Translations under genes and position numbers: made by a program
The notes under the pieces: model-generated
Database searches by the model: none
What the model saw: the letters and a program-made list of their open reading frames with translations, nothing else
Told to the model about the DNA's origin: nothing
Source of the DNA: Podarcis gaigeae
Taxonomy: Eukaryota
Reading direction: 5' to 3' (one strand)
Length of the DNA: 64,000 bases
NCBI GenBank assembly: GCA_964106915.2
Contig: OZ066918.1
Shown: piece by piece, positions 1-64,000 of the stretch
How the letters are laid out: each line of letters opens with the position of its first letter
How positions within the stretch are numbered: the stretch's first letter is position 1

Positions 1-127
1 TTTCTGTAGGGGAAGGATATGCACACATGCTTGGTGGGGGTTCATATGGCAGAGGTTTGGGCTGAATTCTGCATGCATTTAATGATCGTTCCGGATTTTT
101 TTACCCATTTTCACCATCCCTGAATTA

Positions 128-510
128 GGGACGTGGCTGGCGCTGTGGTCAAAAGCACTGGGCCACTTGGGCTTGCCAATCAGAAGGTTGGTGGCTCAAA
201 TCCCCGTGATGGGGTGAGCTCCCGTTGCTCTGTCCCAGCTCCTGCCAACCTAGCACTTTTGAAAGCACACCAGTGTGAGTAGATAAATAGGTACCACTGT
301 GGCGGGAAGGTAAACAGTGTTTCCGTGTGCTCTGGTTTCCGCCACAGTGTTCCATTGCACCAGAAGCAGTTTAGTCATGCTGGCCACATGACCTGGAAAA
401 CTGTCTGTGGACAAATGCCAGCTCCCTCAGCCTGAAAACGAGATGAGCACCGCAACCCCATAGTCACCTTTGATGGACTTAACCATCCAGGGGTCCTTTA
501 CCTTTACCTT
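128..510 (+). mobile_element. Sauria SINE
   Basis: tRNA-like head (ggcgctgtggtc...ggctcaaatcccc), core ggggtgagctcccgttgct, tail (ACCTTT)n. Confidence 0.9.
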
Positions 511-880
511 CTTTTCACCTATTCCTGAATTATGGGCTCATCCAGATATACCTATTTATTGAGCGTTCACATTCATTTGTTTACAAAGAAGTTAGACTTT
601 GTCTATTCTGTTTCTTTTGTATGTTTGACTTTAAAGTTCTTAATTTCTTCAAACCTAAACACAAAAATTACAGATTTTGCATACAGAAATAGTGACAATT
701 ACAACAAAAACTGATTACAACAAAAACTGAGAACAAATAATCCAACAAAATTTTACAACTGAGATTAATAATTCCAAAGTCCAGAACTATGATAAAATAT
801 ATCCTATCAGTATTCCCTTTCAGCTCAAGGTATTATATTGTAAATTGTAAAAAATAACCTCTGGTGTGTTGTCTAAGATA

Positions 881-1106
881 CAGTGGTACCTCGGGTTAAG
901 TATTTAATTCGTTCCGGAGGTCCGTTCTTAACCTGAAACTGTTCTTAACCTGAAGCACCACTTTAGCTAATGGGGCCTCCCGCTGCTGCCGCGCCGCCGG
1001 AGCATAATTTCTGTTCTCATCCTGAAGCAAAGTTCTCAACCCAAGGTACTATTTCTGGGTTAGCGGAGTCTGTAACCTGAAGCGTATGTAACCCGAGGTG
1101 CCACTG
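881..1106. mobile_element. Tc1/mariner(Tigger)-type MITE
   Basis: TIR cagtggtacctcgggtta...taacccgaggtgccactg, TA on both sides. Confidence 0.9.
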
Positions 1107-2216
1107 TATAGGTGGGGGCAAATAAATCAGATTAAATTAAAGGTTTCAAGTTATTCTTGTTTCATTTGCAGGATGCTTAACACTTGTTAGTTTCCGAATC
1201 CCTTTGAGGTATATCATATTAGTAAGTTATCCAGATCCTCACAACAGATTACTAACTTTATAATTTCTCTCCTTCCTTTACTGGTGTTGTTTTCTAGATA
1301 ACAGAGCTTCAGTCATAACTCTCATATACCAGTAACAAATGTGCATAATCCAAGGCTTGTGCTTGATTTTTTGTAGAAACAATAAAATAATACCAAACTG
1401 GATAAAATGTGTCTGATTTCTTTTGTGTAGTTGCCAATCTGCATCTCTCTATTAGTTTTTCTAATAAGGCCACATGTCTAATTATACCACATGTCTAAGT
1501 TCAGTCCCTCAAGGATTTTCTAGGGTCTTACTATCCTTGCCTTCACAGCAGTTAAAAAGTGACAGATGGGATCCTTGTTTTGCAAAGGTATATTTGCATC
1601 TGTAAATGGATTAAGAAGAGCCAATGTGGTGCCTTTTTAATTTTTTTATTCATTATAGTTTGTATTTTCCAGGAAGAAAACATCTAAAACGCCTGTACTT
1701 TTTGGTGCATCCGCCACATATGTATATTCCTACTTCCCCAAAGCACCTCCAACAAAGGCCACACAATGTGATGTTAATGTGAGATTCTGTGGAGTCATGT
1801 ACTAGCAGTGGACCAGTTTCAGGTTTTGACACCTAATGTGTGTGGAAATTGTTTTAAACAGTGGTTTCTCCCACACAGCTGTTCGTAGAGACTCCTCTAT
1901 CACGTTTCCACAATTCTTTCCCCACAAAGATCTTAAGAGATCAGCAGTACCTGTATCTATGTCCAGCAAAATTTCATATAAGACTTGTGCCTTGTTATCC
2001 GGCCTCTTCAATAATAAAGCTATTTTCCCAAGTTGTCAATTATTGAAGGACCAATTTTTGAATGTCTCTCTTACTTAGAAAAGAAGGCAACTGTCTCCAT
2101 AACAGCCAATGTATTGGGGTGTCATGTGAGTTTCGGCTCTTACAATGGTTTGCTGTCCTTATAGAAACTTTTTAGTTTGTCCAGCTTCCTTTGTTTCCAT
2201 ACCATCAAATTATATA

Positions 2217-2463
2217 TAGTGGTACCTCGGGTTAAGTACTTAATTCGTTCTGGAGGTCTGTTCTTAACCTGAAACTGTTCTTAACCTGAAGCACCAGTTT
2301 AGCTAATGGGGCCTCCTGCTGCTGCCACGCCGCCAGAGCACGATTTCTCTTCTCATCCTGAAGCAAAGTTCTTAACCTGAGGTACTATTTCTGGGTTAGC
2401 GGAGTCTGTAACCTGAAGCGTATGTAACCCAACCTGAAGTGTATGTATCCCGAGGTACCACTG
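2217..2463. mobile_element. Tc1/mariner-type MITE, same family as 881-1106
   Basis: Highly similar internal sequence, same TIR, TA flanks. Confidence 0.9.
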
Positions 2464-3346
2464 TATCCTAAGCTAACTTTAAAAAAAAGTCTGGATGAAA
2501 CATCAAAGGAATTAAGGTGCCTGCTGAATAGCTAGACATTCCCTAAACTTCAACTCAGAGTTGTGCAGCAATAAACAAACTAAAGGGCCCTGGGGGTAGA
2601 AAACATGGATGTTTCTGTCACAAAGACAGACTTGCTCTTCCATCACGAATTTCAAAAATACTTTCCACCTGTTATTGTGTGAGAAAGATTACAACTAAGT
2701 TACATTTTAACACTTTACATTTTAACTGTGAAAAGGATAGTGTCTTAACCACAAATTGTTTCATATGTACTCTTCATTGAGGAGAATGGGGAAATCCATG
2801 TAGAAGTTGTCCAAATGTTATTTCCCACAAAATAATCTGATAGGGTGGTGATGTCCTATGAGTCTTCAATGAGTCCTTTAAAGGCATCTAGCTGATGTGG
2901 AGTACAGAGCTGTGTGTGGTGTTTGGGGATGATTGATGTACTTGGTTTTAGATTTTTCTTCCTCTTTCGCTTGTTTGGGTTATGAACTTGCTTCCTTCCT
3001 CCTTCAGAAAATCTGTCATCTTCATCATCGTCTCCCTCATCTGAGGGTATATCTGTGTTGAGAGTGCCTTCTGGTAATTGCGCCTCTAACACTGTCAGCA
3101 GCCTCACTGACTCTTTAATGTTTCATGCTGAAGGTGCCTCTGTTAACTATCAGTAAAAGAAAAACCCCACTGGTACCTTAAGTTTACTTCTTGCATCTGA
3201 AATGTGAATGGATGGAGTTCCCTGAATTTCCTTAAAGTTTCAGGACGAAGGTCATCCATGACCATTGTTAACTGGGGTTAATATGCTATACTCTGTTGGC
3301 TGTGTATTTTTTTGCCTTTGCTATTTCTCTACTTTGTTTTTTTCAG

Positions 3347-3347
<1 letters not shown>

Positions 3348-3392
<45 letters not shown>

Positions 3393-3502
3393 TATACCTC
3401 GCCCATGACACTCTGGGCAGCTTCCAACAAAATATTAAAATACAATAGTCCGTCAAACATTAAAATCTTCCCTAAACAGGGCTGCCTTCAGATGTCTTCT
3501 AA
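3348..3502 (-). mobile_element. LINE (L2-like) 3' end with (ATT)n microsatellite tail
   Basis: (AAT)n at 3348-3392 abuts ...cttccctaaacagggctgccttcagatgtcttctaaa, typical of an L2-type terminus. Confidence 0.65.
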
Positions 3503-4400
3503 AAGGTTTCTGTTCTACTTAAGTTTACTTTTCTTCAGCATTTAATCTTTTCCTCTTATTTTTTTCCATCACTCAATGGAAGAGTGTTTGCTTTACATGC
3601 GGAAGATCTCTGGCTCAATCCGACGGCCATTTTGTTGAACTTTCTTCATTCTCTGCTTGGAAAAATACATCTTTCAGAATGTTGTTATTTTGCAGGTGGG
3701 ATTCAGTTGCACACTGCCAAATTCAGCTTGTACAAATGAAGTGGATTTGGCACTCTTATGCAACAAACCTGGTCCCCCACTCACAGTCAGTAATTTTGCA
3801 GTAAGGAAGGTAATGTGAAAATATGCTGAAAATGGTGGGGAGACAATTGCTTTATGTGATATCATATAACTTCATTGCAAACCAGTCAGAATGAAGGCTT
3901 AATAAACAGTCAACATTATCTAATCTCTCCACAAAGTTTCTGCAACTTAATCAGAATAAATGCTCAATAACAAAGTCATCAGTAAGTGACCAAAGGCTCT
4001 GTACCTTGAACAGGGCAAGTATAATAAGCTGGCTAGAATTAATGACTGTTTCTAATAGCATTACTCTGTCATCTCATACTTCAAGCAGTCCCTAAGTGAA
4101 CCTACAAACACCAGAAAAATCCATGTAAACAATTTGCAAAGTTAAGAGCACCAGCTGCATCATCAGCTCTTTAGTATAAATATGCCTTTGGGCACTGAAC
4201 TTTTGTTTTCCTTCTGCTCAGTAGCAAAGCATAGTGCAGCTCTTCAAGCAGTAACAAAGCATGTTCTGCAAACAGAATGTCAAGGTTTCATCTGTTGTAA
4301 TCATGCTAAGTTTAACAGGAGGAGTGAACAGTGGCAACTTGTGAGGCAGTGTTACAGGTGGTAGGAAGAATGAGGAAGAGGCTGCTAGATACACCTGGCT

Positions 4401-4534
4401 CAGGGATGGGAGGTCTGTGGCCTTCCAGTGGTGGGCTTCAACTCCCATCAGCCCAGGCCAGCATGGCCAATGGTTAGTACCAATGGGAAGTGGTGTTCAA
4501 CAAATTCTAGAGGGCCACAGGTTTCCCGTCCCTA
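4401..4534. mobile_element. hAT-type hairpin MITE (degenerate)
   Basis: cagggatggga...tcccgtccct ends; core caactcccatcagccc...tgggaagt shared with 7839-7975. Confidence 0.6.
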
Positions 4535-5611
4535 TCCTAGCCAGTCCACATTCATGCACCAGTAGGTCCTGAAGGCAGAAATGCTCTGATTCCAGCCCAG
4601 CCTTGCATATCTCTCTAGTAAGCTCATGGGGCCTCATCTTCCGCATGGGCCCTCTTCAGTGGTGGTGTCCTCTTGCCCTCCCCATAAATTCCATCCATTT
4701 CTACAAATGGACAAGGCCTTGGGAAAGTCAGACTAGTCACAGTGGATGCCCAAGAGACTGAAGGCAAACACCAGCAAAGATCTTAGGGATGTCAGAAGTC
4801 TTCAACAGGAAGTCAAGGGAGCTGACTAGAAACTGCCTTTGCATCCATAACGAGGAGAGAAAATGCAGCCAGTGAGAAGATGGGAGTTACAGCTTGCATT
4901 AATTGACTCTTCCAAGCTCATGTTACACTCCTCTGCCCTCAACTAGTCTTTGTACAGTTGAAGCATAGCGGGCGAGCTGCAGTTAATTCAGACAGCATCT
5001 TTAAACAGAGGGGGGAAATAGACTCCCTTCCTGGCACATTTAATTGGTGACCTGCCGACTTAACAGGACAATTTTACTTGAACTGTCTGCCTTGTGGAAG
5101 TGCTTTAGGGTTTGATTGGCCTGTCCGTCACCACAGGAGGGGGTGCATAATGAGCATCGTACTGAAAATTGCTCCCTGGAAGAGTCGCCAGGAACTGGGC
5201 ACTCTTTTTCTGCATGAAAATACAAAGCGCATGGTTTATGCTTGGGACAAATGACCTGCCATTACTTAAGCCTACAGCAACAAAAAGATATGGGATGGTG
5301 ATGGAAGTGTGATGACCTATACTATCTATGGAAATTATGTGGCCTTCTAGCTTGCAGTAATCATGGGTGGGATGTATATCTACAGAGTTTCACGGCATGT
5401 ATTTCACTTTTGATCCCATAAACACAGAGCATTCAGATGATGTGCTTCATGGTTAAAAGAAGTAACCAAACAACCACAAACTGATGGGCATTGTCGCTGG
5501 AACGCAACACACCTATCACTGCTTTGCTTCAAGGTTAACCTGATATCCATAGTCAAAACAAAAAAAAATTCCTTCCAGTAGCACCTTAAAGACCAACTAA
5601 GTTAGTTCTTG

Positions 5612-5649
5612 GTATGAGCTTTCGTGTGCATGCACACTTCTTCAGATAC
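5612..5649 (-). ncRNA. Minimal type I hammerhead ribozyme motif (mirror copy)
   Basis: Exact reverse complement of 5943-5980. Confidence 0.75.
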
Positions 5650-5942
5650 ACTGAAACAGAAGTTACCAGACCCTTCTATATAGTGAGAAGGTGGGGAGGG
5701 GTATTACTCAGAAGGGTGGTGGGAATGGGTGATTGGCAGATGGCTGTGATGAGCCTGTTGACGACTCTTAACGACTGCAATAGGTCTTACAGGAAAAAGC
5801 AGTAAGACCTATTGCAGTCGTTAAGAGTCGTCAACAGGCTCATCACAGCTATCTGCCAATCACCCATTCCCACCACCCTTCTGAGTAATACCCCTCCCCA
5901 CCTTCTCACTATATAGAAGGGTCTGGTAACTTCTGTTTCAGT

Positions 5943-5980
5943 GTATCTGAAGAAGTGTGCATGCACACGAAAGCTCATAC
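5943..5980 (+). ncRNA. Minimal type I hammerhead ribozyme motif
   Basis: GUAU-CUGAAGA-A-GUGUGC(AU)GCACAC-GAAA-GC-UC-AUAC: core CUGANGA and GAAA, stem I GUAU/AUAC, stem II, palindromic AGCU in place of stem III. Confidence 0.75.
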
Positions 5981-7838
5981 CAAGAACTAACTTACTTGGT
6001 CTTTAAGGTGCTACTGGAAGGAATTTTTTTTGTTTTGACTATGGCAGACCAACACGGCTACCTATCTGTAACTGACATCCATAAGCAGCTTATGAGTTTG
6101 TCTGCTCACACATTCAGTCTGTCACACGCATACCCTAACAAGGTATGTTAGGCTGCTTTCTATAGTTAGGGTAGCTCTGTTAATGTGCACCACTGCATGG
6201 TCCTAAACACTGCACATAATCAGAAATCTGGGCTTTTGCATGGTTCATAATTGGACGGAAAGAGTGTGAATGCATATGACAGCGGGACATGTTGTGCTGA
6301 ATGCAGGCAAGCTGAGGGCATCTGATTCTTCCTTACTGGTAACACCCCTCTTTTCAGTTATTATTTCATTAAAAGCATTTTCAACACACGTCTCCATTAA
6401 AAAGCTCAAGGTGCCGTACATTTTGGGTTGAGTCAAAATTTCTCAATAAAAGCTTTTGAATAAATTCAGGCAAAATGTCTCCTTTCCCCTTCCCTGCTCA
6501 GAAATAGCATAAAGAATATTGGGAGGCTGTTTTCATCCCTCCTTACAATGTAATCAACAGGTTTAAACCAACAATAAAATATAAAATACACAACCAGAAA
6601 GGAGAGCAGATTCAACACATAAAAACATTTTCATTATCAAATTAGGCAGGCTAAAATTTACAGCTTGGGAAGCCAAATGGCTGCTAGAAAATGAATGTTT
6701 TCACAAAGTGGTAGAAGGTCATCAGAGGGTTTGAAACAAAGAATGTGGAGTAACAGTCATCTCTTCAAAGATTTGAGAGTCTATGGGTGGTATTCAACTA
6801 AATTTTACTCAGAGCAGATCCACTGAAATTAACAGTCATCGTTAACTTAGCCATTAATTTCAATGCGACTACTCTGATTAAAAGTTAGTTGACAACAGTC
6901 CTACGTTAACACAAACTCATGAATTGCATTAGACCCCAGTCAGAAGATTTATTTATTTCAAAGCATTTATTAACCGCTTTACATGATAAAAAGTTAAAAG
7001 ATGTAAGTGATGTACAATTTAAAAAACACCCAGTATCATTTTTAGAATAGCCAAAAACCAATAACAGCAACATAAAACATGTTTACAGTGCATATACAGA
7101 TAATATAAATATAGATTACATTATGTAAACAGAAGCCTGCCACCTCTGGGTTGGTGGTGATGCAGAAAACCTGAGTTGACGTTTGCTCCAATTGAGTGCT
7201 GAAGAACAGGTTTTCATGGGGGAAGCTCCAGGGCAAAAAAACAACAACAAACCACTCAGATATGGAGCTTTTAAGCATGGACATGTGCCTGGAAAAAGCG
7301 GGGCAAAAGGTAAGTGTGGTTAAGCCCTAAAGTGGCAATGCCCCAAAGTAAAAACTGTTCTGGCAAATGATCTTTGTTACTATTTCTAGGTAACACAGCA
7401 ACAGATTCAATTAGAACAAGCTTTGGCTTTGCTCTTGATTTTCCAAGGTCCAAACAAATCACTGCTGCACAAGGGTTCAAGAGTGTACCTCCTAATTGCT
7501 GCACACATAGATATTGGCCTGGGGGGGATAGGAAGATGCTACCAACTGGCGCTTGCTGATAGGCATACACAAAGATGTGAGCAGACAAGAGGTGAAATGG
7601 AACAGGATATGTTTCTAGAGAAATGTTTCTTTTCCCATGCTGTAACACATGCCTAGAAAAAAAAGGCCAATTGTGACAAATTAGAAAGTTGCCTCAAGTG
7701 TTGGTGATCATATTGTTGGCCAGGTCCACGTTAGCAGTACAGTCCAGAACTGGTGTCTTTCATTTCTTTACTTTCTGTGGGTATCAGATAGAAGCTGGTT
7801 GGAGGGGAAACACATCACATTTCTTAAATAAGCTACAG

Positions 7839-7975
7839 CAGGCATAAGCAAACTCGGCCCTTCAGATGTTTTGGGACCACAACTCCCATCATCCCTAGCT
7901 AACAGGAATAGTGGTCAGGGGTGATGGGAGCTGTAGTCCCAAAACATTCTGGAGGGCCGAGTTTGCCTATGCCTG
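7839..7975. mobile_element. hAT-type hairpin MITE
   Basis: Long TIRs caggcataagcaaactcggccc / gggccgagtttgcctatgcctg; 8-bp TSD agctacag/agctaccg. Confidence 0.88.
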
Positions 7976-8994
7976 AGCTACCGGATAACTATGAGATGTG
8001 GCTACCATCATGCGTACTTGGCTTCAAACACCAGAGGTGTCAGAGCGGGTGGAAGCAGTGATATGTACACACCGGTGAAGTCCATTTGTTCACTGTTCAG
8101 TATGAGGATGAGCAAAGGACAAGCTATATGGTCAAAGAAACGGGAGGATTCTAGTAAACTCATTGCAGGTAGCAAAATGAAACACATGGATGCCCAAATG
8201 AAAGTTTTCCAGCATTAGGTTGAGCTGTTTACCCAGTACAGCAGAAGTAGGAAACTTGTGAGCTACACACTGAAATCCAACAGCACCTGCAGGGCCACAC
8301 TCGCAAAATATAGGAATCGGCGTATCTCTGTTTTTCTTCCTGGTTAGTAACTGAGGGGTGGTGGGAGGGTGAGAAATGTTTATTTTCCAAGAACTAAATC
8401 TGATACACACTGGAGAAGCCAACTTGTATAGGGCAGCATTCATATTCATAAAACCACAAGCTGAGCCACAGAGAATTCAGGGCAGGTATGTTGAACAAGA
8501 TTTGTAAGGGAATTCTCTCTCAGCTTCCTCAACCTTTTGTGTACCTCCTGCTGACTGGCTGATGATTGAGAAAGAAAGAAATCAATAAGTGCAGTGGGAT
8601 GGGGTGGAATAGGGTGGGAAGAACATTACAAACTACATGAGAGTGTGATCCTAGCCCCAAGAGAAACAAGCTATCTCTAGCCCAGATTCTCCTTGCTGTC
8701 TCCCACTACAAGTTGTGTAGTTAAAACCTACCATGCTATCAATAATAGATTCAATATTCCCAAAGTTATGAAAAATGATCTTCCTGGGTAATTAGATGTG
8801 GGTTCTCTTTCTCTTTTCCTTCAGTACGTTTGAGTTAAAAGGAGAAAATAAGAGATAGCTTTGGGTAGACAGAACACTGTACTGCCCTGCTGCATTTTCT
8901 GCCATAGCATTAGAAAACTACACATGGTCAAAGCCATATGGAGAAGACGCAGGACTGGTCAACAGGTGAGTAAAACATCAACATGTGTAGATAC

Positions 8995-9398
8995 CATACA
9001 CAGCACAACAGGACAATGACCTATCAATATGGTTATCCTGACCCAACAACCTACCCCCACCCTCAACACACATACAAACAAGACACACTGCAATCAATTG
9101 AATGCAGCCAACCAAGCTTGGAACCCCTAGCACCTCGTATTATCAATCAATCAATACAGGACCTAGCCACACAAACCCTGACACAAACCCTTATACTAAT
9201 AACAGGCAATAGTATGAAAGAACAATACCCCCCCCCTCTGCCCCCTTTTCCTCCAACTGCAAAATGTCTATGCCAAAAGTGTCTCTTGCTATATGTAAAC
9301 AAACTGTGAAAGAGACTATGAATTTAAATTGGAGACAATTTCTATTTATCTGTTTGGTTTGTAACACAAAAAGCTTTAATAAAAACTTATTTTAAAAA
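8995..9398 (+). mobile_element. 5'-truncated retroposed insertion (probably LINE 3' end)
   Basis: C/A-rich body, AATAAA and short A-tail, flanking duplication atgtgtaga(t/c)ac. Confidence 0.65.
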
Positions 9399-9823
9399 AT
9401 GTGTAGACACAGTCTCACCAGCTGAACACAGCTATAGACAGCTTGTACACAGGTACAAGATAATGCATGAACACATGTATAGTTACTGGTTTTAGCTTTC
9501 AACAAATGGCCTGCTTTTTTTTACAGTGGTTCAGTGATATATTTTGCCTTCACGAATACATTTTAGTTTGCATATGCACCAGGGTCCCAGAGAGTGTTCT
9601 CCTCTTTTACATAGCTGTGCTCTTTTAAGGTGTGTCTTGATGTGGACTTAGAATTAAGCCTTGGCTGCGTTTGAAAAAAGCAGCTGAGAATACAAGTATT
9701 CTCCTATCAGTGCCCCAACCCATGGCACCATTTCTTTAAAATCCTTAATGCTTCAGGGTGTTCAAAGTGCTTCCCATCAATATTCTTTATCTCGACCCTA
9801 GGAAACAGGTCAAAAAATGTATA

Positions 9824-10047
9824 CAGTGGTACCTCGGTTTACGAACTTAATCCATTCTGGAAGTCTGTTGTTAAATCAAGGCATGCTTTCCCTAATGAGG
9901 CCTCCCACCACCAGTGCCCTTCCACCGTTCAGATTCCGTTCTTAGCCTCAGGTAAATTTCTCAAACCAAGACACTATTTCTGGTTTTGCGGAGTTTGTAA
10001 ACCAAATTGTTCTTAAATCGGACTGTTCTTAAACCGAGGTACCACTG
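9824..10047. mobile_element. Tc1/mariner-type MITE, related subfamily
   Basis: TA|cagtggtacctcggttta...taaaccgaggtaccactg|TA. Confidence 0.88.
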
Positions 10048-12628
10048 TACCCACATTTCAGATGAAAGACTGAGGGACGGTTGTGTGTCTAAGAACATAC
10101 AATGTCCACTACAATTAGAGCAAGCTGAGAGTCACAAGCTAGCTTGAAATTGTGGTTTAAGGTTCCCAAATCATAGCTAGTGAACCAGGTCAGATTGACT
10201 GTCATGAACTCGCAGGACACAGAGGAAGGGGGAATAGATCCTGGTGAGGGGTGTAGCCACAATTGGTACACACCGGGTCAAACTGAAGAGGAGGGAGGGG
10301 AAGTTGGGGACTTAGGAGGTACTCACAGGACATCAGAGGATGTTTTAGGGGCAGCTGACAGTTCAGGGGTGCCAGAGGAGGGGGGATATCACCAGAACCA
10401 GAGATGCCCCGTCTCTACAGACACAACAGGCTCTGAGGCAGCAGGAACAGTAGGAAGGGTATTCTAAGAGACTGAGGCAGGCAAGGGAACACAGCCCAGC
10501 TCACTAGTGGACCAGGTGGAGATCATGGGGCTCATTAGGTCTGGGAAGAGGGTGGTGGTCACTCAGCTGGAGAAGGTCAAAGCAAGTGAGGATCACATGC
10601 TTCATCAAGTAGAGAGGCACAGCTGCTCAGGAGCAGCAATCAAGATTGGGAAAGATAAAAGGGAAGCAAGGCAGAGACTCTGTGTCTGGGCAACTTTCTC
10701 CATTGATGAACTATGGCTTGGCTGCTTTGGGAATGCCACTGGACTGTGACTTCAGGACTGACCCAAGGTTGTAGTGCATGTTGTATTGGAACTGGACTGG
10801 TATTTGACCATTTGGGCCGTCTGACTAGTCTCTAATGTTGCCCTTGGGGCTGTGTGCACTATCGAGACTTACTTCCTGGTGCACTTGGACACAGGACATT
10901 CATCCATAGAAAACAACCATAGTTTTGACTAAATAGGCCATTGTTCAGTGTTACATCCTAACCAGGCCAATGAGAGATTTGAACCAGAGACATTCTGGTT
11001 CATAATTGATGAACAACCTTGCTTTTCTGCACTAGTTCTTCACACCATGCATCAGAATGATACTGTTACAAATCATGTGAGATTGTTTGACAATTAAGGC
11101 CTATTCAATTAGACTTTTTTCTGCTCCATGTAGTTCCACAAAGTTTTCTTCCACTCCTTCTGTAATTTAAATAATTTAGTTTCCCTCCTTCTTACCCACA
11201 GACCTCAAGATATAAATATGATACCTATGTGATAAATTTATTTATCATGTGCCCTAATAGCTTCCCCTACTCACTAATCCATCTCCCTGGGACTTATTAC
11301 TTGGCACATCAAGCCCCCAAGCAACTTAAAAAATCTCTTCCTCCCACTTCGACTGCAAATTTTCAGTCTGAACCCCAGAAGAGCAGAATTCAGTATCAAA
11401 TCAACTTCGAATACATACAGATTAATTTGTCATGACAGTGGAGGCCCATAGCTCCAATCCTAAATGCAATTACTGGAATGCAAGTCCCATTAAACTTGCT
11501 GGAAATTACTATTTCCAAGTAAATATGCTAAAGATTGTGTTAAAACTCAAACTATATGTTAGATGGTTTTCATTCCCTCCCTCATTTTGTCAAGACAATA
11601 TCAGCATGCAGCCAGTGAGGCAAGGTTCGGATGGGGCCGAAATTTGTTTCAGTTAGTATTCAAAGCCATCCTACCTAGTTTGTCCTTTCTGGAACAAGAT
11701 GTGAACTGAAGCACAGCTAAGCTTCAAAGTTCACAATTCTCCAAATTTTACAATGCAGTTTGCTAATCAAGTAATCTGTACAAACAGATAGATAGACTGG
11801 CTAGGTGTGCATAAAAATGAATATGAGAGTGAACATATTAAAAAATACATTAGGCAGACATTCACACTGCAATGCTGGTGAATTTTCAAGAGGACTTTGC
11901 AGAAAAGATTGTAGGCTGCTGTAGAAGTACAGAGCTCTGAACTCAAGACTAGAAAAATGAGAAATTGAAATTGACAGATTCATTTGTCTGCACTTTCTAT
12001 GCACCTCTCCCAAAAAGATCGAAAGATGAAACAGAAAACATAGTTTTGGAGCATGACGTATCTTAATGGAGAGGTCAATCCATACATATGCATGTAGTTC
12101 AGCTCTCTGAAAATCTATCCACAGAATGAGAAATTAATTGTCCTTCAATCCAACCATGAGCCTAAAACATGGTGAGGGAAAGACACACCCAGAGAAACTT
12201 GTGAGGGGCAGAGAGTGGGCTGGCTACAGCTAGCTTAAATAGGGATGTTTGAGAAATCTGACAACAGAAATGGGAGCAGAAATTGCTGCTGTTCATTTAT
12301 TTGTCCCATATCTAGAACGGAAATCAATCCAGCGAATACACTGTGGAGTATAAAGTGGATTTGATGTTTCCCATATGTGCCTGTCTTTCACATTGTCCAC
12401 ATGACATGGATGTCAACCAAGTGGCAGGCCACACTCCCCCACCCCACCCCAAATTAAGATTTTCCTGATCTGTGGATAATGCAGTCAGGTGTGGGAGAGA
12501 GAAATCCAACATAAAATCAAAGGGTGGATGCAGTGAAGGGCATTGTGTGGCCAGGATGTTGTTGTTGTTGTTGTTTGGCTTGTTTGCATTTAAACTTTTA
12601 AATTAATACAAAACATAAACATTGGTAT

Positions 12629-13200
12629 TGTTACCACACACCCCAATCTCAGCCAAGCAGCTCTCGGTGCTTAACTAGGGTTTGTGTTCCATTGGAATGA
12701 CACATTGTAGAGATTGTGGTATCTTTAAGAGATTTGGTTTATTTACACATATTTGCCTCTGAGTTTAGGTGGAGGGAGTGCAGAACATTACACCCCAAGA
12801 GTATATCTTTATTGCTGCTTTCATAGCTTCAGCAAGCTTAGGTCCAGAACAGAAGGCCACCATACTCCCTACTCTCTCAAAGCCCCCTTCTTCCAGCCAG
12901 CGAACATAGAGTTCTCCCCTCCTTCCTCTGTTTTAAAAGGACACATTTTTTCCTGTTTTGATATCACCCTGTTACTCTGGCAACCTCCCCGCTCCCAGCT
13001 TACATCAGCGGACAATGAAATCCTAAACCTCACCTTTGTCTCTGCTCATCATCCCCTCATGAGGAAGGGCTCATACTCCTCTGCTGCCCAGCACAGGGTA
13101 ACTGGGTTAATTGCCCATTTTCTTCCTTTGTACTGCACGATGGTTCTTCTCTCTAAGCAATTCCAGGCCAAGAAACTGATTCAGCCTGCATTCCATTTAC
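12629..13200 (-). repeat. LTR-like dispersed repeat, copy 1 (boundaries approximate)
   Basis: Shares ttggaatga...tgtggt...ggtttatttacacatat...acacccc core with copies near 19790 and 27440. Confidence 0.55.
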
Positions 13201-13495
13201 ATGGAAGAGGGAGCATGCTTTATTTCTCCTGCTCTGGAGGGTAGGACTCGAGGCAATGGCTTCAACTTACAAGAAAGGAGATTCCAACTAAACATTCGGA
13301 GAAACTTTCTGACAGTAAGAGCTGTTCGGCAGTGTAACAAACTACCACAAGAGGTGGTGGACTCTTGTTTCATGAGTTTTTTTAAGCAGAAGTTGGATGG
13401 TCATCTGTAATGGATGCTTTAGCTGATATTCCTGCATTGCAGGGGGCTGGACTCAATGGTTCTTGGGTCCCTTCCAACTCTAAGATTCTGTGATT
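13201..13495 (+). mobile_element. CR1 LINE 3' end
   Basis: RTRGNGFNLQERRFQLNIRRNFLTVRAVRQCNKLPQEVV is a CR1 ORF2 C-terminus; ttccaactctaagattctgtgatt tail. Confidence 0.9.
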
Positions 13496-14465
13496 TGTAC
13501 ACTGCTAAGTTGCCTCGCCCCCAGGTGAAGACTTCAAGCATTTAGTAATTGTCTACATTTATTAACTCTAGAAATTATGAGGGAGGGGGAATCTGGTACG
13601 CAAGACTTTCAGGGGAATCTGCCCACTCGCCCAATACATAAACAACATTATTATAGAAGATTTAAGAGTTCATATAATATGCTTACTATATTAACTATCA
13701 CAATCAAGACATATATATATATAGTAAATAAATTAATAGATAGAGTATATATTTCAACAGTTGACCAACACTCTTAGTTTTACTGGAATCTCATGTTTCT
13801 CTGATTTCTTCCATCTACAAAGGAAAACAGGAAGTACCACCTTGAGGAAGTAAGTTGGTACCCTCTTGGGGTACCAGTTGCCATCCCTACAAAAATAATG
13901 GTGTCAATAGATGTTAAGAGCAAGTATTCCATCAAGGGAAGCAATGTTGGGTCTAAGCAGGAAAGAAAGTGGATCCACTTCAATGAGGGGATTAGTTGAA
14001 AGGAAGTCAAATGGGAGAGTCAGGAGCTTCAAATCTCTCTGGGATGCTTGGAGATTCTTTAAAACATAATAATAGAAGCTCAGACAGAATGTATGCCACC
14101 ACAAATTAGGAAAGATACCGTCGAAGTGGATGCCAGCCCTGTTAACAAGCAGAATCAGGGAAGCTATAAAAGGAAAGACTTCCTTTAAAAAGTTGAGAGC
14201 AGAAAGTTGAGCAATTTGGTAGCAAATAAGAGCATTGCTAAAGGAAGACAGGGAAACTGCAGAAAAGCTTAATGAATTTTTTATATTGGCCTAGGGAACA
14301 AAATATGGAGTTCTAGAGCTATTTAAATTACAAATTAGCAAGTCACCCTGTCCAGTTTTTCACAAAAGGCTGCCTAGTCTTCATAAGTGCAAAGTTGTTG
14401 CCTCAACTCCAAAAATCAATTTTTGAATTGCCACATAGACTACTGACATCAGAAATGGAATGTGT

Positions 14466-14764
14466 GGGCTTATCCACTCTTATATTTTGCCCTACACTTT
14501 CTAGACATGGACCACACTTTACAGCTCTGTGTCCAAGTGTCCTTTCTTTTCTTTTCTTTGCTCCAGACATTTTGCACGAAAACCTGCTCTTTACAGCTCA
14601 ACCCAAGCAAATGACAATCTGCTTAAAACCCAAATTGACATTTGCCCAGATTGAGCACTAAAGAGCAGGTTTTCACAGGTAAAGCTCTGGGGCAAGCAGC
14701 AGCAGCAGCACCACCACCAACAACAACAACATTGAGTGGAGGAAAGGTAAGTGTGAATAAGCCC
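14466..14764. mobile_element. MITE, possibly PIF/Harbinger-type; partial second copy near 7190-7328
   Basis: TIR gggcttatccactctta / taagtgtgaataagccc; internal inverted aaaacctgctcttta / taaagagcaggtttt. Confidence 0.65.
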
Positions 14765-16266
14765 TATATGGCTATTGGACAAAACAGTCTTATCTCCAAA
14801 AAGGGAGCTGCTTTTATTGGTTTCATATTCTTTTATGATTTTGACCCTTTCTCGCAGAACCTCTTTTCTGCCAGCCATGATGGCTACAGTCTCCTGTTTT
14901 AAAGGTAGTATATGTCCAAGTATCAGTTGCTGGTGGACCACAATGGGAGATGAGCAGATTGCTGAAAAGGTCTCACCTTTATGCCCTGCAGGAGTCTTCC
15001 AAGAAACACACAGAAATTATATATGTGAACAATTATTGCACCTGATTCTAGCACCAACTGTCACTTGAGGACCATAGGGTGGTAGCATTTAAGCCCAGGA
15101 TGGCTTGCAATCAGTTTCATGGGTTTGCATTCATACATTGAACGAGGGCTGCAGAAGTTCAAAAACTATCTAGCTGTGTTGCACTGTCCTCCAGCCCACA
15201 GGTGTTCCCATCCAAACCCCTGCCACCCCCAAGATGATGAGCCAAACATTGCTCAGCTGCCAGCTCGGACTGTGACAGGATGGAGGTCCGGGATATATTT
15301 AGAAAGAACTCTTATGCCAGCACACTCTCCCCATTACGGCAGCCGGCTAAACTAGGTCGCTCATAATTGCTATACCATATTGCCAGTGCTTCTATTTGCT
15401 GGACTGGGAGCTGGTAAAAATTGTTGACATTTCCACCTTTCCATGTTCTCTGCCTGCAGTTGCAATGAAACTGAATGGCAAAGCACACAAGTTGCTGCAG
15501 AAAAAGTGAATTGCTTGAGAAACTGAATGGGTGTTTTTGACGGGCAAATGCTATTACTGCCGCTGCTGTTAATACGATATTTTAGAACCTAGGTTGCTTC
15601 TGAAAATAATTGGGATTGCTCATTTTATCTGAAACAAGTACCTCAGGATGTGATATCAAAAACTTTCATTCACCAAAAGCATCCTTATTGTTGTTTTATT
15701 TTTTGCTGCTTTTAAATAATTGACCACCACCCCCTCCCCGCAGTCTCGTTTTAAGTTTCCACATTGGGTTTGGCAATCCAGCAGAAGTCCTTTTAGGGGG
15801 TATGCAGGCTTCACAAAGCAAATTCTCCGAGAGCAACAGTGGTGTTAGCGGGATTTACATGTGAGCAAGGGCTTAATGCTGAAAGGGCAGCCAGAAGGGA
15901 GGGGGTTCGAAAAGAACATGTTCTGAAACTAGACCCCTATCTCTATCTCTCCCTCTCTCCCTCCCTCCCTCCCTCTCTCTCCAAAATGTGTCTCCTTCCT
16001 CAGGTTTAGGAAATGGATCCCTGCTGGGATTTCCTTTCAAAGGTGACTTGTAACCTACTCATTAGGGTAGATTTCTGCCGGGTACCCACAAACAGTGCCT
16101 TTGGCAGGGTCAGCCAAAAGTCGTGCGTGTGTTTTGCGTGCATGTCTGTACGGGTGTGCAATTTGGGTGAGGGGTAGAAAATACCCAGGGCACTTGGCGG
16201 CTGTAGCAGCAGTAGCATTAGGACTTCTAAGAGGAAGGCAGGAGAGGCAATGCTCTGATGGGGACT

Positions 16267-16399
16267 ATGGAGTTTCAGAAAGACCCCAGTGCAGTAGCCT
16301 TAGAAATGCTCCTGATAGTCCAGCCCGAGAAGAGGAAGATGGTGCAGAGGCTGCAGATGGACAGACAGACGGAGAGCCACGCTTCCCATCAAAGCGAAG
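16267..16399 (+). CDS. KY: KY coding exon 1 (MEFQKDPSAVALEMLLIVQPEKRK...); alternative in-frame ATG at 16258
   Basis: Matches the recalled human KY N-terminus MELKKDINAVSIDMLLIVHSEKRR; donor G|GTAAAG at 16400, phase 1. Confidence 0.9.
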
Positions 16400-16679
16400 G
16401 TAAAGAAATCTGTGTTGGCTGGTTAGCTTGCAAGGATGGGAAGTGCAAAAAAACTCGGTGGCAAGGGTTTAACTTTGCAGGATGAAAGTGGTAGGAGGGG
16501 GGAATAAAGGGAAGGAGGGAGCTATTTTTGCACATGCACTCCCACAAACAAGTTTTAACAAAACATGGGTATTCCCTTTGTCTGAGCTGCTTTTGCAAAC
16601 TTTCAGCTTAGCTCCCTCCTACCAACCTTCCTGTGAAAATTGTTGTGAACCACCCTGTGAACTTTGGATGGTGGATGAG

Positions 16680-16722
16680 ATAATAATAATAATAATAATA
16701 ATAACAACAACAACAACAACAA
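16680..16722. repeat. Compound microsatellite (AAT)n(AAC)n
   Basis: Directly visible. Confidence 0.95.
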
Positions 16723-17371
16723 TGGGAAACACTTTTCCTGTTGCATCTCCATCTGGGAAGAAACCTCTGCAGCAGCACATAGGGCATAAACACAGCATTG
16801 TGCATAGTTACTGTGAAGGCAATGTCTTCACACTGTCCCTTCTCAATGTGAGAAGTTTTACAGTGTGAGAAACCTCCAAAGTTGTCATTCAGAAAATGTT
16901 CCCCGTCTGCAGACAGAACCAGTGACGGGGGCTGCTGAAACAGACAGTGATTCTGTAATTCAATCTCCTGTCTGTTGCCATCATAAACAAAGAGAACAAA
17001 TGCTTGCAGTGTGTGTCTGTGTGTGCTAGCATGCATGAGTGTAATACAAGGAACTTTAGTATATAGCCTGATGCACCTTTTGCAGGGGACATAATTGTAA
17101 TGGTGACCTAAGTACTCTCCTTTCACAGTACAGAAACCAGTGAAATGGGTGACCTCAGAAAAATAATAGCAGCAGCTGTAGTAATAAAATATGATAATAA
17201 TAGGATATTGCAACTGGGAAGAACAGGCATTTCCAGTTGCTAGGGTATGAGGGGAATTCATTTGTTACTCAGTGTATATCATTCTCCCCACAATATTTCT
17301 TCCCTCACCACAACACTGTGAGGTAGATTAGGCTAAGAGTGAGACTGGTCCAAGATCACCCATTGATAATA

Positions 17372-17626
17372 CAGTGGTACCTCGGGATGCAAACAGGATC
17401 CATTCCTGAGCCCCGTTTGCATCCCAAACAGAACATAAGACACGATAGCACGTCTGTGCGTGCTTGGGTCACATTTCACCACTTCCACGCATGCGCATGA
17501 CATCATTTTGACTGCACATGTGCAAGCAGTGAAACCCGGAAGTAAAGCACTCTGTTACTTCTGGGTCGCCGCAGAGCGCAACCCGAAGCGCTCAACCTGA
17601 AGCGTATTTATCCCAAGGTATGTCTG
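17372..17626. mobile_element. Tc1/mariner-type MITE with different internal sequence (KY intron 1)
   Basis: TA|cagtggtacctcgggat...atcccaaggtatgtctg|TA. Confidence 0.8.
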
Positions 17627-19787
17627 TATACATCACACATATTTAATACTGAAATGTGCTGTATAGCATTCAACACTCTAATACGGTAGATCAATGTTAT
17701 TGTCCCTTTATTACAAATGGAGAGTGAGTGAATAGTGGCGTGCTTAAGGCCACTTTGTGAGTTCATGACTGAGGTAAAAATTGGTAAAATTTGAACCACC
17801 ATCTTACCCACTACTACTAATTTTGTCCCTTTCTCCAAGAAACTCAGAAGCGACATACAACACTAGAATTTTGCACCACTTCAGCTACACTGAGGCAGCC
17901 CAGTTGCTAGGGAAGAGAAAGCGCCTACATACTATATACATAGGTACAATGCCTACATAAACCATAAACAAGAGCACAATGCGCAATATTCCCAGAACAT
18001 CCTAGACTGCCACAACAAAGAGCAGCCTATTGGGAAATGAAATGCTCAAGATTTTAATGGTGATGCATCACTGTGGAATTATTAGGAGAGAACAGAATTG
18101 TTGGGAAGGCTGTGGCCCTTGTGCCTGCTCAATCTGCTGTCCAGGTGATGGACAATGTCAGGACCTCTACTCTCCCTTCTTGGGGATCTTTACCTTTCAG
18201 CTGGACTTAGGCCAGGCAGCCTTTCAAACACATTGTCACGCTGATAGTAGCTCTGGGGAAGGGAGTTGTGTGTGACTGATTCCTTAAATTCCACCTTGAC
18301 CACTGAAAACTTCACAGAGATGGGGCACTTCTCTTGATTGCCCACATCCCTGAAGTTCATTTGGCCTTCACCAAGGACCAAGCTTATCTTGTGGCAGACC
18401 CTGCCCTGTGGCCCTCCCCACTAATAAAGGTTCAGCTGGAATCATGCCTCCCCTTTTTGAGACGTCTTTTGGAAATTGTATTGTTTGTTCAGGCCTTTAC
18501 AATGGGAAATTTCTTTTTTGACCCATCAGTATTTATTAATGTTTTGTTGATGTTTTTATAATGTTATTATGAATACTTTTGTTGATTTGATTCTCCTATG
18601 TTGCACACTCTCTTGATATTTTTTATGAAAGTGTGGATTATAAATCATCAAATAAATAAGGGGGATGGAAATATTAGGTTCCCGGTCCCCACCCCCCTTC
18701 TCCCTGCCATGCATCATGTCTCCATTCAAAATAGGGGAGACCTGCAATTGTTTTTAGGGGAAAAAGAGCCAGATTATTTTGGGAGCTCCATGGAGCATCA
18801 ACTTAATGTCCAGCTGGAATGAGTAGAGGGCTTGAGGAGAGAAGCTCAAGCAGGGTAAGCAGAGGATGCTAGGAAGATTCAGCTTCCCCCACCCTACCCA
18901 GACACCTCTCTTGCTCATTAAATTGTATTTCTTAACTCCTGCTTTCTTTGTGAGTGGAGCAGATGTAGGAGTTGTGTTAAAGAAAAACAATGACATGTTA
19001 AAGCAAATGCAAATTCTGTGCTAGATTGTCACCATTATATTTTTTTTATTGGTCTTTCAGTAATATGCATATGGTATAAAGTCACAAAATAAAAATTGAA
19101 TATTAAGAAGAAAAACTAAAACAACACACACACACATTCCAAAAGGCAGGCAAGTCATCGTTTTTTATTCTTAAGTATAGTTAATGTTGCATTCATTTTG
19201 TGTTGTTCCTGCAGAGTGCAATGTCAGAATAATGTCACTATTTTCAATGGCCAGAAGAGATTGAGATATCCAAGGACAAAGTTCAGAGCAGAAATATAAA
19301 TGTAACATCCCAATTTGTGCTGATGCATTAGGTGTTTACGTGTTTCATAAACCTGATGTGTTGTGGCCATTATTTATAACGAAAACTGTCTGTCTGCAAT
19401 ATCAAGCCATTCCAAATTCCCTTAGGCAGGCTGTTCACTCATCACTCCGCCGTGGTGCCCTGGTCAGCTGCAGCGAGGTGGATCAGTCAAAGCACTCAGG
19501 GCTGTATGTTTGTTTCCAAACAAGGAAGAGTAGCAGGGATATGGTCACGAAACAAACACAGAAGGAGATTTTGGCCTTGAGAATGAGCCAACACATTTCA
19601 GAAGTTACCCTGGGGAGGTTTGGAGAGGGGTGGGAGTGTTTTTGTTCTAGCCAGCCCATTTGTTCATTCCTTCCTTTGGGAAAATGCTGTACATTTAATT
19701 TAAACTAACAGCTGCATACACACACCCTAGCACAGAAAGAGTTTGAAAAGGAATATATTGTTGCACAACATTCCCATCTCTGAGCAG

Positions 19788-20345
19788 TGTAAGATTCCAG
19801 GGCTTCAAATCGCTTACCTACGGTTTGGTTTCCTTGGAATGAGGGTCAGGGAATATTGTGGTGTCTGTTTGCCATATGGTTTATTTACACATATATACAG
19901 ACTGAGTCTATGATGAAAGAGCTCACAGCATTAACACCCCAGAAGGACTTGCATCTCCCATAGCCACAACCCTTGACATGACTATCACTCTCAGGCATCT
20001 ACTTGCTTGTAGCCCAGTCCACTCTCTCCACTCTGGCCTTTGTCCTTCTCACTACCAGCCACTACCAGCCGATTTGCCCTCACACGCAGAGCAGGTTCCT
20101 TTTTTATACTAAAGACCCATACCTAGGGCCATTACCAAGAAGCTAGCCTGGCTATTCCAACAACTGAATCCTCCATGAGATTTTAACCCTTGCTGGATCC
20201 AGGAATTAGAAGGGACTTAGGCCTCCAGCCTAATTTTGCACGCATGCACACACCAAAAAACCCCACACAGTTCTAGGCAAAATCTCCAAGCGCTCCAAAG
20301 CATTGACTCCTCTTTTGTCACCAGTTCTGCAAGACTGGCTGTGTC
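19788..20345 (-). repeat. LTR-like dispersed repeat, copy 2 (boundaries approximate)
   Basis: Aligns by eye with 27480-28000 (cacagcattaacacccc, tagccaca, gaattagaaggg). Confidence 0.6.
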
Positions 20346-21275
20346 ATGATCCTGTGATCACACCTTTATGGTGCCAGGGGCAGGCTTTCAATTCTTAGTG
20401 AAACCTCAGAGATCAAAGGGAGAGCTGAGCAGGACTTCAGTGCCTCCAGCTTCTCAGGATTTGCAGGAGGACAATAAGACTGTAACTCTGTACCCAGCTA
20501 CCTGGGAACAAATCCCATGGAGGCCAGTGGGACTTAACTTCAGAGAAGACATCTAGAAGATTGCACTGTAAATGATGAAAAATAAGCATACATATGCACA
20601 TTTCTTTAATTTATAAAGGGAAAGCATTCTAATTTCCTTAGCTCAGCCTTTTTAAAAACAATAACAACCCAGCTAAGAATTTGTCTTTGACTTCATCCAA
20701 CTATTCATACCTTTGGAAGAACAGTGAGCTTTTGCAGGTATGCCTTAAGAGCAGTCCTAGTAGTAGATCATATCCACAAAGGCTACTAGTGCTCTGTTGT
20801 TGTAGCTGTCCATGATTAAATACTCTTCTAGGGGATGGTGAATTCATTATGCTAGCCTAGTGGCTTTTAGGCTTGGGTTTCTAAGCAGTTTGGTTAGTTT
20901 GCTAGTTGGATGAATCCAAAATGTTATGAGCAATATCTGATGTTAATCATGCTCAAAGTAGACCCATTGACTTGGGTAACTTAACTCCATTGATTGAAAC
21001 TCCCTGCCTATCGACATCAGTAGGCGCCTTTGCTGTATTCATTTCAGTGCCTGCTTTAAAACATTTTTGTTTTCCAGGCACGGAAATGTTGACGTGTTTT
21101 AATCGATTTTTAGTTCACTGCTTATTTTAATTGTAAAGTTTTTAATTAATTGTTCTTAACTTCTTTATTGATAATTTTAATATTTCTTGTAAGCCACTTA
21201 AAGGTTTTGTTACAATCCAACAGTACATAATTTTTGTTAAATAAATAACACAATTTACTGGTTGTTGTTTTTTAG

Positions 21276-21326
21276 GCTTTCGAGGGGATGGCAATGCAAA
21301 CAACAAACTAGGAAATGAGCTTCATG
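21276..21326 (+). CDS. KY: KY coding exon 2 (GFRGDGNANNKLGNELH)
   Basis: ttttttAG acceptor, G|GTATGT donor, 51 nt, phase 1-1; resembles human GFQGVGNG...GNDFH. Confidence 0.85.
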
Positions 21327-21775
21327 GTATGTCATTTTCTCTCACCCTTTGAGTTTCCATGTCAGAAATGCAGTGCAGATCAGTGTATTCTAATACCGAT
21401 TAAAGGCAGCCATACCATGTTGAGAGAGGCTGGAGGGTCTCTTGGAGGTTTAATCATTAGCTCCGTATATTTTGCTGCCTGAAATATAAGGTCCAAATGC
21501 TGTCACCACTCACAGAGGCTGCTCAGATATTGTAAACAACTGGCAATCTGCTCCCATTTAATGGCATTGCAAAAATCTGTCCTTACTCAGCCTAACAGTA
21601 CAGCCGGTCCTGATGCCCATAGCAACATGGTGGCATTTGCAGAGCTAGCGATTTCTGTGCTGAAGGCAGTCTGGGGGAGAGAGCTCCCAAAGTCCCGAAT
21701 TACAGAAACGGCCAAGTACAGATATTAGCAGCCTGAATTAAGAAACCCAGATATTAGGCCGTGTGCATAACTCTT

Positions 21776-21910
21776 CAGTATTTTCCAAACTTGGTTCTCC
21801 AGCTGTTTTTGGACTACAACTCCCATCCTCCCTAGCTAGCAAGACCAGTAGTCAGGGATGATGGGAAATGAAGTTGAAAAGCAGCTGGAGACCAAGTTTG
21901 GGAAACATTG
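21776..21910. mobile_element. hAT-type hairpin MITE
   Basis: cagtattttccaaacttggt...accaagtttgggaaacattg; same core as 7839-7975. Confidence 0.75.
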
Positions 21911-22701
21911 TGAGATAATTCCATTTTGCTCATCTCAAACCACAGTACAAGAGGCAGAGTCATTCTGCTCCTCGTTCTATAAAAGCTGCCCCAGAGCAGG
22001 AGTCCCAGCAAAGGAACTACCAAGAATCTGGGCATGAAATTTTCAGATCAGAGGGAAATAGGCTCTTTAGCTTTACAACCGGATCTAACAAGACTTTACA
22101 GCGGCTTCCACCAATTCATAGGTATTCACTGAAGATCTCCAGTTGTATTGCCAGAAATCTTCATGCACCAAGCATGGAGGTGTCAACAAATCAATTTCAG
22201 GCAGTGTAGTTACTGTACTTATGAAGTCTGACACCGTGAAGCAGCCGGTGCTCCTACAGTATTTCTGAATGCTATGATGCAATTGCAGATTGAGCCATAT
22301 TAAAACAAACACATGGGCCGTCATCACACACATTGCAGCGATATCTCATCATCTTTCATGGGTCTGAGCCATGCCAGCCATAAGATACGTGGTACCCAGA
22401 ATGGCAAACACATTGCTGAAATGCTCCAGCTTCTCTCTGGGGACTGCCAATATACTGATCTTTGAAAGAAAAGGGATGCAACTCAGTGTGTCCATTGATG
22501 TAGACTGGTCTATCTTCCATGCTTGGGGGGGGGGAGGGGGCTAGTATTTTAGATCAAAATTATATAAAACCATGGACCTGTTAAAATATGAGTGTGTGTG
22601 TGTTCTGTGAATGCACAGAGTGGGGATTGAATCCATTATCCTTACTGCCAAGTTGCATGCATCAAAAGTCGGAGCAGAGTCTACATATATACAATTACAC
22701 A

Positions 22702-22798
22702 AATCATAGGATTATAGAGTTGGGCGGTACATCAAGGGTCATCTAGTCCAACCCCTTGCAATGCAGGAATCTCAGCTAAAGCATCCATGACAGATGGC
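22702..22798 (-). mobile_element. CR1 3' terminal fragment
   Basis: Reverse complement of the 13400-13495 tail. Confidence 0.8.
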
Positions 22799-23129
22799 AA
22801 AAGCTACTTTTCACAGTTATCTTACTTGGACCATGTACATGTGTTGGCTCTATTCAGACCATGGGTTGGACATAAGGAGGTGATGTTCAATTTCAGTTGG
22901 AGAAGAACAGGCAACTGGTGTTTGGGAGGGGAAATGGAATGACCTATCCTGGAGGAGGGTATGGTTGGCTGGCTGGGACTTTAAACAGGAACACCCTGCT
23001 AATAATGATACTCTTCAATCTTTTGCCACTAGTCCAACTTGCATTTTCCCTGCTTTTGCATGGACTTATCACTTTGCCCCTGTTTCATAGATTGTTTTCT
23101 TGTCACTAAAGCTTTCCTTCCATCACCAG

Positions 23130-23177
23130 GCCATGCAGCTCAGATGCAGCAAGTCATTACTTCCTGCTCTGCCCAAG
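23130..23177 (+). CDS. KY: KY coding exon 3 (GHAAQMQQVITSCSAQ); may instead start at the in-frame acceptor 23091
   Basis: QQVITSCSAQG resembles human QPQVITSYNSQG; G|GTATGT donor; two in-frame acceptors 39 nt apart. Confidence 0.8.
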
Positions 23178-23697
23178 GTATGTGATAAACCAATGAACTG
23201 TCTGATAGTGCCCTTTGCTACAAGTTACTAGAGTAAGCTTTTACCTTAGAATATCATAAAATAGTAGAGCATTTAGAGATGTTTGAACAGAGCAAAAAAT
23301 GGCATCCTATTTTGGAAAATCACCATGACCAGATGTTACAAAATTACAGAGGTTGAAAGAAGAAAAAAAACTCAATAAAATTAATCTCTGAAAGCAGGAT
23401 TAAGATGAGGGAAGGCCTACTTAAAAAATAATAATCCTGCATGCCTGATCAATCTAAATATGCCTGAGGGAGGCAAAATGTAGTTGCTAAAGGAGTATGT
23501 AATGCAATCTCAAAAGCATTTTAAACTACTTTTTTCCTGATGATTTCTCATTATAACAATAAATACTTAAAGATCCAAAATTATAGAACTTCTATTCATT
23601 TTTTAAAAAGTTTGCATTATAAAATGAAGAAAAAACAGACATATTTCAATAATCTAGCATTCTGTCTTCATAAGTAGTCTGTCAGATGCCCCTAGGA

Positions 23698-23892
23698 TAG
23701 GGCTGCCATATGTCTGGATTTTCCTGGACATTACCAGGATTTCAAAAGCGGAATTGATGTCAGAAGGGCAGTGTTTTGTCCTGGATCTTAGGCAAGTCAA
23801 AAAATCATGTTTTTGGGTGTTTTTGTAAAACAAAACAAAAAACAACAACTCAACTTTCAGGGTGTCCTGGTTTTTTCTTTGTGACAACCCTA
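23698..23892. mobile_element. hAT (Blackjack-like) MITE
   Basis: TIR tagggctgcca / tgacaacccta; 8-bp TSD ccctagga/cccttgga. Confidence 0.8.
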
Positions 23893-25228
23893 CCCTTGGA
23901 GGAAGAACATTATACAGATAGTTTTCTAATCCTCCAAAAGAGAATGGCTATCATGAAGTGATATAGCACATTCTTTGCATGCAATGTTCACAGGTTCAAT
24001 TCCTGCAATTCCCAGTAGGTCCCTCAGAAAACTCCTATAGCTATGCCCACCAAAGCAGCCATTTAATGAATGGGCTGCTTTCCATGGCAGCCATTTTGTG
24101 AGTGTCCACTGCTTTTTCTCAAAATTCCCTTGCACTAGATAGACCAGTGATTCGACTTGTCGTTAGGCAGCTTCCTATGATCTTCTTAGAGGCTACCCCC
24201 ATCCCACGACTTTTTGCTGCAAATCTGCTCCTCAAAAAAAAAAAAATTGCAAGCCCAATTGTAAGCCCAATTTCCCTTGTGGAGAAAGAGTAGAAAAGAT
24301 TCTACTAAACTAAAAGAGAACTGGAAGAAGTAAGAATGAAGGACTGACAGGGCAATTACTTGACTTCATTGTCTGCAAAGAAACTACAGAACATCTGTTA
24401 AGTGCCCAGAGGCTCCCAGTCAAATTTCTCTGTTTGATGAGGAAATATCAAACACAAAGGGGTATACAACTGTCAAAATATGTCTTGATTGAAGAAAGTC
24501 CCTCATGGTTCCCTTCTAAGAGAGGCTGAGAAATGAGAATTGGCTTGAGGTAGTTATACATCTGAACTTTTGAATAGCTTATACTGAAAGCAAACATAAA
24601 GGAAGCATATTTATGTGGGTAGCCAGCTCATAAACTTTCTAAACAGAGTGTTGTCCCCTCTGCAGAGGAAGCTGTGTGGATTCAAAGCACTGGAGGAAGG
24701 ACTTTGAATCCACACAGCTTCCTCCAGCTGCCTTGTCTGCACCAGACAGCTCCTGACAGCAAACTCTCTAGTTTACCAATCCTCCCACTTGCAAAGGAAC
24801 AATTCCTTTCAGTTCCTGATTGTTCTGGATTGTGACTTGGATTGTCCTGGTTGTGACTTGGAAAAAATGGCCTTTTCTGCCATTTTGTTTTGTATGGGAA
24901 TGTAACCAGTGTTGCACAAACGGACACCTGCTTGTTTAAGAGGGCTTTCTGGCTGTCCTTCTCCCCACTGCAACCCCTTTGCCCCTTGAAGGCCTGGAAT
25001 GTGGCACAGGGAGTGGTAGCGGGAGGAGAGAATTACCCAAAGCTACTTTCATTCCCACTATCACTGCAGCTCTTAGCATTTTGGGGTTTCAGTAGGAAGG
25101 AGGAATGCAGGATTATCCTAACACTTTCATCCTTGGGTTTTCACTGCCTTGGATGCAAGGCATGATGCTTACATGCTGAATTACGTTTCCCGGTACTGAC
25201 CAGCTTCAAAAATTCTTGCTTGTTTCAG

Positions 25229-25303
25229 GAACCCACGTGACAGTAGAAGTACATGCTAGAAATTCTACCCCACAGTTGTTCAAAAAACTCTCCTTTGGGA
25301 AAG
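25229..25303 (+). CDS. KY: KY coding exon 4 (GTHVTVEVHARNSTPQLFKKLSFGK)
   Basis: tgtttcAG acceptor, G|GTATGC donor; resembles human GTQLTVEVHPRDAMPQLLKKFSLAK. Confidence 0.92.
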
Positions 25304-25556
25304 GTATGCCGCTTTTAAAAATCAATATTTTGTTTTGGAACAATTCTTACACATTTATTTTTTTTGTTCCCTTGTTCTCGCAGCAATAAAAATAAATTGA
25401 CTGGTTCCTTGATAAAGGCAAAATATCTCATATGAAATGAAATGAAAGAGGAAGTCCTCAAATCTTCTGCAGACTCGCTAGGTAGCCTTAGGAAAGACAT
25501 TTTCTCTTATCCACAATTCCTCCACTGTGATATGTGGGATATTAACAGTGGCCTAC

Positions 25557-26025
25557 CTTCGCAGATGGTCTGATGGTCACAACACCAGACCCCACAAATA
25601 CAACAATCACCCTAACCGAGGAACTCAACACATTCGCAGTGGTGTTGGGCTTACAAGTAAACTTTGCCAAGTCTGAGGCTATGTGTTTCAACACCCCACC
25701 TCATATACAAAAAGAGTTTTCCAACATCACAAAGATAAAAATCTGCCGTACCAAATTCAGATACTTAGAGGTACAAATAACTAGAAACCTCAACAAACTA
25801 TACCTCCACAACTACAAAGCCCTGTGGCGACAAATTAACAATGACCTGAGGAGATGGAACCATATTATCTTCACTCTGTCAGATAAAATAGCCATGATCA
25901 AAATGATCACCCTTCCAAAATTGACCTACCTATTCCATACCCGTCCAATCTGGATTCCACCAACCCAACTCCACTAATGGCAGAAAAGAATACACTCGTT
26001 TATTTTCTCATACAAAAAGCTTCGG
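25557..26025 (+). mobile_element. L1-clade ORF2 reverse transcriptase fragment in KY intron 4
   Basis: FADGL (degenerate FADD), GLQVNFAKSE, FRYLEVQIT, KIAMIKMITLPKLTYLF motifs; stop at 25977. Confidence 0.85.
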
Positions 26026-26512
26026 TCACTTTTGCACTTTTATTATTGGAGAATTGTTCCATCTTTGTACGGCCAATTTCCCAACCTTTCCTCTCACTAT
26101 ATTCAGTAGTAGAGAGGGAGAAAGAGAGCGAGAAGTAAATAAGTAAAATCTTCCACATATGAGACTATACTCAAGCCCTTTAAAATGGTTTGGGCATATT
26201 AGTGAGCTGATATCCCAGAGATGATGGGAACACAAATAGTTGAGAGTTCAACATATGTCCTCAACTCTTGGCAAAAGAAACACTTGCAGCATGCTTTTCA
26301 CATGATCATATGTTCATGGCTGCCACACCACACTGAGACTAGGAAAATCCCATGTGGGGTGTTAGTGTGATGACCTCTTGAACAAATCAGTATCAATTAA
26401 TTAAGTACTTGTTCTGCAGGCCTACTCTCCTTTCTCACTTCTCTTTCGTCTTTCTACTTCAATTCATTTTACATCCGTTCACCTATCTCACATGCTTTTC
26501 ACAATTTCATAG

Positions 26513-26569
26513 GTTTTCCGGAGAACAGAAAACGCAGACCCCGTCCACCGGGTTTGAAAGACCAGCATG
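26513..26569 (+). CDS. KY: KY coding exon 5 (GFPENRKRRPRPPGLKDQH)
   Basis: tttcatAG acceptor, G|GTAACT donor; resembles human RPRQPGGKDAH; frame continuous with exons 4 and 6. Confidence 0.88.
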
Positions 26570-27440
26570 GTAACTATAGAGTTGTATTATACCATCGCTA
26601 CTACTCCTACAGTACAGAGTTTATAGAGGAAACAACAATATACAAAACGGAAAGCATCCTTTTAAGAAATAAATGCACACACAAAACAAATGGAGTTCAG
26701 AGCCAAGTTTGCATTCAGCACCCAAGGCTGCCCATGTGGTGCTCCTTGCCACATGTTCGCCATTGGACAGTTTTTCTGTGCTGCCAGCTCTGTTATCTTT
26801 GAAGCGGTTTGCGAACTGACCTGACAGCACTTTCCATCTGTTTAGATGGCAATCCTCATGAGCAGCAGCAGCAGCATTGTTGCCACCCACAGCTCCCCAG
26901 AAAGATGCCTTGGACTGCATACACAACATACATTTAAATCACATGGCTTTCCCCCAAGGACCCTGGGAACTGTAGTTTATCTTTCCCAGAGCTACAGCTC
27001 CCAGAAACCATAACAAACCACAGGGTTCTTTGGGGGAAGTAATGGGCTTTTAAAAAATTGTGTATGCAGCTTGGAACAAGGGGTGAGTCCTCTCTGATGA
27101 CTCAAAGCAAGGATGCTGGTGCCGATGAGTTCCAAGAGGCTAAACTTACTAAGCTTTTGAAAATGCCATCAATGCATTGGCAATTTGGCTGAGAAGGAAA
27201 TCCTGCTCTCAGATTACACCTCCGCATTTCTTAGTTACAAATACAGCTGATTATTAGGGAGTGAACGTATAAAGCACAGCAGCCATGGTAGAGATCAGCA
27301 TCTGGCATCCTAGGCCACTGCCCCAGTGTTCCAGCGGGATCCACCGGCACTTACGCCTGCGTTGGACCCTCCATCTTGAGCATCTGGGCCTGTGAGCCTC
27401 CATTTTAATGTCCCACAGCACCCTGAAGTGAACACTCCAT

Positions 27441-28140
27441 TGCACGCCACCCCAGTCCCCAAGTGGTGTGAGTCCAGGTTCTTACCCAAGGTTTGTGTTT
27501 CCTTTGGAATGAGGCACAGCAGAGACTGTGGTGTCTTTATGATACGTGGTTTATATACACATATATAAGCAACCTGAGCCTATGATAGAGAGGCTTCACA
27601 GCATTAACACCCCAAGAGGGCTTTGTTTCACCGTTAGCCACAGCCTTTAATTCCTGCAGAAACCAAACATCTTTCTCTGCTTTACCTCTAGTGTAAGGTT
27701 ACTAAAAAAATTTCAATGAATCCAGGGACACTTTTCAACTTCAATTGATATTGTATGGGGACTGATTTGTAAATCCTGGGACTATCCCCGGGAAATGGGG
27801 ACGTCTAGTAACCTTACTCTAGTGTTTAGCTCACATCACCAACTCTCGGCTTTCAACTCTGCCTTTGGCCTTCTAACTACCCACCCATTTGCTATCTCAC
27901 ACAAAGCCCTTTCCTTTGTTCTGTTTAATGGCCCATCACCCAAGCTGACACCTCACCAAGAAGCTGGCCTGGCTAGTCCAAGAATTAGAAGGGGTTCAGG
28001 CATTCAGGCTACTCTCCGCCCCCAAAACCCACATAACAGCTACATGAAGTGTTCTAGGGCATTATGGTGAAATAAAATGGCAGTGCCTGGCCTCTCTTGG
28101 AGTGTTGTTTCTGTCACTATCGCCACCACTGCCAAGTACA
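27441..28140 (-). repeat. LTR-like dispersed repeat, copy 3, split by a hAT MITE (boundaries approximate)
   Basis: Homology to copy 2 on both sides of the 27694-27816 insertion. Confidence 0.6.
27694..27816. mobile_element. hAT MITE nested in an LTR-like repeat
   Basis: Perfect TIR taaggttacta / tagtaacctta and perfect 8-bp TSD ctctagtg. Confidence 0.9.
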
Positions 28141-30623
28141 CCTGAGGGAGCCCACCAGCGTAAGAGGGGCACACTAGATGGTACTTTGGCCAGAAACCCC
28201 TGCAGCCTGGAGCCAGTCCTTATGGAGATGAAACCTCATTTTGTTGATGGCAAGGTGTGTGCATCACCATAACCTGACCATGCACAGCCCTTTTCGGAAG
28301 TTTGATGGGCAAGTATTTTAGCTGAGCATGCTGCTTTTAAGATAGGCCTCCAATTAAACATTCAAAATTGGTATAGTCAGTGCCTGCCGATGTTATTTGT
28401 GCTTAAATATTGCCTTGCTCCAGTTTGCCCAGCATATCGGAGGCCTAGTACACAATTCTAGCTGCTAATGGTAACAGTGTGTGACTGTAAGAGTTATTGT
28501 GAATTCTGCAGCTGTAGGGAGCCTTTTCAGTTATAGCCTGACAAAGACTAAAACTGATCACCAATTTGAAGAAACTACCCGCTCCCAAATGGCAAAAAAG
28601 TAATTTTCTGAGCTGTATGGAGCAGGAACCTTTTAAGTGCGTAAATCTGCTTTAGCTCTCTTTAGGTCAGTGTAATAGCCCTCTTCAGCGAAAGGCCAGA
28701 TAAACAAACAAGCCTGTTAAAGAGACAGATGCCTCGTGCTTGAGTGCTGGTTTGAGACAGACAGATGGCTGTTCGGTACGTTAGGTGACAGCGCACACCC
28801 TCTTGCCTGTAGTTGCTCCATCACTAATCACAGTCTGGAAATGAGGTTGAACCAAGCCTGAGGAATAGTGAGAAACACAGGCTTCTGACACTAGGCTTTT
28901 TTCAGCTGTGCCTGCCCATTCCCCAAAGGTCAGACACAGCAGAAAAGGTGTGTTAGGGATGGAGAGAGAGCAAGGGAGTCGTGTGCTACTTGGCTTTAAA
29001 ATCAGGAGAGGTGTGACGCAGTTAGAATACTCCTGGACATTGTTCCTGGGCCCGTGAAGCTGCCAATTTGCAGTAGAGACTATTTAGCACCCAAGTGCAT
29101 CAGCTGATGTATAGCTGATTCACACAACACAGCATAGATGGCTTGTGTTGGCTGTGCATCTATGAACAGTCAGCATAATGGCAATATACAAATCTGATCC
29201 TCTGCAGATCTGTCAGAACATTTGGGCCCAGATGCCTCTGGGAAGCGCAGAAGCAGGGATCTGAGGCAATCAGCCTGTCCTACTGTGGCCTGTCATTCAG
29301 TGGCATTCTGCATAATTACCAGGAGGCAGTGGTGGCTGATGGGGCAGAAAGCAGGGAGGACAAGATCCAGAGCCCATTACAGGTGGAGCCAGAACCAACG
29401 AGAGGCAGAGGCAGCTATTTCTAGTTTTGTCTCCATCTTCCACCTTGCTGAATCCCAGAAGAGCAACACCGAGACGAAGGAAGAGGAAACTGACAGGCAG
29501 TAACACCCCCTGGACTGCCTGTAAATAAGGCAGTTAGGTGGGGCTGGCTGAGGGCAGACTGGGGTTGGTGCAGCAGTGCACAGTTTTGCCTAATGGAACA
29601 GCTGCCCCTTGAACCATGATACCCAACAGCCATTGGCAGACCTATCCTGTATCAATTTGTGTAATCCCCTTTAAAAGTGACCTAAGGTAGTGGCCATCAT
29701 GAACACAATCCTATGCATGTCTACTCAGATATAATATCTATTCAAATTGATTTAGTCCCAGGACAGAGTGCATAGGATTTCGGGCATAGGCTGTTTACAT
29801 GAAGCGATAGCCTGTGTAGGTAGGGATGCACATGGTTGCATAGAGAAAATGTTTTTACAAAGCTGATCAGATCTGATTCCATCTTTCATTAATAATCTGT
29901 GTTCTGCATGTGTTGCAGCTGATGCAAATCTCCTCTATTGCTTAGCCTTTTGGTTCCCGCTTAATCAGGAAACCTTTTGCCTCCCCTTTGTGCCTTAATG
30001 TTTATGAATTGGAAAGAGGTGCACAAAGCCAATGCCATACAGACAACTCCCCATTTACACGGGGGCTGTGTTCTGAGGCACTGTGTGTTTACGTGAAACT
30101 ATATATTGGGAACACCATTGAAAAAGCCTGCAAACACCTTCCAAACCTCCAACTCTCCAGAGGCCTCAATGGTTGGCGCAAGGACTCCTGGGATTGTGTG
30201 ATCAAACCCAGCCCTCCTGCCCAGCATGATATCAGCTGATTGACAAGTGGACGTGGTTTTGGAGACATGGCCTCACAGGCCAAATTGGATCCCCTGCTAG
30301 AGCACAACTGGTGCATAGGCTGGAGTTTCCTCATTCCTAGTTCATGTATAAACTTACCTGCTCAGTGCTCCATGCATCTAACGAAACAGGCTCTGGGGAA
30401 AGAAAGCTGATGCCACTATATATTTATTGGCCTTTTCAGTTGCTAGTGGACTTTTATTTATTTTTACATAATAAATGGAGGGAAACTTAAACTATTGTAA
30501 ACCTTGCATGTGAAAACGACTTTAGTATAGATCTGGTTTATGCTTGCTAGAGCATTTGTCCAGCTGAAATGTTTCTTCCTTTCCAGAATAATTATTACCA
30601 ATGACATGTGTTTTTTCTCCTAG

Positions 30624-30706
30624 CTTACCCATGGGACAAGTCATGCTTGAAATCCATACCTTTTGACCTAAAGGACTTTGAGAAATTGGATGCATATGCA
30701 ACAAAG
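30624..30706 (+). CDS. KY: KY coding exon 6 (AYPWDKSCLKSIPFDLKDFEKLDAYATK)
   Basis: ttctcctAG acceptor, AAG|GTAAAA donor; resembles human AYPWDRSSLKSMSLDLQQFEKLD. Confidence 0.95.
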
Positions 30707-32285
30707 GTAAAAACATAAATGGAGGTCATGACATCATGAATTCAAACTCTGCTTCCCATCATTTCTAAAACTCCAGCACCAGATATATACTGCATATATT
30801 CTAGTAATTACGCAATGGAATGCTTGTGGAATTTGGTTGTCTGAATGATCAGATATATCAGTTCAATTATTATTTTTTACAACACTGTGTGGAAAAAGCT
30901 ACATGGCTGCTGGTAAATATGCTGAGAAGCCAATTGTGTGGTGAATTAAAAACCAGTCAGCAGAGTGTTAATTTAAATATTTTAATTAACAATAATAACC
31001 CCTTTGGGGAAAAAAGATTACAGGAATTGGCCTTTAACATAAATTCATGATCCTTGGAATTGGGTTATTGACTGAGTTACCTATGCAGAATACTCTGCAA
31101 TCATCATCATATTTTTGAGAAGTTATAATACAATTTGTTGAAGTCTGATGATTGCGGAGTCTGTTGCTCATATCAACTCCTTCAGACAACCTCTTCCACT
31201 TGAATAGCAGGCAAAACACAAACAGTCCTTTGAATTTCATTGGTGTATTCCTGAGGTGTCTTTCAGATTCTGCATTAAGAATACCCTTCCGCAATCATCT
31301 GAATGGAACTCTTCCCTTCTTACCCCAAGCTGCCTTAGACCAAGTATTGCCAGCCCTGACAGGAAGTAGTTCTCCAATTGAAAGAGACATTTCAAATTAC
31401 TTGCTGCCTCACCCTTCCCCAACCTAGTGCTTTCCAGAGGTTGTGGACACCATCAGCCCCAAGAGAGTGTGGCCAATGATGAGGGGTGATGGGAATTGCA
31501 GTCCAACAACATCTGGAAGACCCTAGTCTGAGGAAGGCTGGTCCTTTGAACAGGAGATGTGAGGCATTGGGCCTGCAAAGCAAGTGCTCTACTACTGAGT
31601 AATGATCCCTTTCCCTAGTAATTCCTCAGATGATATTTCCCTGAGGAAGCACTTCCAAATGTTTTGCTTTAGCCAAAATCTGAGGACAACCTTAAAAGCT
31701 GCTGAGAAACTCCACAGGTCTTATGAAAATGTTGTTTGGCTTCCCTCAGATGTTTCACTTCAGGAGGAGCTCCAAAATTTGCTTCCAATTTCACTTTGGA
31801 CAAAAAATTCACTGGCAACTCCATAAACAACTTGCTAAATATTTCTCTCAAAGACAACATCAGCCCAGGATGAGGTGTCTGCTGAGTATGTGGCTTCCAG
31901 ATCTTTTAGAACAGATACAACACACTTTCATTGGCTGGCAAAGGAAACTGTACAGTAACAGAATCTCATATTGGCCTGAGGGTTGAGCAGGTCTGGCTGA
32001 CAACCATCATACCATGTGAAAGGAAACAGTTTAAATAGAATCCAGTTATAGAATAGTGTCTAAACGTATCTGAAGGGCATACGCAGGATAGGAGAGAGTA
32101 ACCCTACCCAATAATATATTTGAAGCTTGTAAAAGACTTGCTTCTTAAAACACAGCAAGCTGCCAAGAACAGCATGATGAAGTTGAGGAAAACCCTGTTC
32201 TGAGTGCCTTATGCCAGCCTGCTGACTAATAGATAGGGCTTCTAAACAAACAGAAAATGGCTCCATCCTGAGCCAAACTGTAACC

Positions 32286-32417
32286 CAGGTGTAGGGAACC
32301 TTTGGCCACCCAGACATTGCTGAACTACAACTCTGCTTGTTGAACATGCCATATGACCAGAGATGGCGTGACCTGCAGTTCTGCAACCTCCAAAGGGCCA
32401 CAGGTTCCCCATACCTG
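32286..32417. mobile_element. hAT-type hairpin MITE
   Basis: TIR caggtgtagggaacctttggcc / ggccacaggttccccatacctg. Confidence 0.7.
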
Positions 32418-32584
32418 TAAGCTAATGTGCTTTCTGTGAAACATAGCAGAGATTTTGTTGATGAAGTCAATGGTTCTGCCAAGTAGTGGACCCTAAGAGA
32501 GATCCTCTAAGTTTTGTAGGAAGGCAGAAAAGGTTCACAGTTGGTTTGAAATCACCGGTTATCCACTTTCTTCCTATAATACAG

Positions 32585-32693
32585 GTGACCGCCAAGAGTA
32601 CTGTGGAGGAGCTGGTGAAAACCTTGCTTCGCGTAGCACGTACCGACCTGGAAAAGGTTAGGGCCATTTGGACATGGATATGCCATCATATAG
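32585..32693 (+). CDS. KY: KY coding exon 7 (VTAKSTVEELVKTLLRVARTDLEKVRAIWTWICHHI)
   Basis: acAG acceptor, G|GTAAGC donor; DLEKVRAIWxWICHHI KY motif. Confidence 0.96.
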
Positions 32694-34023
32694 GTAAGCA
32701 GAGGATGCCGTCATTTCCTGGAACCTGTGGATAATGCTGAACAGTTGCATGCCTTTTACTGTGGTTCTAGAACCCAGGTTACATATTGTGTTGACAATAG
32801 AGAGAGGGAGAATGTCAAAAAAATGCATCAGGCCTGGAAAATCTGAATTTTAATAAACTTTGAAATGTTTTTACCACCACTGTAAAAAGTGTTGTGTCAA
32901 TAATCTTCTCACTCATATACCTTTCAGAGAACTGTTCATTCCCAGAAAATACAGATGTAAAATATTGTCTTCCCTTGGGCCATTCTTTCCCAGTTCAAGT
33001 TTGGCGCAGCTGTGAAAATAGTGTTGTGACACCACAGAAAGCTCTTAGCACTATTTATGAAACAAATGACAGTTGATTCATACTAGATTGGGTTTGTATT
33101 GGTGCCTACAGCTTTTCTGCTGCAAGGAGGGAAAAGTAGCAATTTGGAATGGGAACTGGCCAAAGGAGAAAGGGTTGAACAGTTCTTCTCCCTTAGGATG
33201 TAATTCTACGGTCTCTGGGCAGAGAGGGAGGTCCTTCCTTGAAAACCCCCTCTCAGGCAGTGCAGGAAGAATTGTCACTGGGGCTTTCCAGCTGAGGTCC
33301 AGTGAGAGAAAGCACTGGAAAGGGGTGCACCAGTGGTGGGTCACTGTGGGATTTGAAGCTGCTAGATCCAAAACCCTCCCATTCTCCAACCAACACCCCA
33401 GCAACACAGGGAGGGAAAGTACATCAACCCACGGACTGGTGTACTGAAAAAGAAAAGAACTGCCCTCTCTTCCCTTTCTGTCCTACTGGTGAGAGCCTAG
33501 CAGGAATTTAGATCTGGTGGTGCATCTATCCCTGGGGCAAAGCAGACCAGGCTGATCAGACCTCCTTTGATTCCCACCCCTGTTAGAATCTCAGTATCTA
33601 CCAACCAGAGCCAGACACAAAAGACATCCCAATTACAATTAAAGAACAGGGTGACTCTGAGCACACTGAACTTAGTGCTAGGAGTTTGTTTTCAGCAGCA
33701 GAAGTTAACTGAATTCACAGTCCTTTTACACACTAATGCATTTCTCCTGGTTAAGTTTCTTCATTTCAGAAGTCTAATTTGGATAGGAAAAGTTGTTTTG
33801 TTCTTGTTCTTTAACAACAGTGTGTCAGTATCCATTGCACATTACCAAGGGTTTCCACTGACAGGCTTCCTTAGGTGAATCCCACCCTACGTAAACATCT
33901 GTTGTACCTGTTTGTATGTGAATATTTCCTGGTTACTTAGCGCAGGTCTGAATGACCCTTGTTTCACTTTGTCTATTTGTTTACTTTACACCTGTGGTTA
34001 AACTTTCAACCTTTGCTCCCCAG

Positions 34024-34141
34024 AATATGATATTGTGGGCTTCTTTAACAAAGACCAGCAGTCTTTCAAGCCCAAGGATGTTCTCCAGAGTGGAAAGAGC
34101 ATTTGCGAGGGATACGCTGGGCTCTTTGAACAAATGTGCAG
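34024..34141 (+). CDS. KY: KY coding exon 8, contains the catalytic-type Cys (ICEGYAGLFEQMC)
   Basis: ccccAG acceptor, AG|GTACAT donor; transglutaminase-like core motif C-x-GYAxLF. Confidence 0.96.
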
Positions 34142-36084
34142 GTACATGAAGATCAGAAATGTTCCCTTGCTCTGTTACCTATGCACCAGTTCTATCTTAA
34201 CACCAACTAGGATTTGAAGCACTGTTTTGAAGCTGTATTGTTGAACAGCAGCAAGTCCTAGAAAGGTCAATTTTGCTTTCCGCCCCCCCCCCTCCATAAT
34301 TTACTTTGTACCATCTGCTGAGGCTCGCATTGCATTAACATAATGGCAGATGAGTACATGGGGATAATTTAGTTAGAAGAGGCTCTCTGATTTTTTTCTG
34401 GAGCATCTGAAGGTTAAAAGAACATTAGGACTGAAGAATATAGACTACCCCGTGCAGTTCCTCACATGCAAGAAATGGTGAGTGGTGTGTCCCATTCTGG
34501 ACTTGGCCACATCCTCTGCAAAGTGCCCCATACATCTAGTGCAGGAGCACCCCGGTGCAAAAACCTTTTCCGTCCAGGGGCCACATTCCTTTCTGGAGGA
34601 CTTCCCAGGGGCCACAAGTCAGTGGTGAGTGAGAGGGCAGACTCTGGACAGGATTCATCTAAGTTGTGTGTGTGGCACTCATGCAACAGGACATTTCCTC
34701 CCTCTCAAGGGGACAGCAAGGCTGGTGAGGGGCATGGCCTGAGAAGATTCCCAAGGGCCAGTTAGAGAGGATTGGAGGGCCACATTTGGCCTTTAGCCTG
34801 AAGTTTCCCACCCTGAGTTAGAGGGATGGGATTTGGCTGTGCAAGCACTGTGATTAATTTCTACCTGACTGCTCACAAAAGAATGGCTACAAGACATACA
34901 AGTTGATTCCTTCACAAGAACTTTCCTGATAGCTTCGTTTTATGAATTAAGGCTGGTGAGAATGCTTTTTAAAAAAAAAAAAAGAAAAAAAAGATGTTGT
35001 TAGAACTTCCTTGAAGACTTGGATTCCCATGCCACCCAATCTGTTACATCCAGACCTTAATCGAATCGAGAATAAATCAAGGTTTTCTTCCAATACATCC
35101 TCTACCCATTGGGAAAACACAGGTGCTTATGGAAGGAATTATGTCTATTTTTAATTGCAGCTTTCAGAGGTCTTCCAAGCCAAGCCCCTGGTGTCCATAA
35201 AAAGTTAACATCAACATGATGAAATGTTGTGTTATCAGATATCATTTAACAATAGAAATTATCAACTAATCCAAATGTTCCCTTGTCAGGATCTAGCCCT
35301 GCTGGAAGCTAATTAAGCAATTGTGGGATATTGAAGCACTCACCAAAATGTTCATCCCATTGTAAGAAGGATGCTTATGGAAAACAGCATTTACATGCCT
35401 ACTTGAATGCAGACGCTGTGCATCTTCACTGCATGTCTTCCAATGTGCTATGGATTCCAATCCTTATCCATTCTGCAACAGCTAATCGTGGGCAACTACA
35501 CATGGGTCAGGCTAGGTTAGCCACATCATGTTTTGATGAACACAAAGTCTGCCAGAGCAGCGTGACAAGCATTGTGGCTGCTTTGGCAATGGAGATGTAT
35601 CCCATCTCTCTCCATTCTGCCTCACTGAATGGGCTGGGGCCAGTGGAAGACTTTTCTTAGCCCTCAGTGAAGTTACATTGACTACTTGCTGCAGACATCA
35701 TTGCATTCATTATGGCTGAGATCACACAATGAAATCCTAAAATGGGACCATAAGTAGCCCATTGAGGGGTGCAGAACGGGTGCAGAAATACCACAAAAAG
35801 CCATTAAGGTAGGAAGTCTCTATAGGGTATTTTGCACCATTCGCAAACCTGAATATTGCCTAGTGTGCCTCAATAAAGCATGTAGCCCCTTCCTGTTAGA
35901 CTGAGGCAGTACTATGTTCTGCTTTCAGTCAAATTATCCAACCTCATTTGTTTTCCTTTCTTAAGACATTGAAATCAACAGAGAATCCTGCCATCCTTTG
36001 TTGTTGTTTTTCCATCGCAAACACTGTTGAAGAGGAAACTGAATCCAAATTCCCTTCTCTACCCCAAACCATTGCTCTGTCAAA

Positions 36085-36598
36085 TGTTGTTTAGTCGTTT
36101 AGTCATGTCTGACTCTTCGTGACCCCATGGACCAGAGCACACCAGGCACTCCTGTCTTCCACTGCCTCCCGCAGTTTGCTCAAACTCATGCTGGTAGCTT
36201 CAAGAACACTGTCCAACCATCTTGTCCTCTGTCGTCCCCTTCTCCTCGTGCCCTCCATCTTTCCCAACATCAGGGTCTTTTCCAGGGAGTCTTCTCTTCT
36301 CATGAGGTGGCCAAAGTATTGGAGCCTCAGCTTCAGGATCTGTCCTTCCAGTGAGCACTCAGGGCTGATTTGCTTAAGAATGGATACGTTTGATCTTCTT
36401 GCAGTCCATGGGACTCTCAAGAGTCTCCTCCAGCACCATAATTCAAAAGCATCAATTATTCGGCGATCAGCCTTCTTTATGGTCCAGCTCTCACTTCCAT
36501 ACATCACTACTGGGAAAACCATAGCTTTAACTATATGGACCTTTGTTGGCAAGGTGATGTCTCTGCTTTTTAAGATGCTGTCTAGGTTTGTCATTGCT
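36085..36598 (-). mobile_element. Bov-B (RTE clade) LINE, 5'-truncated, KY intron 8
   Basis: AMTNLDSILKSRDITLPTKVHIVKAMVFPVVMYGSESWTIKK...LEKTLMLGKMEG...HGVTKSQT is the Bov-B ORF C-terminus; (CAA) tail; 14-bp TSD cattgctctgtcaa. Confidence 0.95.
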
Positions 36599-39004
36599 CT
36601 GTCAAGTGTACCTCCAGCCAAAAACCTAATGCTTGGGGTGAGAGAGAAAGGAGCAGCTTTGCTATGTTTGTGCCTGCTGAGCAGGCAAAAGCTGACACAT
36701 TTGTCTTTCATTTCTATTCTAGAGCAGAAACCTTTAGAGTACTTCCAAGCAATGGCTGTGATATTTCAAGATTAGCTAGCTTGTTGTTGCAGCAAGACCA
36801 GCACAACATAATAATGGTGCACAACTGCTGTTGTAATGATCAGGGTGATAATCTTCATGTAGCAACAAGGTGCACTCTCAACCTTTCATTACCGTCTCGC
36901 TATGTATGTAGGCAATTTTCTTCAAGCTATACATTTAAGTGACACTGGATGGAGGGCATAACATTTCTAACTGAATAGGCTTGGGGGCAAGAGCATTCAG
37001 TGTCGGGCCATGGAATTCGCCTCTCATGCCGAGATTTTGGCACCCTGTTAGGCGTTCCGGTGTTCAGGTCTCACATACAATGTAACCTCCATGTTTGATC
37101 AGGAGTTGAAGATTCTGGTGGCAGCAGGGTCTCGTCTCCAACAGCTGCTTTGCTTGGCAAGCCTGCCGCAGCTCTGGCTGCATTTGTGAGATGAACGACT
37201 TTTATGGAGGATAATAAACGCTGGGGAAAGCCTACCTTGCAGTCCTAATCATTACCACAAAAATGGCTTTGGAAACAAATGAGGTTGACAAGACACCATC
37301 CATCTCCATTGTTGATGTAAATAATATAATTAACCAAGAATACTTTTTAAAGCAATGCTGGATTGCCAGCTTGGCATATCAAGGAAGAGCCCATCCAAAA
37401 CTCCAAAGCCTTGCTGACTTGGGCAGCTGTCTGGGCTGGCAGCCCCACAGCTCGAAACAGCAAAGTTAATTGACTAAGGGCAGAACTAACTGGGTGAACA
37501 AAACACCATGCTGGCAGAGGGAAGTAGCAACATGCAGAAACGCTTCTATTTCAGCAGTTTAAATCAGGAATCACTGTTGCCTCTAGTGCTGGCCCAGCTA
37601 TAGACATGATGAGGAAGAACCCGACCGTCAACCAAGTAACCATTTTCTCCTTTCATTGATTATATAGACTTGCCTTCTCTCCAGCCGTACCCTTTATCAC
37701 TGGCAATTATCTCATTTCTCCACACGCCTGGCTGAAACAACTCTCTCTCCCTTCATGCACTTTCCCTAAAGCCTTTCAAATTTTTGTTCTCAACCACTTT
37801 TCTTCACATTGAAGTGACCAGCTCTGTCTACTGCAGTAGTACTGAAGGGAAGGTCATGCCATTCACGTAACACCATTGTAATTTGCACTGTTTTCCGGGC
37901 TATCTTCTATTCCCCTTTGAAACACAGGCTAACATCTTATTTGCTTTTAATCATCTCCATGCACTGAGCAGATGCTTTCGCTGAACTGTCTGCAAGGATT
38001 GTATCACTGTCTGCAATCAATTCCAATTGTTTCATTCAATCCAATGTTGCCACAAATTTAATTTCATCTACCATCACTCTGTTCAAGCTACTGGCTTTGT
38101 TAAGCGTCAAGGGAGCTCTTCACAGCCCTCTCTAGCCACTCACTCCTAATTGATGAGTTGTTAACAGTAAAAGGAAGGAACCTGGTTAGGCCATCTCTAT
38201 AGGATTGTCCAGAATTATTACGTGACTGGCTTGTTTGCTGCCTTTTTAAAACAGAATATGCAATGCAACTTACAAAACTACCGACATAATACAAAGCAAG
38301 AGAAAGATGAAACACCAGCTAAAACCACAACACATTTCAGCAAAAACAAACACAGCAATGTAAAACAGCAGCGGGGCACATGATAAAAGCAGACTTCAAC
38401 AAAAGTTCACATATGAGATCATCGTTACTGCCTGCAGGCAGTGAGAGAACTATTATGTGCTTTGCTCAGGAGAATGGTCCAAACCCTGAGTGCCACAGTT
38501 GAAAAGGCCCTTTCCTGGATACTGATGTGCCATTTCATACAGCAGTTATGAAACCCAAAAGAGGGCTTCTGCAATAGAATGACGGTCCCATGCTGGCTGA
38601 GATGGATGGATGTGATTTTGGAGATATTCTGGGTCCAACCATGATAGGTCAAAGCAGTGCTTAAACTGAGCTGGGAAGCAAGCTGGTAACCAGTGATGCT
38701 GGAGAATGGACAATTCCTATCAGAAAATTCACTGCCACATTCTGGATCAGTTGAAGCTTTAAGGCTGTATTCAAGAACAACCCCATGCACAGCCCTATAG
38801 TCATCTAACCTGGATGTAACAAGTATAAACTAAGACATTGTACTATGAGACTTGTGTGAATTCCTCAGAACTGGTCAAGACAGGACTCCAGTCAGGGCTG
38901 CAGCTTTGCTGGTGGAGCAGCCAGCTGGATTTTATGGGGCTGAACCTTTACAAGCAGAGCCAGCCTAGACTACATCCTCCTATGCCTAGTTTGGGGATGA
39001 AGAG

Positions 39005-39530
39005 GAGGAAAGAGATGACAGAATGACCAAGGGACTGGAGCAACTCACCTATCGGGAAAGGTTACAATGTTTGGAGCTTTTCAGGTTGGGGAAAAGGTGA
39101 GTGGGGACATGACAGAGTTGCACGTTGTGAAGAAAATGGATAGAGTATTTCTCTGTCTCATATAATACTAGAACTTGGGGCCATCCAAAGAAGCTGAATG
39201 TTGAAAGATTCAGGACAGACAAAATAAAGGACTTCTTCACACAATGCAGTTAAACTATAGAATTTGCTCCCACAAGAGAATGATGGTCAACTTGGCTGGT
39301 GTTAAAAGAGAACTGGACACATTCACAAAGGACAGGCCTATCTGCAGCTACTAACCATGAAGGCTATAATCTACCTCTGCTGTCAGAAGCATTACATTGC
39401 TGGATGCCAATTGCAATTCAGGTCCTGTTTGTGGGCTTCCCACTGGTATCTGGTTGGCCACTTTGAGAACAGGATGCTAAGCTAGATGAGCCTTTAGCCT
39501 GATCAAGGAGGGCTCATTTTATGTTCTTAA
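39005..39530 (+). mobile_element. CR1-clade LINE 3' fragment (degraded)
   Basis: Reads RMTKGLEQLTYRERLQCLELFRLGKR...RTWGHPKKLNVERFRTDKIKDFFTQ; ends ttatgttctt. Confidence 0.8.
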
Positions 39531-40121
39531 CAGGCTAATTTTGCCTTTAAGAATGCAGCATTATCCCGATTGACCTGCGGAGACTGGGAGAATTTACCCA
39601 AAATAATAATAAATTTTATTTGTACCCCGCCCTCCTCAGCCACAGCAGGGCTCCAGCATAGAAGACAACAGTGAGACCTCTTTTTTTCTTTTCGCCTGCA
39701 TCTTTAATCACATCTTGGACTACTCTTGGGCTTCCTTCTTTATTTTAAATAATCTGAGGCTGCTTGTTTTCAGGAGTCTTTACTTACTCAGGCATTATTA
39801 TTTTTTAATAAAAAATAAATAAAAATTTCACAGCACTTGGATTGACTGCCAAACAGTTAAAAGTCTGCCTCCTCCCATAGTAACACTTGCTCAAAGCAAG
39901 AGATGTCAGGAAGAACAGAAGACAGCCTTTGACTTAACACCCATAAATATTAGTAATGCATGAAGAGAGTATTATTTCAGGTGTGATTCACTCTAATCTG
40001 CAGTGAGCACAAGAGATCATAACACTTCAACATTTATATGAATGATAAAGACAGCCCCTTAGAAGCAAGGCCCTGTTCTTTAAGTCCTTTCTATCCTTTC
40101 TCTCTCTCCCACTCTCCCCAG

Positions 40122-40310
40122 TATTGCAGGAGTGCAATGCATGAATTTATCTGGTTATTCTAAAGGCCATGGCTACAGGGCTGGGGAAACTTTCACAGGA
40201 GAGTATGACCATGCCTGGAATGCAGTTTACCTTGATGGAAGATGGCATTTGGTGGACAGCACCTGGGGAAGTGGCTCCATTGATGACTGTTTCAGCAAAT
40301 TTACCTTCAG
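40122..40310 (+). CDS. KY: KY coding exon 9, contains the catalytic-type His and Asp (DHAWNAVYLDGRWHLVDSTWGSG)
   Basis: Long pyrimidine tract plus cAG, AG|GTATGA donor, 189 nt; HAWN...D-x-TW transglutaminase-like motif. Confidence 0.97.
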
Positions 40311-40449
40311 GTATGATTGTCCTTTCCTCCTCCCTATAGCTCTGAGGCACAGGGGTGGGGATAGGCAAAACAGGTAGCTTTCCTTGGTCACATTCAAGGG
40401 CTCTGCAACATATACTGTTTGATTTGCTTGCTTCATTTATAACTACTTA

Positions 40450-40512
40450 TTAGCAGAGTTTGTAACCTGAAGCGTTTGTAACCTGATGCATTTGTAACTC
40501 AAGGTACCACTA
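40450..40512. mobile_element. Truncated right end of the same MITE family
   Basis: tgtaacctgaagcg repeats plus aaggtaccact TIR remnant. Confidence 0.7.
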
Positions 40513-40604
40513 TATAGGGAAATCCAAGAAGATGGGGAGGATGGAGATTTCAGTGCTTTGCATAATCCTGTCTATGAAGCAGAATGACTGAATTATGCAA
40601 TTTA

Positions 40605-40954
40605 GGGATACGGGTGGCGCTGTGGGTAAAACCTCAGTGCCTAGGACTTGCCGATCGTATGGTCAGCGGTTCAAATCCCCGCGGCGGGGTGAGCTCCCGT
40701 CGTTCGGTCCCAGCCCACCTAGCAGTACGAAAGCACCCCTAAGTGCAAGTAGATAAATAGGTACCGCTTTATAGCGGGAAGGTAACGGCGTTTCCATGCG
40801 CTGCGCTGGTGCTGGCTCGCCAGAGCAGTTTCGTCACGTGACCGGAAGTGTCTCCGGACAGCGCTGGCCCCCGGCCTCTTAAGTGAGATGGGCGCACAAC
40901 CCTAGAGTCGGACACGACTGGCCTGTACGGGAAGGGGTACCTTTACCTTTACCT
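40605..40954 (+). mobile_element. Sauria SINE in KY intron 9 (CpG-rich, younger copy)
   Basis: Homologous to 128-510; Bov-B-like 3' end gagtcggacacgact and (ACCTTT)n tail. Confidence 0.92.
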
Positions 40955-41414
40955 AACTATCCAGGACCATACTATGGTTTAAAATCCTGGTTAATATGTT
41001 AACATTAGTTCCTCAGTAACATAACTAGCAACTCAACCTTAAACAGACCAGGACTGATATGAGAAAATCAGTGCATAAACTATGCATTATTAAGCCAGGA
41101 GCATTATAACCAAACTGGGCCATTGATAAATTACACTATAACAGGCAGCCTCATTTGACTGCACCCTCTGTTCTACTGTATTCTCAGCCAAATCCGTCCA
41201 GCCCCAAATCTACACATCCCATCTCTTCATTTTGCCTCCTAGAACTCAGCTGTGTTTCCTACCATCATTCCGGTCCTAATTTATGTACAGTTTAAAGGAA
41301 ACCCCCATTGATAAACCTATCTAGAACTGCAGCCGTGGTTAAGATTCAGTTTAAGGCAGAAAGCTAAGAGCACCCGGTGCCAGTGATGTATTGACCTCTC
41401 CTTTCTTGTTCCAG

Positions 41415-41605
41415 ATACAACGAATTTTATTTCCTCACCCACCCCGCCCTATTTATTAATAATCATTTCCCAGACAACAGCAATTGGCAGCTCCTCAAAC
41501 CAGCTGTGACATTGAAACAGTTTGAGAGCAACATGTTATATAAGAGTGACTTTTACATGATGGGATTGCTGGCAGCCCACCCAGAAACACCAATTATTCA
41601 AACAG
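41415..41605 (+). CDS. KY: KY coding exon 10 (YNEFYFLTHPALFINNHFPDNSNWQLLKP...)
   Basis: ttgttccAG acceptor, G|GTACAG donor; near-identical to recalled human YNEFYFLTHPALFIEDHFPDNKNWQLLKP. Confidence 0.96.
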
Positions 41606-42459
41606 GTACAGTGATACATGTCATTGCCCCATGCTGATCTTATTATAAGGAACAGTTCCAGCTTTTGGTAGGGGACTAAAAATAATAATAATAAAAGTAG
41701 CAAAGGTTAGGATTTAGGCTGCTGGATTACTTTTAAAAGATTAGCTCTGTGGGACTAAAGCATGGGGTTCAAAGTTCTGCAGCCTTTTTTGATCATAATC
41801 ACCATTACCCTTGGGGTACCAATCGGTGTAAAATACGAAGTGCTATTTATTACCCATCACATTGCTTGTGCCCCAAGGATATTTATATTCCAGCCTGAAG
41901 TGAAGGGGAAAGTTTCAGAAAATTCTGGGCTGAGGCTCAGAGCCTTATGTGGGTGCAAGTTAGTACACTTGAGTTTCAGAAGCTCCCCATGGTGTCATTC
42001 AGAACCTAACCATGGAACGAATAATTTCATTTTGAAATCCTGTCTTTTGAACTCTCTCAGACTTCTCTGAAACTGACAAGTTTCTAAGGGGTTGTAGTCA
42101 AAAGTGCAGGCAGCTTGAGCTGTAACTGAAAGACATTGGTGCTTTCATCTTTTCCAAGAATGATGAGCAATTCTACTGCATTTGTAATAAAACAGAAGCA
42201 AACAAGTACCCGAAAATGAAGGCTTCCCGCCCTTAATCCTCTTGTTATTTATTCTGAATTTGGACTTGACAGACGCTTGTCAAATTCTAACCAGCCAACC
42301 ATAATATTCTCCCTTTCACTGCCAAAATGATTGACAGTACAGCAGGCAATTCCATTCTCCAGGTCATTTTCTCCAGCTTTTTTTTTTTTTGATTGATTTG
42401 TATTTTTGAGTAAATAGTAAGAAACATCCTAACCAGCCTCCTTTCTTTGCATGTCACAG

Positions 42460-43364
42460 TAAATGGGAAAGTAGTAGTAGCTGTGGAGACTCGTTTGCCG
42501 ATGCTGTTCATGTTTGAACTGAAAGGGGCAAAGGAATATAGCTTGATGACTCTGAAGAGGAATGGGATGAACCTGGAGCTCTACCCACAGAAGACGGGGA
42601 CCCATAAGCTACAGATCTACGCCAAACCATCCAAAGGCTCAGATGAAGTCTACAACTGTGTGATAGAATATACATTAGAGTGTAGCTCTGTAGACAGGAA
42701 CGTCTGCTTTCCAAAGGAACTTCATCAACCTGTTGGGCCCAGCTGGTTCTCAGAGAGACAAGGATTCCTCAAGCCCTCGCAAAAAGGCCCAATCATTCAT
42801 ACCAGTGATGGGCGCTACGATCTCAGCTTCATCCTCAGCAAGGACTTGAGTGTTTTAGCTTCCCTCCATTCGGGCAACGTGAGCCTCAGCGAGGATACAA
42901 CAAGACGGCACATCTTGCAAGCTTGCCAAGGAAACCAGGTGGACTTTAAGATCCACCTTCCTCATGCAGGGAACTTTGCTTTTAAAATCTTTGCGAAAAA
43001 GAAGTCTGATCCCGGAAATTATAACTATGTCTTCAACTACCTCATCTGTTGCCCAAACACCAAGGTGAAATGGCCAGTGTTCCCCCAGACTTATAGCAAG
43101 TGGGTGGAGGGTTATGTGCTAGTGGAGCCGCTAGCCGGGTTGCTCCCTGCTGACCGCAACGTTAAGTTTAAACTCAAGCTTCATAGCATTACCAAGGCTT
43201 TTGTTCAATGTGAAAAAATCTGCCCCTTGTCTTTAAGCAAGGATGGCTACTGGGAGGGATCTTGCAGCACATCAGGCTGCACAGAGGTCTATGTGATGGT
43301 GCTGGAAAATGCCAATCACAAGTTCTACTCTCACATCTTGAAATATGAAGTAGAGCCACAGTAG
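42460..43364 (+). CDS. KY: KY terminal coding exon 11 (VNGKVVV...ILKYEVEPQ*)
   Basis: 305-aa ORF-track entry; tcacAG acceptor at 42459; C-terminus YWEGSCSTSGCTEVYVMVLENANHKFYSHILKY matches KY. The 11 exons sum to 1959 nt (652 aa plus stop). Confidence 0.97.
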
Positions 43365-46300
43365 GAGGCCACTCCTACTCGTATCATATGTCCACATGTG
43401 CAGCGAGATCTGATATATCACAGTTCATACCGCTCTCGAGTAATTCCTTAAGGCTCCCTTAACATTGGGGAATAGTGCTCACCCCTCTCTGAAGCACCAA
43501 CGAAACAATACAACTTGATCAAAACTTCCTGAATGGTATTACACAATGAGTGGCATTTGTAGGAAATGTATAGTTTCTTTACCAGTGTAAAGTCATACTT
43601 CCCATATACATAATTTCAACTATAGATTATTCCTGCGCTAGAAGCCTAGTACATTATGCACATTTCCCCACCTAGTCCACCTCCATTTTAGGATGCAACT
43701 GCTGATTTCTGAATGGCTTACATTCAACAAATATGTTATGGGCAACAAAGGGGCATTCTCTAACTCATTGTGGGCCAGGAAGAGAGAAGGACCACACACT
43801 TTTGAGCATCAATGTGAGAGTGGCTGCAGAATCTCATCAAAACACATATTGGTGCAAGAATATAATCCAAATGGAAGCTTTCTTGTGTGCACTTCATTGT
43901 CTTACAAATATAAATGATACTGCGAAAACAAGTTTTTACACCAGATCTTAAAAGCAATTAAATACTAGTTTTTATCTCATTGGGCTGTGGTGCTTTTTAA
44001 ATGACATGGTAAGGAACATGTATGTGAACAAAAGGGCAATTTAATTCTTAACTAATTTGCAACCTTATCAAATAAGAAAAGATTGTGCTGCTGATTTTAG
44101 GAAATAGCAATTCACCAAATGTGAAACACAGTGGGATAACCAAAGACAATCTTGATGACCTGTACAGAATGAAACACGAACACAAAGGTATCATAGATAA
44201 AAGTTAGTTTCTATATAAACACATGAACCCTTTTGGTCAAACATGGATAGTTTAGTATAACAGCAAAGATCTGTGGTTTAAATCAGAAAATGAATTTATT
44301 TTAACACAAGTTATAATCTGTCTAATCTTCTATATGATCAATAGACTGCAATTTGCTTTTTAAAAAATCCTTGTATCTAATCAAAATTCAGGGAGCTGAC
44401 TGGAAAGCCCTGGAGGTTTTTCAGTGCTGTGACATTAATTTTTTATTACAAATTTCATATATTCATTGAACCATGTGGATTCATTGCCTAGACCAAAAAA
44501 TATCAGCAATTCGTTTTTTCCATGTGCCTTTAAAAGTTTTGTTTTACCGGTTTTTGGAGGAATATATATACTTGAAGCAAGCCCCGTGTCAAATGAGTAA
44601 TTCTTCCTGCTGTGACTTGGTTCGCACCAATAGACAACAGTTTAAGGACCAATATAGATGGTCAAGTGGCATGTGTCCCAACTGCATCTTCCCCACAGCA
44701 CCTTGAATGAAGGTGCTAATATTACCCAATCCGTTATTCAGCTTTGGGGAAGCAGAAGGGAAGATAGCTATGCTCCTGTTCAAACAACTTCCGACCCACC
44801 ACACTTTAAATTATAGTACCCACTAGAAGAAGCCAGGGAAAGACTGTGGATGCAATAGTTAATGACACTCTGAAGAATGATGAAGCACAAGGTGGTGCAA
44901 GCATGACAGGCCACATATATAATTAAAAGAACATTGTAAGATGAGCTTTGTAGGGTCTCTAAAGGAGGGGAGCACTCATTTAGTAAAAAAAATAAAGTAA
45001 AAGGGAAAGTTAAAAACATGAGAGGAACATTTTGGCACTCTCATGACTCATAACTTTCCAATAGGCTCCTGTGTCATTTTTGTAATATTGTACAATCACA
45101 TTACATGCAGCCATTGTATTAGCTATATTATTTTAGAGGATCCAAAGAATTAAATTTCCTTTAGAGGTGAGTTGGAGCGTGATTGTGCCAGCCATACAGA
45201 TAACATCTGCCAACGGATGAGTGACAATTGCTGCTACCCCTGCCTGTCTGTTGCTAACCCAAAATTATAATATGGCCTGGGTAAGTAAGTTTGAGAAGGC
45301 TTCCTTTTGTCACTCTTGAACCTACTGCCGTATTCAGCTTCATCTACAGATCCTAAAAACAGAGGAAGAAAAGTCTTAACCCAGATGTCTGGAAGGCACC
45401 ATGTTGGCTACCCCCAAAATGCATATAGTAACTGGGATTCTGTGCTGTAAATCAGGAAGCAGTTGATCGAAATCTTGCATCTGCCATAGTCTGATTAGGT
45501 GACTTTAACAAACCCTTCTCTTTTTCTATATTTGGAAACAATACCAGCCTACCCAACATAGCTAGGAGGATTACAAAGACTTTGAACACTCTTATCATTG
45601 TTTTATTCTACACTTTCACATCACTAATGGATCATTAGAAATTTCTCGGAAAAGAGAAAGCCCTGCATTGCTTTCTGAAGGCTTACGCTGCAGGGCTCAG
45701 TTAAGCCTCCTAGGGAAAACAATTTCACAGGACTCCGATACTAAAAGGCCCTGCTCTGGGCTATAAACTAGATCTTACAGAGCACAAAAAATGGTATTTG
45801 GTGCAGGGCTGCCTCTAAGGAAGTTAAAGGACAAGCAAGCTCAGCTGCTGGATGCAATCTTCTATATCTGATGTGAAGGCAGATAATACTGAACACCAGC
45901 CAAAGCATAATCCTTAAACTTTCTCTGAACTCTTTTACTGAGGATTACCAATTAAACCTACTAATATAATACACATTGATTCTCAGTTTTTTTTAAAAAA
46001 AAATATGTAAAGTAGAAGGCGAACATCTGGCTCAGCCTTGCAAGCAAAAAGGAAACTCTTTGGTGTTATTAAAAGGCTCAGTTCAAAGAAAAAACTCCCC
46101 TCCAGCTTCATTAATTATAAAACTGTTAAGGCCAACTGATTATTCCAAAGGGATGTTCAACATTCTCAAGGCATAGATGAATGCATGGAAACCCTGCAGC
46201 CACAGATAAAAGTGCCTCAGAAGTCTGCACTAGCTTTGTCATCACCCTCCAGGATAAACAACCTTCCTCCACCTCCAAAACATGCATATTTACAGTCTCA

Positions 46301-49300
46301 ACACATTAAGCCCACTCAAGAGTTTTTGATGATGTAGCCCACAAACTACCGTACACATAACTCCTAATATAATTTTTTCTTTGCCCTTAACTCATCAGTC
46401 CTTTCTAGCATTTTCTGTACTCTATATGCACGGGGAAGCAACAAGCAGGAATACCAACCTCCTTGTGCAATTTGCTCATCTCAGATTGCTGTCCATTTTG
46501 GGACTAACAGTTTGCCCTGCCAAAGTACAGCACTGTCTCAGGTTCTTGGCACCTCTGTTATTACAACTCTCTTTCCAAGAATGAAGCAGTGTTTCCCCTG
46601 AATTAAAAAAAACACAGTAACCAACTCTGTTACATGAAGCAACACGAGTGAAGTGGCACAGAACATTTTTTGTACCTCTTTAGGATCAGATAGACCTCCA
46701 GGGGAAAAAATTTGATACACCCAAATTAGTTTTTGATTTAAAGCAATTTGTGTTGGATCAGAATGGAGGTGGGGGGGTGAGCCACCAAAGATATTCCTCA
46801 CCAAATACACTACTTTTGCTCTATACAACATAGAGATGCCCCACAGTTTTTTAGAAGGGACTGAGCAATGTTACGATGTTAGATATATTTACAAGAGAAT
46901 GTTAAGGTGCTCTCGTCTTTGCCCAATTATGAATGTCACAAAGGGAATTATATTGAACTCGATGGCGGCATGCACAACATCCTTGAAGATTTAGCAAGAT
47001 AGGAAAAAGTATGGCTGCAACAAGGCATATTTTATATCCCAAGGTACACTACGCATTTCAAATTTTTAAGAAGCATCTTCTTTTCTTTCCACTGATAATG
47101 TTCTCTAAGGAATGTTTGCCTCCACAGCACTGCACAATCTGGAGCACCTATTACTACACTTTATTTTCTACCCTCTGCATTACTGGAGGTCAACTTAAAG
47201 ATCATCATACAGTAGGAAATGAATAGCCTTTGGGGAAACATCAACACTGGTTTGATGCCAACTCTGTCACACATGATACAATAGCCTTATGCACTGCAGA
47301 ACCTGCAAGCCAGAGTCAGAGTTCTCCCTGGTTCAGAGAGCAAAGTGTCAAACAGGAGATCATAGAAAGCCACAGTTGTTGAACTCTCCTGACCAACACT
47401 CACAGTGGAAAAATGTTGATCTTCAAGTCACAGAATTTGAAGAATTTTTGTTATTCTCATTCAGTAGCAGTCCATTTTAAAGACTGTCATATTTGTTACG
47501 AAGTGATTATTTTTGTACTCTTCAAGTTTCACAAAAACAAATCACAACATCTCTGAAACTGCATCTGGAATGGATTCATAACTATTCACATTTTCAGGGA
47601 TCCAAAACTTAGTTTGCTGGCCACTCCCATAGAAGTCACCTCTATGTGCAGGGAAAGTCAATCCCAATGTACATGTCAGGTTCCTTGTGTATGGCAGAAA
47701 TTCCTTGCTCAATATGAAGGGCAAAATTACAAGGTCTCCCTGTCTGACTTCTGTCTTCCAAGGAGTAAATCTGTAGCATGTGCTTCTTGACTCGAGCAGC
47801 TATTTCCTGTACTTTCAGTCCCTCTACTCAAAATGTTAACACCAGGGCTCTTACACAAGAAATGATAGAGTATACTCACTTTGCGGGGGCAGCTACCCAA
47901 CCACTTTTTAACAAAAAAAAAAATGCTATGTGTGCTTTGACAAGAATTGTTCACCATTCCTACAAAACAACATAAATTTTAAAAAAATGTCTGTCTTCAT
48001 GCCACATTTGATTTCATATTGTCTATCAGTGTCAAGCTGCTGTGAGAGGTGTTGACGAAGAATGACATGAAGCCATAAAAATCAAACACAGCAAGCAAAA
48101 CACAGGAGTTAGCACACTGGAAAGAGGTTGGTGATGTACAGAGACTATTACATTTAAGATAGAGGCAAACATCAAAAAGATGCTCTTGCAGAGCAGGAAT
48201 TCTCCAGAATCAAGATTTAGAAGGTTGTTAATTATGGCCGGCCTTCTAGCAGCAGTAACATCCTCAGCTTGGCAACAAACCTTTCTGCATCTAGAAATAC
48301 AGATGTCCTCCACTTTCTCAAGATAACGTATTCTCAAGATCATCCATTCAGCAAAGGATAATTAGCATTAATACCATCATGTATATGGGAGCAAATTCAA
48401 GTTAAAACCTCTAAAAATATGTTATTGAAAAGGGGAGGTACTGGTCACATACAGGGGCTTCCCTGACCTATAGAAGAAACAATAAATGAAAGGTATAGAC
48501 TACATTGAACAGATGAACAGAAGCCTTTGAAAAGGAAAAGTAAGAGATTTAGAATTTAAATGAACACATGGATTATTCTCTAAGGATTCAGGGGTCAAGG
48601 CTGAATATCTGCACCATTTTCATATTTCACTGAAAATATTTTAAATCTAGTAATTCATTTTTGTAATTCAGATTGGATTATCAAGGGCCAATAAGGCAGA
48701 AAGGATTAATTGGGGTGGGAATGGAAGCCTAATGCTTGGGATCTTGGTTTCTGCTCAAGGACACATTTTTAAAGATACACATTTCTTGTTTAAGCTAAAA
48801 CAACTTTTTAATAGCTGTCTGGCAGATTGACCAGCCTTCTAAATTTGCTCTTATGGCTGTGAGCAGCTGCTTAGTACTTCATAAGGCAGCTGTTGTTTAA
48901 GTAAAATGGATTTCATGTATAGGTGTTTATTACTTACATTGAACTTCACCTTCTGTACCAACTTATCTTCCACCAAAACACCCTCTCTTTTCATGGAATA
49001 TCTATTTCACTGCATTTTGTCCTCTTCAACTATGAAAGAAAAATAGTAATAAGACAGACCCCCAATGGAACCACTACCACATCATTATGTAGTGTTTGGT
49101 ATGCAAGTGATAGCAACACAAAGTACAGGAAACTCCAACTCTACAAGAAAACTAAAAAGGAAGCAAAATCGCAACTCCTTTTCTTGGTTTCTCAAACTGT
49201 TTGAATAACATATTTCATGGAATAAACATCAAGCAAAATTGGAAGCAAAAAGTAACCTAATTCCCAAAATGGTCAGCAACATGGGTTGTAACGATATAAG

Positions 49301-49319
49301 AAGATGGGTTAGTTGTCAT

Positions 49320-49362
49320 TTTATTTATTCACATGGATATATAAATATAAAATAGATTTATT
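49320..49362 (-). terminator. Candidate CEP63 polyadenylation signals (three AATAAA on - strand)
   Basis: tttatt on + at 49320, 49324 and 49357, about 270-310 nt after the CEP63 stop. Confidence 0.55.
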
Positions 49363-49632
49363 TTCTTTTGCAAAAAAAGCACTACATCATTCCCTCCTGA
49401 AAGTCACTGCACACTCTTGCACAGCAGGACTAAATAAGGCATCTAGAAAGTAGTGCAATTACTGCCCCCAGACAAAATGCCTTGCTACAAACTTCATTTC
49501 CTTGGTTTCACCACCACTAAAACCAGGAAAAAGAAGAAGAGCCCCTTTCTAGCTGCTGAAGGCTCCCATGGTCCCCTTCTTGATGCATCTTATATTAAGC
49601 CAGCTTTCCAATCCTCGGGTCTTGAAGCAATG

Positions 49633-49791
49633 TCACTTTTGGTGTTTGAACTGCTGTATTGTCATTTCACTCTCCTTTTTCAACTCCTCAATATGTGCAT
49701 CTAAGCGTTCTAAGATATGTTGAGATCTTTCTTCTTCCTCCTCCAAGAACTTGACAGCAATCGCACCAATGTTTGTTGTAGGCAACGGGCT
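49633..49791 (-). CDS. CEP63: CEP63 terminal coding exon ([52 protein letters not shown])
   Basis: tttttAG acceptor, TGA at 49635-49633; [24 protein letters not shown] is the conserved C-terminal (CEP152-binding) region. Confidence 0.96.
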
Positions 49792-50630
49792 CTAAAAATA
49801 AAACATATATGTTGAACAGGACTCAACCAGAAGATTATTTCTGGCCTATTGCTACATTTTACTATTTAACTGCATCTATGGACAGAAATCCCCTAAGCAA
49901 AGCATCATCTCAGCACTGTTGGTATATATTTAACCCTGAAAAATGTGAAAATGTTGGATTATATAGTATATGGCTAGTATTTGGCTTACACTATCATCCA
50001 AACATGTTAACTTGGAGATTAAATCTCATTTATTTCAATATAGTTTGCTTTTAAGCACACACACACCCTAAGCTTTCATCTATTGAGCTTAGATTGGGTG
50101 TGATGAAGTTGTACATTAGAAATCATGACTGAAATCTCTAGTAATTATTATTTGCCTTTAAAACACTGAAGTTAATTGAAATATTTTTAGGATTTGAAGT
50201 CACAGAAATGGGGCTGACTTCTGATTAAACAAGGTTAGAACTGTAAGCCTTTCATGCTCCCCTCAAGATTCTCAATATACCTCAGCAAGCTATGGTCACG
50301 GAGTCACATCTTTAGAAAATAAAATTATAGGGTGGAATTCAATGTCACACACTTCTAATCGTTCTGTCTGCACAAGTATTTCAGCTTGTCAGACAGAATG
50401 AACCCCACCCCTCCTCCCTCTGCATGTTCTGGGGTTTCTCCCATGTGCCCTCAAGGCAATTCTGAAGTCATTGCGGGTGGGGAAGCCTTGTTACACAAGC
50501 AGAAGTCCTTAGTTGAGTTAAACCCTAAATGCACAACCAATAGAAACTGCATAAGTGTAAGAGGACATACGCTGCCTTTTCTGGAGCTACTGTACTAAAG
50601 ACCGACATTGCACATGAGTGTATCAATAGC

Positions 50631-50697
50631 TCATATTATAGGAACAACTTAATATTAATGTTTCATATTATAGGAACAACTTAATATTAATGTTTCA
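50631..50697. repeat. Perfect 32-bp tandem duplication
   Basis: tcatattataggaacaacttaatattaatgtt x2 plus tca. Confidence 0.95.
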
Positions 50698-51644
50698 GTT
50701 TTCTTAGTACTAGACATTGCAGGCACCAAATCCTATTCCACCCACTTCAGTGTGTCCACTTCCACATGGTTCTCCATTGCAAGAGCTACCATTATAATGT
50801 CTAAGGCCACAATCACAGCACACATTCAAGACATTATAAACAGACATGACGTCCCCCATAATTCTGGGAGATGTAGTTTGTTAAGGGTAGTGAGAGTTGT
50901 TAGGAAACCTCTAGTCCCTTCACAGACCTACAATTTTCAGAGGTCCCTGTGAAAGGGGGTTGATTGTTAAACCACTCTGAAAACCTGTAAAGGAACCATA
51001 GCTCCCAGAATTCTTTAGGGGAAGCTGTGACTGTGGATTTGCAGTACTTTGAATGTATTGGTGTGAATGTTGTTTACAGCTTTCCTAGGAGAGAGGTAGG
51101 CATGATAAAGAGCTGCTTATCCATAGAAGGGATTGCAGCATGCCAGCAACGAACTCACTGCTAGCGCAGCGTTGGCCAATCTCACCATGCCATGTGCGTG
51201 CATGCAAACCACTAGCAAAGAAAGCACAGGGAATTGGGAAGAAATGATGGAGAAGTAGGACCTATGAATAAGCCCTCCCTGTTCACCCATGTTTTCATCC
51301 AATCTTAAGCCCAGGTTTTGATAAGCAGCAAGTCAACTGAAGGGGGCAGTGGAATCCGCTTTGGTCTGCACGGAGACAAGGAACAATTCAATTGAACTTG
51401 GGACACCCCTTTCTATGCCTCTTGTCAACAAGCTGCTGCCACCTGGTGTCCTACTAACAGAATCCTTGCAGTCTTCATTTGAACAGAGGTTTTATGGCAT
51501 TTGGAAGACATTTTCAAATAAGATTTGTCTAGTCTGAGTAACACACACATCAAACATTTGTGGTAGTGGTTTTACATTAGGCATCACACTCAACCCTCGC
51601 AGATTCTGCATATAACTTGGTGTGACATTTTGTTTCATGCTTAC

Positions 51645-51927
51645 CAAAGATAGAAGGTCTTTCTCATTCTTGCCTAACATATAAGTAAATTCACTGTTTC
51701 CATGTGGCAAGGAATCTGATCTCAGAAGGGGATCACAGGACAAGGATTCAACAGAGTTGCTCCTGCTGATCTGGGGTGACAGTCCATCACCTGTACTAAA
51801 AACTCTTCTGGTTGACAAATGCTGCACTTTTTGAATTTCTTCTTCATAGTGCTGAACAGTCTTGTCAAATTTAACCTGAAGTTCTCTCATTTCTTCTTCA
51901 TGCTTACACTGCAGCTCTTGCAGTCTC
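51645..51927 (-). CDS. CEP63: CEP63 penultimate exon (RLQELQCKHEEEMRELQVKFDKTVQHYEEEIQK...LSPQISRSNS...LLSL)
   Basis: Inside ORF 51492..51935; tgtttAG acceptor, GTAAGC donor, 283 nt; LSPQIS motif shared with human. Confidence 0.88.
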
Positions 51928-52182
51928 CTAAACATGGATTTTTAAAAAAAGTTCACTCAATACAGCTCTTCTCAGCTGCAACTATTATGCAAGAACGCTT
52001 AGGAACAAACTAACTTTTTTCAATTCCAGGTGGAAAACACATGCAGTGCACAGAGACCTCAAGGTGTAGCAGCAGAATGATTTTCTGCAGAACTCCATAG
52101 TCGTCAAGCTATACTAGGATTTCAGCCATTGTAAACAATTCATCAGAACAAGAGAAAAACTTGTTGAACACACAGCTCTTAC

Positions 52183-52388
52183 CTGCTTTCCACATTCTTT
52201 ATCTCAGTCATCTGCTGCTGCATCTGCTGCATGATATTCTCATATCTGCCCTGAGACCTGCGGGATGAGGCTTCCAGGCTGGCTTTAGTTTCTGCTAGTT
52301 CTTTCAATAATCGCTGGTTTTCAGACTCCACCTTATTTAGGGCTTTGGTATAACTTTCCTGGAATTCTGCCAGGGGGGGACTTTTTCC
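52183..52388 (-). CDS. CEP63: CEP63 exon (GKSPPLAEFQESYTKALNKVESENQRLLKEL...)
   Basis: ccttaAG acceptor, AG|GTAAGA donor, 206 nt; resembles human [26 protein letters not shown]. Confidence 0.9.
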
Positions 52389-53548
52389 CTTAAGGTGACA
52401 GAAATGCTTTAGTCAGTGCTGCTGTGTTTGTTCACCAGCCCAGCTTTCCCTAGAAAGTTTGATTTTGTATTGCAAATTTAAGAAGTAAATTTTCCAAGTC
52501 TTCTACTAGGAAAAAAATCCCTTCAGAGTGTAAATCAATCACCAGCTGTCTGAATGAGTCTACATCTAGAAAGACCGAACTAATCAAACCTACGTAGGTA
52601 CAAGCTTCCCTCATTCATCTCAATTGGGTGTGAACTTCAAGACCAATTTGTGCTCACTTAAACGTCAGTCACATTAAATGTGTTCCAGCTGCATAGCTCA
52701 CCACTAACACCAAAGCCAAAGGGACTGCCTGCTTGTACCTGGATATACAAAAAATCTCCTGACACTCCATTCATTTGAAACCGCTGTGTGATTAGTGTAT
52801 TTGCCAACTGTAGAGAAAAGCTTAAATAACCAGCTGGGCCTGACCCCTCTAGAGTCACGAGTCCAAGATCCTATTACCAAGAAATCCAACCACGCATGCA
52901 CACACAGATCAGAGCATAACTGACGTCAGCTGAGCAACACTGAGCAAACATATCCATTTTTAAAATATAAAGTTTTTAGCTCAGTAATTTCCCTTAGTAA
53001 GATTATTTAACTCAGTCAGCCTCTACCCCATCTCCTTCACTTCCCTATTATAATCAGCTTGCAAGAGCTGTGAAATATCTGCAAATGCTGAGAAGTCCTT
53101 CAAGATTTTCAAGTGAAATTTCCTTCTGTATTTTCAAGTGGAGACGCAGAACATTATCAAACCTGTACCATTTGTTTCTCGTCACATCAAAACATTGAAA
53201 CACATTTTATAACATGTGATCTAGATTAATTTCATTTCAAAATATGAATACATTTGTAAACTGAAGAACAAAATCAAACTCAGAAACCCCCCCCATGGAG
53301 GCTGTAGGGACATAACTCCCACCCCTCTATGTGGAGGGCTATTGGACTCATGATCTGCTGCCCTGTTCACCCTATCTGTTCTAAAAATGAACACATGAAC
53401 AAGGAGATTTTCCAAAGTCTAGGGAGATCCCATGTTCACACTAACACAGGATCAATTTGGTTCACTTCTCCCCATAATGACAGAAGTGGAAAAAGAGATG
53501 GAAGGAAGCCCAAGGCTCACACGTTGCCTCACAAGGTACAGAAGAGAC

Positions 53549-53573
53549 TGTGTGTGTGTGTGTGTGTGTGTGT
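53549..53573. repeat. (TG)n microsatellite
   Basis: Directly visible. Confidence 0.95.
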
Positions 53574-54350
53574 TCGTGCAATGTCTGAACAACCAAATTA
53601 TCTCACTTGATTATAAACACAAGCCAAATTGTATTCTTCTTAATACCTACTAAAATTAAATGCCCTAGACAAATCTTCACTAGTATTCAATTTTCAATGT
53701 TTTGTTCTCAAATGCTTGTTCTCTCCAGAGAGCTTAAATTATGGGGTGGGGTGGAGAGGGGCACAAGAAGAACCACCCTCTGATATGCCCACTTTAATTA
53801 CCAATATGAGACAATTCTGTCTGCTGCAGCCATGTGCAGAAAACAAGTTCCACCAGTTCAGCAACATTCATCAAGGGAAATCATCTGCAACAGTGTTCTT
53901 ATTACTGAGAAGAGACAGCACAATTTTTCTGTGACAATGTGGATAGGCTTCAAATTACTATAACTATGTGTAGGGGTTCAATCAAAACATTGTGTGAGCA
54001 GGCTTTGAATGCCAACTTTTATTGCAATGTTTCATTTTATACTCTCCTTCACTAACATTGCACTGACACCTAGTGGGCCAATAAAATATACATAGTTCAA
54101 TCTGTCCATCTTTCTGTCCTAACGCTTAGGATGTTTAGTCAGAAGTAAATCTCACCAATTTCACTTAAACCCCACTGTGACTTAACCTGCAAGCTTCAGT
54201 ATAAAAATATCAAATCACCTTTCAAAGCTTTGTATAAATATATGAAAGATGCACTTGCCTGCGCAACACACTCAAAAGCCAAGTGTTTTCTAGAGAGACT
54301 ACAAGTGCACAACACTTCAAACAGCAAATCCCATCACACCAGACGCTTAC

Positions 54351-54416
54351 CTTCTGAAGAATTTCTGAGAGCTGGTGATTGTCTTGCTTAAGAGATTCCA
54401 ACTGCGACAAAACAGC
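54351..54416 (-). CDS. CEP63: CEP63 exon (AVLSQLESLKQDNHQLSEILQK)
   Basis: cacttcAG acceptor, AAG|GTAAGC donor, 66 nt; resembles human [22 protein letters not shown]. Confidence 0.88.
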
Positions 54417-55054
54417 CTGAAGTGACAGGGTGGGGGATGGGGAGAAGTTACCATTTTTCCCTGTTAGTATATTTCACATGGAGGAATCATATAGCCCATA
54501 AACTTGTGCAAATCTGAGAATTGCAACCTTAATCTTAGCAAGTTTCTTGCCCTCATAGCTAACTCTGAAAATGTGGTGCCAATACAGCTAAAGGGTCTGG
54601 AACATACATGCAACCAAAGAAGTGTCATCCTACAACATATGGTTTCCTCTAATGCAGGGCTCACCAACCAGGCACCCATGAGTGCCATCATTCCTGCAAA
54701 AAGCCTTCTTCATCAGTAACCGACAGGCAGGGCCCCAAGACTCTGAAATTTCGTTTTTTAAAAATATGTTTCTAGCCATCCTAGAAAGTTATAAATCAAA
54801 ATGTACAGGCAGCTTTCTATGCAATTTCTGTGAAATTGCCAGCCTGGCTACTCCCAGCTGGTAGTGGTTTTTGCCAATGAATACATGAGAGCTGTAGTTC
54901 ATAAATGAGTTGTTTGGACACCAGGCAACAGATATCCCTGGGGTCCCAAAGAGCAGATGTTCCCCATCTCCTTTAGTGGCCTCTCTGCTTCTGTGTTATT
55001 TTTGAGACCTCAGACTTTCCATAGTTTGCCTTTTATTTTTCCCTAGAAACCAAG

Positions 55055-55461
55055 TGTGGCATTTGCCCATTCTTTGGGGATATGTTTGTACTGGGGAAGA
55101 GAGAGGGTTAATAGGTTTACCAATAAGAAAGCCTGGGGGCAGAGCCTACCTGATTTTGAGGCTCAGCCCAGAGGTTTTGACAGTTAGTTCGGTTGGTTCT
55201 TTGGGAGGGGGAGATAGAGGAGTCAGAGTGAGTTAGAGACAGGGACATGGCTGTGAGGGAATAGACTGGCAGCTTTTCAAATATATTTTAAAACTTGTTT
55301 GAAATAAACTTTAATCATCATTGTTAACTCTACCTGAGACTCAATACTTCACCGGGGAACCCTGGGTTTTTTCCACAAAATTGGTGGCAGCGGAAGAATA
55401 AAGTTGTGGTGTACAGGTCAATAGTCCGTGAAACGACTGGGGGCTCTGTACAAACGCCACA
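55055..55461 (+). mobile_element. Solo LTR in a CEP63 intron
   Basis: tgtggcatttg...caaacgccaca termini (TG..CA, inverted), perfect 5-bp TSD ccaag, internal AATAAA. Confidence 0.85.
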
Positions 55462-55979
55462 CCAAGCTACATCTTTCCTGCAGTGAGTTCATCTGGGATT
55501 AGGTATGCCCTGGAAATTATTATTTTTTCTAATATTAAATAATCCCTACTCCTCTGCCAAATGCAAATGTGAAAACTTTATGAAAGAGGCTTAGGCACGT
55601 CTCCTACCTGCAGAGAAGCTAAAAACCAGGGACTCATTAAGAATTCACTGCATAGTCAACTTATAGTACAATGGTATATGTGTGTTTAATGGGGCACTTT
55701 AGGCTAAGGGTTGGGGTTGGCATTGGGGAAAACCAGACTTTTTGTGCCTTTAACAAAAGGCTTAGCCTTTTCCAGTATGGAAATACAATTATAGAAAAAG
55801 CTTCACCATGACTGCACAAATTTTGTGCTATGCCACCTCTCCCATGGCAGGCATGTTGTGACTGGTGCCCACAGCACTCTTTCAAAATGCAAGATGTGCC
55901 CACTGCTCCATAAAGGTTGGCAACCCCCTGCTCTAATTGCTATACATCAAAACATTTTGAGGGATAACAGCCTATTTAC

Positions 55980-56177
55980 CCTGTGCTCCACTGCCTTCCG
56001 TTCTGCTTTTTCAATCTCCATTTTTAGTTGCTGCTCCAAGTTTAAAGTACAACTATTTGATGAGGCAATTGTGATGTCGCGCTGGTGAAGCTCCCGTGTT
56101 AGCTGAGCAACCTCCTGCTTCATTCCTTCTAACTCACTGTTGTGACTACGTTCTTTGTGCAATAGCTGCTCCTTCAG
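55980..56177 (-). CDS. CEP63: CEP63 exon (LKEQLLHKERSHNSELEGMKQEVAQLTRELHQRDITIAS...KAVEHR)
   Basis: tctgtctAG acceptor, GTAAAT donor, 198 nt; ELHQRDITIAS conserved with human. Confidence 0.95.
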
Positions 56178-56980
56178 CTAGACAGAAACATATATGAAAT
56201 TTGCAGTTAACATTTCACTGATTATCAGAAATCTCAGCATACAAAGCTCTCTGGAAACACAACGTCCTCCAGTTGCTCACTACTTGTAATAGTTCTGCCT
56301 GTATACAATGATCTTCTGCATTCTTAGGGCAGTTGTATTTCATTGAATCAGGGGATTAATGATAAACTATCAAATTACCCACAAGTGGACTGGCAAACTG
56401 AATTATTCACATTATAACAATGCCCCCTGACTGTTCCTGAGCTTCTACTGCACACAAAAGTGCAAATAAGACATTTTTTTAAAAAAAAATTACCAAAATG
56501 CAGAGGTCAGAAGAGTAAAGGACCCACTTTTGTCATAAAAAAGGTGATAGGTGCCAATAGTAAAATTGTAAGCACCATTTCAAAAACTAATGCTGAATGC
56601 AACTGAACACAAAAAAATTGCTTTCCATTCTATATGAAATACTCACTGACCTAGCCATTGGACCAGGCTGAGCTATTAAACAAAATTGTGGGAAGGACTT
56701 AAGACACAGAAACTGAAGAAGTTGATTGTTGCATAGTTTGTTCCAATCTATGGACTAAAAAATCCCTAAAATGAACATCAAGCCACATCAGAGAAAATTC
56801 TTAACTTAATACACAGATGACATCTAATACGTAGACAAAACTCAGAAGCAACCATTAAAAACAAGGGTGCTTACTAGGTATAATGGGGCTTTCAGTAACA
56901 ACATCGATCCCTACAGTGCCCAAACCTATTTTAAAATTATATATCACTGTACATCTTTTATTTGCACAAAAGGCCCTCAC

Positions 56981-57095
56981 CTTTTTTATCTCAGCCTTGG
57001 CCTGGCAGAGGTGCTCTTCTGTCAGCTGCAGCTCCTGGTATTTCTCAGTTAGCAATTCACTCGGCGGGGCATGGTTTGAATTTGCAGAACCCAGA
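56981..57095 (-). CDS. CEP63: CEP63 exon (LGSANSNHAPPSELLTEKYQELQLTEEHLCQAKAEIKK)
   Basis: AAG|GTGAGG donor, 115 nt; resembles human [25 protein letters not shown]. Confidence 0.9.
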
Positions 57096-57536
57096 CTATA
57101 TTCCAAAATGGTACAAGCACAGCAAAACACAAAAGGCTTTGTAAACTATTGTAGCACGTCACTACAGAAAGGAGACCGGCAGCCATTTTGCAATTATATG
57201 ATGCACAAATCCCACTGAGCAACATCCAAGTTACAGAAACTTTTCCTTGGTAGCTTGTTGCTCATTCAACAATTCAACAGTTGATGAGAAGTTGTAATTT
57301 TAGTCACCTAGCAAGCATATGTGATTCTTAGACCTTTGTATGAGATAAAAATGTCTTTAATTACAGTCAGCCATCTCCAAGTAAGGCTGTCCTATTCGTA
57401 TAACCCTAAATAAATTACTAAAATTTCAGACATTTCTAAGCCACCATTAGAGCCCTCTGCTACAGTAAAGATGAACTTATCTTCTAAATTTAAACTCATT
57501 TGTAAAGGTGGAGAAATTTCTGCAATGATCATCTAC

Positions 57537-57656
57537 CTGCCCTCAAGATGAATAATTTCAGGATGATCTAGCTTCAAGTGTATGTTGTCCAACTCCGTCC
57601 TGCTACGATAGATTCCATTGGTTCCTTCACTGCTCTGCAGGCACTCTTCCAGTGAC
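57537..57656 (-). CDS. CEP63: CEP63 exon (SLEECLQSSEGTNG...EIIHLEG)
   Basis: cctgtacAG acceptor, AG|GTAGAT donor, 120 nt, phase 2-2, open frame; ends like human EVTCLEGS. Confidence 0.82.
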
Positions 57657-59523
57657 CTGTACAGGAAGACATGTGAGTTCCTGAAGATTGTAGCCTTCTG
57701 ACATCCAAATTAAATCAGACACACCAGTTCTAGTAGATGTGCAAACAGACGCACAACACAGATGAATATTGCAATGCTTGTTTCTGAAGTGCTAAATATA
57801 TGATTAAAATAGAAAGTAGTACCTCAACTCTGCATTAAAAGCATTTAACAGTCAATGAAATAATCGTGGAAGAAGTAATCATGTTCGCCATCAGCATTGC
57901 AAATGAAAAAGGGAACAGCGCAGCCCTTGCATGTTACTCACCTTAAGCTCTGGCCAGGCAGAGCTATGGCCCAGTTCACATGTAATGCTAAGCCAAACCA
58001 AACTAGAAGGGAGATTGTGGCAACTTTGCTTCCCCACTTGTACTGGTACTGCTGTGATATAGGCCATGGTTTGGCTTAGTGTGTCATCCGAATCAAGGTT
58101 GATGGTTTGTCCCCTCAAAACAAACCACAAGTTGTAATTCAAGAACAAACCTTGGTTAAAGCTTGTGGTTTGTCTGAAGGAGACAAATAAAGAACCTGGG
58201 TTGGACAATACACTAACCCAAATCATGGTTCACCTTGCATGAGGACTCAAGAACAAATGAAGCAGCCACACTCTTTTCCAGGAGACCACACATTTGTTTT
58301 CAGCAATGGTTTGGGCTTAGTGTTACAAGAAAAGCAGGTCAATTAGTTACTACTGCCTTTTTAAAGCTTGGAGCAGTAATTTAGGGACTCTCAGTAGGTC
58401 GTAACTATCAGTCACAAGGATCTTACAGTTTAAAATGGTGTTCCAGGTGTTAATCGGTAAGGAAAGATGATGGGAAGTATGACTCAATTCTAGTATTATC
58501 AACCACCTTACAACTTCTGCCCAAGAAAAGTGCTCAACCTATGAAAGCCAACATCCAACAAGAGGTTTTTTTGGGGGAAATTGAAACACTTTAAAGTCAC
58601 ACAATAAAGCAAAGGTCCATATATCTGCTTGCCAGAGATGATCTGACAAATATCTGGTGACTGACTCCATCCTAGTGAGTAGGATACGCAACAGGGATAA
58701 GCCTTTGCCTTCTTCCATACCATCTGAGAAGGGGAGAAGGCTAATTCTCACATTTGTGCTAGGCTTTGAATGTTCTGCAATTACCTCAAGTTCAGTATGT
58801 TGCCAAGAGACAAGACCCCATCCCCAATGTGAGATGGGGTCTATGTCAAACACAAGTGTCCTTGCTTATCAAGGCCCGTCAAAATTTGTGGATCCTTGAA
58901 ATAAAAGGAACAAATAATAAGACATTCAATAAATGCATTTAGTCTGGCTGAAATTTCACATATTTCACTGGACGGTAGTACAAAATCCTAAAAGGAGCCA
59001 ACGTGTACCCTCACAAAATGTAATTCAAAATGCATGAATTTACTACAGTGGCAATTTTTAATTCAGAGAAGTAGGATTGGTGGTGTAGAGAATAAATAAC
59101 CAGAGGCATTATTCTACTATTACAAAAACAAACAATTAAATTTAGCAAGTGTGTTTGTTAACCTACTGAAGCAGTTCTCAAAAGGGAGAGGTAGATTATA
59201 GTAACTTCCATTGGATGTTTTGGTGCCTCACTGAAAGCCTCTCAAACTGGCAACAGTTAATTAAATATAAAATCTATTTTCTCTTTCTCTCTCCAAGAAA
59301 CATTTAGAAAATCCACCTTAAATCATGCTGTGGACTGATATAATCCTGTCTCTTTTTCCTTTTTTTAAATAACATTTTTAGCAAATGCTGAATACTAATC
59401 ACTATCTATCTTCAGTTGGGTTGGAAAAACAAATGTGCTACAGACTTTTTCTAGACATCTAGGAATATCTAGGTTTCAGGCAAAGGGCATAATTTGGGTA
59501 TGTTTTGATGCCAAGAACCATAC

Positions 59524-59669
59524 CTTACAAAAGCTTCTTTGTTTTGCAAGGTTTCAGTTAGTTTGGACACTTCCTTCTGTAATTGTTCTTTATGCATCTG
59601 TAAGTTGTTAATGAAGTCCTCCTGAGAGAGCAGAGTGGCCCTAAGTTCCATCTTTTCTTCATGCAGAAC
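59524..59669 (-). CDS. CEP63: CEP63 exon (VLHEEKMELRATLLSQEDFINN...FVR)
   Basis: ctcctctgaAG acceptor, AG|GTATGG donor, 146 nt; resembles human ALQEEKRELKAALQSQENLI. Confidence 0.9.
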
Positions 59670-59926
59670 CTTCAGAGGAGAAGATGGAAATTAGTGATGA
59701 AAAGATACAACAAATGGGATTAAGATTTTAGAATAAGCAAGCTATTGTGCTTGTGCATATACCCAAAGAGGAGAACAACTTGGAACAATCCCTTCCCTGT
59801 CAAGACACTGCTTCTCAATTAGGCTCAGGATAAAGCTGGGAGGAAGCCTATTTAATTAGTGACTTGCCAGCCCACTACCATTACAAGCTGTATATTAACC
59901 TGCTTCCAAGCAATTCACTCACAGAC

Positions 59927-60160
59927 CTCCAGTGAGTTCCGGGAAACTTTCAGCTCATCTAGTACTCTTTGATGTTCCTCCAAAATTTTCTGATTGCTAG
60001 AAGTTAAATCATCCACTTTCATATTCAGCCTTTCCACTTCCAGTTCATTGGCACAGATAGTGTCATTGGCCCTTTCCAACTTGCTAGTTAAGTGATGGAT
60101 TTCAGATTGGCTCGCCAGCTCCACAGACTCAAACATTTGCTTCCGGCTGGACAGTTGAGC
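59927..60160 (-). CDS. CEP63: CEP63 exon (AQLSSRKQMFESVELASQSEI...ERANDTICANELEVERL...SLE)
   Basis: KLERANDTICANELE is the CEP63/DEUP1 family motif; 234 nt, phase 0-0; weak GTCTGT donor required for frame. Confidence 0.93.
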
Positions 60161-62342
60161 CTGTAACACAGAGAGCACTGTTCTGTTAAGCTCCCCATTC
60201 CCGGCATAAATGAAATGGGTTAGGTTCTATTTTTGTCCACTTGTAGCAGTGATCACGACACCACTTCTGGAAGAAAAGAGCAGCAAGAGGTTTACATGTC
60301 CAACTTCTCCAACTGCAACAAAAGTTTCCCAAGAAATATCACTTTTTCACTTATTAGATGGTCACTATAACTGATAAAGGGAATAAAGACAAACATATGT
60401 TTGGGATCTGCAGACATAATGTGTCCCGTTAGACATACATACAAGTTAAGACATATACATACATGAAACCTTTTATGCAGGATGGCTTCCCCGCTGCATA
60501 GGAAAGCTTTCTAACTGAGAGTTTTAAAGCAACCTAGGCATGCACTGTTTTTAACTGAAGGTATCCAACCAACTTATGTAGGGTGCGAAAGTTTCCAGTA
60601 TTGTATTTTTCTGCTTTTAGAAATGCATTGTTTCACAATACAAATCAAATTGATCAACTGGAATGGATATAAAGCTAGCGAAATAAAAGATGGAAGTTGT
60701 AATTATTTTTTAGGCAACAGTCCCTTAAAAATATTTATGCACACAGCTTTTCAAGCATGCTAAAACTAACAAAATGCTTTTCAGTGCCTTCATTTTTCCA
60801 CTTTAAAATCTAAATAATGTAAGGGAAGTCTATGTAATTGAGTTTCACTTCTTAAAATATTTACAAGCATTCTTATCAAAATAATTTCCAAGTAAAGCTC
60901 TGAATCTCTATGAATGTAATAAACCACTCTAAGTGAACTTTAATTACTTTCTCTCATCAAGTATTTCAGTTCTCAACTATTATTGGCTTTCAGAAAAAAA
61001 CTTTTCTGATATTCATATACCTGTACAATTAACATGTTATTGAGCTCCTTGGAAGATAAAGGTGGCCTATGAATGAATGAAATATTTTTCCCCTGGAAAA
61101 CCCACATCATAAGCATCCAAGGAGGCAATCCTATTCACTCTCAAGTGTATGTCACATGGATTTTAATACAACTTATTCCCAAATCAATGTCAACAGGACT
61201 ACTGCATACCTGCAGTTAAGAATTATTTGAGTTATATTAAATATAGACTAGGGTTCTGTCAGTGCAGGGACAGTGCAAGGATTTCCCCTATGCCAATGGA
61301 ATGTTCTCCCCTCTCCTCCTGCCTGCATTCCCTAGATCTGTTCTAGAAGTTCCCTCAATCCTCAAGAACAGATGTGGGAATGGCACAAGTAGCAAGAGAG
61401 AGTGGGAAGTCCTGTTGCACTGGTGGTAATCCTTGCGTGCATCTGCAACTATTTCACCAAATACTGCCCTTTGACTGCTTTGAGAATCAAAATCCTACTA
61501 CCTGGGTTTTTTTGCTGTCCTGTCACTGATATGACCTTCTAGCTAAGGCTCCAAACAAATCTGCTTTCAATAGACTAAGCCATCAAAAACACAGGCACAG
61601 CTACAGTAAGGTATTTGTCTTCAAAAGGCTTACACTTTGTCCAAGCACATCTGTGAGCATCTTTCATAAAGCCACTATCAGTGTCAGCCTTAATCCTGTC
61701 ACTGCCAACTTCTGCCATGCAGAACTTCCACTCAGTGGCAACTGTGGAGTCCATTAAGTGCAAAGCTCCCAGCAAGAGCTTCTTATCAGCAACTCCAGTG
61801 TTTTGTGTCAGACCAAGTTTATTCACAGCTGGTACCTGGTCAGTTAAACTAAGCCACAGCGGCACGAACTCAATGAACAGATTAATTTTTCAGAAACAGC
61901 AGAGACTCTGCACGCTTGCTTCAAGAGACACAAACAGCACAGCTATGCATTAACACTAACTTGGTTACCCTGCCACATAGGAAATGCACCATTTTAAAAA
62001 ATCATTATTTAAACAGGTTGCATACACCTGGTGGCATGTTGTCTGGCATCTATACAGTTTTGAACAACATCGTATTTTAATTCTTTCACACTGTGCAATT
62101 ACCCAACCAGAATCATTTTATGGCCTTTCTCCAGCTGGCACTTGACAGCAAAGATAGGCAATTGCCTTCCAGCCACTGTACAGTTTTCAGATTATTTCCT
62201 GGCTTTGTCTACATATTGAACAGGACAAGGTTATTCCATCAGGAGTTTCACTGTCATTTCACTGGTAACCTGAATTGTGCTAAGGCTCTGAAGTCTGCCA
62301 GTAGGTCCTTTCCAAGGCAAACTCCTCATCCGCTAACTCTAC

Positions 62343-62456
62343 CTGAATGAGATCAGACTGCTCAGAAAAAGCCTTCCGCTGTGCTTCCAGTGATGCCACG
62401 TGCTGCTGGTAGTGCAAGCGCTGCTTCTCCCAATCTAGAGATTTCTGGCGGAACTC
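62343..62456 (-). CDS. CEP63: CEP63 internal exon ([38 protein letters not shown]); upstream exons are outside the window
   Basis: tttacAG acceptor and GTAGAG donor on - strand, 114 nt; matches recalled human [38 protein letters not shown]. Confidence 0.95.
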
Positions 62457-62570
62457 CTGTAAAGACAATTGGGAATCGCTATCGATGTGGTTGAAAAATA
62501 CCCACTATCCGAAATCCAGTATCTTTTATCTGGCCCCTATCCTTATCCAAGTCAAGAACCTCATTAAGTA

Positions 62571-63016
62571 CTGTAAGCCTGCAACGTACATGCATTTAAC
62601 TTACACACATTCAGCTTATGTGCTTGGCAATAAACAAACAAATAAAAAGTGGGTGGGCAACTGGTGGGGGCGGGGAGACTTTGGCAAATCCCACCTGCCA
62701 CTGAACCCAATGTGTTTTGAGCGCAGTGGTACCTCTGGTTACGAATGCTTCTGGTTACGAACTCCACTAATTTGGAAGTAGCAGCTCCTGGTTGTGAACT
62801 TTGCCCCAGGATGCAAACTGAAATCGCGCGCCAGAGGCACACACACAGCGGGACACCCCATTAGCGAAAGTGCACCTCAGGATAAGAACGGTTTCAGCTT
62901 AAGAACGGACCTGCGGAACAAATTAAGTTCATAACCAGAGGTACCACTGTATATACAATTTTGGCTTTAGACACGATCTCCAGAATGTAACCCCCGTGTA
63001 CGTTGGGGTCTTACTG
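62571..63016. mobile_element. Older TA-flanked MITE containing a nested MITE (62724-62949)
   Basis: Outer TIRs TA|ctgtaagcctgcaacgtac and gtacgttggggtcttactg|TA; inner TIRs cagtggtacctctggtta / taaccagaggtaccactg. Confidence 0.75.
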
Positions 63017-64000
63017 TAATCTAATACAACCATTCATAAGAAGAATGTTTTATTTTGGTTTCCAGTCCATTATATTTTTATGCCAGTTATTGCTTGTATA
63101 GATGTTGGACAAATGCCTTTATAAATCTGAGAGTTCTTAAGAGTTTTGTTTTTCAAAGTGTCTGCCACAGAGACCATATAGGTTGTAAGCATGGAGTATA
63201 CTGTGGCAATAATGATAGGTCCAGAAAAAAGATACAACATCTCAAAAACAATACTGAATTTATCGTGACAGCAAGACCCTACAAAATGCTTCCAGCCAAC
63301 AGCAGGAAGAAGGCATCCCCAGGTCTTTGAATGATCTGTCATTACACATTCAACTAAGTTTATCAGAACACATCATTATCTCTCAAGGGGTTTCTAAATA
63401 ATGAACATTAAAAAAAAAACTAATTTTATCATATCCTGTGTCACACACAGTCCTCCGAGTTATTATGCTACTGCAAATATATAACATTTTCGAAATGTTC
63501 CAGGTAAAATATATTTTATCTAGAAAAATGCTACACATCCCCTGAATGATTTATTTGTTCTTGTGTAAGCACTCTGTGGGATGTGGCTGTGTAGCATGAG
63601 TACATTAAATACTGCTTTTGACGTAATTAGTAGGGATGGACAAACTTACTCTGAAAGAAATTGCAATTCTCTCATTAAGCAATAAATCCCATGGTACAAG
63701 CTCAGATGAAATCTCAATTTTTCTGTGATTTCATAAGTATATTTAATTTCTGCACATTCAAAACCACAACAGGAAAAGCACTTTCCTTGTCCATTACCAG
63801 AGATTACCTAATTGCCCTCAGGGTTCATCCTCACACACTCTTTTCATGCAGAACATCAGAGATTTCATATGTATAAAGGCAATGGTATACATCTGTAACT
63901 GTGCCAATATTTTTAAATTAAAATAATTAACTCCCTAAGCAGCATTTATATTCTCAAGGCTGTATCTAGTGGTGGACATAGGAAGCATTCCGACTCCATC

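What the first reader, a model, noticed from the sequence alone, without database searches (positions are those of the whole stretch)
5612..5980. Pair of minimal hammerhead ribozymes, one on each strand
Seen: GTAT CTGAAGA A GTGTGC AT GCACAC GAAA GC TC ATAC at 5943-5980 (+) and its exact mirror at 5612-5649 (-). It has the CUGANGA/GAAA core, a 4-bp stem I, a stem II and a predicted cleavage after the UC at 5975-5976. Stem III is reduced to the palindrome AGCU. A TATA-like ctatatag lies ~35 nt upstream of each copy. Known: PLE pLTRs carry minimal type I hammerheads that cleave as dimers through a palindromic stem III. Inference: a read-through transcript holds the ribozyme and its perfect antisense, so it should be self-inhibited, whereas RNAs starting inside the palindrome could cleave. 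That would be a built-in switch.
Basis: partly seen in the sequence, partly recalled or inferred. Interest (0 to 1): 0.7.

Follow-up and report, generated by a model that had tools for sequence, protein, structure and literature searches.

The report
Back-to-back Penelope retrotransposon stump with hammerheads
The two mirror-image hammerhead motifs are real, but they are the duplicated end of a very abundant Penelope-like jumping gene in a lizard, likely laid down back-to-back when one RNA was copied onto both cut DNA strands, so the pair is ordinary and probably not an evolved switch.

Summary
Observation confirmed. The 38-nt minimal type I hammerhead lies at 5943-5980 (+) with an exact mirror at 5612-5649 (-). 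Both sit in one 244-bp inverted duplication between 12-bp target-site duplications. It is a 5'-truncated copy of a young Neptune-type Penelope-like element (RT plus GIY-YIG ORF in a full-length copy; 9,021 exact 38-mers in the genome). Contigs of two related organisms show the empty site. Head-to-head copies are the family's commonest form (50 of 82 sampled), and opposite-strand minimal hammerhead pairs were published in 2014. The switch idea is not supported: junctions are arbitrary, most pairs lack the TATA, and there is no covariation or conservation. Family statistics point to a mechanism: 41 of 42 classifiable pairs have one tailed and one short arm, neither nested, sharing alleles (38 of 40). 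5' ends pile up at the hammerhead's first base, often with an extra G (1,990 junctions versus 33 at the cut site). Both nicked strands likely prime on one capped, uncut RNA at two sites about 35 nt apart. My searches did not find this model in print; this scan's notes reached it before on other genomes.

The parts
5540..5551 (+). Left target-site duplication, 12 bp (one mismatch to the right copy); its last 5 nt also match the element end (microhomology)
   Evidence: the 12-nt overlap is single-copy in contigs of runs X21 and X22
5547..5801 (-). Inverted arm: element 3' UTR/pLTR from 11 nt upstream of the right arm's start to the ORF start codon region; lacks the tail (short 3' end)
5612..5649 (-). 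Minimal type I hammerhead, mirror copy; predicted cut 5616/5615
5676..5683 (-). TATA-like box, mirror copy
   Evidence: sequence; function inferred
5802..6074 (+). Direct arm: 5'-truncated pLTR with tail (long 3' end)
5909..5916 (+). TATA-like box about 30 nt upstream of the inferred start site
   Evidence: sequence; 5'-end peak
5940..5943 (+). Inferred transcription start of the element, at the first base of hammerhead stem I
   Evidence: 64 of 129 fragment 5' ends at 5939-5945; 1,990 junctions at 5943, extra G in 68 of the first 100 listed (counted by eye); not measured on RNA
5943..5980 (+). Minimal type I hammerhead; predicted cut 5976/5977
   Evidence: cleavage untested
6041..6074 (+). 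Start codon and first codons of the PLE ORF; 6045-6074 is the one-sided tail
   Evidence: the 910-aa ORF of full-length copy L130 begins at the equivalent ATG
6072..6083 (+). Right target-site duplication, 12 bp; first 3 nt also match the element (microhomology)

Best explanation
This is a recent, 5'-truncated insertion of a Neptune-type Penelope-like retroelement whose hammerhead-bearing end is present twice, head-to-head, likely because both strands of the cut target primed reverse transcription on the same uncut element RNA. Shown: family identity, copy number, empty site, TSD, arm geometry. Inferred steps: the GIY-YIG/RT protein nicks the two strands about 12 nt apart. Each 3' end anneals by a few bases to one of two start zones on the RNA (equivalent to about 6031-6044 and 6068-6074). 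Both cDNAs run toward the RNA 5' end, stopping at the capped start (5940-5943) or, as here, at arbitrary points. Their free ends are joined, giving an inverted repeat with a tail on one side only. The hammerhead rides along uncut. A read-through RNA of this copy would fold into a 244-bp hairpin that silences it, as a side effect rather than a selected function.
For: Identity: copies extend upstream into a GIY-YIG frame. Full-length L130 has direct pLTRs and a 910-aa ORF with RVT_1 and GIY-YIG above Pfam cut-offs and a C-x4-C-x2-C linker. Abundance: 9,021 exact 38-mers, 0 controls; 14 head-to-head pairs among the first 100 listed. Position-ordered sample: 50 of 82 insertions head-to-head; 41 long+short, 1 short+short, 0 long+long, 8 unclassifiable (p about 1e-11 against random pairing of the 42); 49 of 79 with a 10-17-bp TSD. 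Arms are not nested: the short arm reaches >= 5 nt further 5' in 17 of 41, the long arm in 11 of 41; the window's short arm does so by 11 nt. Arms share the 56:64 A/G variant at 5989 in 38 of 40 pairs. Microhomology >= 2 nt at the long end in 22 of 34. Junctions at 5943: 1,990; at the cut site 5977: 33; controls 35 and 66. Empty site in runs X21, X22. Published: the Anolis PLE protein cuts and extends both strands, starts at two adjacent internal sites that define the tail, is predicted to be a dimer, and inserts uncut RNA (PMC11167929).
Against: No biochemistry here; the order of events is inferred from end positions. 29 of 82 insertions are single-orientation and 30 of 79 show no 10-17-bp TSD. 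Microhomology at the short end is weak (>= 2 nt in 9 of 34, negative offsets in 14 of 34), partly because of a variable T run. Shared alleles could also come from two RNAs of one source locus or from later conversion between arms. PMC11167929 saw no difference in start site between top and bottom strands in bulk, which neither shows nor excludes one-site-per-strand pairing. The sample was chosen for an exact hammerhead on one contig, so it favours young copies. The base before 5941 ends is mostly T (16 of 20), which the cap idea does not explain.
Confidence: 0.78

Rival explanations
1. The inverted arm arises by fold-back or self-priming: one cDNA (or an antisense RNA) loops back and is copied, as proposed for Adineta Penelope elements.
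For: Proposed in PMC3846280 (Discussion). The TATA 8-mer is a palindrome, so antisense transcription is possible. Allele sharing between arms (38 of 40) fits. Many inner junctions show short overlaps or extra bases (-3 to +22 nt).
Against: Fold-back on one cDNA makes the second arm nested in the first. In 17 of 41 pairs, and in the window copy, the short arm reaches further 5' while the long arm reaches further 3'. Short ends also occur on 14 of 29 single-orientation copies. The extra G and 5'-end peak fit a capped sense RNA.
Confidence: 0.12
2. Two separate RNAs (or a ribozyme-made RNA circle) serve the two strands, held asymmetrically by a protein dimer; long upstream-reaching arms come from circles read across the ligation site.
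For: Circles are proposed in PMC4209133. 48 of 129 fragments reach upstream of 5939, which a circle explains as well as a linear RNA with a 3' pLTR. Two RNAs from one active source would share alleles.
Against: Nothing marks the cut site in the genomic ends. Capped-start ends cannot come from circles. Strict long+short pairing is simpler on one RNA.
Confidence: 0.15
3. The pair is an evolved switch: read-through RNA is self-inhibited, RNAs starting at the inner TATA boxes cleave, and this controls the element or the neighbouring KY gene.
For: Read-through locking is predicted. This copy keeps both TATA boxes, as do 8 of 37 two-arm insertions.
Against: Junctions are arbitrary and 26 of 37 lack any TATA. 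The site is empty in two related organisms whose left flank differs by 1.3-2%. The copy has no ORF to control. Minimal monomers were inactive in vitro. The hammerhead stems are not favoured in the predicted fold of an outward RNA 5943-6300 (a weak prediction). No covariation among 281 aligned hammerhead segments, with overlapping loci counted repeatedly.
Confidence: 0.03

Closest known systems
Opposite-strand dual minimal hammerheads of truncated PLEs (Cervera and de la Pena 2014, PMC4209133)
   Same: Minimal type I motif with 4-5-bp stem I, long stem II, extra base before G10.1, palindromic 15.2-16.2; pairs about 100-700 bp apart on opposite strands; thousands per genome; similar motifs noted in turtle and snakes.
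   Different: That paper gave no insertion anatomy for the pairs; this lacertid family is young and nearly invariant.
EN+ PLE insertions with inverted pLTR and one-sided 30-40-bp tail (PMC3846280; PMC8557442; D. virilis Penelope, PMC2377424)
   Same: Head-to-head inverted 5'-truncated copy, tail on one end, TSD, TATA plus initiator in the pLTR, first codons of the ORF in pLTR and tail.
   Different: Those papers invoke self-priming on an antisense template or endonuclease resolution; the ends here favour priming from both target strands.
Poseidon of Anolis carolinensis, PAc (Frangieh et al. 2024, PMC11167929)
   Same: Lizard PLE; two internal RT start sites bounding the tail; both strands cut and extended; uncut RNA is the main template.
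   Different: PAc is Penelope/Poseidon clade with the ORF starting in stem II and RT starts about 111-118 nt into the ORF; here the linker is Neptune-type and the ORF starts about 60 nt after the hammerhead, with RT ends flanking the first codons.
LINE-1 twin priming (as described in PMC11702581)
   Same: Second RT primed by the other target end on the same RNA; discrete 12-18-bp TSD; microhomology; extra G at full-length 5' ends.
   Different: In L1 the second primer anneals next to where the first RT ended, giving an inversion with little overlap; here both start about 35 nt apart and copy the same stretch, giving an inverted duplication.
Animal non-LTR retrozymes (bioRxiv 10.64898/2026.07.22.740005)
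   Same: Non-coding, PLE-related, type I hammerhead.
   Different: Retrozymes are head-to-tail tandem repeats; this is head-to-head, flanked by its own TSD.

Membership tests
Minimal type I hammerhead of metazoan PLEs | Conserved core, stems I and II, extra base before G10.1-C11.1, palindromic stem III without loop | tested here: met
   descriptor parse, 2 hits in window, 0 in 60 resamplings; definition
Minimal type I hammerhead of metazoan PLEs | Located in the pLTR of a PLE | tested here: met
   present in both pLTRs of full-length L130
Minimal type I hammerhead of metazoan PLEs | Covariation of stems I and II | tested here: inconclusive
   35 distinct variants among 281 segments, none compensatory; the family is young; other species not aligned
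Minimal type I hammerhead of metazoan PLEs | Self-cleavage as dimer or with protein help | not testable with these tools
   no excess of genomic 5' ends at the cut site is indirect only
Rfam hammerhead families | Score against Rfam covariance models | tested here: not met
   no hammerhead match at E <= 1 in window 1-15000
EN+ Penelope-like element | Single ORF with RT and C-terminal GIY-YIG | tested here: met
   910 aa, PF00078 45.5 bits and PF01541 26.5 bits; in family copy L130, not in the window copy
EN+ Penelope-like element | CCHH motif with two Cys between GIY and YIG | tested here: met
   both Cys and two later His seen in L019 and L091; one Cys is changed in L130; read by eye
EN+ Penelope-like element | Direct or inverted pLTRs, 5' truncation, one-sided tail, TSD | tested here: met
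Neptune clade | CX2-5CxxC linker between RT and EN | tested here: met
   C-x4-C-x2-C; shared with Nematis
Neptune clade | Placement in an RT phylogeny | not tested
   no reference PLE proteins were fetched; hence 'Neptune-type'
Non-LTR retrozyme | Head-to-tail tandem units each with a hammerhead | tested here: not met
   the window copy is inverted

The most novel reading that the evidence does not exclude
The thousands of young copies record the Penelope insertion reaction: one protein complex primes both target strands on a single capped, uncut RNA, always one strand at each of two start sites about 35 nt apart. The RNA begins at the first base of the hammerhead and cut RNAs leave no trace as templates, so the ribozyme would act as a brake that decaps the element's own message rather than as a processing step for copying.
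Probability: 0.5. Interest if true: 0.55.

Novelty: new member of a known kind. Interest (0 to 1): 0.3.

Why it matters
The locus itself matters little: it is one of probably over a thousand such palindromes in this genome (extrapolated). The family matters more. How PLEs make inverted pLTRs and one-sided tails, and what their hammerheads do, are stated open questions (PMC8557442). This young family with a 910-aa open copy gives sharp, testable predictions: one long and one short arm per insertion, a shared template, a start at 5940-5943, and no use of cut RNA. It also implies that many long hairpin RNAs can arise by read-through in lacertid genomes, a likely source of small RNAs (inference).

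Tried and rejected
Rfam scan: only microRNA-type hairpin matches below gathering scores. Bacterial promoter scan: 0 sites, not suited to a vertebrate. Exact-pattern counts (6,097; 419) were first meant as a copy-number curve; rejected because they hit subfamily variants. A hint of 3 of 100 ends exactly at 5977 (by eye) vanished in whole-genome counts (33 versus 35 and 66; the 66 include single-base insertions). Expression: no RNA holder listed; the one guessed-RNA run laid (X1, contigs) covers the repeat but not the unique flank 6098-6763; neither is evidence on expression. Covariation: none within the family; a relaxed genome-wide pattern gave 13,553 matches, the first 100 almost all this family. 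Lunse et al. (dimer cleavage) is not held and was seen only through a review. PMC2997562 was irrelevant. Earlier-findings look-ups by sequence and by place gave nothing. Considered and rejected: an assembly artefact, because the arms differ at 3 places, a TSD is present and run X19 holds the right junction; a DNA-transposon MITE, because the sequence is the end of an RT element with variable junctions.

Full report
Observation. The 38-mers at 5943-5980 (+) and 5612-5649 (-) are identical. They parse as a minimal type I hammerhead: 4-bp stem I, full core, one extra A before stem II, stem III reduced to a 4-nt palindrome, predicted cut after 5976. My descriptor gave these 2 hits in the window and 0 in 60 resampled windows. 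The fold energy alone is ordinary (z = -0.44) and Rfam's hammerhead models did not match. The two motifs are one motif inside a 244-bp inverted duplication with 2 substitutions and 1 indel.

What it belongs to. The right arm has 99-100% matches on many contigs. Longer copies run upstream into a GIY-YIG frame. Copy L130 is full length: two direct pLTRs around a 910-aa ORF with RT and GIY-YIG domains above Pfam cut-offs and the CX2-5CxxC linker of Neptune/Nematis PLEs (definition). No tree was built. The ORF starts at the ATG equivalent to 6041, so the 30 nt found only on the right arm are its first codons, the PLE 'tail'. The genome holds 9,021 exact 38-mers and at least 13,843 arms. The nearest gene is KY, first coding exon at 16258; its last exon is 98% identical to a lacertid protein.

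Age. A 12-bp TSD flanks the insertion (5540-5551, 6072-6083). In run X21 a 2,381-nt contig lies on 3902-5551 with letters 1-1645 and on 6072-6812 from letter 1634; in X22 a 2,380-nt contig does the same with 1-1650 and 1639. I matched these records across the two calls by length and depth. The 12-letter overlap is the single-copy target, so the site is empty in two related organisms whose left flank differs at 33 of 1,645 and 22 of 1,650 letters. Run X19, possibly the source of the assembly, carries the right junction.

Family anatomy. I took 88 loci around the first 100 exact hammerheads listed on contig C1 and mapped them on L130. Of 95 insertion groups, 13 were dropped for lacking a >= 94% fragment spanning the hammerhead. 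Of the 82 kept, 50 are head-to-head, 29 single-orientation, 3 other; 28 have the whole hammerhead on both arms. 3' ends fall in two zones, about 6031-6042 and 6068-6074. Among the 50 pairs: 41 long+short, 1 short+short, 0 long+long, 8 unclassifiable. 49 of 79 searched have a 10-17-bp TSD. In the 41 pairs the short arm reaches further 5' in 17, the long arm in 11, within 4 nt in 13; arms agree at the polymorphic site 5989 in 38 of 40. Overlap of TSD and element is >= 2 nt in 22 of 34 long ends but only 9 of 34 short ends. The window copy has 3 nt and 5 nt.

5' ends. 64 of 129 fragment ends lie at 5939-5945 and 1 at 5975-5979. In a list chosen on sequence downstream of the cut site, 40 of 100 ended at 5940-5945, 33 ran further upstream, 24 ended at 5946-5973 and 3 at 5974-5977 (counted by eye). 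With the same four-mismatch filter, the whole genome has 1,990 junctions at 5943, 33 at 5977, 35 at 5982 and 66 at 5969. The base before 5943 is G in 68 of the first 100 listed (by eye; 50 of 82 after removing rows where the partner arm could supply it) and in 16 of 23 in my loci. In L1 an extra G marks a copied cap (PMC11702581, passages). With the TATA 30 nt upstream, I infer that element RNA starts at or just before the first base of stem I and is copied uncut. Ends at 5941 are preceded mostly by T (16 of 20), probably from joining by microhomology; this is unexplained.

Mechanism. Most likely both target strands, nicked about 12 nt apart, prime on one RNA at the two start zones; the cDNAs are joined at their far ends. 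Non-nested arms argue against fold-back of one cDNA. This fits the Anolis PAc biochemistry: both strands cut and extended, two adjacent internal starts, predicted dimer, hammerhead active only with protein and not needed for insertion (PMC11167929, parts 1-2 of 4). Two RNAs from one source, or circles for the long arms, are not excluded.

The switch. Read-through RNA of either strand is predicted to pair all 38 hammerhead bases with the other arm (>= 0.997), so self-inhibition is physically sound. Nothing suggests it is selected: inner junctions vary, 26 of 37 two-arm insertions have no TATA, 3 have one, 8 have both; the site is lineage-specific; the copy has no ORF; no compensatory changes were seen; single minimal hammerheads did not cleave in vitro (PMC4209133, parts 1-2 of 4). 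No usable RNA data were available.

Prior art. Opposite-strand minimal hammerhead pairs 100-700 bp apart are described in PMC4209133. Inverted pLTR with one-sided tail and TSD is in PMC3846280 (passages and Discussion), PMC8557442 (passages) and PMC2377424 (passages). Dimer cleavage is reviewed in PMC6765202 (passages). The retrozyme preprint was read in part 1 of 5. Eight searches returned no paper whose listing or passages state dual priming with fixed long+short pairing or cap-G ends for PLEs; subscription papers and supplements (notably Fig. S2 of PMC11167929) were not seen. Unchecked notes of this scan reached the dual-priming reading on other genomes; my reading was written down before that look-up.

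Verdict. Real motif, known kind, ordinary locus; the switch is unlikely. Interest 0.3, carried by the family-level clues to the PLE insertion reaction.

Noticed in passing
L136 (G000:C1:3476883-3477168) and L165 (G000:C1:6153532-6153811): Head-to-tail tandem pairs of the 5' leader, each unit starting at 5941-5944 and about 180-190 bp apart; this is the arrangement that could form an active hammerhead dimer and resembles a nascent retrozyme.
   Followed up: no
window 16258-43361 (+): KY (kyphoscoliosis peptidase) gene, coding exons mapped by tblastn with lizard homologues.
   Followed up: partly
window 51492-51941 (-): 149-aa open frame with no Pfam match above cut-off; possibly a CEP63 exon, from recalled synteny only.
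   Followed up: no
window 878-1110, 2214-2466, 9814-10058: Three copies of a 230-250-bp element with 21-34-bp terminal inverted repeats, MITE-like.
   Followed up: no
window 7839-7975 and 14578-14674: Long hairpins in abundant repeats; the first scores below threshold against Rfam mir-5408.
   Followed up: no
L019 flanks (G000:C17:1122157-1125425): The PLE copy sits inside retrovirus-like gag and pol frames; observed only.
   Followed up: no
G000:C1:185356-185431: Small palindrome whose two arms meet exactly at the stem III palindrome, suggesting joining through that 4-nt self-complement.
   Followed up: no
runs X21, X22 on window 5802-6097: The same family is abundant in the related organisms E and C (20,000-30,000 contigs laid), so it was active in several lineages.
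   Followed up: no
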